From IMG/VR virus record IMGVR_UViG_3300028591_000197: a stretch of DNA of 64,000 nt. One strand, written 5' to 3'. The notes beneath the pieces are model-generated. The model had not been told where the DNA came from. It saw nothing but the letters and a program-made list of their open reading frames with translations, and searched no databases. The translations under genes were made by a program, and so were the position numbers. Source of the stretch: a virus. Within the stretch, counting starts at the first letter, position 1; every line of letters begins with the position of its first letter. Positions 1-64,000 of this stretch are shown here, one piece after another.

Positions 1-199
1 ATCTAATTTTTCTGTCCCATTTACTCTTCATCTTAGTTTAGGAAAGAAATCTCCTACATCTTGGATAAAACTTTTTTCTTCATCATTTGTAGCAAGGTCT
101 TCTACAATTTGCTGTGCTAACGGAAGAAGTTCACTATTTTCCCTTCCTTCTTCAGCTAGCTGTGCTAATAAGGTTATGGTGTTATTTATATTGGACATT
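1..199 (-). CDS. hypothetical protein, N-terminal part (gene continues beyond window start)
   Basis: ATG at about 199 on the minus strand with an ORF running off the window edge (MSNINNTITLLAQLAEEGREN...). Read through TGA as sense. Confidence 0.35.
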
Positions 200-1008
200 G
201 GATTTTATTTGTATAAGTGGGTAAAGGTTAATGGAATAGGTTTCAACTTACTCTTGGTTTAGGTTGAGTTTGTTTTCTATATTTATTTGCTCGTATTCAC
301 ATAGTAGGACCAGCTATAGCAGAGTTTAATAAATCAATTTTTTGCTCATCTGTGTCTCGTGTATTTAGTGTAGATATGAAAGCTTTTATTCATTTCTCAG
401 TTTGTTTGTGTAATTTAGTTCATCTTTTTACTTCATCAAAATCCATAATTAATTCAACAACTTTATCACTATATCATTCTTCCTTCATTCTACATCTAAG
501 TTTTTCTATTTGTTGTTCCTTTATTTGTGTCTTACTCAGCTTTACGCTATCAACATTTTTTTCGCTACAATTATTAATGGCGTAGCCATTAGGTGTACTC
601 GAAACGGCGTCAGCCGTTGAGACTTCTTCATCACATTCGCCTTTAGTATTACAAGCATTTATATATTTAGTACTATAAGCATTTGTGACGATTTTTTCCA
701 CTGTTGGTAAAATCAGTCACTTGGATGAGTTTGGCTTATCACCTATACTTTCCCCTAAACCATCTGACTGATTTTCAGTCACTTGGTTATATCCATCTGA
801 CTGGTTTTCAGTCACTTGGTTTATAAAGGCCTCCGTTATCTCTGCTCTTTTACTTTCTCCAAAATAATATTTAACTTTTACATATTGTTTGTCTTCAAAT
901 TTTCATTGTACATTTTTCTTTCTAATTATTTCAATTAATCACATATCCATAAGAATATGTTTTATCCTACGGAATTTATCCCTACCCCACCCAAGAGACT
1001 TAACCATA
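186..1008 (-). CDS. hypothetical protein containing NQVTENQSDG tandem peptide repeats
   Basis: Continuous minus-strand frame once TGA is read as a sense codon. The track ORF 474..701 is an internal fragment of this gene. Start and stop positions are approximate. Confidence 0.35.
720..835. repeat. short tandem direct repeat (about 27-33 bp unit, ...ccatctgactgRttttcagtcacttggtt...), 2-3 copies
   Basis: Seen directly in the sequence. It encodes the NQVTENQSDG peptide repeats of the overlapping minus-strand gene. Confidence 0.6.
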
Positions 1009-1204
1009 AAGCTATCATTTAGCCAAGGCTGGTTAGTCTCCTGAATTTTGCTATGTTTTTGATATGCGATATATAGTAAGACGGCTTCGGCCCCATCTTT
1101 TCAAGCCACTTCTAAAATCTTATCTATTGTATAGAATGAGGTGGCAAATATTTCGTTTATATTGATTGGCTCTTTCATTTTGTTGGTGGGGTGGTGGGGT
1201 AAAG

Positions 1205-1501
1205 CTAATTTATTTTTTGATGGTCAGTTAGAAATTCTAAATCACCATAATCCATCTCATCATTATATATTTTTTCGCGCGATACATAATCTATCAAATC
1301 TGATAATAATAGTTTACCTGGGAATTCAATGTAAGCAATGTTGATTTTATTGATAAGATTATTGTTTACGTCAATGAATGAATGGTCTCTAATATTTTTT
1401 GCTAGATATAGCATTCACTCTACAGATATAAATGTTTTAATTTCTTCTCCAGAAGTTAAATGGAAAACGACCGTCCCCTTTTCTAAATAAATTGTGTCCA
1501 T
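1205..1501 (-). CDS. hypothetical protein (about 98 aa)
   Basis: ATG at 1501 and TAG stop at 1205, with one in-frame TGA read as Gly. The track ORF 1205..1414 is the C-terminal part. Confidence 0.4.
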
Positions 1502-1867
1502 CTCATAGTTTGGTTAAAAAATAAAAATAAGATGAAATAATTAGGTAAACAAAAACCCCGACAGTTGTTTGCCGAGGTACTACACAGTTAACGAGTTATT
1601 TACACAGCCTCGGTTTCCGTGTAGATAACTATCGGGGTAAATGTTTATCATCTGCAAAATAACTGTTGCAGAATAAATTTCAAGAGAAAATTTTCTCTTC
1701 TATCTATAGATTATCAAAAATTGTTAAATTTTTATAACATTAGATAAGTCCAGGTCTTAACTATATAATCATACGCTAATTTTAAAAATGTCAAAACAAT
1801 TTTTTTTATTTTGTCTCAAAAAAATATAATCTATTAGTAGAGAACAATATTTACCCGCCACACCACT
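1502..1867. promoter_or_regulatory. divergent intergenic control region: long imperfect hairpin (about 1556-1650) plus a degenerate copy of the conserved promoter motif (TATAATCTAttagTAGAG, 1825-1842)
   Basis: The outer stem is ccccgacagtt / aactatcgggg enclosing further internal inverted repeats. The motif variant sits about 25 nt upstream of the first plus-strand gene. Confidence 0.35.
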
Positions 1868-2815
1868 ATGTCACTATTCAACGATTTGCAATGAGAGATT
1901 ATAGAAAACCCAGAGAAGACAAGAAATTACCATAAGATTAGAGCTCAAATAAATGAGAAACCACAAGAAAAAACAGAGAAACAAAAGAGGAAAGAAATGA
2001 GAGAAAGACTCTGACCAGTGGAATATAAAAAACGATATGATAAACAGCGCTACAAAAAACAGAGGAATTTGTTTAAACAAAGATATGAAGAACATAGAGA
2101 TGCTTTTAATGAGGATATGCTAAACGAGATTATAGATGAGCTTTGGCCAGGGAATAATATTATTAATCGAGATAAATATTATTTAGAAAAGTTTAGAGAT
2201 GATGATGTGAAAAGTAATTGATATAGATTTGCTTGGCGAAGTTCTAGATTAGTAAGAATTAAATGGAAAGATTTACCGAAACAACTATTACCATTTAAAG
2301 TTGTGAAGGTTAGAGGAATGGAATATTGAATAAAAAATATGAATGAAGTACAGAACAAAGCATATCAATATCTTAAGCCACATATGGAGGAATTCAAAGA
2401 TGTTACCCTTTTTCTTCAAAAGAAACAGAAACCATATGATTATCCTACATATGCAACCACTAGAGAATTTGAGAACTTTGTTAGATGAGGGCCAGTAAAT
2501 CCTTGACATATCTACTTAGTGTTTGATGCTATGCGTAGATGAAAGTATATGGCCTCAGAAACATATCTTTGAAGAAATAGCTTTATCTTTGGAGATGTGG
2601 TAGTAACTCAAACTTGAAAATTATTTAGGATAGCGTTAGAGAATAATCTACCTTGGCTAACTAAAGATACCGTGGAGGAGATACACTCCCTGAAAATGGA
2701 TTGGCGAAAAAACAAATGAGATAAGATGCCACCTATATATATTGTAAATGATGCTTATTTAATAAAAGTTCATATTAATGAACGAGAAGATTTATTTTAT
2801 ATAGTTCCTACCTAA
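1868..2815 (+). CDS. hypothetical basic protein (about 315 aa); positional candidate for terminase small subunit
   Basis: ATG at 1868 lies in the same frame as track ORF 2018..2221 and reads on through several TGA codons. It stops with TAA at 2813-2815, overlapping the TerL ATG in a TAATG arrangement. The N-terminus is Lys/Arg-rich (KRYDKQRYKKQRNLFKQRYEE). Confidence 0.45.
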
Positions 2816-4965
2816 TGTATTGACGACTTTATAAAGATTGGGATAACGATAGAGGGTTGTTCTATGATTGAGACGAAACAAATCTAAAATACACTCTCGA
2901 CCCAAAAGAAGCTAAAGAGCGATTTGAAAAAAACAAAACATTAATGGTTTTGGTTAATATTAAACGTCCGCCTGATTTGGAAATCCCTATTCAGATTCCA
3001 TTAGGAACGGATAAAATTCTGAAACAAGATATAGATACGAAGTTTTTAACCTTTATTACAAAGGGTGCTGTATCTACGAGAATGGAATTTATTCTTTCAA
3101 GATTTATGGATAACTATCATCTTGATAAGGATTGAATATTTCATAGGAGAGAAAAAGAAGATGTGAGCGCTTTAGATAGCACTCGTAATGTCTTGGCACT
3201 ATGTATGATGAAAGATATTATTTTGTGAATATTTAGAGTAACACCTTTGAGAATTCCTGCTTGAAAAAATAAAAAAGATTTTGGAAAGACAGAATATATT
3301 GAGTGGGACATAGGTGAAGACTTTGGAATCGAATACGAAGTTCAAGGACAAAAATTTAAAACAAATTTATTCGGGGTGTATAAGCCAAAATTATTTGAGG
3401 CTATGCTTGCAGATACTTGAAGAACATTTAATTGATTTTGTCTACAGCATTGGCAAATGATGGTTTGGCTCCTTAGTTGATGAGTTACCTATGTTATTTG
3501 ACCTAGGTGATGAGGTAAATCACTCTACATTAACTGAGATAGTGCGGGGTATTTACTAAAGGAAATAACAGATAGCAATGAAAAAATTCAAGAGTTTTCA
3601 GTACTCTATATGGGATTATCGCAAAAACAGAATGCTCCATATATGGTTTACTCACAGCAAATGCTTAATAATCTACTTGATTTGCCGAGCTTTTGTAACA
3701 AGTTACCTGATAGTACAGGTTTATACATCCTTGACTGAGACAAACAAAGAAAGCTTGAATATGTGACAACTAATCAAAATGACCCTACAAGGTCAAGACG
3801 TACAAGAAAGTTTGTGTGAGACGAAGCAGACTATCTTGACTGGGACTATGTAGGTACAGCAATGGCCACAGCAGATAGTCTTGTGACACTTATCTCTACA
3901 ATTGGCCCAGATACACAAGCTTGAAACTTCTATAAAGGTTGGCTTAATGCTTACAAAACCCAAAGGGATTACGAACCTATTGATGTGCTAATACACGATA
4001 TATGGACGAAATATGGAATGCACTTGTGTACATCTAGGAAAGATTATTTGAAGAAGATAAAGAATTGAGACTTCGAAAAAATGAGGGCGGAGTTTATTCA
4101 AAGAAGACCTGAGGTAGCTTTACATTTTACAATGGATGATGTAGAGTTCTTGACACAAGAGCAAAAAGACGCACAGGTTATAAGGGTGCTTAATGCTAGA
4201 GGTTATGACTATATGCTCGCTGAATATTATGGAGAATATTCAACTGACCAGACAATTTTTAATGTGGAGTGAAGACAACTACAATGTCCATCTAGTTGTG
4301 ACTATTGGGTAGTTGGGTATGATGAAGCTGACACATTCGACAATCCTTGATTGTGTATATTGTGATGTAAGGATGGAAAGTACTATATCAAAGAAACTTA
4401 TAACTTAGCTAAGGAAAGTAACGAAAGATTTGCTAAAATGAAAAGTGTAATCCAAGACTTGAAAAACTCTTGAAAGCCTGTGTATTTAGTACTCGATGCG
4501 TCTCGTGGATGGGCTGCAGCTAGAGAGCTTGGAATGCTTGGTATGCCTGTTGATATGCTTATTAAGCGGACTTGAAATGTTACATACCAACCTTGAGCTA
4601 GGCATAACGTTTGAAAGGCTTGGTGTATTGAGATGATAAAGAGTTCTTTCTTTGATACAAACATTCTCTACATTGACCCAGCTTGTTATTGAGAAAATGG
4701 TTTAGTTGAAGAATTAAGCCACTTCAAAAAATACAAATCATCTGCTAGATGAGAGAAAAAGAAACACGATGACCAGGTTTCTTGAATGATGCTTGTACTT
4801 TATTTTGCTTGGTTCCACGACCAATTATGAACGAAAGATGTTGCAAAGATAAGTAATCAAAAGTCAAGTCAGCAAATTGCTGAATGACTTCGAGCAGAGA
4901 GATATCAGAAACCCAAGGAAACAACTTGAGATTTCCTTTCTAATTTGAAAAATAATTTGTTCTAA
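2815..4965 (+). CDS. terL: terminase large subunit (about 716 aa)
   Basis: Walker A reads GPRGGGKS, with three of its four glycines encoded by TGA. Walker B reads KFVGDEADY. The C-terminal nuclease-type region has LVLDASRGWAAARELGM and VVGYDEADTFDNPG. The gene sits at the start of the structural block, and track ORFs 2944.. and 4081.. lie in its frame. Confidence 0.7.
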
Positions 4966-4996
4966 ATTCAAATGTTATAATTTTTTGCCACTTTTT

Positions 4997-5012
4997 TATA
5001 ATCTATATATAG
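4997..5012 (+). promoter_or_regulatory. conserved promoter-like motif copy 1: TATAATCTATATATAG, preceded by a T5 tract; the ATG lies 6 nt downstream
   Basis: Exact 16-mer shared with copies at 19217, 46412 and 59701 (the last on the minus strand). Confidence 0.55.
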
Positions 5013-5017
5013 GAAAA

Positions 5018-5320
5018 ATGTTATTAGAAAAGAAACAAGAAGTCTTAAAGACTTTAGTAGACAATTATGTAATTATTAGAGACGAGGATTGAGAATTCCT
5101 CTGTCTTCTCGGAAGAGATGATGAATGATATTTTATCTATTCCCTTGAGCAGCACAATATTACCAAATCAGACGCAGAGGCTTTGTTAGACAAGGCAGCC
5201 TGAATTGCGCTAACTCCAGTGGTTGATGAGAAGATTAAATTACAATACAAAGAAGAATTGGACGAAGAAGAAGAAAATTTACAAACACAGATTGAGGAAG
5301 ATTACTTCGAGGAGGAATAG
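5018..5320 (+). CDS. small acidic protein (about 100 aa)
   Basis: ATG at 5018 directly after the promoter motif. The frame is continuous through 3 TGA codons and ends with TAG at 5318-5320. Confidence 0.45.
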
Positions 5321-5350
5321 AAAAATATTTATTCGATAAATTTTTGCTAA

Positions 5351-8331
5351 ATGAGTGCAAGTGATGATGTTCTAAATCTATTCAATAATCGTAATAATTT
5401 ATTTAAATTACCATCTCAAAAGACTCTAGCAGAGAAAATAGCAGATGGGTCAATATCACAACCAGTATCAACTACCAATGAAGTACAAGAGGAGCTATTC
5501 ACTCCTAGTGCAATTTCTTCTGTTGTGAAAAATAATTTAAATAATCCAGGTTCACCTATATTAACTAATGGTTGACAGGATGATACCACTACACCTATTA
5601 CGCAATCATCACAAACAGATGTTGTATCGCAAGAACTACAAGAAACTAATGCAAATGATAATCCAGAGACACAATGAATTAGTTGATTCTGGAATAATCT
5701 TAAAACCTCTATGAAGGCTAGTAATGATTACGAAGCCAAGAAAAAACAAATAGCTCTATGATATGATGAAGATTCTGAAGAAGTTCTTTATCTAGACCTA
5801 GATGAGTCTGAATGAATTACAGATTCTCTTTGAGGAATTATATGAACTCGTGAAGCATTTGAACAAGCTTATGAAGACTATCTTTCTGCAGCATCTGACC
5901 CTACATTGTCAGAACAAGAACAGGCTAAATTACTCCTTAAGTTTTATGATGATACAAAATGATTATTTAGACTTAAGTGAGATGATTGGTATAGTGATGC
6001 TATCTTTTTCCAAACGGATGACACAAAAATGTTTTGAAAAAGAAAGGACCAGTATAGTGAGGAAACATTAAAAAATTTATCTGCTAATGGGACAAAGGCT
6101 TGAAAGTTTGAACCAACGTTTAATGAATGGCGAGAGTATATACAGACACAAGCAGAAAATGAGGGAATTCAAAAAGAAATTCTAGAATGATACGGAATTG
6201 CTTCAGATACTACAACTACAGAATTAGACCTAGAGGACTCAGACAAAACCCAATTAAATAGCTTGTTTGATAGGGCTATGGCTTGAGTGTTGCCAGCTAT
6301 TACTGAAAATATTCCTGCTGCCGAAACACATCATAATGTAATTTGAAAACTTAGAATGATGGCTAGAGAGCAGCTTTCGGACGTAGATGAGATAGCACAA
6401 TGAGTTTATAATATTGAAAAACTTGTATTACTTAAGCCAGAAAGTGAGCGAAATGAATACGATAAAGAAGTAGTTACTACAGCAAATGCCTTTAGACAGA
6501 TGGAAAAAGATTTTGCCGATTGATTAAATGATTTCTTCTTGCAAACAATTAAGGGTTGAATTGATGAGAATTGACAATTGACTAATTTGCTAGATATATA
6601 TGAAGACTGAAAAGAGCTTTGGGAAGTTTTATGAGATAAGGTTAGAGAAGACTTACCAGAATGAGTGATTGAATTTGCTCCCTGAAAAACTGCTAAAGAT
6701 GTCTTAGATAAGAATTGGTCTGTAAAGGATATATTCCAAGAACTAAACAATAGGGTTCGTTATCATTACTACAAAAATAATGTGCACGATGATAGTCGAT
6801 GGGGACGTCGTTGGGATGATTTGCAAAGATTTCGATGATTAGCTGAGGAGTCTTGGATGGAGATATGACAAAATGTGTGGCAATCTATTAGTTCATTATG
6901 GGATAACCAAACGGAATATTCTGACCAAGATATAACAAAAGCTAAGCTATTAGACGCAAATTGATTTTTGTATGACTATTTCTGAGGAGATACTATATAT
7001 AAATACATTTATTGATTAGAAGAGCTTTGACCAGAAACTGCTTGAAGCCTTTGAGCTATGTGGCTTGGGTCAAAATGATTTTGAGCGGCAGGTAGATGAA
7101 CAGGGTTCTTTACATCTATATCAAATAATATTTCTAGAAGTAAAAATGCCATCAATGCTATTAAAGCATTAAAGTGATGAACTCTTTTAGAAAGAATGGC
7201 AGCCCTAGATAAAGCTATGGCTTGAGTGTCTACTTGAACGAAGAAGTTGAGTGATATATCAAAAGCACTTACTACAAGCGAGAAGCGATGGATATGAACA
7301 AAATTAGCGGCACAAAAATTAGATAAACTAATTACAGAAGGTATTGTAGACCAGACAATGGATGCCTTATGGTCTCCATTTGATACTGAAGCATATTCTC
7401 CTTTAAGTATGCAATTATCTCTATGGTGAACACTTGGACTTACAATGCTCCCAGAATTAAATAAAGGTAAAGCCCTTACTTGATGGCTAACTAGGTCTGT
7501 TCGTGATACTTGAAACGGAATATGGGATATGGTTGACTTCTTAACATCTTCTAAAGAATGAGCTGAGCAATTCTATCAAGCATTCTGAAAAGATATTAGA
7601 ACAATGTCTCTTACAGACTTAGAAAATTTCAGGAAAAGATTTAAGGAAATGGAGTGAGCTGCAATTAAAGCTTACAATCAGTTACCTGAAGCTTGAAAGG
7701 AGGCGGCCTGACAATGGACGAAAAAAATGATGTATGATTATATTGCTCAGGCATTTGGAAGTAATTCAGAGATAGCAAAGAGTGTTAGAACTATCCTTAT
7801 GAATAAAAAAACCGACCCCGCAGATATAATCAAATATATCGGAAGGAATGCTTGAACAGTTTCATTTGGACCTTATATCTCTACAATTAAATTTAAACAA
7901 TGAACTAGGTGACTCGTATCTTGAGCATATGACCCAAGTCTAGATGCTCTTGGATGAGGATTTGCATCTAGATTAAGTTGAGGATTTACTCAAGATGATA
8001 TAAATAAACTTTCTAAAATATCTCATCTTGATGAAAATTGAAATCCAAAAGATTATGGTGATATAGTTAAGAATCAAGATAAATTATTCTATAAAAGTAA
8101 TTGAAAATTCTATTTAACTGAGGAATGATTAGAGCGTTTCTGATTATCAGCCTCACACGAATCTCTAGAATCTCTAGGTATTAGCTTAGCTAGAGCTGAA
8201 GAGGTTAAGGAGATATTAAGGGAGAAGATGAAATGAATGGGAAAATTATCTGATGATGTAATTGATGATATAGCTGAGACTTGAGCTTATGATGAAGTAT
8301 TAGCTAAAATGAGAGAAATAGTTTGTTAATT
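5351..8331 (+). CDS. giant protein 1 (about 993 aa), unknown function; virion or internal protein candidate
   Basis: The frame is continuous from ATG 5351 to TAA at about 8329 with about 60 in-frame TGA codons. It is Glu/Lys-rich and predicted helical, with recurrent AMAGV and GGF motifs. Track ORFs 5351.. and 6406.. are fragments or shadow ORFs of it. Confidence 0.55.
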
Positions 8332-8352
8332 TTATTTATGAAGTATCTATAA

Positions 8353-11300
8353 ATGGCGAAAGTTAAAAATTGTGAAGATATGGCAAACATATTAGCCGTA
8401 TCTTTGTTCACCTGAGATGAAGAGATGGCTAAAGCCTTAGCGGAGGCTTCATTCCAAAAGAGAGTGGCTATTTCTCGTAGTAAGAATTTGGATGTGTCTA
8501 AGGATAGTAAAGAGATAGATGAGCTTACAAAGCAATCCTGACATCACCTACATTTGAGAGCTGCTTCTGCAGACATACAGATTATGTCTATAATTCAAGC
8601 AAAGATTCTTAAATGAGAAGGTAGAGTTAAGGAAGCTGAGGCTATATTATGAGAAGCTTATCGTAGAATGTGATGAACTATATGATGATGAATTGATTTA
8701 TTAAATATGGTTCAAAACGCAAAGCCATCTGAATTGGATGAAATAGCTAGGCTTCGATGATTGAGTTGAAAAAAAGCCGATGAAGTTCTCGAACAAATAA
8801 ATGACCAGATAGCTAAGTTTGAGTCGTCAAACTATAGTATAAAACAGCACGCGGACTTTGTTCGTGACGATATGGCAAAGATTAAAAGTAAATATAGGAA
8901 GAAAGAGCGAGATGATGAAAAAATAGAGAAGGAAGTTGAAAAGGCATATAGGAAATGATTAAAGGATATTATGGAGGGAAATAACCCTACTGATATAGTA
9001 AAGCTTGATGAGGAATGGGCTCAAATAAAAAGGCTCTATCCTGTCAATTCTTCTATGAAATGAAAGACAAAGGAAAAAATGTTGAAGGCTAGGGCAGAAG
9101 CCTGGAGTCAATATATTATGGCTAGAGAAATTTTGGCTGATTGATGAATTGATGAAGATATATTTAAGGCTTTTAAGAAATCAATTAAAACAAAAAACCT
9201 AGCTAAAAAATTAACAATAGACCAGATTATGGCCTACAAAAAATGAGACTTAGACCTTTTGTTGGCTAGAGCTTATTTAAATACAAAGCAATTATGTGAG
9301 GATTGAGCACTTAGAAAAGCTTTTAGAGATAAGTTAGTTGAGCTTACAACTTGAGAAGATGTAAGTTGACAAACTTCAAAAAGGATTCAATCTATTATAA
9401 ATACATTAAAATTTTCTGAAGAATGAGCATCGTTTGCTACTGTACTTAAATACGATAATCTAGCTAATAGTGTGATTGACCGTGGGTTAACTACACAGAA
9501 GAAAAGATGAAAGAAAATATATGAATCAATTATGAAGTTCTGTAAAGAACTTAGGGAAAATCCAAACCTTCTTGAGGAAGAAATTGTTATCGATTGAATG
9601 AAGATGCAACCTGTAGATGTAATTCAATTGGTTTATGAAATCACTTGAGATAAAAATATTGTAGCTTTGTTAAATATTGGGAAATATGATGATAGTATTG
9701 TGTTAAATGTAGCATCTCAATATTTGCTAGGGAACAATAAAGCGGCTCAAGAATCTATTTTAAAGTTATTGGCTAAATGAAAGAAATGAAGTCAAATAAC
9801 AAATACTCGTAATTTGATATTAAAATCAATTACTTGACAAGATATTGAGGATTGAGCAAAGGTTGCTTTCTATGATTTTAGAGAGTGATTATATAATAAA
9901 AACAAACTAAATAGACGTAGAGCAGACTTTAGAGAAGCTCTTGCTAATAGAAACAGATTGAGGATTGAAGGTAGTGGTATTACAAATCTATCTGAAATTA
10001 AAGATGAAAAGTTATTAGCTAAAGCTTTGGATGAATTTGAATGATGATATTTGGTTGTAAATGATATAGCTTGGAGAGATAATGAAGTATTAAGAAAAGC
10101 AGTTAAAGATAAGAAGATTACAGTTATATTTCCAGAAAGAGGGATGACATCTAATTTTGTTTGGGAGGATAAAAATCTAATCTTTAGGACTAATGATAAT
10201 AAACTCTTTGAAAAAATTGCAGGTAAAATATCTATTCAAACATTATGATGAGCTAGACCTACTGAAGCAATTGAAGAAGCTTGAAAGAAGGTAAAAAGTT
10301 GAGCCACTGAAGCTTGACAAGAGATAAATGTAGTTAGAGAGATTGGAACTATAGATGATGATATAGAAGCTGCGGCAATCAAATATTATTGAGAAATGCT
10401 TTGAGAAACTACCCCAGAGAAATTAGATGATGAGTATGTTCGTAGAATAAAGAATATGCTAGCTGAACATCTATGACTTGATATTAAAGCATTTGATGCA
10501 ATAAAAGATAAAGCTGAGCTTTGGCAGATGATTGATGAGAAATTCTGTATGGAGAAGCTTACAATGTGAAGATATGAAATGGAGATAATTGATATGTGAG
10601 CAGAAATAAAGAGAATTGAGGATATGTCTCCAGAAGAATTGATTAAGGAAATTAAACAACATATCTGAGACTATTATAGTGATGAAGCTATGCTAGAGGC
10701 TTGAGTGTTTAATCAGATTAGAGAAGCATATATAGACTTTAGAACTGCAGAATCCCCAGAAACTATTTTGATGGCTAAGTGAAGAATGATGTCTTTGGCT
10801 GCTTGAGGGCAGGCAAAGAGAATGACTATGGACCAAATCATTTCGATGTTTCAAAAATGAACGATGGCCGATGTCTATAAAGAAATGTTCTTCCCAACTC
10901 AAGATTTAACAAAGGAACAGCTAGATACTTTGATTAATAGTATCAATGATGATTTATTTGATATTATTTGTCTACAAGTAGAGAATAACTTAGTAAAAGC
11001 TTGATATTCATTACCATTGATGAACATAAAATGAATGGTGTATGACTACATTAAGACAGGTGAAATATCTACAGCTTGAGATTTTGTTAGGAGTTTTGCT
11101 CTTAAGAATAACATAAATGACACTGTAGTTGGTGAAACTTTGCTACAGTTTATGCCAAAAGAAATTAAGTTTGACTATGAAGATGCTCTATATAAAGGTA
11201 GAGATTTAACTATAGAGAATGGTCAAAGAAGTGTATTTAGAGAGGCTAAAAATGAATTCTTAGAAGACAGTTATTCTGCTCTTGCTACTATAGAGATGGC

Positions 11301-14300
11301 TAAATCTTGAGATATGCCAGCTGGATATGAAAGAGAAATCTTAGAAAAAATCCTAGATAAATATATAAGCAAGTTTTCAGAAAGATTAGCTGCTTGATGA
11401 TTAGACTTTAGGGAAGCTGCCTGAATAAAACAAGAAGCGTCTTATGCTTTGGATATGTTTGAGCAAGATTTAGTTCTTGCTAGGTTTGGTAGATTAATGT
11501 CTCCGTCGGAAAGACAGTGATTGCTTTGAATGAAATATGAACTTCCTATTGCCGTGTCTTGACAAAATTCAAGCGATGTAATTAAGGAAATGGAAAAAAT
11601 CAAAGCTACTTTATTAGATAGATATGATAGGACATTAAAGAATGTAGCTGAAAATAACAAAATTAATGCCACAATAGCTAAATGAATGGATTGAAAAAAG
11701 TCCTTAAAAAAGAGAATCGAATTAAGAAAACAAAAACTTAAAGAAGACTGAATGGTTATAAAAGAAGTTAACTGACAATATCTTACATTTGATTCTAGAA
11801 CAGCATTACTCAATGAATTAAATAATTTATCTCCTAATATTAGGTGACTTGAATCCATCAAAGCTTTAGGTAAGAGTTGATTGGAGCAATTACCAAATGA
11901 ACAAGTATATGCTATATTAAGATATGTGGAAGCAGCAAAGGCTTTAGAGTCTAAGGCAAATTATGTTACTACATTAATGTATAAGCAAAGCCCAGAGTTG
12001 TTTAATTTACAGTTCTTTAAGAGTTATAAAGTTGTAGATTGATTACCAAGAATTATGCACGGTAATTCTCTACAGAATTTAGATGTACTTAAGAATCTTT
12101 CAAATACTTCTGTAGTTGATAATACAATGAAGAGACAAATCTTCAAAAAAATAAAAGAGGAATTTGGAATAAACTGAAAATTAACAGAGAAAAAGTTAAA
12201 GGCAATTATCAAGGAAGTGGTAGATGATAATGCTCAAGATATACTTTGAACTGCAAAGATATCTGTATATAAGAAGAAGTTGGCTACTGAATTAATGGCA
12301 TTAAAATACAAAAGGTTATTTAATCCATATACCCTTATTAAGGATTTGCCTACACAATGATGAGAAGGTTCAATAAAAAAGAAGGTTGAGGATATAATTA
12401 AAAAGCAATATAATGAAGCAATTCTCGATTTAAAAAATATGGGGATTGATACATTAGATAGCTTGGAAAATAAAATCTCAGTTATCACAACTTCTTGAGA
12501 AGAAAAGACTTTGAAAGAAATAGGGACTGAAAGTATCGATTGATGGAAGAAGGATGTATTTGATGATGAAACTATCTTTGTTAAGTCGGCAGACGAGATA
12601 AAAGATTTTGATACTAGCGATTGACATTGGGGAATACTTAGTAAATGGAGAAAAGATAAGGCAGTAAAAGAACAGAAAGCATATAGGGAAATGATTGCTA
12701 ACGAATATGACTCTACATTACAGACTATGCTTAATGGTTCTGAAGATATTACATCAGCAGAGAGAAAACTTATGACAGCTCTTTGGTTTGATGTGAGGTG
12801 AAAGATGAAAAAATATTCATTAACTAATCAAATTATCGAGACTGCTGATGTACTAGGTTCATTAAATGAAGAAATTGCTAGATGAATGAAAGACTATTTG
12901 ATATGATTTATATGAAATGCTTCATTCTGAAAACTTAATTCTAAAGCAATCACAGATAGATTAAAGGAGGTACAAACAGCATATGAAAAATTTTATACTT
13001 TAGATACGGCTTCTTTAAGTAGGGTTAAGCCTACAACTAAAGCAGAACATCTAGCATTAAACTTAACAAAATATTTTAAAACTATGGAGAATAGTTTATG
13101 AAGTTTTGATTGAGTTACTTGATGTACAACTGTTGCAGATATAAATAAAGCATTCTATCACATCTGAGAAGTGTTTATGAATCTAAAGTGAACTGAATGA
13201 GTATTCTCTTTATTGTCTGCTATTGAGCAAAACCAGATATTAAAATTCTTTAAATTCGCTGAGAAGTGAGATGATGCTTATGTAGATATATTCAAGCATT
13301 GATGACTTAAGGAAGATTGAGCTTTGGGTTGATATAGGGATTATGTAAATGAGGTGTCTCTTACGAGAGAGCAATTTAATCGTATATTTGGTGCAGCATT
13401 TGATAATCGAGATTATAAAGAAATAATGCAGGCTCTTTCTTGATTTACAATAACTTGAAGTTGGTTCTGAAGGCGAGGGCAAAGAATATTAAATTTCTTG
13501 AACTGAAGTACTTGGATGTGAAGATTAATTCTTTCTTATCCATTACAGTTGCTCTCAATACCTTTACAAGGATGAGCATATTTCTTAAAACAAATTTGAT
13601 TTGAAAGAAGATTATGAATTGATAGTTTGCGGGATATAGATGTGGTTAGAGATTGATTGTGAATTTGAAATGGAAGCTATAACGAATTGCTATGAATATG
13701 AAAGAGTTTAGTAAGTCCAGATGATTTGAACTTAAATTCTTACTACAATAGGTACTGAATACCTGATGTAGATAGAATATATAAATGAGCGAATTTTGAA
13801 ACCGCACAAGATTATTTAAGTATGTATGCTAATATAGATAACTATGCTTCTTCTGATGTCAGCTCTGTATCTTGGTGGTTTAGGCAACTTGACCCATATA
13901 AAGATAATGCAAACAATATTATAGACTGAGCATTTGCTAGAAACTTTAAGAATATAGCTTTCTACAAAGCTATGAAGGAGAATAATTTCCTACAGTTTGG
14001 CTCTGTGAGAGAGCTTACTGATTTCTTAAATAATCCAGAAATAAGTGCTGGAATTAAAGATAAGTTGATAAAAAGATTAGAAACAGATTTCGCTAAAAAC
14101 TTTAGAAGTATTCTTTGATTATGATTTGGTTGATTAGATAGACCAGTCGCCTGAAATGCTTTATGAAATATATTTATTTGACTAGCTAACTTATTTAATT
14201 TTAGGTGAAGTTGGTGAAGAAATATAGCTAAGCAAACTTGACAATCAATAATGTCTACTTTAAAATGGATTAAGATGAACCCATTATCAAAGGAGGCAAA

Positions 14301-16656
14301 GGAGGCAATGGCAGACTTCTTAGTAAAAACGCCAGAATTTATGAACTTCATATGAGATTGGTTTAACTGAATGCTTTGGTCTTGGAAGTTAATAAGGTAT
14401 CAAGATAATGGAAAGTGGGAAGACTTAGACCAACCGCATTCAATTATGGACTTCTTAGAGTTCTTAACAGATAACTTTAGTGAGATGGCAGGAATGATAT
14501 TTACAAATGCTAATCTTACATCTCAATGGCTACAAGGTATTGAGTCTTATGGAATTGCTAGACCAGTAATTGAAGCTATTGGTTCTATGTATTTAAGTAG
14601 TCAAAATCCAACTATATATAAAGATACTTGGTGAGTTTGAGCATTGTTTAATTCTATTGGTAAAAACTTTGGAAGACAATGGAAGACTAGAAACTTCATA
14701 TTTAAGCTTCTTTGAGTACGAAGGACTGACTGAGCTTCTTGAGTTGAGGCATTTATTCAAAACGAATTATGGAAATTATCTTGAGGTTCTGTTAGATATA
14801 TGGTAACCGAAGATATGAATTCTTATTGATATACAATGGAAATGACTTGAGAAGAGTGAGGTTGAATCCCTTCTCTATTCTTATGAGAAGCTCCTATTGG
14901 TTCAGATAAGACATTTATGTATGAATTAGATAATACAGAGGTTTGGGAAACTATAAAGTTATTGTTTGATGATGATTTAGCTTGGAGTGATAAAAAAGCT
15001 TATGCAAGTAATCTTACTAGATGATTAGTTAATTCATCTCAATTACTTTCTGCTGGATATAATTCTTGAAAGCTGTGGCATTGAGAAGATTTTACTCATC
15101 CATTTACAGAGAGTGATTTAGCAGGAGTTCTTACAAAGACAGAATATTGAAAAGAATTCTATAGGAAGTGATTAGTAACTCCAAAGAATCCAGATGATGC
15201 TAGAACATTCTATGACCAGCTTACTAAGAATTGACAATATAGGCCTTGAAGTGAAAGCTTTAACACATCCATAGAGAACTTTAACAAGACTTGACATATG
15301 GATGGAAAGGATTGAAAAGAGGCAGACAAGGAAATGGAACTTTGGTTAAATCATATGAAGTATTCAACTAATGAACATTGAGAATATATCCTTAAAAGTT
15401 GAAAGAAAGTTGAAGATAAAGCTTGGACAATGCTTATGCAAGACATTAAATCACATTATTATGACCAAGATTATGTTACAGATTTAGTATATCAATATTC
15501 ACAGAAATGGTTAGATGTACATTCTAGTGACCCTAATTATCCTCTATATCTTAAGATGTTGTGACAATGAGCTGCTTATAGGCTTATTCAAGATTGATTA
15601 AATAGAGAAAAAGAGCTCCTTAATATCTTTGGTGGTAAAAAGGCTAATGAAAAATGGGATTTAAATGAACTTAAAAAGGCTTGATACTTGGATGATTTAA
15701 TCTTTAAAGTTTGAAATAGCAAAATTCTTTGAGGAGATGAAACATATTTCGAGAGATTGCAAGCTCTAGACCAAGATGCAGCAATTGATGCTTCTTTGAT
15801 GCTAGCAGCACAGCAAGTAAAAGATGAAACGGATAAAAAAACTTTGGAAAAGTTCTTTAAGATTGTCGAGGAAGATGATTGAACAGGAGAAAAAATTAAA
15901 TCTATTCAATTTGAAAAACAATATCTTGCACAGCTAAGACAGCTATGAGCTATGGAGATTGCTAAAGATGAATGAAATTTAGAAAGATTTATAGCTGAAG
16001 CTGCAAACATAACTAATATGTTTAGCAACGATGACCCAACTTGAGTTGTAACGGCTAGCTTAATTGATTCTATTTATGAGAGAATTAATTCGTCTAACTT
16101 ATCTTGAGCACAAAAGGTTGAGGCTATGGCGGCTTTATTTCATCATAACAAAGATTTAATTCAGCGTAATCCTGAATTAATGAGAGAATACTTATGAGAT
16201 GATTATGATAAGTATGCTAAATATATGAATACAATTTTGTACTGATGGGATTGACAACTTATCTCTACAATCGATAGTATGATTACAAGTAATGATGATG
16301 ACACAAAGAGCACTTCTTGAAAGTGAGCTTCATTATCTTCAGCATTTAAAAGTACTTGAATGAAGCTTTGAGGAAACAATTATTCACAGTCTGTGACTAC
16401 TTGAAGCTGAGAATACAAACAATGGATTCCTATCACTATTGGTTGAGCAGAATTAGTTAGAGCTCTTTGAGTTAAGTGATATACTCCAGATGTGTCAAAG
16501 GTTAAAGTTAATAGTTATAAACCTCACGTTGACTTCTCTATTAAGAAAGATGTTAACAGAAGTGTTAATTGACCAAAAACACAACAGATATCAAATAAGA
16601 AACAATTAAGCAATCTTACGAAGAAAGCTAAGAAGGCACTTGAAGCAGAAAATTAA
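8353..16656 (+). CDS. giant protein 2 (about 2767 aa), unknown function; candidate ejected or internal virion protein
   Basis: I walked the frame codon by codon from ATG 8353 to TAA 16654-16656 and met no TAA or TAG, but well over 150 TGA codons. Track ORFs 10051.. and 14371.. lie in the same frame. Confidence 0.6.
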
Positions 16657-16660
16657 TAAG

Positions 16661-16730
16661 ACACACAGACATACTCGGGTGGAACAATCCTCCACTCGAG
16701 GTGATGTATGTGTCTTAAAATATTTTTGAT
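16661..16730 (+). terminator. rho-independent terminator after giant ORF 2
   Basis: Long hairpin (gacacacagacatac-tcgggtgga...tccactcgag-gtgatgtatgtgtc) followed by ttaaaatattttt. Confidence 0.5.
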
Positions 16731-16811
16731 GACGGTAGTACCTGATATTTCCTTTTATATTTTATGCCAATAAAAATGTGAATTGATGTAAATCAGATGG
16801 AGGAGGATGTT

Positions 16812-17098
16812 ATGACAGAACACGTTGCTCCAGAAAATGAAAAGGCTAGGGAAATGCTAGACAGAATTGTTCAACAAGAGTTATGAATGTCTGCTCAAGA
16901 GCTTTACCTTAGATGACTTGTACAAGAAATTAAACGTTTACAAGAGACACAAGAGAAGTGATACGAAGAAAAACTTTTAAAGTATTACAAAGAAATTGAC
17001 AATATATGCTGATTTTCTAAGGACAAGAGAGATGTTAAAATCGAAACTAAACTTAGAAGTACAGCTGACATTTTTAATTCTACAACTCTTAACTAATG
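16812..17098 (+). CDS. hypothetical protein (about 95 aa)
   Basis: The ATG is preceded by ggaggagga. Its stop overlaps the next ATG (ctaATGg). Confidence 0.45.
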
Positions 17099-19143
17099 GA
17101 AAATATAGATAGCGAAGTTAAAAAACAAGAGCAGGAGAGAAAAAATAAAATCTACCAAGACAATTCTACCGACTCTGAGCGCACCATCTATGGAAAATTA
17201 AAGAAAATCTTGTATCACTTTAGAGACAACATCTTTCCAGAATGGTTTGATGTAGTTAAAATGGATAAACTTTATTCTAAAGAATATGAGGCTTGACTTA
17301 AAAGACATAATATGCAATACAAATCAGCTAAGATTTATCCACTTATAACTTCTATCCACGATACATTTATGGCTTCATTGTACGACAATGACCTTCGTCC
17401 TAAAGTGTTTCCTATGGAAGAAGTAGACCCACAAATTGTTGATGATGCCCAGTTATTCTTCCAATGGGGTACTGAGATATCAGAGACAGAACAAACTAAT
17501 GAAATTATTAGAAATGAAGCTTCATTGATTTGAGCATCTTATGGTATGCCAGGTTATACTACAAGTATAATGAAGAATGATGACTGAGAAAATGTAGTTA
17601 CATTCATTCCTTGTTTATTCCCTGTGTCTGCATTTGAAATGTTCTATAGTGTTTGAGCAACAGACTTTTATAAGGCCCCAGAGAAATTTAGGAGAAGGTT
17701 TATCCCATTTGATTGATTAAAGGATGCCTTCTATCCTATATGGGATTGAAAAGATTGAATGTGAAAACAATTAGAGAAAAAGAAGTCCGCTATCCTAGAA
17801 GCACCTATGCCACTTAGTAAAGCAGATTTTACGAAGATATATGACATTGATGCATACTCACAAACATATTTATGATACTTGGGTGATGGAACTGCTACGG
17901 GTATGATTTATGATGATACATTTAACATCTTGGATAGCTCTAGTTACTGTGAAGTAATTGACCTATATATAGGCGATAAGCTTATGGTTATGGTGAATGG
18001 TTATTTTGTTTATTCTGGAGAAAGTCCTTTCAAATATTGAGAAGACTTTGCTATTACAGGGAAGGACGGGCCATTTATTGAGCTAACATTTGAGAAATGA
18101 GTTGGATGTATTCCTAGTGGAATTGGTAAGAAAATTATGGGACACCAGAAACAGTGTAATGCTCTATATAATTCTTTAGCAGATGCTATGTATAGACATC
18201 TTAATCCTGTATTAGCAGCTGTTCAGTGAGCGATTACTGACCCTACTACAGGTAATGCCCCTACATCTATTGGATATGATGAGTGAAAAGTTTACTCAAT
18301 CAATCCTTCATATGCAGGAATGAATAATGCAATCACAAAAATAGACTTTACTGATTACAACATTCTTCAGTTAGCTATGAATCACTTTGAGAATATCAAA
18401 GCTGATGCCTATACAATTTGTTGAGTTAACTCATATGTTCTTGGTTGAGAATGAAAAATTGAACGTTCTCGTTACTGAGCAGAACAGAGAGTTAATGCTT
18501 CAAAAGCTAGACTTAGTCCTATGATTAAATCTATAGGTAGATTTTATGCTAAGTTATTCTACCATTGGCTATGACTTGCTAAGCAGAGTTGAGCTAGTGT
18601 AGCTTATGTACAGAACGAAGACGAAGAATATGTAATCAATCTTTCTGAACTAGATAAGAAGTTTAAGATTGTATGTTCTGCAGATATTTGAGTAGAGGAA
18701 ACTAAAGCTTCTAAAGTTCAGTGACTTCTTACTATGATGCAGAATACTTCAGCATTTGCTACAAATCCTATTACAGGATTGCCAGATATTGATAATAAAG
18801 CATTCCTTGAAAGTGTTGCAGATTATGCAGGGCTTAAAGGATTTAAGGCTATGACAACTGATGAGCAGAAGCAATATATTGATGAAAGTTATCAAATTAA
18901 AGATTATATACAAAAGAAAGAAATAGAGGCACAGAAGCAAGTACAAGAAGCTCAGCCTCAACAACAGCAACAACCACAGGCTATGCCAACTACCAATGGT
19001 CAGCCTAGTGAAGAAGAAATAGCTATGATGATGCAACAAGCTCAAGCAGCTAATCCAGAACAATCAACATTACCTTATGTAAATTCACAGTACCCAGAGG
19101 TGGTAGATGAAAGCCAATTAGACTTTGTAATGCCTCAATAATA
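17096..19143 (+). CDS. putative portal protein (about 681 aa)
   Basis: Track ORFs 17096.., 17312.. and 18734.. are one frame once TGA is read through. Size, position (upstream of the scaffold-MCP pair) and a Q-rich acidic C-terminus (QPQQQQQPQAMPTTNGQPSEEE) all fit a portal. Confidence 0.4.
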
Positions 19144-19151
19144 TTAAATAA

Positions 19152-19190
19152 AAGCCCAGGTGTTAGCTTGGGTTTTTTATTTTAATTCAA
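19152..19190 (+). terminator. probable terminator after the portal gene
   Basis: Hairpin aagcccaggtgttagcttgggtt followed by ttttatttt. Confidence 0.35.
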
Positions 19191-19216
19191 AAAGTTATAG
19201 CGAAAAGCCTAAATTT

Positions 19217-19232
19217 TATAATCTATATATAG
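19217..19232 (+). promoter_or_regulatory. conserved promoter-like motif copy 2 (TATAATCTATATATAG), upstream of the scaffold/MCP genes
   Basis: Exact 16-mer preceded by a T-tract, with an immediate downstream hairpin gaaaagg...ccttttc. Confidence 0.55.
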
Positions 19233-19375
19233 AAAAGGTGATAATTGGACGCCTTTTCGTAAGTGATGCGTAGACGCATAATGGTGATGGTGGTTGAATG
19301 GATTAGCTAGCTATGGGATAGTACTTCGAGTTGGTAGGCGAAGGAAGCGACATAGTCTACACATAGCTAGCAATA
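19233..19375 (+). other. structured 5' leader: hairpin 19233-19259; palindrome atgcgt-ag-acgcat; long-range stem tagctagctatg/catagctagc enclosing a tRNA D-arm-like hairpin cttcg-AGTTGGTAGG-cgaag
   Basis: Inverted repeats read directly from the sequence. The loop AGTTGGTAG matches the canonical tRNA D-loop, but I could not build a full cloverleaf. Confidence 0.3.
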
Positions 19376-19408
19376 TCTATTCGTATTTTAATTCATAAAC
19401 TTTTGATT

Positions 19409-20314
19409 ATGAACGGGGAAGAAACCACAACAATTGGACAAGTAGCCGAAAGTCAGGCTAATATATCCAATCCAACTGAAACTGCTCCAGTAGCAGAACA
19501 GCCTGCTCAGCCTGTACAACAACCCGAGCAACCTGCAGTTGAGGAAAACAACTGAACTTGAACTTCAAGTTGAGATGTGCAAACAACTCAAACAGCCGAA
19601 GCTCCTAATCCAGACGATGTCTTAGACCAGGTTAATGCAATACTTAACGAGGATAAAACATTAGAGTCTGTGGCACAGGAGACTGAGGAATCACAAAATC
19701 AGAAGGAGAATGAAGCAGCTCTAGCTGATATTGTTAAAGAACAAACAAAAGACCTTCCATCCGAAGAGCCAAAGGATGTAAATACCGAGGCAACTTCTTC
19801 TACTGAAGAATCAGATAAGCTTGACGAAGAGTTAAAGCAATGACTTGAAGATATCAAAGATAAGAAGTCTGCGGAAGATATGGCTAAGAAAGTTTATCTA
19901 GCTTTCCAAAAAGAACGTAGTATGCACCAGTTCGATAACGAGCAGAATAAAAATACTATAGATATTCTTAAAGGGATGGTTAGAAAATTAAATGAACAAG
20001 TTACTACGGCTGATAATGACCCGAGAGTAACGAAACTTGATGACGAATTCTATACTCTCTGGAGATTAGAACAGTCGTACAAAAAAGATAAGAGCGATGC
20101 TAGTAGAAAGAATTTAACTCGCTACTATGTTGCTAAGTTGGCAGTAATGAATCCTTCATTAAATGCCAATCAAATAATGGATGTTTTTGAAAAACCTTCA
20201 TTAAAATCAAACACTATGTGAGAAGGTAGCCCTACGTCTGCTCCTGTAGCTGAAGTAGTTAAGCCTACTCCAACTCCTATGGGCGTTCCTCTTCGTAAGA
20301 GATGAATGTTCTAG
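19409..20314 (+). CDS. acidic, helical scaffold-like protein (about 301 aa)
   Basis: ATG at 19409, with track ORFs 19577.. and 19880.. in its frame. It is E/D/Q-rich and sits between the portal and MCP. It ends with TAG at about 20312-20314. Confidence 0.45.
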
Positions 20315-20378
20315 AGTTAATTATTTATCTAATTAACGGTGAGCCGCGCTTGGAATAGCGTGAGCTTTTTTCTTTTTA

Positions 20379-20399
20379 TTTTTAATAGGTTAATTAAAT
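20379..20399. repeat. 21-nt exact repeat TTTTTAATAGGTTAATTAAAT abutting the MCP start codon; the second copy at 57498-57518 abuts the SSB start codon in inverted gene-relative orientation
   Basis: Exact match seen in the sequence at both sites. Confidence 0.5.
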
Positions 20400-21945
20400 G
20401 GCAGGAACAACTGTTTGTAATCCTTGCGATGCAGCTGGATTGGCTGCTGACTACAGACCAGATTGTGCTGAAGGACTTTCTGGAAAGAGCATTGAATTAC
20501 AGAAAATTTTGAACCCATTATATGCTAATGGACGTGTTTTGGAAACTTGGGGACAGTATGAAGATTTCCTAAGATATGAAACAATCTTCTTCGATGTAGT
20601 ACCTCAAAAAGACCCTACAACAGGAGAAGTATACGTAACTTATAAATTCAAAGATGGTTTAGCTGCTTCTAGCGAACTAACTTTGGTTGATTGTGAATGT
20701 AAAGTAGGTTGGTATGAACCAAGAATTTGTGGTGACGAAACTAAAGTAGCTGAAGCTGCTGAAGTTGGAGCTACTGCAATCGTTGTTGAATCTTTGGCTC
20801 CATTAGGAGGAGTTGACAGAGATTCTACAATCCTAGTTATGAGACAAGGTGGAAATCCAGTTAATGGACTTTACATCGACCACATTGATAGTGCTACAAA
20901 TACTATCTACTTAAAGAGACCTTTGACAGTTGCTTTAGCTGTTGGAGACAAAGTTCGTAGAGGAGCTTACTTAAGAGACAGAAGTTGTGAAACTGAAATC
21001 TATAATCCAGTAGAATTAGGAGGATTAGATTACTATTCTGCTTTCTTCAGAACTATCTCTATTTCTCACGAATTTAATTGGTGTGATTTGAACAAAGACT
21101 ACCTTATCTCTGGAGGAATCCAAGCTATCGTAGATGCTATGTTCAGAAAAGGAGACATCGAAGCTATTAAAGAATTCTTACACGCTGCTTTCTATGATAG
21201 AAACATCCAAGTTTCTGCTCATAAATGGGAGACTATGGGACTTTTCCCTGCTCTTGCTAGAGCTCAAGCAAATGGATTAAAGATTGCTTTCGACCTAGAA
21301 GGATGCTGCGACGAATCAGCTTCTGAATGTGTAAATGCTAGACATCAAATTCAATCTTTCTTGGATATCGTAATCAATAAAGCTACTGTATCTGGAATGT
21401 ACAAAAACAACGTAACTGTTGCTATGAACAAGAAAGCTATGGAAGGATTACATATGATGCAAGGATATTTCCAAGATTATGGAAATGTTGGATTCTTAGA
21501 TGGAAGCCAATTCGATATCGATGTTGGATTACCAAGAATTAGATATGCTGGTATTACTATCACTTTCAAATACTTGCCAATCCTTAACGATTTCGACTTC
21601 TCTGTAATGTTAACAATCCCTGAAGATAAAGTTGGAGTATTCCAGCCTAAATACACTGTAGTTGACACTAACGGAAAAGTTGTAGCTAATGCTAACATTA
21701 ACGGATACATCTCAAAAGGAACTCCTATGTTGAGATACTTACCAGATAATCCTTACAATATCTGAGCACAGCTTGGAGAATGTAACAAGATTGTTGGAGA
21801 TGTTAAATTCGCTGTAGTATGGATGTGAGTAGATAAAGGAGCTTATAGATTCATTAAGAACTTTGGTTCTTGTGTTCTTAACGCTTGTGATGTATGCTCA
21901 TTAGAAGATGTAGATGTAATTGATGGTGAACTCGATGTAGACTAA
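20398..21945 (+). CDS. putative major capsid protein (about 515 aa)
   Basis: This is the only long standard-code ORF (455 codons with no TGA). TGA codons at 21766 and 21829 are read through to TAA at 21943-21945. A scaffold-like gene lies just upstream and a strong terminator downstream. There is no TGA in 455 codons although TGA is frequent in the other structural genes. Confidence 0.55.
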
Positions 21946-21959
21946 TATAGTCTTTCAAA

Positions 21960-21998
21960 GTGGGAGGGCTTAACTTAGCCTTCCCATTTTCTTTACTT
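21960..21998 (+). terminator. rho-independent terminator after the MCP gene
   Basis: Stem tgggagggct-taact-tagccttccca followed by ttttcttt. Confidence 0.6.
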
Positions 21999-22015
21999 GA
22001 AAAATAACAAAGCTG

Positions 22016-22665
22016 AATGAAGGTAAAAGATATTTACAGCTGAACTAATATAACCGATAGTGGTTGTGAAAGTAAGATAGCGAGATTTAATGATATCCTA
22101 TCCAGCTTTGCAATAGAGGTCTTTGACTTCTACCCTAGAAAAGTTATGGAGAGATTTACTCCTGTTGATGGGACTTATACAACAAAGTATCCTATTGCTA
22201 AAGTGCGAGGGTTCTTTGGTAAAGGTTGTAAAATATGATGTAGTTTAGACCCAAAAGACTGTTGTGCTTGATACAAGAGACTTTTGATGGAGGAATTATA
22301 TTGAGATAGTTTGAGTGATTTGGATGCAAATAGTTATTCTATTGTATTCGATAACGATAAAGAATGAGAACAAGTAATTGATACTATCAACTTTAAGCTG
22401 CCTTGTGGAACAGATGATGTTCTTATTATCTATTCTAAATGATTCCCTAAAGTTACTTCATTAGACCAGGATATCGATATTGATAGATATACTCTTTCTT
22501 TGTTGAGGTTATATATGAAATCTGAATATGCCTTAGAAGGAGAAAGCGACATCAATATGTCCGCTAACTACTATAGTAGGTTCCAGACAAAATTAAAAAG
22601 ATTAAAGGAGATGTTCGACAATAGTCTTAAATACATCGTTCCTTGAGCTTTAAATGCTGCTAATA
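22016..22665 (+). CDS. hypothetical protein (about 216 aa), Cys-containing
   Basis: Continuous frame from ATG 22016 to TAA 22663-22665 with TGA read as sense. Confidence 0.4.
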
Positions 22666-25044
22666 GATAAAATGGCACAACAAGATAAAACAGATTGGTA
22701 TTGGAATGGGGTGCTTGCGGGTGCTGTTAATAATCTATATTATGACTTTATTAATGTAGATGTGGTACATACACCATATGCTACTCACAATAGAAATTCC
22801 TCATTCTTTTTGCAAACTAGAAGAAATTATACTCCATCTTTTAAGTGGGATAAAGTTGCTATGGATAACCACAAAGAGCGAGATGTTATGGATGTAAAAT
22901 ATGTTTGGGATAGTACTTGTTCTAAAGAAAAAGGTAATGTATTTGTTCTTCTAGCTAACAAAGCGAGAAATAGAATTAGAATTCATAGAGCTAAAATAGA
23001 AGACGGATGTGTTCAGGATTTTGATTGGAATAGGCAATGATGACGTGAAATGGTTGTTAGTTGATGTTGAGCTTTCAAACTTTTCACTACAGACTATGTA
23101 AAATGAAAGATGCGTACTCCTTGAGATGTTAAAGATGACACGGGGATTTGAACTCCTGAGTCTACTTGAGGATATGATGGAATTATGATGAATAGGATAG
23201 TAGCTTGAACTACTCGTGGATATTTTACAGATGTGAATGTAAAAAACTGAACAGAAAAATTTATTTCTCGTGGACAAGACGAAGACGACCCAGAAAGATG
23301 ATATGCTGTAGGAGATTATATATTAGTTTACGATTCTCGTAATAGTAATGGAGATTGAATTCCTTGACAAGTAAGAATGATTATTTGAATGGAATGAGGT
23401 AAGCTAATGGTAAGTGAACCTTGGCAATGATTAAAAACTCCAGAAGGAGATGTTGAATGGGTTGAATGAAAATGAGTTAAATATGCTATCTTCCCAGAAT
23501 GGGGAGAGGTCGTATGATTTACTCAATGAAGAAATATATATATAGTAAATGATGCTGATGCGACATCAAATTGGAAACAAGAAGTTTATGACCAATCGTG
23601 ATTAGCTTATACAAGCATATTATCTATAGCTGACATTAGTGATAAAATATTTGTCTTAACTGACAACTGATATATCCACTTTTCTACAGAGGCTTGATTT
23701 GATAAATTCTATATCAATGACACGTCACAATATATATGAGCCGACAAATCTTCTATAGTTGGGTATAAAGATATGATTATTGCTTTCTGAGATAGACATA
23801 TTGCGGTATGAATTATGGACGAAAGTAACGAAAGGCTTAGTGTATATAATCAATCTAATACAGTATGAATATGGAGTAGATATGCTTACACAGAATATGA
23901 TTGAGATTTAATTTTTGTTTCTAACGACAAGAGGTTATTGGCATTATGAAATGCTAGTAATGTTTGAAGATATATGCTTCAATATGAAGATGTGTGAGAT
24001 ATGATAAATTGAAAATTATCTACACTCATTGTTTGAGATGAAGTATTTCTTTGAAGCGATGAAAATGATTTAAAAATATTCCTTCAAACAAAGTCTAGAC
24101 CATTCTATAATATACATTGAGACTTTAGGGCAGACTTAAGTGAATGAGCATATTTATATGAAGACTGAAGTAAGGCTTGAGAAAATAGTTATAGGCAAGA
24201 GAATACGATGACTCGTATTATTAAATTTGATAACCTATTCAAAGTTTGGACAGAGGATTGGGTACAATGAATTCTTCTACAATGAGTAGAATGATGAATC
24301 TATTTCGGAGAAAGTTGATTGTATCAAAGGTCAATGTGAAGATATGATAACAAGTGAAATATAGCTGCTGATTCATATCCATTTAAAACATATATATCTG
24401 CATATTTAATCGAGAATGAAAGTGATTGGGTGTGATGAACAAATAGTTGGTTGGCAAATAGACCTAAATTATACAACTTGTCTAAATTAAATAGGCTTAT
24501 TACAATTCTTTGACCTTGAACATATACTAACTGAAGCATTATTAGAGTTACTTCATATATAAAATGATTATGAACTGTTTATGAATTCCCTATTGATTGA
24601 GATTGAAATGATTGGCTATGACTAATTACAACAAAATATAGTGGAGAAAGATTTGATTGAGATGACGAGAAGAAGCTAGAGTGTATGGCTTCTGTATTAC
24701 AAGATAATAAGAAATCATATCAACCAACTTGTGTGTGAACTCCAAATGCTGCTATACAAAATATAGCACAACAACAGCCTTGGTGTGACAATTATTCAGA
24801 GCTACAAGTGCTAGATAAGTGAGTTTGTATAGACGATAGTTTGTATGAATTTGCACCTACTATGCCTTTAGCTACTGATTTATGAGAAAACCAAGATTAT
24901 GCTACACAAATCAAATTAGAGCTAGTTTGACAAAGTTGAGATAAAATATCTTTTGGAGGTTGGCTTTGAGAGATGTTTGTAGCTCCTTTATTTACAAAGT
25001 GACCAGATTGAGAATATCAATTAAAACCAAATACTAATTGTTAA
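22654..25044 (+). CDS. large structural protein (about 795 aa), unknown function
   Basis: Track ORF 22654..23040 continues through the TGA at 23038 to TAA at 25042-25044. I walked the frame. The real start may be the ATG at 22672. Confidence 0.5.
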
Positions 25045-25087
25045 TCTTATTAGCCCTCTGGTCGTTTTACATTATGTTATAATACAT

Positions 25088-25420
25088 ATGAACGAATTAG
25101 ATGCCATACAACAACAAATGGCCGCTCTAGGTATTGATGTGTCTCCTGAGACACAAGCACAGGCCCCTATGTATGATGAAGCTGCTTGACTTACTCCAGA
25201 AGAGGAAGCGATGTTCGCTCCAGGATGAGAGTTAGCAGTGGAAGAAGTTGTGGAAGAAGTTCCTACAGAGGGAGAGCTTGAAATGCCAGCTTACGATATC
25301 GAAGAGCTTAAAATCGACATTCAACCTATGTTGCAATGACTTCCTAAGGAAGAATTTGCTAACTTGATTATTTGGATGGCGGAACAGTTTAATTTATTAA
25401 ATTCAGAAAACAATGCCTAG
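25088..25420 (+). CDS. small acidic protein (about 110 aa)
   Basis: ATG at 25088 and TAG at 25418-25420. The next gene's ATG overlaps (aATGcctag). Confidence 0.45.
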
Positions 25421-26945
25421 ACAAAGAAAACCACAAAATGGTGGACAAAGAATTTGAACTGGAAGGGTCGCTAATACAACCACTGGTTCAACAACTACAC
25501 AAACTGTATATAGAATTCCTACAGGGAAAAAATATGGCGAATGTGATGTTTTGAACTATGAGGTAGTGTGAACCGCTCCAATTAGAGTAGCTATCGAATG
25601 AAGTAACGTTTATAGAGTTTCATTAGATGAGGCTGCTTTAAAAAACATTATAGAGAACTATGACAATTTAGACTTGTCTAACGTAACTCTACAGACAGTT
25701 AATTGAGATGTAACTTTTGAATGAAAAGTTACTTGAAACGAATTTGAATGAACAGCTATTACTGCAGAGACTATTTCTGCTACAAGTTGAGACATCACAA
25801 ATCTTTCTTCTGAAAATGTAGACGCTGACAATATTGAAGCAGATACATCTAGCCTATGAGCTGCTTCAGCTGATACATTAGAAGCTGGAGTTTTAGCAGT
25901 TGATTGAGCCTCTACATTTGATTGAGCTGTTACTATGAATAATACTTTAGATGTTGTAGGAGATGCTACAATGGCTAAAGCTACTATTACAGAATGAGAT
26001 ATTGCTGCACTAAGTTCAGATAATGCAGAAATTGAAACATTAGCAGTTACTAATGGCTTAACTGTTACAGGATGAGAGCATACAGACACAATTACTGTTG
26101 GTTGAAATGCTTCAGTTTGAGGAGGTTTATCAGTTACTTGACCTTCTTCTCTTTCTACATTAAACACATCTGGTCAAGCTGTTTTAAACTCATTAATAGT
26201 TAATAATAATGCAGTAGTTAGATGAGCTACTTCAACTGAAACATTAAATGTAAATGGAACTTCTTCTTTTGGAGGAAATGCTACATTTGTAGGAAATGTT
26301 TCTGTAGCTTGAAATCAAACAGTTAACGGAAATGGAATATTTAGTAATGATATCTCTGTTGCAGGAGATGCTTCTATAGCAGATGACTTATCTGTAACAG
26401 GATGAACTCATTTATCACACGCAGAAACAACAGGTAGTGTCGCTGTCGGATGAAGTTTAAGAGTTACTTGAGCTATTGATTGAGCAAATTGAGCGTCTAT
26501 TACTGGACAGCTTGAAGCTGACACAGCTAGAGTTTGAGAAATAGTTTCTGATGAAGTTAGAGTTAATGAATGATTATACCTAACTAGCTGAGCAGTAGCT
26601 CCTGATTTCATTCTACAAGATGAAAAAGGTGAAGCAGGTGGAGTTGCTCCATTAAACGCTTGTGGAAAAATTGACACTCAATATTTACCTAACCTTTGGA
26701 CAGCAGCCTGGATGAAGGTTTGATATTGAAGCTTTGATAATTCAAACACAGCTATAATTAATGATGAAGATATAACTAATGACGCTTACGTTGATGTATC
26801 TAACTATCAAGATATCATATGAGATACAGAAGAAATTATATCTGAATGAAAGTTAACTGTAATCAGTAACAAAACAGAAACTGGTTCTTTTAAATATATT
26901 GTAGTTAAGCCATTCAACTGACAAAGTGGATGTGAATGTGCATAA
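25413..26945 (+). CDS. tail fibre protein (about 510 aa), beta-helical repeat type
   Basis: Gly/Thr/Asn/Val-rich repeats (LSVTGG, GNATFVGNVSVAGNQTVNGNG). The C-terminus reads ...GKIDTQYLPN. Frequent TGA codons here mean Gly. The minus-strand track ORFs 25658..26167 and 26408..26677 are shadow ORFs. Confidence 0.65.
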
Positions 26946-26969
26946 TTTAAATCCTAATCTATACACGGT

Positions 26970-27896
26970 ATGCCAAGAGCAAGATTAACATTAAATGGAG
27001 ACTGAGTGTATACAGATAAGGATTGACGCATATATAAACTTACTCAAGAAGCTGTAGATAAAATAAACAGTATCCCTTGAGTAATTGATGACGTAAATTC
27101 TATGAGTACAACAGACGCATTGTCTGCTAATATGGGTAGAGAGCTTCAAGAACAGATTAATAATCTATCTGGAGCTCTCAGATATTTATCTGGATGGAAT
27201 TGTACAACTGGACTCCCAACTACAGACCCAATCCAAGACCCATATCAGTATTCTGCGTGATGTTTTTACATAGTCTCTAATGTGTGAGAAACGAACTATA
27301 AGCCACATTGAGCTTATTATAGACGCTGAGTTGCTAGTTCTGCTATAGAGACTGAAGATGTTCAAGTAAACGATTGGTATATGTATGACTGATTGGTATG
27401 GTCTCTTATTCATAATGCTTGATGAGGAGAAATTGTTGTAGATGATTATCTATCTACAACTTCTACTAATCCAGTACAGAACAGAGTTATTACAAATGCT
27501 ATTAATGGTAAACAAGATACATTAACAGCAGGAACTAATATTACAATTGAGAACAATGTAATTTCAGCAACTTGATGAGGATGATGACCTACATATACAG
27601 CCTGAGAAAATATTCAGATTTCTAATCAGAATGTAATATCAGCTACTGATACTACATATGAAGCTAGCGATTTTGATATAAAAGATTTAAGCGATTCGAC
27701 TCACTTAAAACAAACTTGGGGGAATTGAGCAGCTTTAGCTGCAACTGCATTACAACCTTGAGACAACATTACTGAATTAAACAATAATGCTGAGTTCACT
27801 GTTGATAAAGTTTTAACACAGGCAGAATATGACGCACTTTGACCATCTACGCAAACTGATGGAAAGAGATATTTAATATATTCTACTGTAGAATAA
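26970..27896 (+). CDS. tail fibre protein (about 308 aa)
   Basis: Its N-domain is shared with the N-terminus of the 32305 gene. It carries NITIENNVISAT and ISATDTTYEASDFDIKDLSDSTHLK repeats and ends with the C-terminal module ...GKRYLIYSTVE. Confidence 0.6.
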
Positions 27897-27921
27897 TTTT
27901 AATTTATACACATTTAATTAA

Positions 27922-29103
27922 ATGGCTAAAAAAGTTATTGACAAACTTATGTTAAATGGGCAAGCGTATCAAACTGCCTATGACAATACACTTACTATCC
28001 AGAAGAACTGAACGACTGTAGATAGCGTTAACCTTAATGCTACTGCTGATAAAACTATAAACATTACAGTCCCTACAAACTCTGATTATGTAGATTTAAC
28101 TTCTGCTCAAAGTGTAGGTGGAGTAAAAACTTTCACTAGCGAAATTGTAGTTCCTTCTAAAACTACAGACGCAACAAATACAGGAACTTCTGTTGCTACA
28201 GAAGCTCAGGTTTACAAAAAGCAAGATGCTTTAAGTTTACCTTCAACTCCTACAAGTGGTAACTTAGTTGCTTGGGGAGCTGACAATAAAACTCTTGTAG
28301 ATGGATGAGCTATCCCTACAGGATTCAACCCAGATAATGCTGGTTCTGTTGGACAAGTTTTGAAAAAGACTAACAATGGATACGAATGGTGAACAGATGA
28401 GGGACAGACTTATACAGCTGGTACTAACATCTCAATTGATGCTAACAATGTAATCTCTGCTGTAGATACAACTTATTCTGAAGTATCTAAGTCAGATATG
28501 GACACAGGGACTTCTACAACAGCTGGAGTTGTTTCAGCTAAATCTATCGCTGATTATGTTAGCGGAAGAATTGGAAGTGCTGTTGAATATAAATGACAAG
28601 TAGCTGATTACGCTTCATTGCCAGCAGACCCTGAGGTAGGAGATATGTACAACGTAGTCGCTGCGCATACAACTGCTCCTGAATTCGATGCTTGAACAAA
28701 TGTAGTATGGAATGGAACAGCTTGGGACCCTATGGCAGAGATGGTTGACTTATCTAATCTAGTAGACTTAACTTCTGCTCAAACAATTAGCTGAGCAAAG
28801 ACATTCTCTACAGAACCTATCTTACCTTCTAAAACTTCTGCTGCTACAAATACTTGAACTGCTCCTGCTTCAGAAGCACAGGTATACGCTGTAGCACAAT
28901 CTATTCCTACAGTTAATGATGCTACAATTAGCTTCACACAAGCTGGTAATAGCGTAGGAACATTAACTACAAACCAAGGTACAGCTGGAACATTAGCTTT
29001 TGCTGGAGTTATTCCTGCTACACAAGCTGAATGGGACGACTTACCAAGTTCTAAAATGACAGACAATAATACTTATTTAATATATTCTACTATTAATGAC
29101 TAA
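27922..29103 (+). CDS. tail fibre protein (about 393 aa)
   Basis: It contains a cassette of about 110 aa (SAKSIADYV...GDMYNVVAAH...TAWDPMAEMVDLSNLVDLTSAQTIS) that is near-identical to a segment of the 32305 gene. Its C-terminus is ...NNTYLIYSTIND. Confidence 0.6.
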
Positions 29104-29143
29104 TTTATTTCAAAAGTTTATAAAAAACTGAGTTGAAATTAAT

Positions 29144-32100
29144 ATGCCTGCAATACCTGAAGTTAATACAAAGACGTTCCAGCTATCTGGAGCGTCTGAC
29201 TTAACTACAGCGCAGGCTATTTTAGATTATTATAATGAAGATAACAATCCTGTTATCTATTATGCAGACAATATATATACAATTAGTTACGTTTGGACTG
29301 ACCATATAGATTTTATTGAGAATGAGGTAGAACACGAAACAACATCTTGAACTACATCTGTGTCTCAATGAAAGATAACTATTAATTTTGATAGTTGAGA
29401 AGTTACTACTATAGTAATAGGTAGTGAACCTATTATAAGTATTTGAGAGCAATTCCCTTGAATGACAATTCTTAGCTATTGACATTCTACTTGGCAAAAT
29501 TTTCTTGACGCTTATAATAAAAATGCGATAGTTTATACGAGAGCTTCTTCTAATTCTAATCCGGCTTCTTGAAGTCAGACAAGAATGGCATTTATGGCCT
29601 ATGTAAATAATGCTGAGAACCCTACAGAAGTTGAGTTCCAGTATTATAGAAGTAGAAGTGACCACAATACGCAAGCTAATCAATTAGACCAAGTGTTTGT
29701 TTATAAATTAACAAAAACAGCTTGACGAACAGTAACTACAAGAGACACGGCTGCCAAGCCTACTGCTTGAACTTGAGTAAGTCTTACATATGGTAGTGGT
29801 AATATGGTTATCGCTAATACATTGCCATTTAATCCAGGAAATACTTGAACAACAGGACAGGTTATTAAAAAGACAGCTAGTTGATATGAATGGGCTAATG
29901 AATCTTGATGAGGAAGTTCTTATACGGCAGGTGATTGAATAGATATAACTAATGATGTAATATCTGTTGATACTACAACAATTCAGCCAAAATTAACAGC
30001 TTGAACAAATATATCAATAGCTAATGATTGAACTATTAGTGCAACAGATACAACATATTCAGCTTGAGAATGAATAGAAATCTGAACTATTCAAGACTAC
30101 TCAGCTATGCAGTGACCAGCTCCTGAAGGATTCCACGTACCGCTTCAGAGTGAATGGCAAGCTGTATATGATATATGGACAGCTTTAGGTGGATGAAGTA
30201 GTGATTGACCTAATTTTTGAATAGCGTTGAAGTTGCCTATGGCTGGTTACCGTTTCAGCGCGTCTGCTGATGTTTACAATCAGGGTTCCAACGGAAAATA
30301 TTGGTCCTCTTCGCGTTACACCACTAATAGCGCATACTACCTGAACTTCAGTTCGGCTGCTCTTAGTCCTCAGAATACCAACTACCGTACAGGCGGTTAC
30401 TCTGTACGTTGTTTCAAGGATTTTCCAACTGTGCCTACATCTTCTTGGACAATGTTATATGGAACAAGTATAGAAGCAGGATGAATATTTTGGAATAGCA
30501 CAGATTGATTGATTTCATTAAGTTCTGACTGAGATATTTGGATAACTATCCAAGACAAGAACTTGTGAGCCACTACAGTATGGAATAGTTGAGATACGTT
30601 AAGTGAGGCTAATTGTGGTAAATACTATCAACGATGAAATAACTATGGATTTCCACGAACTTGAAGTGTAACTACTTCTTCAGCACAGGTAGACGCTTCA
30701 GCTTATTGACCTTGAAATTATTATTCTTCAAGCACATTCATAACAAGAAGTGAAAATCCATATAGATGGGATACTACAGATAACTGAAATCTCCGATGAT
30801 GAGAAACCTGAGTAGTAACTCTTGACAATGCTATCACAAACACAGGAGTGCTTAGTGTGAATTGACAAACTTGAGATGTAACTATTCAAGCTGGTTGAAC
30901 TTATACAGCTTGAGACTGAATAGATATAGATGCTAATAATGAAATTTCTGTAGATAGCACTATCGCTAAAGTTGACGATGTGAATACAAAGACATTCTAT
31001 CTATCAAGCACATCAGATTTAACGACTGCTCAGGCTGCTTATGATTGGCACGCTGATTGAAAAAACCCTATCGTAATATATAATAAAGAAGTTTATAATG
31101 TTACGAACTCTTATACTAACTATTTGGAATTGTATGCTATACCTACTTGACAGGAAACGGGAAGTACAGCATCAAGGGTAGATAAGCATAGACTGTCGTT
31201 TTATCATACTAATTGAGTAGTCTCTACTATTTCTTATTCTAATTCAGTTGTTGCTGAATTCTTAGGCTTAGGTTCAAATTATAGTGAGATTTATTATCCA
31301 AAATATGATTGAAGCCCTACTACAAAAAAATATGTAGATGACGCTATCATAAACAATAAGCCAATTGCTGGTAATAATATTACTATTGAAGAAGTATGTA
31401 CGACAGAACAAGATACTAAATGACCTTGTGAATCTGGATTTCATATTCCATTAGTTAGTGAATGGGGTTCAATAATAAACATCCGAACTTCTTTGTGATG
31501 AACTTCATCTGACTGAATATGATTCTCTACTGCGCTTAAATTACCTATTTGTGATTTGCGTTATTGATGAACTTGAAATATGAGTTCTGGTACACCTAAA
31601 ACTATATATTACTGGGCATCGGATTGTTGATGATACAGTAATAATCATAGAAATGTATTAATTCTTCAGAATAGTTCAGTATCAACTAATACAATAGCTT
31701 CAGCGAATTGATGTCCTGTGCGCCCGTTTAAAAATGCTGCAGTTACTCCAACGTCCTCTTGGACTAAATTATATTGAACAAGTATAGAGGCTGGTGGTAT
31801 ATTTTGGAGCAGTACAGACTGATTAATTTCATTAAGTAGCGATTGACAAACTTGGGTAACAATAGCAGACAAAAATATTTGAGCTACAACGACATATAAT
31901 TATTGAGATGCTTTTAGTGAATCAAATTGTTGAAAACTCTTTCAACGATGAAACAACTATGAATTTCCATATTGATGAAATATCACCACAAGTTGAGCTA
32001 CATATGATGACGTTCAGGCGTTTGGTCCTTGAAATTATTTTTATAGAGATAAGTTTATATTAGTATCTAACTGAAACTGGACAAATAATTATTATGCTAG

Positions 32101-32245
32101 AAATCTTTGGTGATGATATAGTAAATGAACTCGACAAGATTGTCGCGATGCTATTTCTTCTACTTGATGATTACCATCTTGATGAACAGTCTGACAAGTA
32201 TTAATGATGACTGCAGATTGACCAGCTTGGGTAACTTTATCATAA
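29144..32245 (+). CDS. tail fibre / adhesin (about 1033 aa) with two Fib_succ_major-like (TIGR02145-type) domains
   Basis: Two copies of the motif set DKNLGATTVWNSGD...CGKYYQRGNNYGF and GFHVPLQSEWQAVYD...LKLPMAGYRF...YWSSS...GGYSVRCFKD. Track ORF 30227.. lies in this frame. Confidence 0.6.
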
Positions 32246-32304
32246 AATATATTTTAGAAACAGAAACAAAATAAAAAACCTTTTTATATATAATCTTTTA
32301 ACTT

Positions 32305-35300
32305 ATGGCAAAAGCACGTCAAGTTTATACCGCTGACGACCTTTCAATCTTTAAAGAGGCGAAAGAGTTCAGCTTGGCTCCAGAAATCACAAGCAAATTG
32401 GATTGAATAGAGCCAGGTGCTCAGGTTAACAAAATTGAGATTGTAAAAGTTAACTGAACACCTTTACCAATTGATGAGTATAAAGCTGTGAATGTGGAAC
32501 TTCCTCTAGTAGAAGACGCATTGAACTCTACTTCAACGGAGAATGCTTTATCGGCGAATCAATGAAGGGTTTTGTATGATTATATACTTAACCTACAGTC
32601 AAGAGGTAGATACCTTTCTAACTGGAATTGTGTCACTTGATTACCTATGACTAACCCTTCTGTAAGTCCTTATGAATATAGGACAGGAGATTACTTTATT
32701 GTAAGTAACGTTTCTGATGGTGGTACTAACTATAGACCTTCTGGTCTTAGATATATCACCTGACAAGCTTCTACTACTCCAGAAGAGGAAGAGGTTAGCG
32801 TAGATGATATTTATCTATTCGATTGAGATAGATGGTTATTGCTAGATAACTCTGGTAAAAGCATAGCTGTTGACCAAGAATTATCTACAACATCTAGAAA
32901 TCCAGTAGAGAATAAAGTTATTACAAACGCTATTAATCTAAAACAAGACACAATCGTAGCGTGAAATAACATTCAAATCTGACAAGATGGAAAGACAATC
33001 TCTGCTACAGATACAACTTATACAGCAGGTGCTTGAATTAGCATTGATGCTAATAATGTTATCTCTAACACACAGACAAACGCTGTATGGTGAAACATTA
33101 CAGGAGTATTATCAAATCAAACAGATTTGCAATCAGCTCTTAACTCAAAGCAAAATAAGCTAACAGCTTGAACAAACATTTCAATTGATTCTAATAATGT
33201 TATATCTGCTACAGATACAACTTATACAGCTTGAGACTTTGATATTAAAGACTTAGCTGATACAACTCATTTAAGAGATACTTGGAATGGAAAACAAGAT
33301 ACAATCGTAGCTTGAAACAATATTCAAATCGCTGCTGACTGAGTTACAATCTCAGCTACTGATACAACATACACAGCGTGAACTAATGTTCAGATTTCTA
33401 ATTCTAATGTAATATCAGCTACAGATACAACATATTCAGCTTGAACAAATGTATCAATTGATTCTAATAATGTTATTTCAGCAGTTGATACAAAATATCA
33501 AGCTTCTGATTTCGATATTAAAGATTTATCAGACAGCACAAATCTTAAAGATAAGTGGAATAACAAGCAAGATACAATCATAGCTTGAAACAATATTACA
33601 ATCAATGCTGATGGTAAGACTATCAACGCTATTGATACTACATATCAAGCAAGTGACTTCGATATTAAAGATTTATCAGATAGTACAAATCTTAGAGATG
33701 AATGGTCTGGTAAACAAGATGCTCTTATCGCAGGAACTAATATTCAAATAGCTGCCGATGGAAAAACAATTTCTGCTACAGATACTACTTATAATGAAGT
33801 AACTACTGCAGATATGAACGCTGGAATAGATACTACTCCAGGTGTTGTAAGTGCTAAATGAATCGCAGATTATGTAAAGAATATGGTTGCTAGCGGTGTT
33901 GTTTATAAAGGACAAGTTGCTGACTATGATAGCCTTCCTGCTAGTCCTTCAGTAGGTGATATGTATAATGTTGTTGCCGCTCATTCTACTGCTCCAACAT
34001 TTGATGCAGGTACTAATGTAGTATGGAGCTGAACAGCCTGGGACCCAATGGCTGAAATGGTAGATTTATCTAACTTGGTAGATTTAACTTCAGCACAGAC
34101 TATCAGTGGTGTAAAAACATTCTCAGCAGAACCTGTTTTGTCAACAGCTAAAACAACTCCAGCTACAAATGACTGAACTAAATTTGCTACTGAGGCACAG
34201 GTTGCTTCTAAGCAAGATACATTAACTGCTGGTGATAATATTACAATTAACAATAATGTTATCTCTGCTTTAGGAGATATGAGATATGCTGACTTCTATC
34301 AAGTAGATGCTGAATGAAGTACAATATCTCTTTCATTAAATACTGCAGTTGAACCAGAAGCAAACTTCACAGTTAATGCTCCTGCTACAATTAAGGATGG
34401 ACAAACGTATATTCTTAGAGTTACTAACTGAGCGACTGCTTACACAATGACTCTTGGACAAAATATAACTAATCCATATGAAGTTAATACTTCATTAACT
34501 GCTGATGGTGTAGACCAGTTTGTATTCTTTGCGGTAGATGGTAACCTTGAATTACAACCTGAAGGAGGAAGCGGAAACTTAAAGGTATTTGAGTTATGAG
34601 ACCAATGGGAAATTAGTGCTTCTGATTTACAAGAAGCTTTAGACTTTCAATTAGGTTGATGAACTGCTATATTACATCACAGAGAAGAATACTATTTCTT
34701 TGCGTCAAATGACGATTGGTGATGTAATTGGGAAGCTACTACAGTTGAATGATGATTAGACTATGTATATTTGCCAACAATAAGATGACAATATGAGACT
34801 TATCAATCTAACGTAATAGAATATGTTAATAGAAATAGTAGCCAAGTATGAAATTATATCTCTAAAGATAATAGTGATTCTAATACCCCATTTATACCTA
34901 ACAAAGATTCTCAACCTACATCTAAGAAATATGTAGACGATAGAGACGACTTATATTTTCAGTGATTAACAGCTTGAACTAATGTGCAAATCGCTAAGAG
35001 TTATACTATAGTGAACGACCAGCAATGACCTTGTTCTACAGGATTCCACATTCCTAACGACAACGAAACGTCTAATTTAGTTTGACTCCTTCAAAATCTT
35101 TGATTAAGCGACACTGATGTAGAGACACACTTACATATGCCTCATACAGGATATATTGACAAAGATTGAGTATATCAAAACGACAATAATTGATATTTCT
35201 GGACTACTTATGCAGATTGTTGGACTGCTCAGCGTTTTGCTACAGGAAATAACTATTGACCATCCTCTTCAGGTTGGGGAGATTTGTCTTATTGACTTCC

Positions 35301-37128
35301 TATTCGTCCATTTAAAGACTCATATGCTTCTCCATCAGGAGCTGCTTGGACGTTAGTTACTTCAAGTGATGCTTTTGAAATGTGGTATAACGCTACAGAT
35401 GGATTAATTTCTATAACAGATGGTGGTAGTTTACATATAACATTAGCAGACAAAAACTTATGAGCCACTACAGTTTATAACTATGGTGACACATTAAGTG
35501 CTGCTAACTGTGGAAACTTATATCAATGGTGAAACAACTATGGATTCACTTGGTGAGTAGACCCATCTAGCACAAGCTCAACACCTGTAGATGCTAGTGG
35601 ATATGGTCCAGGAAATTACTACTCTTCTAGTACATATATTATTGGTAGCGGTAGATGGATGGATGACTGTGCTCAAAACCTTTGGTGATGACAAAGTCAA
35701 GCAATAAATAAGATTCCTTCTGCAGTAATTTCTGCTACAGATACTACTTATACAGCTGGTACAGGTATTGACATTACTAATGGAGTAATCTCTAATACAC
35801 AAACATCTGCTGCTTGGTGAAACATTACTGGAACATTATCTAATCAGACAGATTTACAAAACGCATTAGATGCTAAACAAGATGAATTAATTGCTTGAAC
35901 AAATATTACTATAGCTTCTGATTGAAGAACAATCTCTGCTACAGATACTACATATTCTCAAGCTACTGCTTCAACATTATGACTTGTTAAGTTATGAAGT
36001 AATACTGTACAAGCTGATACAGTTACAACTCCTTCAAGTACTGTTTGAAGAACTTATCCAATCCAGGTTAATGCTGATGGACAAGCTGTTGTAAATGTAC
36101 CTTGGTATGCTTCTAGTTGAGGTGGAGGTTGACACGAATATACTTCTTGAACAGGTATCTCTGTAGATAACACAAATGATATTATATCTAACACTTGAGT
36201 TATTACAGTTAACAGCCAATCAGGTAATGTAACAGTAGATGAATTCAGCCCTTCTAATTCTTGAAGTACTGGACAGGTTTTGAGAAAGACTTCTAGTGGA
36301 TATCGTTGGGATGATGAATGAGGTGCTGTAACATCTGTAAATAATCAAACTTGAGATGTTTATATAGATGAATTTGACCCTAACAACTCTGGTTCTGTAG
36401 GATATGTTCTTACAAAAGTTAACTCTTGAAGTTGATATGAATGGGCTGCTAATGATTCATTCTGACCAGATAATCTATGAACAAGATGACAAGTTCTTAC
36501 AAAAAATGCTAACAACTATTCTTGGGAAGATATAGACTTACCTAGTGGAGATAACAATGTAAAATTCTGGACGTTGAGTTCTGGAAATGGTATGTATAGC
36601 ACTACAGTGACTCAGGAAATCTATGATTGGTTAAATGCAGACCCTAATAACTGAGCTATTATTAATGATACATTCAAGAGAGAAGTGTTTGTATTCTATA
36701 GATTTAATAATACTAACGATGCTGTATTCCTTTGAGTAAAGCGTAACTCAGAATTGCATCCAGTAACTCCAAGTTCTACAAGAGCATTTACAAGTGCTTG
36801 GCAATGGGTATTAACTATCAATCATAGTACTTACTACATTACTGTAGACCAGAACGATGACCAAGATACAGTTACAAATTATATCTCTGCATCTTGAGCT
36901 CCTTACTATGACCCAGTTGATAACCCATCAGGGACATACGAAGCTTTCTTGCCTACTAAAGATTGGCAACCCGCTACAAAATTGTATGTTGACCAAGCTG
37001 TAGCTTGATGAGGATGAGCAAATGACTTAGTTCATAGTTCTTCAATAACAAATATTTGGACTTGAACAGAAAGTCAATATAATAGCCTTCCTAGCCATTC
37101 TGCTAATACACTCTACTTTACATATTAG
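32305..37128 (+). CDS. giant modular tail fibre (about 1607 aa)
   Basis: I walked the frame from ATG 32305 to TAG 37126-37128. It combines the N-domain shared with the 26970 gene, many TAGTNISIDSNNVISATDTTY repeats, the cassette shared with the 27922 gene, and a Fib_succ_major-like domain (GFHIPNDNE...IRPFKD; ADKNLGATTVYNYGD...YQWGNNYGF). Confidence 0.55.
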
Positions 37129-37191
37129 TAAAGATTATATTGTCTAGGAGGGGCAACCCTCTTAGACATTTTAATATATATAACGATATAA

Positions 37192-37950
37192 ATGGCAATT
37201 TATATTTGGACAGATAATCACGTAGGTGCTTGAATATACCATAACCCTTCTCAGGGATTAATTTCTTTAAGTAGAGACTGAGTGAATTGGACTACTATAG
37301 CTGACAAAAATTTATGAGCTACGCAGGTGTATAATGAATGAGATACATTTAGTGCAGCTAATGTTTGAAATTGGTATCAACGATGAAATAATTATGCGTT
37401 TCCATATTCTATTTGAAGTACGTGACCTAGTTCATCAAGTTCTACACAAGTAGACGCGTCTACATATGGTCCAGGAAATTATTATTCTTCTTCTACACGA
37501 ATAGACCCATATGTAGTAACTCAAAGTTCTTACCGAGACTCTAGTATAAATACTGACTTATGGTGAGGTGATACTAATACGCTTTCTGCTTTACAATGAC
37601 CTTGTCTAAGTGGGCGACATATTCCAACACATAGTGAAGCTGTAGGTATATGTAATAACTTTACACAGATTTCAAATTCTGGTCTATGAACCTATTTAAA
37701 AATGTGAAATCGGTGAGTCTTAAATAATGCCTGAACTGTTTCAGCTGAGGGATTATGGTGAAACTTACATACTGCTACATTAGAAGAAACCGAACCAGGG
37801 TTTTATACTCTTCGACAAATTACTACTTCAGATGGAGGTTTTTATACGTGAGGAGCTTGAGGAACTGATGGATGAGCCCCAATTCGTCCGTTTAAAAATG
37901 TTTGAGTAGCACCAGATAACTCACGAACCGTTTTATATCAACCTTCATAA
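37192..37950 (+). CDS. stand-alone Fib_succ_major-like domain protein (about 252 aa)
   Basis: Carries ADKNLGATQVYNEGD...GNWYQRGNNYAF, GPCLSGRHIPTHSE and ...GGAPIRPFKN. Confidence 0.5.
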
Positions 37951-37953
37951 AAA

Positions 37954-39606
37954 ATGACAGCAACACAACAAACAATATCTGGAATTCATTTAGGAGACCA
38001 AACTGTCAGGAAGGTTTTTAAATGAGGCGACCAGGTTCGGCCAACAAGTACTCCACCAGCTCCATCTGGTGAGTATATTGAATATAAGATGAGAGCTGAT
38101 AATAGTGGTAATCTATATGTGCCTACTGGTTGATATAGTTCAAGTTGACAATGTAATTGTCCTTATGATTGGAAAGTAAGCATAGACTGATGAACAGAGT
38201 TGCCAGTTTCGTGAACGTGAGGTAATAATACTTATGAAACATTTTGATGATATTCTGCTTGAACATCCCATACAATAAAAATTACTCCAAACATAGAAGA
38301 TTACTGATGGGCAAAAGCTTATTGACGATATATAAATAAACGTTCATTTTTAAGAGAAGTTATATACGATGGTAGCTATATGTGATACGCTGTAAGCGCG
38401 ACTGATACTGGTAACTACTTTAGATATTATCAATATTATGGATGTACAAATCTAACATTAGCTCCTAATGAAGTATTGCCTGATACAGTTACTACAATAT
38501 GAACTTCTTTTAGAGAAAACCAATATGGAAGTTGTACGTCTTTATCTTTAGTTCCTAATGAAGTTATCCCTAATTCTGTAACTTCTATATGAGGTAATTT
38601 TAGATGCGCTCAATATGATGGTTGTAGTTCGTTAACTACTGCTGCGAATGAGGTATTACCAAATTCTGTAACAACGATAGATTCTAATTTTAGAACTAGA
38701 CAATATAGTAATTGTTCAAATTTAACTACTGCTGCGAATGAGGTATTGCCAAATTCTGTAACATCTATATGATATAACTTTAGAACTTATCAATATTCTA
38801 GGTGTACATCATTAACTACAGCTCCAGCTGAAGTTTATTCTAGTTCAGAAACAGATATATGAGATAGCTTTAGATATTATCAATATTATGGATGCACTAG
38901 CTTAACTACAGCAGCCACTGAGGCGCTTCCAGCTTCTATAACTACGATATGAGTATGATTTAGAGAAGCACAGTATGAATGATGTACGTCCTTATTAACT
39001 ACGGCAACAGAAGTATTTACTAACTCAGTTACAAGAATTGAGAGCTCATTTAGAAGGCATCAATATTATTGATGTACGTCATTAACTACAGCATCGCCTG
39101 AGGCAATGTCTAATCAAGTGACACGGGTTTGAAGTTATTTTAGGTCTTATCAATACGATTGATGTAGCTCTTTAGTTACGGCACCACAAGCAAATAATGG
39201 TTCTATACCTTGAATTGGTATGGTATATAACTTTAGATATTATCAATTTGCAAATTGTACTTCATTGGAGATTTGAGCTGAAGAGGATTTGCCAACTTGA
39301 GATTCTTGAGTTTATGGAAGTAGCGAATTAAGTTGTCAATATAGATGATGTCCTTCGCTAAGATATATTATTCTTCACGCTTGGCCAATCTCTCATTCTG
39401 ATATTTACTTTAGAATTAATCAATTTAAAGATTCTTGAAATAACTTAACAATAAAAATAGTTTGAAATTCTGTGGACTGAGCCTATAATAGTGCCTGATT
39501 AAATCCTGATAATGTTAACGAGATTCAAGTTCCTAGTGCGCTTCTTTCCGCATATCAGAGTGCTTCTAACTGGAGTGCTGTAAGCTCTAAATTCGTATGA
39601 TATTAA
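37954..39606 (+). CDS. BspA-like leucine-rich-repeat protein (about 550 aa)
   Basis: About 12 tandem 23-aa units of the form FRxYQYxGCTSLTTAxNEVLPNSVTSIGxN. Its N-terminus shares the KVFKGGDQVRPT module with the fibre paralogs. Confidence 0.55.
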
Positions 39607-39633
39607 TTTTAAATAAATAACATAAAGATAATT

Positions 39634-40317
39634 ATGTCTTTAATAGCACATTACCCTCTAATAGCTAATTGAAACGATACAGAGGGAAATTATAATTTAA
39701 CCAACTCTAACGTGGTACCTTTTACTCAAGTACAATGAGTAACTTGTGCGAAGTTTAGTGGTATTGACTACCAATACCTTCACGTAAGCCAATTCCCATT
39801 TTCAGGAGATATAGAACTCTATGTTAACTTTTGGATGTGTAGCACAACGAATAATTATTCTAACTATCCATCTGTCATATGATTAGGTACTACACAACAA
39901 TGAAATGAAAATTTCTGTGTACGAATTAGTCCTGATTATGGTAGTATATTATGTACTTGATGATGGGATTGTGACGCTCATTCAAACTATGTAGTTCCTA
40001 CAAATAAATGGATTAATGTAGCTGTAGCATATAAAGACTGAGCTATAAAAATGTATGTAAATGGAGAGAATAAAATAGATGCAACTATCCCTTCATATAA
40101 TATTACTTGATGAGAATTCAGCGTTTGAGGTCAACCAACTTGAGGTTCAATATTTACGTGATGAGTAAGTGATTTGTATGTCTATGATGCAATTCCAGCT
40201 AATCTAGAAACAGAAATAGTCGACCATTATAACGCTACAAAATGAACATATATAAAACCTAAATTTAATCTTCATTCTATATTTGGGACCTTTCATAAAA
40301 AAACTTCCACTATTTAA
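39634..40317 (+). CDS. LamG / concanavalin-A-like lectin domain protein (about 227 aa)
   Basis: Carries WINVAVAYKDGAIKMYVNGENKIDAT...GGEFSVGGQPTGG, the typical Laminin_G_3 pattern. Confidence 0.45.
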
Positions 40318-40337
40318 TTAATAATGAACAATTAAAT

Positions 40338-41711
40338 ATGACACAAATATTTAAATGAGATGCGTCTATAAGAAATGTTCGTTTATGAGGGCAGACCATT
40401 TGAAAGGTGTTTAAATGAGATGGACAAATCCGACCAACATACATTCCTCCAATAGATTATCACGTAATATGAGATTTTACACAATGAAGTGCTCCTAGTT
40501 GATGGGACTGTTCTGGTGTATCATTTACTGCCGATTGAATAACTGTCGGTAGTTGAGAGCCTTATTGAATGGTAGTCAATTCTTCAAGCTCTGCACAAAA
40601 TCCTTTCCCATCTCTTAGTAATGCTAAATTAGTTGTAATGGATGTTTCATATGAGTGTTTATGAAATTCTTGAGATAGGATACAGGCTCAGTTTATAAAC
40701 TGATGACAAACTGTTGTAGTATGATTATTAGATAGTAATTGAGTTTGAGCCAATATGGATGGCGACCCTTTTATTCAAAACGAAGATTGAGCAATTACCG
40801 TATACACAGAAGATGTATTTAAAGTAACGTTATCTTTAAAACAGCAGACTTATGATTATGAACAATATCTACAAGGCGTTTATTCACACGTATGACAATA
40901 CTGAACGGGAGATACGATAACAACAGCTGATGTGTGAGCGATTAGGGGAATAAACTGATTAGCTATTTCGTTCAACTGAAGTGTTTGCATAAAATCTATA
41001 GATGTATATGTTTATATTGACGATGAACCTGTTGTAGTAACTACTCCTTGAATATATCATAATGCCTCTTTAGGATTAATCTCTTTATCAGATGCTAATT
41101 GAGAGAACCGAGTAACAATAGCTGATAAGAACCTATGAGCTTCTAAAGTCTATGACCCAGACGACCCAAATCCTGATTTATGATATTGCTATCAGTGGTG
41201 AAACAATTGTCCAGATTATTCAAGGACTTGATGGACTGACGCACTTAGAGATGCTTCTAGTTATTGACCAAATCAACCTTTCTATAGTACAACTTGGACT
41301 AATCCAAATTGGTGAAATTGGGACAACCCTGCTAATAATAACCTTTGGTGATGAGAAACTTGAACAAAGGAAGCGATGAAATGACCTTGTCCTATTTGAT
41401 TTAATATATGAGATAATAGCGTAAATCAATGAGCTCCAAATGGTTCTCAATGGACAAGAATAGGATATAACTTTAATAGTTTATATGCCAATAGTTCAAA
41501 TTATTTACTTGCAGATGAAAATGATAATCGATGGTCTGCGACTGCAAATATTGATACTCACGCATACGTTATCTGTTTTGGCGCTAATTGACGTTTAGAT
41601 ACAAATACTTGAATGTATAAAACATATACAAGTTATCATATTCGTCCTATAAAAAATACTTCAGTAATTCCAGATTCATCTTGGACTCCTTTATATCAAC
41701 TTAGTAATTAA
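40338..41711 (+). CDS. tail fibre / adhesin (about 457 aa) with the conserved N-module and a Fib_succ-like C-domain
   Basis: N-terminus MTQIFKGDASIRNVRLGGQTIGKVFKGDGQIRPT. Also ADKNLGASKVYD...GYCYQWGNN, GPCPIGFNIG and ...IRPIKN. Confidence 0.5.
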
Positions 41712-41712
41712 A

Positions 41713-43137
41713 ATGTGAGAAATAATTATTGATTCAAATTATATCTCTAAAGTAAAACTAGGAGATACAAACGTAGGGAAAGTCTATAAAGGTGATAATC
41801 AAATCTGGCCAAGGATACAAGTAGCAAATTATCATATGATGCGGGACTTCACAAATTGAAGCGCTCCTAGTTGATGGAGTTGTACATCTACTTCATTTAC
41901 TTCTGAATGAGTAAAAGCAACTGGTAGCAATGTATGAGTAATGGAATTTAGTCTTCCTTCTGCCGCATTAAATTCACTTAGGAATGCTCAATATGTAGAA
42001 TTTCTTGTACATTATTTTTGAGAGACAACCAGTTCTCAAATAAGAGTGCAATTATTGAATCCTAATGAAGTATATCCTGTATTATGATTTAATTTTGGTA
42101 GTGATTGATGAGATGTGCGTTATAGAGTTGCTAGCCAAAGTTTCGGCTCTTATGACTCTTGGGTATATGGACATAATGTTTCTAGAATAGCTCTTGACTT
42201 AATCCATCCTTACCAGTGATATAGTGATGGAAGAAAGCTTTTATATCAATGTATCTATAATGTATGATGACGATGAGAGCGTGCTACATATGAAGATGCA
42301 GTAAAGCTTAGATGAGCCACAACACTTGAAGCAAGAATAAAATGAGATTGTTATATAAAGTCTATAGAATTAATCTCCATAAGTACAAATCCTGCTATAG
42401 CTCCTTGAATATATTGGAATGATAGTATGTTATGATGAATGCTCTCTATGTCAGATAATTGATATCAGTGGATTTCTATAGCAGATAAGAATTTATGAGC
42501 TAGTAGTGTATATCGTAGTTGAACTCCTAGAGATTCTACCGCTTGATATTTTTATCAGTGGTGAAATAACTATTGACATTCTCATTGATGAGTCGATAAT
42601 CCTACTGATAAATTAATATGATATGCTGCAGACATACCAAGCCACTGACCAGGAAATTATTTTAGATACCCAGCATTTAGTTGAGTAGGACAATGTACTT
42701 GGTCTAAAGAATATAATTATAATCTTTGGTGAGATACTACGGATACAAATGCTTGAAGGCAATGACCTTGTGATAGTTGATTCCATATTCCATCTGTATA
42801 TGAAGCAATGAAATTTAGATTTTATTGGCGAAGTTTAATATATCGACGGCAATGACACTCTGGCTTATCATTGGACGATTTGTTTGCCCCTACGTGATAT
42901 TATGAAGGTGGCGATTGAAGTTATAGAAGCAGTTCAACATTTTGGCGAACGTCTACGCCATTTAAGCAAATCGATTACCCTTATAGCTGAGATGCTCGGG
43001 GTTTTTCGCTTGGTAATGATTCTGTAACTCGAGAAAGGCTATGTAACAACAGCGGTGTACATATTCGTCCATTCGCAAATGCTTCATACTATCCAAATGC
43101 TTCCTATTGGACTCCTTTATATCAAGCAAGTTATTAA
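41713..43137 (+). CDS. tail fibre / adhesin paralog (about 474 aa)
   Basis: N-terminus MGEIIIDSNYISKVKLGDTNVGKVYKGDNQIWP. Also ADKNLGASSVYRSG...GYFYQWGNNYG, GPCDSGFHIPSVYEA and ...IRPFAN. Confidence 0.5.
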
Positions 43138-43139
43138 AA

Positions 43140-44009
43140 ATGTGACAAATACGTAAATGAGATAATCTTATAAGTGGGGTAAAGCTAGGAGGACAAACTA
43201 TCAGAAAAGCATTTAAGTGAGACGCTCAGATTTGGCCTGTATATGTTCCACCTGTTGTATGAAATATAATTAGTTGTGATTTTACAAATGAAACTGACCA
43301 AAGCCTTATAAGCCAATGATTTCAAAGCGTTTGAGAATCTTATTGATTAACTGTCTCTTGAGACTGAAGTTGACTTAATTGGGTAACTTATGAAACAGAT
43401 ACAGCAAGTGGTATAGAATTCCCATACTCTGCAAGTCTAGTTTGAAAGCAAATATCTTGGACAGCATATGTACATAAACAAGATTTTGACTTATGGTGAG
43501 GACCTAAGTTGACACTACATATGAACCCCACACAAACTGGTCGTAATAAATATAGCAACATATCTTATATACCTTTAGCTTGGGTTGTATGAGAATATGA
43601 TTCAGGCTGGCCTACATATTCTAATGTAGACGCTTGATTTATATCTATATATGGATGAAATAGATACGATTGAAATAAATCTTGAAGTGGACTATATCGG
43701 TGAAGTTTATATGCCCCATCTTGATATGAAAATCTTTGATTCGGAGCTGACGTTTGAACGTATAAAATGGAATGATTTATTGATTTTGATACTTGGGCCT
43801 ATCAAAACACGCGAACTAATCCAAATTGAGACACGTATACTTTTGAAAGATACTTCACTCCATCTGACACATCACAAGAAGCTAAAGCTATAATTAATAA
43901 TAGTTTAGCGTCGTCTAATAAACATTTTTCTATAGAACTTTCTAGATGACGGTGATATCACTGAAGAGATGTTGATAGACGACTGTCTTTATATGTAGAT
44001 GTATATTAA
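43140..44009 (+). CDS. tail fibre paralog (about 289 aa)
   Basis: N-terminus MGQIRKGDNLISGVKLGGQTIRKAFKGDAQIWP. It is very TGA(Gly)-rich. Track ORF 43651.. lies in another frame and is rejected. Confidence 0.4.
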
Positions 44010-44234
44010 TATTTACTCCATTACACAATAATAATTTTTACCTTTTACCAACACCAAAACCAATGACAAATGATAATTCAAAAAGAACTCCTTGTCAAGT
44101 TTACACAAGAGTTATGTGATATATAAGACCTGTAGAATGATACAATCTTTGAAAGAAAAGTGAGTTCTATTGAAGAAAATACTTTGACGAAAATAAAATA
44201 GATAATTCAGATTTTATTAGAAAATATTCAACAC

Positions 44235-44456
44235 AATGTGAACAATCAAAATAATTACGGGGGAATTTTGTTCCCGTTGCCATATGATATCTCCTATGCT
44301 AAAGAAATATGCGGAGGAGAATGGATTATCTTTCATAGAGAAAGATATTAAAAATGCTAATCCAGATGAAATTGAAGGGGCTTCTATGTTACCTGTAATT
44401 TATTTCTGAGATGAAAGAATTGAATACGATGATGCTCTTGCTAAGGTTATGAAATA
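44235..44456 (+). CDS. glutaredoxin / NrdH-like small redox protein (about 73 aa)
   Basis: Active-site-like CSRC within MGTIKIITGEFCSRCHMISPMLKKYAEENGLSFIEKDI. Confidence 0.45.
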
Positions 44457-44558
44457 GCAGGTAATACCGTAGTCAAAAATATTTTAAGACACACAAATAA
44501 TACGATGTGGATAAATTACTTACTTCAAATTATTTTATCTAAAATAAACATTTTAAGA

Positions 44559-45503
44559 ATGGTAGATACTGATAAAACTCCAGAATTAACGGAGGAGAAA
44601 TTAAGAGCATTTGAATGAGCTCTTACATTACCTGAAGATATGGCAGAAGCTACAGACTTTGAAGCAGAGGAAGCTATCAATATAGACTACTCTGTAAAGC
44701 TACCAGATTTCTTTTCTCTATGAGAGTGGATTTATAAGACTTCAAATCAAGGTAGTCTATGAAGCTGTACTTCTATGTGAACAACTCACTGAACTCAAAT
44801 CCTTATGGTAAAGAAAGGGTGAGTAAAGCCTACTAATTCAAATATTGTCACTCCAGATTGGAAAGACTTATGGAGTAAAATGGGACATAGCACAACTAAA
44901 TATGACGGTTGAGACTATGTAGAAACTGCAGTAAAAACTGCACTAAAACAATGAATAAAAACAATAGAAAAATGAGACGAAGTTAAATTTGATTGATATG
45001 CTACATCTGCTTGGGATATGACAGATAAATGTATTGACACTATGAAGAGATACATTTATCAATGATGTCCTATTGTACGATGTGTAAGATGAGATAAAAA
45101 TACTTGGACACAGATGACTAAATGAGAAGTTAAAACTGTGCCTACAACTCCTACGGGATGACATTGTATAGCGCTTGTCGGTTGGGACGCTAACTGATTC
45201 TGGTTTATTAATAGCTGGAGCGCTAACGATGGTAAAAAACTAAAATCAAGATTCCATATTTCATATAAAGTAATGAAGGATTTTGGTTTGAAATTCAACT
45301 ATAGATATTGGGTTCTCTATGTTAAAGAAGATGCAAAGAAAGACCCAGAGTATCTAAAAAGAAAGAATATAGCTTTAATAGTATTACAGGTTCTAAAGAA
45401 ACAATATAACTGAGAATCAGCTGATGTACAGAAAGCTATAGTATCTCTGAGTCAAGCATTAAGAAAAGCTTACCCAGAAATAAATGAAGATTTACCTCTA
45501 TAA
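44559..45503 (+). CDS. papain-like (C1-type) cysteine peptidase; candidate endolysin (about 314 aa)
   Basis: NQGSLGSCTS, GGHCIALVGWDANG and FWFINSWSANDG resemble the C1 catalytic Cys, His and NSWG motifs. The gene sits immediately upstream of the holin. Confidence 0.45.
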
Positions 45504-45537
45504 TAATTTATTTATGTGAGAAGTTTCAACAGGGGGA

Positions 45538-45987
45538 ATGGTTGCCTCAATAGCTTGAGGTGTCTGCTTAGCTTGAATATTAGAATATTTTCAAGTTAGT
45601 TGTGAGACAGTAATAATCCTCTTTGTTATGCTTGCGCTAGATTATATATTTTGAATACTAGATGCCTACTTAAGAGATAGGAATAGTGTTACAAGTGACC
45701 AAATGCGAAGATGATTCTGGAGAAAGATGACTAGATGGATGTTGCCTTTGATAGTTATAGCTATACTTAGATGAGTTGGAGCGGGGGATTTACAAATGGC
45801 TTCAACTGTAATCTATTCTATTCTAATTATAACTGAAGGGTATTCTATTATAGGACATTTCTTCTCTATTAATACAGGTAAAGAATTACCAGAGATAGAT
45901 GCGTTTGAAATGTTAATCAAATTTATTACAAATCTATTAAAAGGTAAATTGCCTGAAGTTAAAGATAAAGATTTAGATGAAGAATAA
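45538..45987 (+). CDS. holin, Phage_holin_4_1 (LL-H / TcdE-like) family (about 149 aa)
   Basis: Carries LALDYIFGILDAYL followed by hydrophobic helices and a charged C-terminus. Track ORF 45796..45987 is its 3' part. Confidence 0.55.
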
Positions 45988-46048
45988 TAATATGGGGACC
46001 AACAAGCATAGGATAACAATTAATTGACAAGAGTATCATTTAAATAAA

Positions 46049-46387
46049 GTGATACCTGCCGATGCCAAAAGCGAGCACCACATTATTGGTAGAATGAATC
46101 GCTTACAATATAACACAAATGAAAAAATAAACAAGGTGCTAATGCTAGATAGGCAACACCAAGCTCTTAATAGATTCTACAACCAAGCACAAAGCCCACA
46201 CGAACAGCTAAAGACTATGCTAGAAATATGGGAACCTGTATTAAGCGACGTGGTGAGAGAAGAATTATATGCTATTCTCTCTCTGCCTAGATGAGCATTT
46301 TATAAAGAAGAATTAGTAAAGAGAAAATACAAAGATAAAGAGTTATTCTCTGATGAAATGAGTCACTTTTATAAGAAAAACTTATAA
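46049..46387 (+). CDS. hypothetical protein (about 112 aa)
   Basis: Track ORF 46049..46294 read through its TGA to TAA at 46385-46387. Confidence 0.4.
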
Positions 46388-46411
46388 AGTTATAGTAAAA
46401 ACCTTGAAAAA

Positions 46412-46427
46412 TATAATCTATATATAG
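46412..46427 (+). promoter_or_regulatory. conserved promoter-like motif copy 3 (TATAATCTATATATAG) followed by two hairpins (atagagaaa-cca-tttctctat; cccctag...ctagggg + T-run) at 46428-46495
   Basis: Exact 16-mer preceded by an A5 tract. Confidence 0.55.
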
Positions 46428-46505
46428 AGAAACCATTTCTCTATAGCCCCTAGTTATTCCCCCGATAGCTAGGGGTTTAATTTTTAATAGTTAATTTTAA
46501 TTGCT

Positions 46506-46799
46506 ATGAGAGCACTTAAAAATTTTATGAGAGACCGTAAAAAGGATATGCTAGGTTGCGGAGATTGTAAATGTAGAACTTTACAATGCTGGAGACTAGC
46601 TGATGAATATTGTGATTGTTGAGATTACAGCACTGAAGAAAACGTTACTCCTGTAGAGCCTGTAGAGCCAGTAAATCCTGATATTCCAGACGAACCTATT
46701 AATGATGACGATAATGACGATAATAACAATAACGAAAATAACGAAGAAGATAACAACGAAGAACCAGATATTTTAGATTTAAATGAATTAAATAGTTAA
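46506..46799 (+). CDS. small Cys-rich N-terminus / poly-acidic C-terminus protein (about 97 aa)
   Basis: CGDCKCRTLQCW...YCDCGDY followed by a D/E/N-rich tail. Confidence 0.4.
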
Positions 46800-46801
46800 T
46801 T

Positions 46802-47557
46802 ATGGCTATATTATGAATAGATGTAGCTAGGAATAATCTGCAAATAGCTTGAAGAAAGTATGCAGAAATTCAAAGGCAGTTAGATAGATATAATAAAGTA
46901 TTTGAAGCATATTCTAATGCTAGCCCAGAAACACAGATAAGAGCTGAATCTGTAATTAGATATGCTCTAGATGTTTACACTGGATTAAAGAAACAGCAAG
47001 AAGAAAATGCTATGAAAATGTATGAAGCACAGCAATGGGTTAATTATTATAGACAAAATACCCCACAGACAACACAAACAATTCAGGGTGATTTACAGAA
47101 TACCCCATCGCAAGACCCTATAGTCGATAGAACTGAGGCGGCTCCTGTGGAAACGGTACCTGTAATAGCAACAACAACTCCTTGAGCATTAAACAATAAT
47201 GCTCCAACAACAAATGTTGATACTACTACTTTGAATAACACTTCTGTGGCAACTTCTAATGTACAAGTTAATCCGACAGCTTCAGTTTGAACTACAAATA
47301 TAATTAAATCTCAAACTCCTAAATATCCTAACACAACAATAAGTCCTGTACAGACAACTACTCCAAGTAATGTTAATTGGCCTAACTATTGACCAGGTAG
47401 TGTGGCACAAATGCCAGGTACTTGAAATGTTCTTTCATTTAATACTACAATGCCTTATTCTACTTGAAGAAAGACGACTACTAGCAATTTATGAAAGACG
47501 GTTAATGAATTGTTTAGGAAATGAGCTACATATTTATATAATTATTTAAGAAAATAA
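46802..47557 (+). CDS. hypothetical Thr/Asn-rich protein (about 251 aa)
   Basis: Continuous frame with TGA read as Gly. Its stop overlaps the next ATG (TAATG). Confidence 0.4.
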
Positions 47558-48435
47558 TGCTTACACAAGAACAAGCAAATGCTTTAAATCTTGAGCAACA
47601 CGCTTTAGAGGCAGCAGAGCTTAGACAGATGGATGCGCAGAAGGAGATAGACAAATATGAAAAACTCCTTACTGATATTAGAGATAATATCAATTCCTAT
47701 ACTCCAGAGCAAAGAGAAAAAATTGCCGATATGTTACCTAGATTAACTGAGGGATATAATTCAGCAAAAGATAAAAGGGCTAAAGCTGAGGATGATTATT
47801 GGCAAAGAATTAATAAAATAAACGAGTACAAAGCATTAGATGCCCAACAAACTGCTCCTGCTCCACAACAAACAAGGAGAAGAAAAGTAGAAACTCCTAA
47901 TAATTATTTTGGTGGAGAGTGATGGTCTACATTACAAGATGGAACTTTAATCTCTCCAGATGGAATGACTATAGTTTATCCTGATTGAAGTATATCTTTT
48001 GGAGAAGCTGGAATGAGCTCTATTAATGATGCAACAGGATGGATATCTACTCCAGAAGGACCTAGATATGGCTGAGGTATTAAAACAGTTATTCATCCAT
48101 CTACACAACAAGAACAATATATGACTCCTATTACAGAATGAATAGGATGGATGTCTACTCCAGAGGGACCTAGATATGGTTGAGGTATTAAAACTGTAAC
48201 ACAAGAACAACCACAACAATATATGACTCCTATTACAGAATGAATTGGTTGGGGGTCAACAGCTAACTGACCAGCTTATTTAGGATGAGTTAGAACAGTT
48301 AAAGAAACTCCACAAGTGGTAAACTCTGGTAGTGCAGTTAGAGCTCCTCAATTAAAATGAGTTGACCCTAACTTTGTATATACTCCTTGAATGAAATTAA
48401 GAACTTGGGGTAATGGTACAGGTACTTTAATTTAA
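47557..48435 (+). CDS. hypothetical protein with internal tandem repeats (about 292 aa)
   Basis: Track ORF 47557..47922 read through its TGA. The repeat TGWISTPEGPRYGGGIKTV...QYMTPITEG occurs 2-3 times. Confidence 0.45.
48030..48260. repeat. tandem DNA repeat of about 100 bp, about 2.3 copies, inside the 47557 gene
   Basis: Seen directly. Minus-strand track ORF 47947..48219 is a shadow ORF of it. Confidence 0.6.
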
Positions 48436-48447
48436 TAATTTAGAATA

Positions 48448-49434
48448 ATGGCAACAAGAGACCCAGACTACATACTAAAGCAAATTAATAGTTTGCTAGA
48501 CTGAAGTAAGACTCCTAGCCAAGTTAGAATAGAGGATTGAATTAGTAGAGGTAGTGATGCAGCTCCTACTTACACAGTGCCTACTAATGTACCTGAATGA
48601 TTAGGTAGTGCGGCTCCATATTATCACTCTAATACTTTCACTCCTTCCGAAACATATAAGCTTCGTTCAGAATGATATTACGACCAATGAGATACTGCCT
48701 TATGAGATGCTTATAAGGCTTTATGGAATTGAAGTAATATTTATTCTAACACAGCGAATCAAATTACTGACTTCTATAGCCAATTAGCTAGTGATGTAGC
48801 AAAAAGAGAAATGGCTTTAGCTTGAGTAAAAGAAGGTGTGGCTAATAAACTCTTTAATGGTATTGAAGAAAGTAAAGCTTATGTTAATAGTATGTTCTGA
48901 CCTAATGGGACATTAACTAGAGAAGTAAATAAATATTACGACGACTTAGGGAATTATCTATCTACAGATGCCTGAAGACAAGCTGCTACAATAGCTGCAC
49001 AGTGAGCCCACACTTGAGCTTCTTTAGGTTCTATTAGAGCACAGCAAAATGAAGCATATAATCAAAGCTTCCAAAGATATATTCAAGCTAAAGAACAAGA
49101 AATTAATGCAAAACAAGCTATTGCTAGTAATCTAATTAATTTTATGTCAACTCTCAGAAAAGAATATTGAGATACAACAAATACATATATTATTTCTCAA
49201 TATCAAAGAGCTAATGATTTATTAGAAGCTATTAGTCAAAGTATTGCTGATGCTAATAAAGAAGTTGCTTGAGCAAGGTTAACGAATGCTACAAAATCTA
49301 GTTCTTCTAGCAGTAATAGTATGGGAGATGCTTTATGATGGTTAAGTAAATTACTTACATTATGAGCAGAAGAAGAAACAACAACTGATGAGTGAAGTAA
49401 TGAAGAAGATGAAAGATTTAGAGTTGTATCATAA
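48448..49434 (+). CDS. hypothetical structural protein (about 328 aa)
   Basis: Continuous frame from ATG 48448 to TAA 49432-49434. Confidence 0.4.
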
Positions 49435-49439
49435 TTAAA

Positions 49440-49694
49440 ATGGCACGTAATATATTTAGTAGGCAAGTGTGGAAACTTCAGCAAAGAGGTTTCCCACTAG
49501 CCGATGCTAAACGTATAGCATATAAACAGCAAGTAAAGAATGGGAACATTCAGCTGTGAACATATCAACTTACCGACCAGGGTAAGGAATATTCTAATTT
49601 ATTCTCTGAAAAGAGAGCTATAATTAGAAAGAATAGGGCTAGGCAAAATCAACTAGCCAAAAAACAAAATGCTTTAGATTGAGTTTTAGACTAA
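49440..49694 (+). CDS. small basic protein (about 84 aa)
   Basis: ATG at 49440 and TAA at 49692-49694. Confidence 0.35.
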
Positions 49695-49695
49695 A

Positions 49696-50139
49696 ATGGC
49701 ACACTGTAATTTATGTAACAAAAATACAAGATGTAGCTGCAAAGGGGGATGATGTCCTAATTGTAACTCAACAAATAAACAGATATCTTTCTTGAACGAC
49801 TTGCTCAAATTCTGAGTTAGCAAAGAAAGTATTCTAGCAGACCTAAATAATATTAGGAGATATGAATGACAAATAGATAGTTTCACTATGTATGAACATC
49901 TTACTAATGCGATAACTGAAGAAGAATTTGAACAGGCTGTTAAGGATTATCTTCCAAACAAACACAAGAAAGCGAAACCTGTTATTCAAAACGAAGTTGT
50001 AGATGTGTCTAATAGAGTAAATCCAGATACAAAACATAAATTCCCTAGCTCATCTGCTTGGAGTAGATGTGAATATTGTTGGGGAATTAGAAAATATGTA
50101 GAATGAAAAGAATGTCCTGCCCACAAGAAGGACGAATAA
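49696..50139 (+). CDS. Cys-rich (zinc-ribbon-like) protein (about 147 aa)
   Basis: N-terminus CNLCNKNTRCSCKGGGCPNC and C-terminus CEYCWGIRKYVEGKECPAH. Track ORF 49888.. is its 3' part. Confidence 0.4.
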
Positions 50140-50163
50140 TTTTAAATTAAACAATTAACTTAA

Positions 50164-51378
50164 ATGACAACAACAGCAAATCCTTTGTTAGAAAACTGCT
50201 GTAATCCTTGCTGCTGAGATAGCGGATGCAAAGGTAAGTGAGCTATTAACATTGTCTCTACAAATCCAGATTGCCTTAGAGTGGACACATCTGAGTGTTG
50301 AGTTGTAAAGCTCGAGCCGACTTGTCCTTCAGAGGTTATAGCTTGAGATAATGTCACAGTCGAAACTATTGAATGTGAAGAGTGAGCTAGTTGTAGCAAA
50401 AAGTATAAAGTTTCTGCTAACTGCGAAGACACAAAAGTAAAGGCCTGTCCTAGTGATACAAAAGCTTGAACCTTAACACAAAAGTTAGAAGCTTGACACG
50501 CAATTACACTTACACTAAATTGATGTGATTGAGAAACGGATAGTAAAATTCGTATCGATGTAGATGATGATAAGGTTAAAGTAGATATCCCAAAAATTAA
50601 AGTCATTAACAATTCTAATGTCGCTATGCTAGCAGTCAGTTGAGATGATTGACACACAATAACAATCTACGATAAAGAACAAAGCACATATGATAATATG
50701 TGTTGTTTGTGATTTGAATCATCAAAAGATTATACTGATGTAGAAACAGATGGTAGTGCAAACTCAAAAAGACCTCGCTTCATTTGAGAAGAAGGAAAGA
50801 ATTGGGATTTGTTCACTTGAAATAGAGAAATGGCTACAGCTCAATGAATTAAAATATTAGCCGATTGATACTACAGAGTTTTCTGACAGATTACCGTAGT
50901 AAACAATATTAAAAATGACCCATATTTTAATTTATGAAGATGATTATTGAGAATTGATTGAAATACTACAATCAGGCCAGAACTAGGTAATCGATATTTA
51001 TCTACAGCAAAGCACTGAGCATATGCTAGACAAATATTACTAGATGCTTGAACTTGAATAGATGTAGATAATGATTGAGTTATCTCTACAGGTAGCTGAC
51101 AGTGACAGACAGGATGAGATTTTGACTGACCTTGGATGACATTCAATATCGATACTCTAGTAGATTTAAGAGAATGAGATATTGTAACTGTGTGATATCG
51201 TCCACAGTCAAATATGGATAGAGCAAAGAATATAACTTGAAGCTTTAGATTTGTAGGAAAAGACGATAGCTCAACACATTTCCAAGCTTTATTCTGAGGA
51301 ACTGTAATTTGAGTTCATCAATTAGCTCCAAAGTTATTCCAAGATTGAGCTCCAAACAAAGTTTATGAAAGATTTTAA
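50164..51378 (+). CDS. Cys-rich N-terminus / C1q(TNF)-like C-terminus protein (about 404 aa); candidate receptor-binding protein
   Basis: CCNPCCGDSGCKGKG at the N-terminus. The C-terminus YYRVFGQITVVNNIKNDPYFNLGRGLLRIDGNTTIR...GAYARQILLDAG resembles a C1q-type jelly roll. Track ORF 50160..50657 on the minus strand is a shadow ORF. Confidence 0.4.
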
Positions 51379-51382
51379 TAAT

Positions 51383-51416
51383 AAAAAAAGTCCCACATTT
51401 AGTGGGGCTTTTTTAT
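51383..51416. terminator. bidirectional rho-independent terminator at the convergence of the plus- and minus-strand gene blocks
   Basis: Stem agtcccac-attt-agtggggct flanked by an A-run on one side and a T-run on the other. Confidence 0.6.
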
Positions 51417-51606
51417 AAAGTGAATATTAGGAATACAGCACTTAACGATACTATGAGTGTTATACATAATATAGTGAAGTTAAGTTCCATCTCCTTCATC
51501 CTCTTTTCAAGTTTGCTATTTTTTGAAATGAGAGTTTCAATTAACCTATTACAACTCTTTATCTGCTCATCCACAGATGTTTTCTCTTGGGTCATAGGTT
51601 GGCTCG
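51413..51606 (-). CDS. small tail-anchored membrane protein (about 64-96 aa); start uncertain
   Basis: Track ORF 51413..51703 ends in a C-terminal TM helix (LNFTILCITLIVSLSAVFLIFTL). Its 5' portion overlaps the 3' end of the upstream gene in another frame. Confidence 0.35.
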
Positions 51607-52235
51607 CAACAGATGTTGCTACAGCATTCGACTTCGTGAACATTTTCTCTATCTGGTTGATAAAAAGATTTCTCCTCCTCTGGCCAACCATACCACATTT
51701 CAATTTTACCGTCCCTATAACTTATTAGAGGGAAGTTACAGAATTCATCTGATTCTACAGCACGACAGAAAGCCTGAAAGAAATCCCATCTTTTTCTTAA
51801 CTTGTAGAAGTTTTGGTCAGCTGAACCGAAAGCTATACTAGCTCAATCTTTTGGTTCTGTTATACTATATTCATCAGCTATCCATAAGGTATCGGTCTTT
51901 GGCTCAAGGAATACAAATGCAGCCTGTGGGTCGCTTGTAAGCTCCTTAAGTTCTTTGTGGGCATCGGCGAGGACTTCCTGGAGAAAGAACTTTAATTCAT
52001 TTGTAGTTTTAAATTTCTTATTTGCAAGTCTATTTTCTACAATGTTTAAAACATAGTCGATGTCTTTAATTGTCCCACATCCTGCAGCAATAAGAGTTAC
52101 ATTTTTTCCTACAATTTCCCTTATCTTAGGGCGATATCAATCTTTAGCACTAGACATTACTTGTCCGATAGTTACAGCATCATCTACAACTAATGTCCAT
52201 CTGTCTCTTACTTTTGTTGCTCAAATAAGTGTCAT
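51549..52235 (-). CDS. hypothetical protein (about 228 aa)
   Basis: Continuous frame from ATG at 52235 to TAA at about 51549 with TGA read as sense. The Cys-rich last 40 aa overlap the previous feature. Confidence 0.35.
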
Positions 52236-52259
52236 TTTGTTTTTGTTTAAGAAAATAAA

Positions 52260-52769
52260 TTAGAAACCACAATATCCTCCGATGAGTTTATATTCTTCTT
52301 CGTTCAAGAAGAAGGCAGGCTGTTTCTCTTCGTTAATTCTTTTTTCTTTGAATTCATTTAACTCAGCATTAGCTTCATCTGTTACTTTCTGATATTTATC
52401 AGACAATTCAGATAGCTGTTTATCTAAGTTAACAAGCTCCTCTTCCTTTTCATTATCCCAATTTCATCCAGCTTTTTCTTTTGCTAACTCGTTTCTTTTG
52501 TCTCCGATAGGTTTCATCTCTTCTGAAATTTTATCCCATTCAGGTTTACATTTTGTTTCAACCAACTCGTGAGCTTTAGCTTCAATCTCTGCTCCTATAG
52601 CTTTGTAGGTATCAGAGGCTTCTAATAGTTCTATAATTTTACTGATTTTCTTTAGGTCGTTGCTAAAGAGATTTACCAAATCTCCGAATGTTACAGAGGC
52701 AATGGTTGTGTGAAGCCACTGGTCAATAAGTCTAGCTTCTTTAATGCTTATAGCAGTTTGTTTTGCCAT
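52260..52769 (-). CDS. helical hypothetical protein (about 169 aa)
   Basis: Track ORF 52464..52769 read through its TGA to TAA at about 52260. Confidence 0.45.
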
Positions 52770-52776
52770 TTTTTTG

Positions 52777-53298
52777 TTAATAATTAGATAAATAGTTTTT
52801 ACATTTTTTTAAATCTTTACTTTTGTGGTCTTCATCTTCATCCCACATCCAATCATTCGAGTTAGTAATTATAACTCTAGTTATAGGGCAATTCCTAATG
52901 TACCCCACATTCTTTGCAAACAATTCAGACACAACAAATTTGTTGTCGTCGGGGATTAATCCTACATCTGTGAATAAATCAAATAGTGAAGTAGCCATAT
53001 TGTCTACATCTCATTTCATTTTATTCCAAGCAATAGAATAGATAAGTATCTTGCACGGAAAATATTCTAGCTTCCAATCAATACCACTTAATTTATCGAC
53101 CATAATTTTATGTCGTTTCATATAGTTCTCGCTAGGCAATACTGTGTGTCAAAACACTCTTTTGCTGTTCTTCTTTGGGAAGATGTTTCAGTAGAAATAT
53201 AGTTCAACTCTATCCTTGCTGTTGTCCGTTACTTCTACATCCATTATATCCCATTTCCATTGTTCGCTAGGACTTAATTCTTTTTTCTTTTTAGGCAT
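52777..53298 (-). CDS. rusA: RusA-like Holliday-junction resolvase (about 173 aa)
   Basis: Carries ...GDVDNMATSLFDLFTDVGLIPDDNKFVVSELFAKNVGY...ITRVIIT. The D-x-DN...D...DD pattern fits RusA. Track ORF 52777..52998 is its C-terminal part. Confidence 0.5.
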
Positions 53299-53614
53299 CT
53301 AGTCAATATTGTAGACGTAAAACGTTTCTTGTATAATTCTTTAGCCAATTGATTATGGATTGTAGGTCAGCAATATCTACATCAAGTATATATCAATGAG
53401 AGAATTCTCATTCAGAAGTTTTTACGTGAACATAGATTATTCAATCTCAATCTGTATGTAGGTCAAAGAATTTTTCTAGCTTCTTAATAGGTTCTTCTAG
53501 CGCATAAAAGGCGCAATCAAATTCTTCTAAGAAGTTTTGTAAAGTTTCAATAATAGCTAAGTCTTGTTTCTCCATTATTCTATTTTTTTGAATAAATTCG
53601 GCAACTCCTCACAT
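53291..53614 (-). CDS. hypothetical protein (about 107 aa)
   Basis: ATG at 53614, with a stop overlapping the rusA start. Confidence 0.35.
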
Positions 53615-53615
53615 T

Positions 53616-54003
53616 TAATTACATACATTTCTGCTCTGTATCAATCTCATCATTTCGTCGTACGTTTTTCTGTGTCAATAAGCCTGAGTATTAATTCTCA
53701 CCTTTCTTGAACTCGCCACTCTCATTTGACATTATATACTATATAGTCTGCTTTGCTAGAATAAATACCTGAAGCTATTCAGCTACATCTTGTTTCTATC
53801 ACAAAGTTTCAAGTGTTCGATGCCATAGTGTCGAATTTAACCTCATAGGTTTCTTCTCAGTCTGGGGTAGTTATTTTAATATCCCAATCTTTAAACTTAC
53901 CTTGAGCGATTTCTAATTTAGAAATCCTTTTAGTGGTAAGTAGAACTTTAGCAAATTCAATTTGTGCATCTTCCCCAATTTTTAAATCGTTTACGAATGT
54001 CAT
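53616..54003 (-). CDS. hypothetical protein (about 128 aa)
   Basis: ATG at 54003. Its TAA stop is immediately followed by the next ATG. Confidence 0.35.
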
Positions 54004-54024
54004 ATTTTTGTTTTTGTTTATAAA

Positions 54025-54468
54025 TTAATTCCAAGAGGTTTTTTTCTTTCTACCTCTTTTCTTTTTAGGAGTTTCTTCTACAGGAGTAGCCTCTATAGTT
54101 TCAAATACAACCTCCTGTTTCTTTTCTTTTTCAGTAATTTTTTCCGTTACCTTAATATCCAATTGCACCATATCACCATCTAGAATAGCATTATTTATTT
54201 GTGATGTTTCTTTGTAGGTGAAAGCATATTGGGTAAAGATTTCAGTAACATCTTCTGGAGATACCAACACAAAGCTAGCTTCGTAAGGTAGCTCTACTTC
54301 ATTTCATAGAAAGAAAGAATAATCTTTTACTTCTCTTTCTACTACAATATGCACAAGCTCTTTCTTTTCTTGTGCTTTATCTATCAACCAATTGATAGCA
54401 TCTACTAATCTATTATAGTCCCCAATACCTGGGGCCCTTCTAATGTAATCTAATTTGAACATCCCCAT
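54025..54468 (-). CDS. hypothetical protein with Lys/Arg-rich (KKKRGRKKK) C-terminus; possible DNA-binding (about 147 aa)
   Basis: Track ORF 54025..54270 extends upstream through a TGA to the ATG at about 54468. Confidence 0.4.
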
Positions 54469-55049
54469 TAGTATGAAGGTAAAACAAAATTGTCTATTGC
54501 TAAAGCATCGGTATTCCTAGTTCCCCTTTTTTTCTTCTTAGGAAGGGGGGCTTGGGACCCCAAGTACTCGGGTTCAGAAATTTTGGCCGGTATTTCGGGT
54601 TCCGCCTCAACAATGACTTTTTTCTCCTTTTGCTCCTTTTTTCTTACGAGAATTTCCTTGTCCAAGGTATCATTCTCAGTTTTAATTCTTTCTAGAGCTT
54701 CTCTTTTAGATTTATTAGCCTCAAGATATTCTTTCACTAAAGTTTTACTTTCTTTAGCAATTACCTTAAATGGCTCTGGTAGTTCTGAGATAGTCTGTGT
54801 ATATAAATCCATAACTATTGTGGCTAGTTGAAACTTGTCCAACTCTATATTGTGATTGTCTAGATACTCTTCACATACCTCAATTAGCTTAGCATTTATA
54901 TCGTCAAGCATATCATCTGGGTCAGCTTTGTTGTGCTTGATGATTACCTCCAATCATACCTTCTCCAAAGAGAACTCTAGTATTCATTGGTACACAGTTA
55001 TAAACTGCTTTAACTCTTTACGAGTTCATTTAGCGGTTGTCTGCATCTT
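54468..55049 (-). CDS. hypothetical acidic protein (about 193 aa)
   Basis: The track ORF uses a TTG start. The frame continues upstream to an ATG at about 55049 that overlaps the end of the sigma-like gene. Confidence 0.35.
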
Positions 55050-55590
55050 CTAAATCATTTTGCTCGATAAATCTTTTTACTTTAGTAGCAATTGTATCTA
55101 CTATATCTCTCACATTATAATATGTGGTTTTCATTAGTCTAGCTATTTCGTACTTTCATCTACCTTCTCATAGATATTGTAGGACTTTAGCCTCAAGTGG
55201 GGTAATCACATTGTTTACGACTAATACATATTGTAGCATATCGACATCCATATCATAGCTCCAGTGTTCGCTATCTCTAATGTCGTCGATAGTATAACTT
55301 TCTGGTCCGAATTGATTGAGTTTGTTATATAACACTCAACCTCATCTATTAAATAGATACCATAGCTTACTGATTTTCTTTTCGTTAGCAACATCTTCTC
55401 TAAGAAGAATGTTGTCTGCGATTAGAAAGCTCTCAGAAAGAATATCATCTTTGGTGTAGGTATAGTTTTTGTGACGTAATAGAGGGTTCTTCCTCATAAG
55501 TAGTTCCATATTCTCGTATAGGAATATTCTACCTTGTTCAATGTCTTTTTTATATAAATCTAATACCCTTTCATAGATATTCTTTTGCAT
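55030..55590 (-). CDS. sigma-factor-like protein with region-4 helix-turn-helix (about 186 aa)
   Basis: The C-terminus LEAKVLQYLGEGRGKYEIARLMKTTYYNVRDIVDTIATKVKRF matches the sigma-70 region 4 / LuxR-type HTH pattern. Track ORF 55342..55623 is its N-terminal part. Confidence 0.4.
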
Positions 55591-55600
55591 TTTTTTGTTT

Positions 55601-56811
55601 TTATTTTGGTAAATTGAGTTCATCTTCTAGGCACCTAGCACAGGTTACCAATGTAACTCATAGGAATTTACTTACACATTCATACATATATTGGTAAGCA
55701 GTTTCAGCCAAGTGGATATAATCTAAATCATCCATCTTTGTATTTAGAACTTCTTGGCTAAATTGATAAATGGCTATAGAATGCTTAACCAAACACCACA
55801 TATGGTCGTCACACTCTATAGCCATTTCCTTTAATTTTCTCATAGCTAATCTTCTCTCCTCCAAGAGGCTTTCCATTTTCATCTCGTGCCATACACTTTC
55901 CTCTTCCAAGTCAGCAGCTTCATCTTCTGAGAAGACTTTTCTGTTGTTTAAATCTACTTGTAGAGAATTGTATAATTCATAATGATGAGAATAGCTAGCA
56001 ATAAGATTAGCAATGAGTTCAATGAGCTCTGTTGCAGCTCAGCGTTGACTATCTTTATTCATTACATTCTATCGAGTGAGCCTTCCGTGGTTTCTATATG
56101 TCCCTCGTGTACTCACACTAAATAATCGTAGAGCTTTTCTTTTACGAATTGCTCTGCTTCATCTCTCTTAACAATATGAGTGATGTTTTGGTGCTGCATT
56201 TTCTTTTGCTTTGTGAATACAAGATAGCTAAACGAAATTGCATCTATATCTGGATGCTGTAGGAATTGGAACCAAGGGTAAAACCTTCATTGATAACATC
56301 AGAAATCTCGTTTCTCTGTTTCGTTCCATTTTTTCTTAGCCGTCTTGCAATCAAACAACATAGCACCATTCATTCACCAATCTATTTCCCCCGTCAATAT
56401 AATCTTATAACCACTAAAGTCTACCTCAACTGCACTCCTAAGGTTTCTTATATCATACATACCAATAGCTTCGTACTGCTCAGATAGAGGTATTAGTTGT
56501 TCTAGTCAGTCGTATAGCCAAGTGAATTGCTTGTCTTCTTCTCAACTAGAAGAATAATATCTCATTCTCTCTGGGTTCATCATACTTCTTGCTATCTCAA
56601 TCTGATGTTGGGCTGCCTCAACTCATTGATTAATTCTAGCAAAAACTATATTCTCCACTAAGTTTCAAACCCAATATGTATTGGCTTTTTTCTTAGGTTC
56701 CAACTCTCCAACGAATGGAGGTGTAGGAACAAGAGCTTTTTCTATCTCAGTAACTGAGACTATGATAGTTTTATAATCTTCCTTAAGAGGTGCAAATTGG
56801 TGATAGAGCAT
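55601..56811 (-). CDS. hypothetical protein adjacent to SSB (about 403 aa); possible recombination or replication function
   Basis: Continuous frame with TGA read as sense. Track ORF 55658..55909 is its C-terminal part. Confidence 0.4.
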
Positions 56812-56827
56812 TAGTAATTATTTTGTG

Positions 56828-57495
56828 AACTAAAACGGAAGTTCATCCGTATCATATTTATTTACAGGAGTTTCTTCTACATCTTCACTGTCACTAACTT
56901 CATTCTTGTAAGTAAGTAACTTAGCACCCCATTCCTGTTGTAGAACTCTTTGTTCTGGAGTTAGAGGTTTAACTGTAGTGAATGATGGGTAAGTGTATTT
57001 AACACTTCAAGTCTTTCCATCTTTAACTTCTTTCAAAGTTACAGTGTTGTTAGCTTCAGCATTTCTGTTCTCATTACTAAATGAGTTCATCCATTCTTGT
57101 GAAGCTGCTCATTTGATACAGAATGTTCTAAGTACATCTGTTTCTTTAGGGTCAATGTAATGTACATTAGTTGTAATCTTTAACCCTAAAGCCTTTACCT
57201 TGTCTTTGATATCCTTCCAAAGTCCTTCATAAAGGATTTCTCAATTGTTACTTCTAACTGTAAATGGGTCATTAGCAAATGAATAGATTTCATTTGACCA
57301 TACTCCACCTTTATCAGCTAAGTATCATTTAATGCTATAACTTTCTGCTATAACAACAAACTCTTTAGGTAAAGTAATTTCTTCTTCTTCTTGTTTGTCT
57401 CTATTCCAAGCGAAGAATTTTCAGTTCTTCCAGTTAGCCCAGGAAGATGAGGGATGTCTAGGCTTATCGCTAGTAGGTTGTCCAAAGATTGGCAT
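56828..57495 (-). CDS. ssb: single-stranded DNA-binding protein (about 222 aa)
   Basis: The C-terminal tail ...EETPVNKYDTDELPF* matches the SSB acidic tip (D-D-D-I-P-F type). The 21-nt repeat abuts its ATG. Confidence 0.6.
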
Positions 57496-57568
57496 CTTTT
57501 TTAATAGGTTAATTAAATAAAGGTAACCCTTTTTTAACGATTTAATTTTCTAAGTCAAGAGGAATTTT

Positions 57569-57853
57569 TTATTTTGTCATATAATATAGATTTTTCAGAG
57601 TCAAGAACCCTGTTTTTTCGTCTGGTGAAAAACATATAGCATCAATCAAACATCACACCTCTTCATTAAGTGATAACACAGACGCTTGTAATGGTGAAGG
57701 TAGGTCTTGTTCTAGAATGAATTGTATCAAAGACTTTGGTAGGTATACAACTCATTCCATTACATCTAGCTTGTCTCTAGTTATAATCTTAATGGTTCAG
57801 TGGTCGTAAACTACGGTGTAACCATTTACTGCTTTATATGGATTTAGTCCCAT
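57569..57853 (-). CDS. hypothetical protein (about 94 aa)
   Basis: ATG at about 57853 and TAA at about 57569. Confidence 0.3.
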
Positions 57854-57866
57854 AGTTGTTTGAATA

Positions 57867-58154
57867 CTAATGTAAAAGTTTTTCTTTCGCAAGTGCGATG
57901 AAACTTTCAGGCTTTGACCTCTCGTAGTCTTTCTCCCCTACAAGTCTAAATCTAATAGTGTAAGGATAATCTTTCCTCATATGGCAAAGGAGCCATCGGC
58001 CCTTTAGACCGAGAAGAAATTCTACTTCGGTAGAGAAGTCTCAGTCGAGTTCATCCGTCCATTCCATTTTGTTTGCTATAGCCTCACGGTATAGCCCCTG
58101 TTTGGTTTCGTTGAATGTCATAGATTTTCGCTTGCTAGATGCTGTGTTTTTCAT
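57867..58154 (-). CDS. hypothetical protein (about 95 aa)
   Basis: ATG at about 58154 and TAG at about 57867. Confidence 0.3.
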
Positions 58155-58229
58155 TACATAATATATTTTTTAAATTCCCCTTGACTTCGAATTGCTAATC
58201 TGTATAAAATACCTCGCTGTCAATATCTG

Positions 58230-58514
58230 CTAGTTGACATTTTCTAATTTTCTATTCCAACTAGCAACTCCGAGGTATCGGCAGACTTTAAATCATTTTG
58301 TTTGGGCTCTTTTCAAGCTCATTCAAACACCTTTGTATTTGTGGGTAAAGGATACATTGGTAATACGATATTGTAGATTGGCTTCTATTTTTAGCCATTC
58401 TCAATTATCATCGGCTATTAAGTAACTCCAACCTTTCTTGTCGGTTGGGGTTGCTACTATTAGCTCATTAGTTAACTGTCTAGTTAAACGCGATAGTGTG
58501 TAATAATTGTTCAT
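58230..58514 (-). CDS. hypothetical protein (about 94 aa)
   Basis: ATG at about 58514 and TAG at about 58230. Plus-strand track ORF 58234..58425 is a shadow ORF. Confidence 0.3.
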
Positions 58515-58546
58515 CAACTCTCAACTAATATAATTTAAAATAGTTT

Positions 58547-58575
58547 GTGATACGAAAGTGGTAATATTACCACTT
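58547..58575. promoter_or_regulatory. perfect 18-bp palindrome AGTGGTAATATTACCACT followed by a T-run, in a gene-poor stretch of about 280 bp (58515-58801)
   Basis: Seen directly in the sequence. It could be a terminator, an operator or an origin element. Confidence 0.4.
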
Positions 58576-58801
58576 TTTTATCTAATCAAATGATTAGAAA
58601 CACTAGGTAGTACCGTTCTGAAAAAACAAAAGACGGTCGGCAAAATATCTAATCGATAAATTGTCCACCGTCTATGTTTAATTCCAGGCATTTCATTTTT
58701 TGTTTTTGTTTTTGGGTAAAGTTTTGATACCAACTACCTTATACTGAATTTAATATTAATTGCAAATGTTTTTTTATAAAGAGGATATAGTCTGTTCTGA
58801 G

Positions 58802-59398
58802 CTAGTCTAGCTCAAGTTTTTTGATTGCACTAGAATAGTTTTTCGTTCGTCACTTACACTCGCTAGTACAATAGTGGCCATTGAGCCAATCTTGCCCAGT
58901 GGTTCTATTCTCTCGTCATTTCTCTACATAGAGATTTACTCGATACTTGATGCTGTCTTCTATAGAAGAAAACTTTCTTTTAATGTATCCATTCGTGGTT
59001 TTCTGCATCAATCAAAAGCCGTTGTTACTAGGATACATCCCCTTCTGGAAGATAGAGCTTTCAGCATTGCTGACCCCTATTACATCCTGAATGCACTTTT
59101 TATAGTTCTTTACTTTCGAAGAGCATTCGTGTACGATAGTATAACTTACATCGTAATTCCCCACAAGCTTGTCAACTTGTTCTGCAAGTTTCTGCTCAGT
59201 CATTTCCCAAGTGTAGATGATTTGTTCCTCTTCCACTTTGGGAGTTGTAGGAACGACTTCTTCTACGGTTTCCCCCGTTAAAACAGATACTTGCATTTCG
59301 TTAATGATATCCTCGGTATGTCCTTGGTTGTATCATAATATGAAGACTAATATAATTACCATAACGGCAATTAAAATCTTCAATCGTTTGTTGGTCAT
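58802..59398 (-). CDS. N-terminally membrane-anchored protein (about 198 aa)
   Basis: Signal-anchor MTNKRLKILIAVMVIILVFILGYNQG. Track ORF 59012..59296 is an internal part. Plus-strand ORF 58874..59281 is a shadow ORF. Confidence 0.45.
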
Positions 59399-59528
59399 TC
59401 GATTTATTAAGAATTAAATCTTCCCAATGTATACTATGTATACAAAGGTGCCGACCATATCCTCTTGCCCTCTTTAGAGTAGCTCCAGATGATTGAGCTC
59501 AATCTCCGAGAACCGTTGCGAACAACTA

Positions 59529-59684
59529 CTACTCTTGGCTGAGGCTTCCACCTCTTCGTACTTTATTTCTCTCACACATTTCTTCATAGCCACACAATGT
59601 TTGGAATAAACATTGACGGCAGCTTTCAATTTGTATTCAATGTTTACAAATTGGGGTCTTTTCTTTTTCTTGGTCTTTTTCCAT
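59529..59684 (-). CDS. small Cys-rich protein (about 51 aa)
   Basis: ATG about 17-26 nt downstream of promoter motif copy 4. Sequence MEKDQEKEKTPICKHGIQIESCRQCLFQTLCGYEEMCERNK... Confidence 0.35.
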
Positions 59685-59700
59685 ATAATCCGTATAAGAA

Positions 59701-59716
59701 ATAAAAGTCTCTATAT
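59701..59716 (-). promoter_or_regulatory. conserved promoter-like motif copy 4 (TATAATCTATATATAG on the minus strand), preceded by an A6 tract
   Basis: Exact 16-mer. This is the only copy in the minus-strand early/replication-type block. Confidence 0.55.
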
Positions 59717-59725
59717 ATAGATTAT

Positions 59726-59949
59726 ATTTTTTAGGCTAATCAGTATAACGCATTATATTAAAAAGTCTATTAGGGAGCTCCTCGCTGTGCTTATTTTGTC
59801 TAAGCTTTTTTATTATCTTCCTATATTGATATGGACGAAGACTTCACCGATATGAAGACTTCTTATTCGTTTTCCATTTGCCCCTTTTATCTTTTCGTAC
59901 GTGACGACAATATGGGCAATGGCAACAACCAAAGCCCATACTTATAAAA
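59726..59949 (-). CDS. small basic zinc-ribbon-like protein (about 74 aa)
   Basis: N-terminus MGFGCCHCPYCRH... Confidence 0.35.
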
Positions 59950-60375
59950 TTAGAAGAATACATTGTAAGTTAAGATTAAATTCCAAATTAAAAAGATTAT
60001 GAATAATACTAATATTGTAGCATCGTGGAAATCAAACTTCCCCTCTAAATCTTTAATCTGTTCATCTTGTCTAACAATTATATCAAGCATCAACTTATCT
60101 ACCTTTTGTAGGTTCGCTATAATATCAATAGCATCTGATAGGTTCTCTGCATCTGTGATTTGGTTTTCCTTTATTGTCTCTATTGCTTTCTTGAATCCTC
60201 ATTCTCAATCAACTCAGAAACAAGCTTCTTCTGTAGAATAGATTCTTTCTGCATACAAATCTAAAACCCTTCCGTGCTCAATAATATCCTTAGCTACTCA
60301 GAAAACTGCTTCATTTAAGAAGTCTAAGTTTTCTCTTGTACTTTCACAAGTACATTCTTTTTTAGGCTGTCTCAT
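59950..60375 (-). CDS. C-terminally tail-anchored membrane protein (about 141 aa)
   Basis: Cys-containing N-terminus and the C-terminal helix ILVLFIIFLIWNLILTYNVFF. Confidence 0.35.
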
Positions 60376-60377
60376 AA

Positions 60378-61052
60378 TTAATTACCATTAAAAACTAAAT
60401 ATACGGTATTTGGATTCAATTCACCGTCTGCTTTCTTCCTCTCATATTCTTCAGAGGTCAAGTAGTTGACACAGTCAGCTATTCCTGCTGTAGGAGTGGC
60501 TCAAGCCGAAATGGCTCAAGCTCTAACCACAGGAGCGTGGTCATAGAGATATTCTCTTTCCCTATAGAATTCATCAATATTACCCATAGTTATTCTATTT
60601 GCATTACCTATCGTGGTTGTGGTTATTGTAGGGTGTAATCTACTTCATTTCTCTATCTCTATTAATTGTAACTCCTCTCTAAAGTATTCTCTAGGTGGAA
60701 ACTGTATTTGTGTTACATTAGGTAAGATAGTACCTTCTCTAATTGGTGACAATTCCATCTGAAGGGCTCTTAAAGTTTCGTTAAATCGCTCACCCAAAGC
60801 CTCATAAATAACTTCCGCTACATCTTGGTTCATATCTCTAGCAAGGTCTGTTAGTATAGAATACAGGTCTGGTCAAGGGACAGTCCAATTAAAATTTGTT
60901 CCATCTCTACTTTGAAACCTTATAACTCAAATAAACTCGTTTGGCTGGAGAGAGGTAGGAGTATTAGGCCACACTGTAATCACAACCCTTCAATGCATAA
61001 ATGTTTTTGAGAGTCTATTTCCCGTATCAATAATGTCGTCTTGCAGTCTCAT
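60378..61052 (-). CDS. hypothetical protein (about 224 aa)
   Basis: Track ORF 60645..60833 extends in both directions through TGA codons. The TAA/ATG junction is contiguous with the next gene. Confidence 0.4.
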
Positions 61053-61056
61053 TTTG

Positions 61057-62043
61057 CTACTTTAAGTAACTAAATATGTGGGCAATTACATCCACAGTTC
61101 GCCCATTCCCCAATTGAATATACCTTTGCGTATCGCTTACAGCACTTGTATAATTATCTGGTAGTGTCTGAAGCCTTTCGCATTCAACAGGCGTGAGCTT
61201 TCTAATTATGTCGCCATTTAACACCACATTCTTCTGGTCTCCACTAGCACAGGTTGTAGTAAGAGTAGGACATTTATCTATATAGCTTGTATACTTTAAT
61301 CTCCTATGTCCAGGTTCATATGGCATTATAGGTCTTCATCTTATTAGTTTAATTCAATTAGACATTTTACCACAGTGTGTAGTAAGAGTTCCCATCTTAT
61401 CATCTGGTCATTTAATGTTAGCAATAGGGTCTTCAAAACCTCACCAATTTGCTATCATATCAACCTGCTTTTGAGATAAGATATATTTCTCATCTACCTC
61501 CTCTAGCAAAACATCTTTCAAAGTTATTCACTTATCCTCTGGTAGTTGTATCTCTACCTTAGCATAAGTCCCATCGTCTTGTAGTTTACCTACCCAATAC
61601 AATCTCTTTCTATTCTGGGCACTAACTAAACTAGAGTTTATCTCTATTGGTGTTATTCACCAGAGTTGCTCGTTGATAATGTTAATGAAATCTTTCTTCA
61701 TTTTTACATTCTCGAGCAAGAAATATTTAGGTTTGTAATACTTGACAATGTCTACAAATTTAAAGAACAATGCACTCCTTGGGTCATTAAAGTTTAGCAT
61801 CTTACCAGCCATACTAAATCACTGACAAGGGCTACCCCCAAAGATTAAATCAATTCAATCTAATGGCCAAGTTTGCCAATCATTAACATCACCCATCTCT
61901 ATAATGTCTGGATGGTTTGTGGTCGCAACTGTAATTGCGTGTTTATCTATCTCACTAGCATAGTAATGAGTGAAGGATATTCAAGCTCTTTTTAATGCTT
62001 CATATCCACAAGCTATTCCGTCGAATAGTGAAAGTACTTTCAT
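61057..62043 (-). CDS. dcm: DNA (cytosine-5)-methyltransferase, orphan (about 328 aa)
   Basis: Motif I LSLFDGIACG, motif IV GGSPCQGFSMAGK, ENV, and the C-terminal QLGNGRTVDVIAHIF. Track ORF 61057..61326 is its C-terminal part. No restriction enzyme partner is seen. Confidence 0.65.
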
Positions 62044-62069
62044 TTTTATTTTTGTTTAAGAATAAAGGG

Positions 62070-62100
62070 TTTTTGTTAGAACAGGGTCAATTCAGGGTCA
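62070..62100. repeat. tandem direct repeat CAGGGTCAATT x2 (= TTGACCCTG x2 on the minus strand), about 35 nt upstream of the methyltransferase ATG
   Basis: Seen directly in the sequence. It is a candidate regulator-binding site. Confidence 0.4.
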
Positions 62101-62257
62101 ATTTTTTATTTATTGATACTGTTTCAAGTATTTATTAGTTCGGACCTAATATATACATTATCGGGTAACTGTGCTACCCCTTTTCAATATTCTATTTCTA
62201 GATATACCCACACACAGAAGATTAATAACTCTATCCCGAGTATGTAAACGAGGTATA

Positions 62258-62626
62258 TCAACCACTTCTGTCGTTTCTCTTTCTCCATCGAGTGATAATC
62301 TTTTCAAGTAAAATAGTTATCTTGTCCCCTATTAGACAGGGAAGACAGAGGTGAATAACCCAACTGTCTTCGTGTGTCCAATATTGTTTACAATGTCTGT
62401 TGCAATACATACAACTCTCTTCACTAATAGCTTCATAATCTTCCATTGTCTCTTCCAATAATTCACTAGCATTACTATCCAATGTAGCATCCATCCTTCA
62501 ATATTTTTCTTTCAAGTCTACCGTCCCCCAATTTATTTCTGCTAGCTCCTTCATTGTGTTATATCGATAGTCGACCCACTTAGCTTTCTTATCTACACTA
62601 GGAGTGAATGGTTTAAATCGTTTCAT
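62258..62626 (-). CDS. small C4 zinc-finger protein (about 122 aa)
   Basis: CMYCNRHC...CLPC. The track ORF extends upstream through a TGA. Confidence 0.4.
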
Positions 62627-62814
62627 TATCCTTTTACTAACTCAATAAAATCATCTAACTCTTTATCAATCATTTCTCTTATGGTATTCTTCAATTCCTC
62701 ATATTGAGTAATTTCTGGGTTATCAAAAGATGGTTCTCATAGGTGGTCTAGATTAGCATAGGAATCAACCACATCCATTATTTCATTAGCTAATTTTTCT
62801 GCTATACTTATCAT
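62627..62814 (-). CDS. small acidic protein (about 61 aa)
   Basis: ATG at about 62814. Its TAA stop overlaps the next ATG. Confidence 0.3.
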
Positions 62815-62816
62815 TT

Positions 62817-63608
62817 TTATTGCATCATCATTATAAATGAGCTATCTTCTCAAGCCATAGTTACAGGTAATTTACCATCCCATCTTTCAATCCATTTTAA
62901 TTTTACATATTCAGCACCTCATTGGTTTTGAATAGCTTTAGCTTGAATTTCAATAGCCTTAGCTTGTGCTTCAGCTGCAACAACTTTCTGCTCAGCTTCA
63001 TACTTCACCTGTTCTAGCTTATTCTTTTCAGCTAATGCATTCTGTTCAGCTGTTACCTTAGCTTCAATAGCATCGTTGAATGATTTAGAGAAGTTGAAGT
63101 TTACAATGTTAAATGATTGAATTTGAATTCCATAAGCATCTAACTTCTTGTTTAAAGCATCTTCAATTTCTTTAGATACAACACTTCTTTCTGTGATTAA
63201 TTGTTCAGCAGAGAACTTAGCTACAACAGATTTAAACACTTCTTGGATAGCTGGTTCTAGAACTTTCTCTTGTACTTTTTCTTCCCTACCTACATTTTTG
63301 TATAGGTTAACTACCTCACTTTCTTTGAATTTGTAATTCACTACAATTGTAGCATCAACAGTCTGCAAATCCTTTGAGCTAGCTTCAGTAACTCATTCAG
63401 CTTTTTGTGTCTGTATATTATATTTTACAGACTTAGTAATGAATGGAGTTTTAAAATGTAACCCATCCGTGTAAACAGTACTGTTAACTTTTCCTAGTGT
63501 AACAGTAAATCAATTGTATCCAGGTTCAACTACAAACCAAGAGTTAAAACCACAGATAACTAGGAGTAAAACGATGATACTCCAACATCAAACCATAAAG
63601 TTTTTCAT
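62817..63608 (-). CDS. SPFH / band-7 (prohibitin / HflC / stomatin-like) membrane protein (about 263 aa)
   Basis: An N-terminal TM helix is followed by EPGYNGFTVTLGKV...GLHFKTPFITKSVKYNIQTQ...TVDATIVVNYKF... and a coiled-coil AEQNALAEKNKLEQVKYEAEQKVVAAEAQAKA. Track ORF 62919..63368 is an internal part. Confidence 0.6.
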
Positions 63609-63641
63609 AACATATATGAATAAAAAAATAAAAACTAATTT

Positions 63642-63797
63642 TTATGGACGAGGTAATTTCCTTATCCAACTTTTAAGCCAATCGCTTATCCAATCACCCA
63701 GTTCACCATCTGTAGCAAGGTCAATCACAACAAATAAGAATAGCAATCAAACAATTATAATCCCTATTATAGGTCCAGTTCACCAAACTTCGTTCAT
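63642..63797 (-). CDS. mini membrane protein B (about 51 aa), paralog of the next gene
   Basis: MNEVWGTGPIIGIIIVGLLFLFVVIDLATDGELGDWISDWLKSWIRKLPRP. Confidence 0.4.
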
Positions 63798-63821
63798 AGT
63801 AATACAAACAAGAAATAAAAG

Positions 63822-63992
63822 TTATTCTTTATCTAATTTTTTATGTAGCCATTCTTTAGCCCTATCCTGTATGAGTTCTGACAACTCCCCATCAAAAAGT
63901 CATAAATCAACTATCATAAATATCACAGAGAGAAGTCCTCCAATAAGGATTATTGCTACTATAGTAAGAAAAATTCAAAGTATTAGTCACAT
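63822..63992 (-). CDS. mini membrane protein A (about 56 aa), paralog of the previous gene
   Basis: MGLILGIFLTIVAIILIGGLLSVIFMIVDLGLFDGELSELIQDRAKEWLHKKLDKE. It shares the TM + DGEL motif architecture with gene B. Confidence 0.4.
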
Positions 63993-64000
63993 AGTAATAT

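Follow-up and report, generated by a model that had tools for sequence, protein, structure and literature searches.

An 11-gene cluster of fibre and adhesin proteins with shuffled binding modules in a phage that probably infects Absconditabacteria (SR1)

Results

Gene layout and genetic code

Positions 25413-44009 of the window (the whole 64,000-nucleotide stretch of viral DNA analysed) contain exactly 11 consecutive plus-strand genes when TGA is read as glycine, in line with the approximately 11 consecutive fibre or adhesin genes described in the first-pass annotation. Under table 11, open reading frames are nearly absent from the region, whereas it becomes ~100% coding once TGA is recoded. 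The genes are tightly spaced, with intergenic gaps of -8 to 63 nt, and this run of tail-fibre/adhesin genes makes up ~27% of the ~67-69-kb phage genome. The cluster is flanked by tail genes and lysis genes, and a C39-like peptidase and a holin form a lysis cassette immediately downstream. A PHROG profile search also identified a portal match. The portal match, the fibre domains and the downstream lysis cassette support the assignment of the sequence to a phage. Two tail-region proteins of 796 aa and 217 aa had no detectable relatives.

In-frame TGA aligned to glycine in 44% of cases (n=2270 positions). CGA aligned to tryptophan in 48% (n=363), with F, S, D and Y as the next matches and R and K absent, and tryptophan was the top match of CGG at 19%, a weak signal from 62 positions. 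For CGT and TGG, the aligned residue was R in 62% and W in 64%, respectively. Moreover, protein P0140 carries TGG at the position where P0139 carries CGG. The phage therefore uses UGA for glycine and CGA/CGG for tryptophan, the combination that defines the Absconditabacteria code (Shulgina and Eddy 2021, PMC8629427), and the CGA/CGG reassignment points specifically to Absconditabacteria. In a search of 185,579 species, the extended FISUMP module described below was restricted to SR1 and 'Peribacteria' genomes. The code and the confinement of this module bear out the earlier suggestion of a CPR host and narrow it to Absconditabacteria/SR1.

Fibre proteins in the first part of the cluster

The first gene, g25413 (25413-26945, 510 aa), encodes a beta-helix-like repeat fibre or spike protein that matches phrog_7964 (E 1e-8) and phrog_1469, 'baseplate wedge subunit' (E 2e-5), with weak LpxA/bactofilin-type hexapeptide-like matches. 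Of the 11 genes it is the best conserved, with orthologues 40-47% identical in three related phages (L003, L004 and L006), and it is a candidate tail-proximal fibre. The next two genes, g26970 (26970-27896, 308 aa) and g27922 (27922-29103, 393 aa), encode fibre proteins that end in the same C-terminal tip motif, TQAEYDAL...YLIYS. A long N-domain (~190-280 aa, with Phage_fiber_rpt) is found in g26970 and g32305, and such a domain heads two fibres in every related phage examined. Phage_fiber_rpt (PF22337) passes the Pfam cutoff in both proteins (31.5 bits vs 27 in g26970), and Phage_tail_C (PF24243) passes it in g32305 (36.1 vs 23.7 bits) with a sub-threshold score of 18.5 in g26970.

The 'mega-fibre' g32305 (32305-37128, 1607 aa) contains many shaft repeats of the type 'TAGTNISI..VISATDTTY' and a C-terminal Phage_tail_C tip. 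All-versus-all BLASTP aligned g26970 aa 35-279 with g32305 aa 66-374 (44.5% identity, E 6e-65), confirming the N-domain reported as common to these two genes, and g27922 aa 12-337 with g32305 aa 328-649 (45.5% identity, E 2e-74), of which g27922 is a second-segment homologue. The third match, to g32305 aa 888-1238, came from g29096 (29096-32245; 1049 aa, or 1033 aa from the second ATG). Because these matches fall on successive segments, the 1607-aa protein is colinear with the three preceding genes, as expected from its earlier description as a concatenation of several modules. Within g29096, a large unit is duplicated internally, each unit closes with a pair of FISUMP-like halves, and the gene contains the DNA repeat families D2 and D9.

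FISUMP-like modules

HMMs built from the copies located six N-halves and six C-halves in five genes and none further in the window. The module count of the first-pass annotation, at least eight, is therefore reduced to six units, and its distribution over five genes stands. In g29096, C1 (30077-30469) precedes N1 (30437-30820) and C2 (31394-31783) precedes N2 (31751-32137); likewise, in g32305 the C-half (35002-35370) is followed by the N-half (35341-35712). The order is N-C in the stand-alone unit g37192 (37192-37950, 252 aa; halves at 37201-37587 and 37573-37947), in g40338 (41016-41372 and 41355-41705) and in g41713 (42388-42750 and 42736-43131). The motif order given earlier thus applies to the latter three genes and is permuted in g29096 and g32305, and the two tandem copies noted in the 1033-aa protein are real units in which the C-half comes first.

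The designation as a TIGR02145-like module is upheld by a direct profile match for one copy only (g29096 aa 341-442, 45.1 vs 41.65 bits, model positions 61-176); the other five copies were unmatched in the NCBIfam profile search, and their C-halves are assigned to FISUMP by paralogy. Pfam PF09603 scores of 18-20 bits were below the cutoff of 33.9. The six C-halves align over the motifs GPC..GFHIP and IRPFKN/SVRCFKD, and pairwise BLASTP gave E values down to 1e-11, or 1e-37 over whole units, so that all six are homologous to the copy above the cutoff. Family-HMM domain E values of 1e-35 to 6e-50 are circular because the HMM was trained on these same six copies. For comparison, host-clade proteins with the extended module score 37.7-48.5 bits against TIGR02145. 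The module is read here as a putative C-type-lectin-like domain plus a beta-rich N-half.

The phage copies share the motifs GW/FH.P...EW, LP.AGYR, YWSS and G.SVRC.K with FISUMP (TIGR02145/PF09603) of Fibrobacter and Bacteroidota. In contrast to those bacterial surface lipoproteins, five of the six phage copies fall below the thresholds, a ~60-aa insertion follows YQWGNNYGF, the half order is permuted in two genes, and the copies lie in phage fibres and lack a lipoprotein signal. The phage proteins show no signal peptide, pilin N-terminus or hydrophobic signal and start with fibre or anchor modules.

An N-terminal peptide common to four proteins

A ~35-aa N-terminal peptide, M..I.KGD..I..VKLGGQTI.KVFKGD.QIWP, heads g37954 (peptide at 37954-38064), g40338 (40338-40454), g41713 (41713-41823) and g43140 (43140-43256), with pairwise BLASTP E values of 1e-6 to 2e-15 among the four proteins. 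Its end, given as QIRP in the first-pass annotation, reads QIWP or QVWP because CGA/CGG encode tryptophan. The peptide does head four proteins as claimed, yet these are not all 'otherwise different', since g40338 (40338-41711, 457 aa) and g41713 (41713-43137, 474 aa) are full-length homologues (34% identity), each with the anchor, a middle domain, an N-half and a C-half. The last gene, g43140 (43140-44009, 289 aa), is homologous to g40338 over approximately its first 80 aa only (E 2e-15 vs g40338 aa 1-88, BLASTP), and its body has no Pfam, NCBIfam or PHROG match. In predicted structures, the anchor forms short beta-strands of low pLDDT (38-65) adjoining well-folded domains, as would be expected of a peptide that takes up its fold on a partner.

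In g37954 (37954-39606, 550 aa), the anchor is followed by a beta-sandwich domain and ~ten 30-aa BspA-type LRR repeats (38413-39312). The earlier label of a BspA-like LRR protein fails at the profile level, as LRR_5 (PF13306) gave no Pfam match even at E up to 5, and holds at the level of fold and homology. The predicted structure is an LRR solenoid nearest to solved LRR_5 structures, the repeat region matches the repeats of the related protein P0135 (E 3e-14, BLASTP), which itself scores 25.5 against the LRR_5 cutoff of 27.7 bits, and eight homologues (P0187-P0191 and P0193-P0195; E 1e-20 to 2e-4) are annotated as PF13306. Compared with BspA-type LRR_5 surface proteins (4fs7, TpLRR 6mlx and PcpA 4cp6), the repeat of g37954 is 30 aa rather than ~23 aa, is missed by the Pfam model and is joined to a phage anchor peptide. 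The neighbouring g39634 (39634-40317, 227 aa) has a LamG/concanavalin-like lectin fold and no anchor peptide. Its residues 64-185 match PF13385 (Laminin_G_3; E 6e-12, 46.3 vs cutoff 27.6 bits), consistent with its earlier identification as a LamG protein, and it also matches phrog_8510, 'virion structural protein' (E 8e-7).

Variation among related phages

In the strain variant L007, the LRR gene is 100% identical over its first ~150 nt, drops to 52-74% in the body and returns to 99% at the gene end; a body of ~60% identity (58% in amino acids) thus lies behind a 100%-conserved anchor. The g40338 counterpart in this variant (P0121) is 92% identical, with the differences concentrated in the middle domain. 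Another lineage has a distinct but related N-peptide, EPSKIFVGDTPISKVFLGD.QVWPS, which heads both the FISUMP-type P0089 and the LRR-type P0145, indicating that the peptide tracks the phage lineage and not the body. The modules recur in related phages in different combinations, among them LRR+FISUMP fusions and C-N-N-C. Paralogues are old, at 33-57% amino acid and 60-83% nucleotide identity, and three independent assemblies show no differences over 18-21 kb (100% identity). Accordingly, the modular part of the proposed 'rapid modular diversification' is retained, with reshuffled modules and one cassette swap, whereas its speed finds no support in the old paralogues and identical assemblies.

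Discussion

Gene structure, module homologies, folds, constancy of the anchor across a body swap and the genetic code are the observed properties of this locus. We consider it probable that the cluster encodes a branched multi-receptor-binding apparatus of a virulent-looking phage of ~67-69 kb infecting Absconditabacteria (SR1), in which new combinations arise through recombination at module borders and not through targeted mutagenesis. Two classes of attachment module are distinguished, class I being the long N-domain of g26970 and g32305 and class II the ~35-aa peptide of g37954, g40338, g41713 and g43140. The class I proteins and, probably, g25413 would attach to the tail and form shafts, and the class II peptide would dock secondary binding proteins at a common site on the primary fibres or the tail. 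The binding bodies, comprising the clade-specific extended FISUMP module, a BspA-type LRR solenoid, LamG/jelly-roll-like domains and one domain of no known family, may together allow the virion to bind several kinds of surface ligand, probably glycans. We infer virion incorporation, docking and ligand binding from the phage context, gene packing, module homologies, anchor behaviour, shuffling and the KP32 precedent discussed below; one structural model behind this reading was built from sequence mistranslated with code 4. Arguing against it, g39634 and g37192 carry neither class of anchor, and Pfam, NCBIfam and PHROG sequence profiles revealed no T4gp10-like branching domain or docking partner in the 11 proteins. 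A broad or shifting receptor repertoire, as proposed earlier, would be a reasonable expectation.

Several other explanations were weighed against this apparatus. The four proteins with a common N-peptide might be rivals for identical docking sites that are limited in number, so that virions carry different random subsets and progeny are phenotypically mixed. Four proteins with one anchor, the long N-domain on two fibres in every related phage examined and the lack of per-protein docking domains in Pfam and PHROG searches all fit such competition, but g29096 and g32305, with their long repeat-rich shafts, might provide numerous sites. We regard competition as rather unlikely, and it would refine the apparatus model. 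It is more doubtful still that part of the lectin-like, LRR or LamG set consists of morons or accessory adhesins acquired from the host and serving, for instance, to alter or mask the host surface, to exclude superinfection or to help the episymbiont attach. SR1/Peribacteria chromosomes do encode the extended FISUMP module behind leaders of the signal-peptide or type IV pilin kind, and no anchor is recognisable in g37192 or g39634; however, the phage proteins lack such leaders, their genes lie inside a late structural operon with tail genes before and lysis genes after, and several of the proteins are fusions with fibre repeats and tail-tip domains. In addition, a rough tree places the host modules and the phage modules in separate clades, which argues against recent capture.

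The colinearity of g26970, g27922 and g29096 with successive segments of g32305 could also mean that the three genes are a split, decaying copy of a g32305-like gene, or that g32305 is a recent fusion, leaving the 'arsenal' partly redundant or non-functional. This seems improbable to us. All three are intact open reading frames with their own starts, the conserved tip motif closes both g26970 and g27922, the N-domain is found in at least two distinct fibre genes of related phages, and the genes are identical across the three assemblies. Their identity to g32305 is only ~25-45%, suggesting that the split is old and maintained. Least credible is programmed variation of the lectin-like tips by a diversity-generating retroelement (DGR) or an invertase. 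Precedents are Bordetella phage BPP-1 and the Bacteroides 'Bacuni' phages, the latter with DUF1566/Fib_succ_major motifs in their DGR targets (PMC5758913, PMC8143477). No reverse transcriptase was present among the genes scanned (a near-complete genome, with 3-5 kb unsampled), the DNA repeat search found no TR/VR pair and no repeat pair above 83% identity, mismatches between repeat copies were spread over all four bases without adenine bias, inverted repeats were at chance level, and all genes lie on one strand. The DGR explanation is thus nearly refuted within the scanned genome. Compared with C-type-lectin-fold systems (BPP-1 Mtd, TvpA, TaqVP, Legionella LdtA/Lcl-C and Bacuni DUF1566/Fib_succ_major; PMC5758913, PMC8143477), the phage described here has no DGR, its diversity lies in multiple paralogues and recombination instead of mutagenic retrohoming, and a ~125-aa N-half stands before or after the lectin-like half.

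The branched apparatus that we favour has counterparts in phages with many receptor-binding proteins (RBPs). Klebsiella phage PhiK64-1 is reported to have 11 RBP genes (Pan et al. 2017). Like it and the TSP1-4 complexes of Ackermannviridae (PMC11414711), the present phage has many consecutive RBP genes, a large genome share devoted to them, horizontal exchange, and a conserved N-terminal assembly module with a variable distal module. Those systems consist of enzymatic tailspikes against capsules or O-antigens with defined branching domains, whereas here the binding folds look non-enzymatic and the episymbiotic host, which is uncultured, differs in cell envelope and genetic code. The closest parallel to the short peptide is Klebsiella phage KP32, in which the first 29 aa of RBP2 dock on the RBP1 branching domain (PMC13352976). 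As in the KP32, K11 and KP34 systems (RBP1 anchor plus branching domain), a short constant N-peptide (29 aa in KP32 gp38, ~35 here) precedes unrelated bodies, is kept as the body is exchanged (100% nucleotide identity across the LRR swap) and accompanies a longer anchor on the primary fibre. The parallel is one of analogy, as four proteins carry the peptide here and one there, neither a similarity in peptide sequence nor a branching domain of the T4gp10 type was detected, lectin-like, LRR and LamG bodies take the place of depolymerase beta-helices, and docking is only proposed here. The mosaic adhesive trimer (MAT) fibres of Bdellovibrio bacteriovorus (PMC10769870) are proteins of a cellular predator, not of a phage, and have no sequence relationship to the cluster.

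In SR1/Peribacteria MAGs, the extended FISUMP module occurs in a chromosomal context, with UvrA and a Na/Pi symporter as neighbours, and in secreted and pilin-like proteins it is preceded by a signal peptide or by the N-terminus of a type IV pilin. Such SR1/Gracilibacteria-type surface modules are plausibly adhesins for the bacterial hosts of these episymbionts. A speculative and improbable extension is that part of the phage arsenal recognises the surface of the basibiont rather than the SR1 cell, i.e., 'find the basibiont, then infect the epibiont'. If true, the phage would home to, or stay at, the SR1 attachment site by using adhesin modules shared with its host lineage. The cluster represents a known phage strategy in an almost unstudied host group, with a lectin-like module shared with surface proteins of the host clade.

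Locus and genome context

The locus at 25413-44009 is a modular multi-RBP cluster of a known kind, and the receptor-binding arsenal described by the first-pass annotation is a real feature that needs some corrections. The window covers most of a phage genome, with a portal gene at 17096-19141 (phrog_156); upstream genes for a terminase-like ATPase and scaffold-like and capsid-like proteins are read by position and sequence features only. The cluster is followed directly by genes for a C39-like peptidase (44505-45503) and a holin. Two other assemblies (L001 and L002) are 100% identical to the window sequence over 18–21 kb, which rules out an assembly artefact. Contigs of 67–69 kb place about 27% of the genome in the cluster, and the layout is common to related phages of about 58–74 kb (L003-L006). 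With the capsid protein as query, no relatives were found in an IMG/VR scan or by tblastn against GenBank phages, and PHROGs gave essentially no matches for ten fibre proteins. Sequence searches of PDB chains returned nothing significant for the LRR protein g37954 (genes are named by their start position), a FISUMP unit, a 796-aa tail protein, the N-terminal part of the mega-fibre g32305, or the repeat fibre g25413. The sizes of two tail-region proteins, 217 aa and 796 aa, resemble those of T7 gp11 and gp12.

Several other genes were recorded. Between the terminase-like gene and the portal lie ORFs of 2767 aa (8353-16656) and 992 aa (5351-8329), the latter with no family match beyond a faint PHROG hit; both may encode internal virion or ejection proteins. 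The minus-strand early region carries a C-5 cytosine DNA methylase gene (61057-62043; PF00145, E 2e-49), and in a related 73.7-kb phage, the lysis genes are directly followed by an IS605 OrfB/TnpB (Cas12f-like) gene (L004, 14465-15086). A 292-aa gene (47557-48435) contains three tandem repeats of ~34–36 aa, TPITEGIGWMSTPEGPRYGGGIKTV, at 47997-48306 (families D12 and D20). The 404-aa protein encoded at 50164-51378 combines a Cys-rich N-terminus with the fibre-shaft motif DAGTGIDVDNDGVIS (family D10 copy at 51039-51083), and its gene, which lies outside the cluster, may be fibre-like, which would make twelve in all.

Genetic code

Under translation table 11, the cluster contains only short ORFs. 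TGA accounts for 4.8% of codons, and long-ORF coverage, otherwise 10%, reaches about 100% once it is recoded; no such rise follows recoding of TAG or TAA. In paralogue and orthologue alignments, TGA is aligned mainly to Gly (44%, n=2270). Trp encoded by TGG in some module copies is CGA or CGG in others (e.g., in QWGNN, LWGG, SWT.L, and QIWP), and the conserved Arg of IRPFKN is encoded by CGT or CGC. In a systematic count over the alignments, W accounted for 48% of the positions matched to CGA, F, S, D, and Y ranked behind it, and R and K were absent; W was also the top match of CGG, weakly (19%, n=62). The same count gave R for CGT (62%), R and K for AGA (36% and 13%), and W for TGG (64%). The combination of UGA as Gly and CGA/CGG as Trp has been put forward as the Absconditabacteria code (Shulgina and Eddy 2021, PMC8629427). 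By these alignments, the phage is read as using CGA for Trp besides TGA for Gly, and probably CGG for Trp as well; examples of reassigned codons are CGA at 30632-30634 (codon 513 of g29096) and 37924-37926 (codon 245 of g37192) and CGG at 38038-38040 (codon 29 of g37954). All our translations take TGA as Gly and CGA/CGG as Trp, and with this code exactly 11 plus-strand genes fill the cluster, separated by gaps of −8 to 63 nt.

The literature searched contained no earlier report of phage use of CGA/CGG as Trp; Liu et al. 2023 (PMC10746230) go no further than stating code 25 for most predicted Absconditabacteria phages. A tRNA search of the 64 kb detected no tRNA gene of any kind, hence no suppressor or recoding tRNA, so the phage appears to depend wholly on host tRNAs for the recoded TGA, CGA, and CGG. 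In public databases, the proteins of these phages are translated under code 4, so that every TGA becomes Trp, and CGA/CGG becomes Arg. The result is an error in about 10% of residues, a practical annotation problem that hides domain matches.

Codon use varies among the genes. The capsid-like gene (20398-21945) uses TGA for 2 of its 45 Gly codons (4%), compared with 50–77% in most other genes, and lacks CGA and CGG, two codons also missing from the genes for portal and scaffold. Strong expression, its timing, or a separate origin are possible reasons. Among the fibre genes, the share of Trp codons written as CGA/CGG is very uneven (7/12 in g37192, 8/19 in g41713, and 0/31 in g32305), which hints at different module histories.

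Mosaic architecture of the fibre genes

All-versus-all BLASTP bears out the proposed mosaic of shared modules. The 1607-aa mega-fibre g32305 is colinear with the three genes preceding it, as g26970 (aa 35–279) matches its aa 66–374 (44.5% identity, E 6e-65), g27922 (aa 12–337) its aa 328–649 (45.5%, E 2e-74), and g29096 its aa 888–1238. Further downstream, the stand-alone FISUMP-like unit g37192 is matched over its full length by the C-terminal half of g40338 and by that of g41713, and these two genes are full-length paralogues of each other (34% identity, E 3e-59). At least eight modules over five genes had been claimed; the five genes hold, but HMMs built from the copies give exactly six N-halves (GLISLS.DG..W.TIADKNLGA...YQWGNNYGF...GPGNYYSSS...NLWGG) and exactly six C-halves (GPC..GFHIP..EW...LKLP.AGYR...YWSS...IRPFKN), with no further copies of either in any frame of the window. 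The C-half precedes the N-half in g29096 (twice) and g32305, and the order is reversed in g37192, g40338, and g41713.

Relatives' architectures include an LRR+FISUMP fusion (P0135) and C-N-N-C (P0122), among others; in a set of 195 retrieved proteins, NC was found in 115, CN in 20, CNNC and CNCNNC in 3 each, CNCN, NCN, NNC, and NCNC once each, and neither module in 50. The modules form a large family with hardly any annotation: in an exhaustive profile search, 739 cluster representatives matched at E ≤ 1e-30 and 5,662 did so at E ≤ 1e-3, and single proteins had as many as eight module stretches.

Domain assignments

The expected TIGR02145 profile match was borne out in part: aa 341–442 of g29096 pass the cutoff (45.1 vs 41.65 bits, over the C-terminal two-thirds of the model), but no other copy does. 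Pfam Fib_succ_major stayed below threshold, with a weak co-hit to Lcl_C (DUF1566). The stand-alone unit was predicted with a pLDDT of 78.9 and a pTM of 0.81, and Foldseek with this model found no significant match; this structure and that of the LRR protein were predicted from code-4 database copies, in which W stands at Gly codons and CGA/CGG gives R. We read the FISUMP-like unit as a probable C-type-lectin-like domain, of the FISUMP/DUF1566 kind, with an extra beta-rich N-half. The LamG call for g39634 is confirmed (E 6e-12). The LRR call for g37954 is right despite failing the profile check with Pfam LRR_5 (PF13306), which does not detect the protein, because about ten regular 30-aa repeats are present, distant homologues carry PF13306, and the repeats exceed a pLDDT of 90 in the predicted structure.

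Candidate N-terminal anchors and body exchange

As had been proposed, one short N-terminal module is shared by four proteins: the anchor M..I.KGD..I..VKLGGQTI.KVFKGD.QIWP heads g40338, g41713, g43140, and, in a slightly shorter form, g37954. The AF2 model gives it short strands of low confidence (pLDDT 38–65) beside well-folded domains. A strain variant (L007) is about 95% identical to window 39499-46387, and its LRR gene is 100% identical to g37954 over the first ~150 nt, 52–74% identical over the body (58% at the amino-acid level), and 99% identical again at the gene end. Here the body has been swapped while the anchor stayed fixed. Another lineage has a peptide that is related to this anchor without being the same, and it stands at the head of a FISUMP-type protein (P0089) as well as an LRR-type protein (P0145), so the peptide tracks the phage lineage and not the body. 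Several fibre proteins of L003-L005 begin with weak versions of the anchor. The other anchor class is longer: represented by the first ~190 aa of g26970 and g32305, it includes Phage_fiber_rpt and heads two different fibres in every phage examined.

Another short N-terminal motif, M(A/S)IY(I/M)W, stands at the start of g37192 (37192-37212) and recurs in related phages on stand-alone FISUMP-like proteins and an LRR+FISUMP fusion (P0004, P0022, and P0135). It could be another, shorter docking tag.

Mode of diversification

FISUMP/DUF1566 domains of phage tail proteins are known DGR targets (PMC5758913, PMC8143477). In contrast to such phages, this one is without DGR machinery: no TR/VR-like pair was found, mismatches between repeat copies show no adenine bias, and no reverse transcriptase occurs among the genes scanned, so a DGR was rejected. 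An invertible segment was likewise rejected, since inverted repeats are at chance level only. Together, these results argue for diversification by duplication and recombination. The first-pass interpretation is sound in outline and overstated in calling the diversification rapid, as paralogous DNA is just 60–83% identical and a single strain-level swap is the only support for speed.

Host link

Scanning 185,579 species for the module, each represented by a single genome, returned 11 loci, all in a 'Candidate division SR1' genome or 'Candidatus Peribacteria' MAGs. Their neighbours are chromosomal (UvrA, Na/Pi symporter, and VirD4-like ATPase), with no match to the phage. The encoded proteins start with a signal peptide, contain the full N-to-C unit, and score 37.7–48.5 bits with TIGR02145. 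In Peribacteria MAG CAZMFL010000049.1 (L010, 879-4040) and SR1 bacterium MS502-49 (L009, 4125-5669), the extended FISUMP module is encoded on signal-peptide proteins with Cys-rich spacers and on one protein with two units and a type IV pilin/pseudopilin-like N-terminus (E 6e-9). The episymbionts themselves may use these proteins as adhesins. Recent capture of the module from the host is unsupported, as host and phage modules form separate clades in rough NJ trees, and the sharing would accordingly be old.

Comparison with known systems and significance

In arrangement, the locus resembles what is known from Klebsiella and Ackermannviridae phages with branched multi-RBP systems. The first 29 aa of KP32 RBP2 dock on RBP1's branching domain and are needed for incorporation (PMC13352976). 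Unlike the KP32 type, four proteins here carry one common peptide, and the bodies have binding folds in place of depolymerases; searches for a T4gp10-like branching domain found none. The literature searched contained no description of fibre genes of code-25 phages. What raises interest is the host-shared adhesin module together with the predicted phage use of the full Absconditabacteria code. To our knowledge, Absconditabacteria phages are known from metagenomes alone. For one family of such phages, the locus itemises the candidate components of host recognition: anchors of two classes, and bodies of lectin-like, LRR, and LamG type. Surface proteins of the host clade itself carry members of the family to which the main binding module belongs. 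The conserved candidate docking peptide and the visible recombination border suggest that the 'anchor plus swappable body' rule of Klebsiella and E. coli phages may extend to a very distant phage-host system.

Follow-up and report, generated by a model that had tools for sequence, protein, structure and literature searches.

A prohibitin-type phage gene and the small membrane protein genes beside it in a lineage using genetic code 25

Does a phage-encoded SPFH protein come with membrane partners of its own, or do the two small genes found directly upstream of it only share its neighborhood? The question arises at the end of a 64,000-nt stretch of viral DNA (IMG/VR record IMGVR_UViG_3300028591_000197; hereafter, the window), where a sequence-only reading had proposed that an SPFH/band-7 gene is preceded by two tandem, paralogous genes for mini-membrane proteins. 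All three ORFs are confirmed on the minus strand, provided that TGA counts as a sense codon. The list below gives them with their spacers and the two genes that follow.

63822-63992, minus strand: small2 (type B), 56 aa with three TGA codons; transmembrane (TM) helix, D-L-G-L-F-D-G-E-L linker and charged helical tail
63798-63821, minus strand: spacer of 24 nt between small2 and small1
63642-63797, minus strand: small1 (type D), 51 aa with two TGA codons; TM helix, acidic D-x-x-D-G-E-L linker and Trp-rich amphipathic basic tail
63609-63641, minus strand: spacer of 33 nt between small1 and the SPFH gene
62817-63608, minus strand: SPFH gene, 263 aa with five in-frame TGA codons (Gly); N-terminal TM helix, SPFH core and long coiled-coil
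62626-62814, minus strand: gene for 62 aa directly downstream of the SPFH gene, co-oriented, no function assigned
62231-62626, minus strand: gene for a Cys-rich protein of 131 aa, second downstream of the SPFH gene, co-oriented, no function assigned

A terminator scan of the minus strand returned no terminator-like site between small2, small1 and the SPFH gene. The same string, tattactATG, precedes both small genes. For small2, the ATG at 63992 is backed by a related contig, L024, which is 99% identical to the window over positions 63810-64000 and in which a separate gene ends just 5' of the same ATG. On the other side of the locus, the gap from the SPFH gene to the next downstream gene is 2 nt, and the 62-aa and 131-aa genes are kept after SPFH in several relatives; neither had a match in Pfam, PHROG or PADLOC.

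Under the standard code, in-frame TGA codons break the SPFH gene five times, small1 twice and small2 three times, and the region shows only fragments, none longer than a 149-aa part of SPFH. The stops that interrupt the minus-strand frame are all TGA. ORFs of 100 aa or more add up, over the whole window, to 2,961 aa under table 11 and to 23,625 aa with TGA read through, a far larger gain in ORF content than that from reassigning TAG or TAA, and genes terminate in TAA (47) and TAG (13) only. The sequence-only reading was silent on the dependence of all three genes on TGA being read as glycine.

The amino acid is identified by alignments. Between the window and four related, TGA-recoded IMG/VR contigs, TGA and GGN exchange both ways at the same columns (for example, EPxYNGFTVTLGK versus EPGYNxFTVTLGK, KNVxKEE versus KNVGKEE and WNxQLP versus WDGKLP, with x for TGA), while Trp columns in these alignments keep TGG. 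A methyltransferase motif likewise reads PCQxFS. Over 126 aligned ORF pairs, TGA codons of the window were matched in relatives by Gly 72 times and by Trp ten times; in comparisons with standard-code loci, the counts were 14 for Gly and zero for Trp. TGA and GGN combined account for 8.5% of the codons of the plus arm and 5.3% of those of the minus arm, both normal frequencies for glycine, and TGG for 1.4-1.6%. Code 4, in which TGA encodes Trp, was ruled out by these alignment columns and codon statistics. No suppressor tRNA was found within the window; the close relative L013 encodes a tRNA with anticodon UCA, whose acceptor stem carries G1:C72, C2:G71, G3:C70 and U73, which we take to be the glycine identity set.

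TGA is, therefore, a glycine codon here, corresponding to genetic code 25, and this code assigns the phage to a host among the Absconditabacteria or Gracilibacteria within the CPR. Code-25 phages of these bacteria are known from the work of Liu et al. (2023, mBio; PMC10746230) and resemble the window in their dense in-frame TGA codons and near-absence of genes callable in code 11; that study makes no mention of SPFH or prohibitin genes. The recoding itself is, thus, already known, yet it is essential for reading this window, the whole of which is unreadable without translation in code 25.

With the frames restored, the SPFH protein could be classified. Its earlier assignment as an SPFH/Band_7 membrane scaffold was borne out by HMMER, with PF01145 (Band_7) matching residues 26-200 at E = 1.2e-32 (113.8 bits versus a cut-off of 23.6), by the N-terminal TM helix, seen as a hydrophobic stretch spanning residues 3-21 (mean Kyte-Doolittle value 2.3), and by a coiled-coil region whose alignment with prohibitins runs on to residue 241. 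The best PHROG match was phrog_200 (E = 2e-49). Among PDB chains, prohibitin-2 (E = 2e-29; to one decimal, 2.3e-29) and prohibitin-1 (E = 8e-27), aligned over residues 22-241, far outscore HflC (E = 3e-11), which makes the protein prohibitin-type. No stomatin or flotillin chain in the PDB matched it at E <= 1e-3, and the HflC equivalog model TIGR01932 scored below its cut-off (46.5 bits versus 134.4, E = 2e-12). The sequence match to prohibitins of known structure is enough to settle the fold.

SPFH genes in phages have a longer record. They were listed for T4-like phages already in 2006 (PMC1524935), and tblastn retrieved homologues at up to 40% identity from 62 GenBank phage records, where they are annotated as prohibitin, HflC/K or band 7. 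Phage proteins of phrog_200 share the N-terminal TM helix, Band_7 core and coiled-coil and occur in tailed phages, including Alteromonas AD45 phages, Fusobacterium Fnu1, Faecalibacterium Toutatis, Rhizobium RHEph10 and the T4-like 44RR, Aeh1 and RB43. The literature that we found gives no function to any phage SPFH copy, and PADLOC defence profiles matched neither SPFH, small1 and small2 nor the two downstream genes. The window SPFH differs from these other phage proteins in belonging to a code-25 phage, in its closeness to bacterial copies and in being accompanied by a dedicated family of small TM genes. A protein database search yielded 2,240 SPFH relatives at E <= 1e-20; the best 120 of these are all at least 73% identical and fall mainly into two length classes, of ~260 aa and ~295-309 aa.

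The bacterial copies are chromosomal and come from code-25 bacteria. Their identity of 73-79% to the phage protein indicates that SPFH was exchanged with the host. A scan of GTDB genomes located a 73% identical copy on a contig of a metagenome-assembled genome (L065, which covers the same region as locus L042 from a metagenome), flanked by gltX, an rsmI-like gene, tRNA-His, secE, nusG and rplK, all with TGA for Gly. No small TM or NfeD-like neighbor was found beside this chromosomal SPFH gene. We consider transfer from host to phage the likelier direction, although the reverse is plausible, since the chromosomal copy adjoins a tRNA gene.

We then turn to the small proteins. Small1 and small2 are indeed co-oriented paralogues that are kept in related genomes, as had been proposed; BLASTP aligned them at 40% identity over 42 aa (E = 7e-8). 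Each contains one strongly hydrophobic helix (Kyte-Doolittle mean ~3.0) followed by D-G-E-L within an acidic linker, D-L-x-x-D-G-E-L. The combination of a TM helix with DGEL, emphasized in the sequence-only reading, is present in both window proteins; the exact tetrapeptide is not conserved, with DMEL, DLEL, DMEF or GGEL in orthologues. No K or R lies on the N-terminal side of the TM helix, and the tails that follow it, 23-35 aa long, are amphipathic and carry four to five K/R, with a hydrophobic moment of 0.83 in small1. On the basis of these charge counts and the positive-inside rule, the small proteins are predicted to be oriented N-out/C-in. Neither matched any entry in Pfam, PHROG, NCBIfam or PADLOC.

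Relatives of the small genes are few. The small-protein alignment, searched by word index against 5.8 billion proteins, gave five clusters, and HMMER, run over the full set of 1.84 billion representatives, gave five at E <= 1e-3, three of them new, from which we conclude that the family is very narrow. Orthologues occur in more than ten contigs (E = 1e-13 to 1e-24). Those of type D (P0004-P0007) adjoin SPFH in L013-L021, and those of type B are P0001-P0003 and P0008. Related phages carry up to three paralogous types, A, B (small2) and D (small1), of which type A is more distantly paralogous (E = 2e-5 to 3e-4 in hmmsearch). Gene orders in these relatives include A-B-C-D-SPFH, A-B-D-SPFH, A-D-C-SPFH and A-D-x-SPFH, and their cassettes often also encode an unrelated protein of 86 aa that combines a TM helix with a Zn-ribbon-like motif. 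In L024, a type-A gene lies just upstream of type B; since this contig matches the last 190 bases of the window at 99%, a third, type-A paralogue is probably located just beyond the window end. An exact 41-mer from the window end had no match in IMG/VR. Small1 and small2, queried for related loci in IMG/VR, returned no relatives, and a search there with degenerate DNA patterns of the tails of types D and B gave 42 loci, all of them chance matches as judged by HMM. The family, thus, appears to be absent from IMG/VR, where this lineage is represented only by phages encoding an SPFH protein with a long N-terminal extension. It is found only in this one phage lineage and, as far as its sequences indicate, constitutes a narrow, previously undescribed group of predicted bitopic membrane proteins of ~50-60 aa.

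Where members of the family occur, they accompany SPFH. All eight clusters found by the small-protein search lie on contigs with an adjacent Band_7 gene, and a small gene is located within ~0.9 kb of SPFH in every contig from this search, as is every family member in loci selected by SPFH. The arrangement is flexible: a small gene directly downstream of SPFH was seen in L022, L035, L039, L040 and L044, and in L022, the genomic context is different as well. The sequence-only reading had suggested searching other phages for a pairing of a mini-TM gene with SPFH. This pair recurs in the code-25 relatives; eight SPFH loci of distant, standard-code phages showed no consistent small TM neighbor. A general rule for phages was rejected on the same eight loci, which contain neither a consistent small TM gene nor an NfeD-sized one.

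A second pattern concerns the SPFH protein itself, which in some phages carries a charged N-terminal extension of roughly 45 aa, also given as 56-72 aa (long-N class). In a census of 55 code-25 loci, 13 were long-N (eight distinct core sequences), and none of these 13 contained a small-family gene, while most short-N phage loci contained one to three. A neighbor-joining tree of SPFH cores, computed without support values, placed the long-extension state in two separate clades; in the same tree, likewise read without support values, the sister group of one of them carries the small gene downstream of SPFH. The extension is rich in basic residues (13 K/R), which suggests that it is cytoplasmic and that the SPFH domain lies outside, as in prohibitins and HflK/C. 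It would, thus, occupy the same membrane face as the predicted tails of the small proteins.

Do these patterns reflect a real functional partnership between SPFH and the small proteins? We regard the answer as evenly poised. By analogy with the solved complexes of prohibitin and HflK/C, the SPFH protein would be anchored N-in and build a ring or dome at the outer surface of the cytoplasmic membrane of the host, and this ring might fence off a membrane patch. The TM helices of the small proteins would be positioned at or inside the ring, with the amphipathic tails on the cytoplasmic face. Because the tails are predicted to lie opposite the SPFH domain, contact would be left to the TM segments alone. 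Such a module could act during infection by reorganizing or stabilizing the host membrane or by tuning FtsH-type quality control. A further-reaching version, which we put forward tentatively and consider rather unlikely in full, is that the small proteins represent a new class of SPFH partner with no kinship to NfeD, joining the phage prohibitin ring through their TM helices and contributing in trans an amphipathic or charged element on the cytoplasmic side that sister phages may encode in cis as the N-terminal extension; the two states would then be split and fused forms of one two-component scaffold for membrane takeover in ultra-small CPR hosts.

Known SPFH systems show both the basis and the bounds of this analogy. 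PHB1/PHB2 and the bacterial p-prohibitins (SPFH4) likewise have a single N-terminal anchor, and the charges of the long-form N-extension point to a similarly non-cytoplasmic SPFH domain. PHB1 and PHB2 form a heteromer, whereas the phage SPFH is encoded by a single gene and is, therefore, expected to form a homo-oligomer. The HflK/HflC-FtsH complex shares the topology of the SPFH cage, N-in with the dome outside, as well as weak similarity through HflC, but the phage locus lacks a paired HflK-like gene. HflK/HflC-FtsH has historically been tied to phage biology through the turnover of lambda CII.

The patterns might also arise if SPFH and the small proteins were unrelated neighbors, that is, independent accessory early membrane proteins in a hypervariable island, held together by ancestry; we assign this explanation a substantial probability, if a less than even one. 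Candidate roles for the small proteins would then include superinfection exclusion, receptor masking and anti-defence. Carriers of the small genes all belong to one phage lineage with SPFH proteins 78-99% identical, and because of this relatedness, inherited synteny may account for some of the linkage. Close relatives differ widely in gene order, copy number and insertions; genes for the 86-aa protein with its TM helix and Zn-ribbon, a 63-aa protein and a 148-aa protein often lie between the small genes and SPFH, and variation in copy number and order is as expected of an accessory-gene island. A TnpB/IS605 element adjoins SPFH in L018, and small TM ORFs of other, unrelated kinds are found close to SPFH in L043, L050 and L064. 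Furthermore, three short-N phage loci (L049, L050 and L053) as well as the chromosomal copies have no family member, indicating that SPFH can do without the small proteins. Unrelated neighbors would not readily account, however, for the SPFH adjacency of eight of eight clusters from the small-protein search, for its persistence despite changes of side and genomic context, or for the strict absence of the family from long-N loci in two clades.

The position of the locus in the phage genome bears on another explanation, in which the small proteins are holin- or antiholin-like factors of lysis timing that are restrained or organized by SPFH. The phage origin of the window, assumed in the sequence-only reading, was corroborated by matches for a portal, a holin and a phage-type DNA methyltransferase, and the landmarks are as follows.

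17096-19141, plus arm: portal (phrog_156)
45484-45987, plus strand: holin (phrog_13191, E = 3e-10)
55030-55623, minus arm: sigma-factor-like gene (weak match)
61057-62043, minus arm: C5 DNA methyltransferase (phrog_116)

The window is a tailed-phage genome; a megablast search with positions 52000-64000 returned no match among GenBank phages. Plus-strand genes at 1868-51378 are structural or late, and minus-strand genes occupy 51549-64000, an arm that presumably comprises early or middle genes. The SPFH/small locus lies at the upstream end of this minus arm, 18 kb from the lysis genes, and is co-oriented with the DNA methyltransferase and replication-type genes. Many holins and antiholins are small bitopic membrane proteins with charged C-terminal tails, and small1 and small2 have the same build, which is the attraction of a role in lysis. 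We nevertheless consider it improbable: neither small protein matched a holin in PHROGs or Pfam, the recognizable holin (phrog_13191) is encoded on the opposite strand, at a distance of 18 kb and within the late genes, and the orientation of the cassette is that of the methyltransferase and replication-type genes.

Even less probable is the idea that the locus is an NfeD-SPFH operon in miniature, with the small proteins as degenerate NfeD homologues. A C-terminal OB-fold domain is the defining feature of NfeD proteins. An nfeD-yqiK-like layout had been read from the sequence, and its geometry holds: both small genes are membrane-anchored, co-oriented and tightly packed (gaps of 24 and 33 nt) immediately upstream of SPFH, much as in the operons surveyed by Hinderhofer et al. 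(2009; PMC2636767). Membership in the NfeD family does not hold. Neither small1 nor small2 matched PF01957 (NfeD) in Pfam at E <= 1, an OB-fold would not fit into their tails and the SPFH partner is prohibitin-type, for which reasons we conclude that they are not NfeD proteins. In the survey cited above, NfeD accompanies stomatin-type, flotillin-type and SPFH5 genes (SPFH1/2/5), and none was found for HflK/C or the prohibitin-like SPFH4 (PMC2636767). The chromosomal homologue of the phage SPFH has no NfeD neighbor either. What the phage locus shares with the YbbJ-QmcA, YqiJ-YqiK and YuaF-FloT operons is a co-oriented membrane gene beside SPFH and the retention of this linkage; what separates them is the OB-fold of NfeD, as the phage small proteins have neither this domain nor a sequence match. 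The small proteins are, thus, at most functional analogues of SPFH partners.

Conservation of the small ORFs in related genomes, which the sequence-only reading had singled out as decisive, was assessed directly and found, with orthologues present and low dN/dS. Pairwise dN/dS values were 0.13-0.43 in 15 of 16 comparisons of small-gene orthologues, and the type-B tail, SE(L/I)IQDRAKEWLHKKLDKE, is identical save for one L/I change in the four close orthologue genomes compared. The small genes are under purifying selection. That they are chance open frames in AT-rich DNA under TGA read-through, a notion to which their shortness and invisibility under the standard code lend some appeal, can hardly be right in view of the paralogy (E = 7e-8), the orthologues in more than ten contigs, the mostly low dN/dS and the type-B tail invariant in four close orthologues.

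The phage SPFH protein is, thus, of a known kind, and what the sequences present as new is the small family with its apparent alternation with the N-extension, both restricted to one lineage. To our knowledge, almost all of the biology of CPR bacteria and their phages has been deduced from sequence. Against this background, the locus offers a phage prohibitin very close to a gene of its host lineage, a dedicated family of mini-membrane proteins found in alternation with an N-terminal scaffold extension, and many natural variants to compare. If the partnership is false, the locus is an ordinary accessory-gene island. If it is true, the locus would provide a simple two-gene system for how SPFH cages choose their contents and a hint at what a phage needs from the membrane of an ultra-small host.

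The small transmembrane (TM) genes upstream of the SPFH gene have a variable neighbourhood among relatives. Three relatives carrying orthologues of these genes contain an extra gene of 86–88 aa amid them:

L013 8195–8455, extra small gene
L016 3459–3719, extra small gene
L018 554–820, extra small gene

Its product combines an N-terminal TM helix with a subsequent Zn-ribbon-like motif (CxHD...CKKC), and the gene is absent in the window. Immediately downstream of SPFH, one close relative (L018, 1820–2860) has acquired an inserted IS605-type OrfB/TnpB (Cas12f-like) gene, which occupies the site of the window's 62-aa gene. The relatives with a long SPFH N-terminal extension (L001–L004) have, ~870 nt upstream of SPFH, a gene for a conserved protein of 287–289 aa without a Pfam match; in the clade of the window this site is filled by the small TM genes instead. 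Within the window, both small genes, small1 and small2, are preceded by an identical tattactATG context (63798–63821 and 63993–64000, minus strand), and no Shine–Dalgarno-like sequence was found ahead of either gene in these intervals. The shared context may stem from the duplication of the gene, or it may be a signal for translation initiation that is particular to this lineage.

An SPFH gene 73–74% identical to the phage gene was identified on the chromosome of a code-25 bacterium (MAG contig CAMVNG010000003.1), the same region being represented by a metagenome locus:

L065 3992–4783, chromosomal SPFH gene (MAG contig)
L042 3492–4283, chromosomal SPFH gene (metagenome locus)

It is directly preceded by tRNA-His and followed by a gene for a 505-aa membrane protein, and it lies next to secE-nusG-rplK.

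On the plus strand of the window, four genes at 37954–44009 share a similar N-terminus (K-W/G-D..I..V.LG.Q.I.KVFKGD.QIRP) and have divergent C-termini; three are adjacent, while the first is set apart by a 227-aa gene. These candidates look like alternative tail-fibre or receptor-binding proteins, and genes resembling them converge on the SPFH module in a further relative (L022). The region at 44505–45987 (plus strand) is likely a lysis cassette, in which the start of a holin gene (phrog_13191) is overlapped by the gene for a 332-aa protein lacking a PHROG match; inspection by eye suggested a putative papain-type Cys/His pair in this protein (GSCTSMG ... GGHCIALVGWD). A 2,767-aa ORF containing 158 TGA codons (8353–16656, plus strand), preceded by a 992-aa ORF, may encode a giant virion or ejection protein.

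Code 25 is in use throughout the window (1–64000), with TGA as the commonest glycine codon. Its share of Gly-type codons is uneven, at 62% in the plus (late/structural) arm versus 43% in the minus arm, and glycine content also differs (8.5% versus 5.3% of codons, respectively). No tRNA genes were found within the 64,000-nt window. In the close relative L013, an array of eight tRNAs precedes the small-gene cassette by ~4 kb and includes one with anticodon UCA (L013 4099–4175). The acceptor stem of this tRNA (G1:C72, C2:G71, G3:C70, U73) is of the glycine type; the phage lineage therefore supplies its own UGA decoder, despite a host that already reads UGA as glycine.
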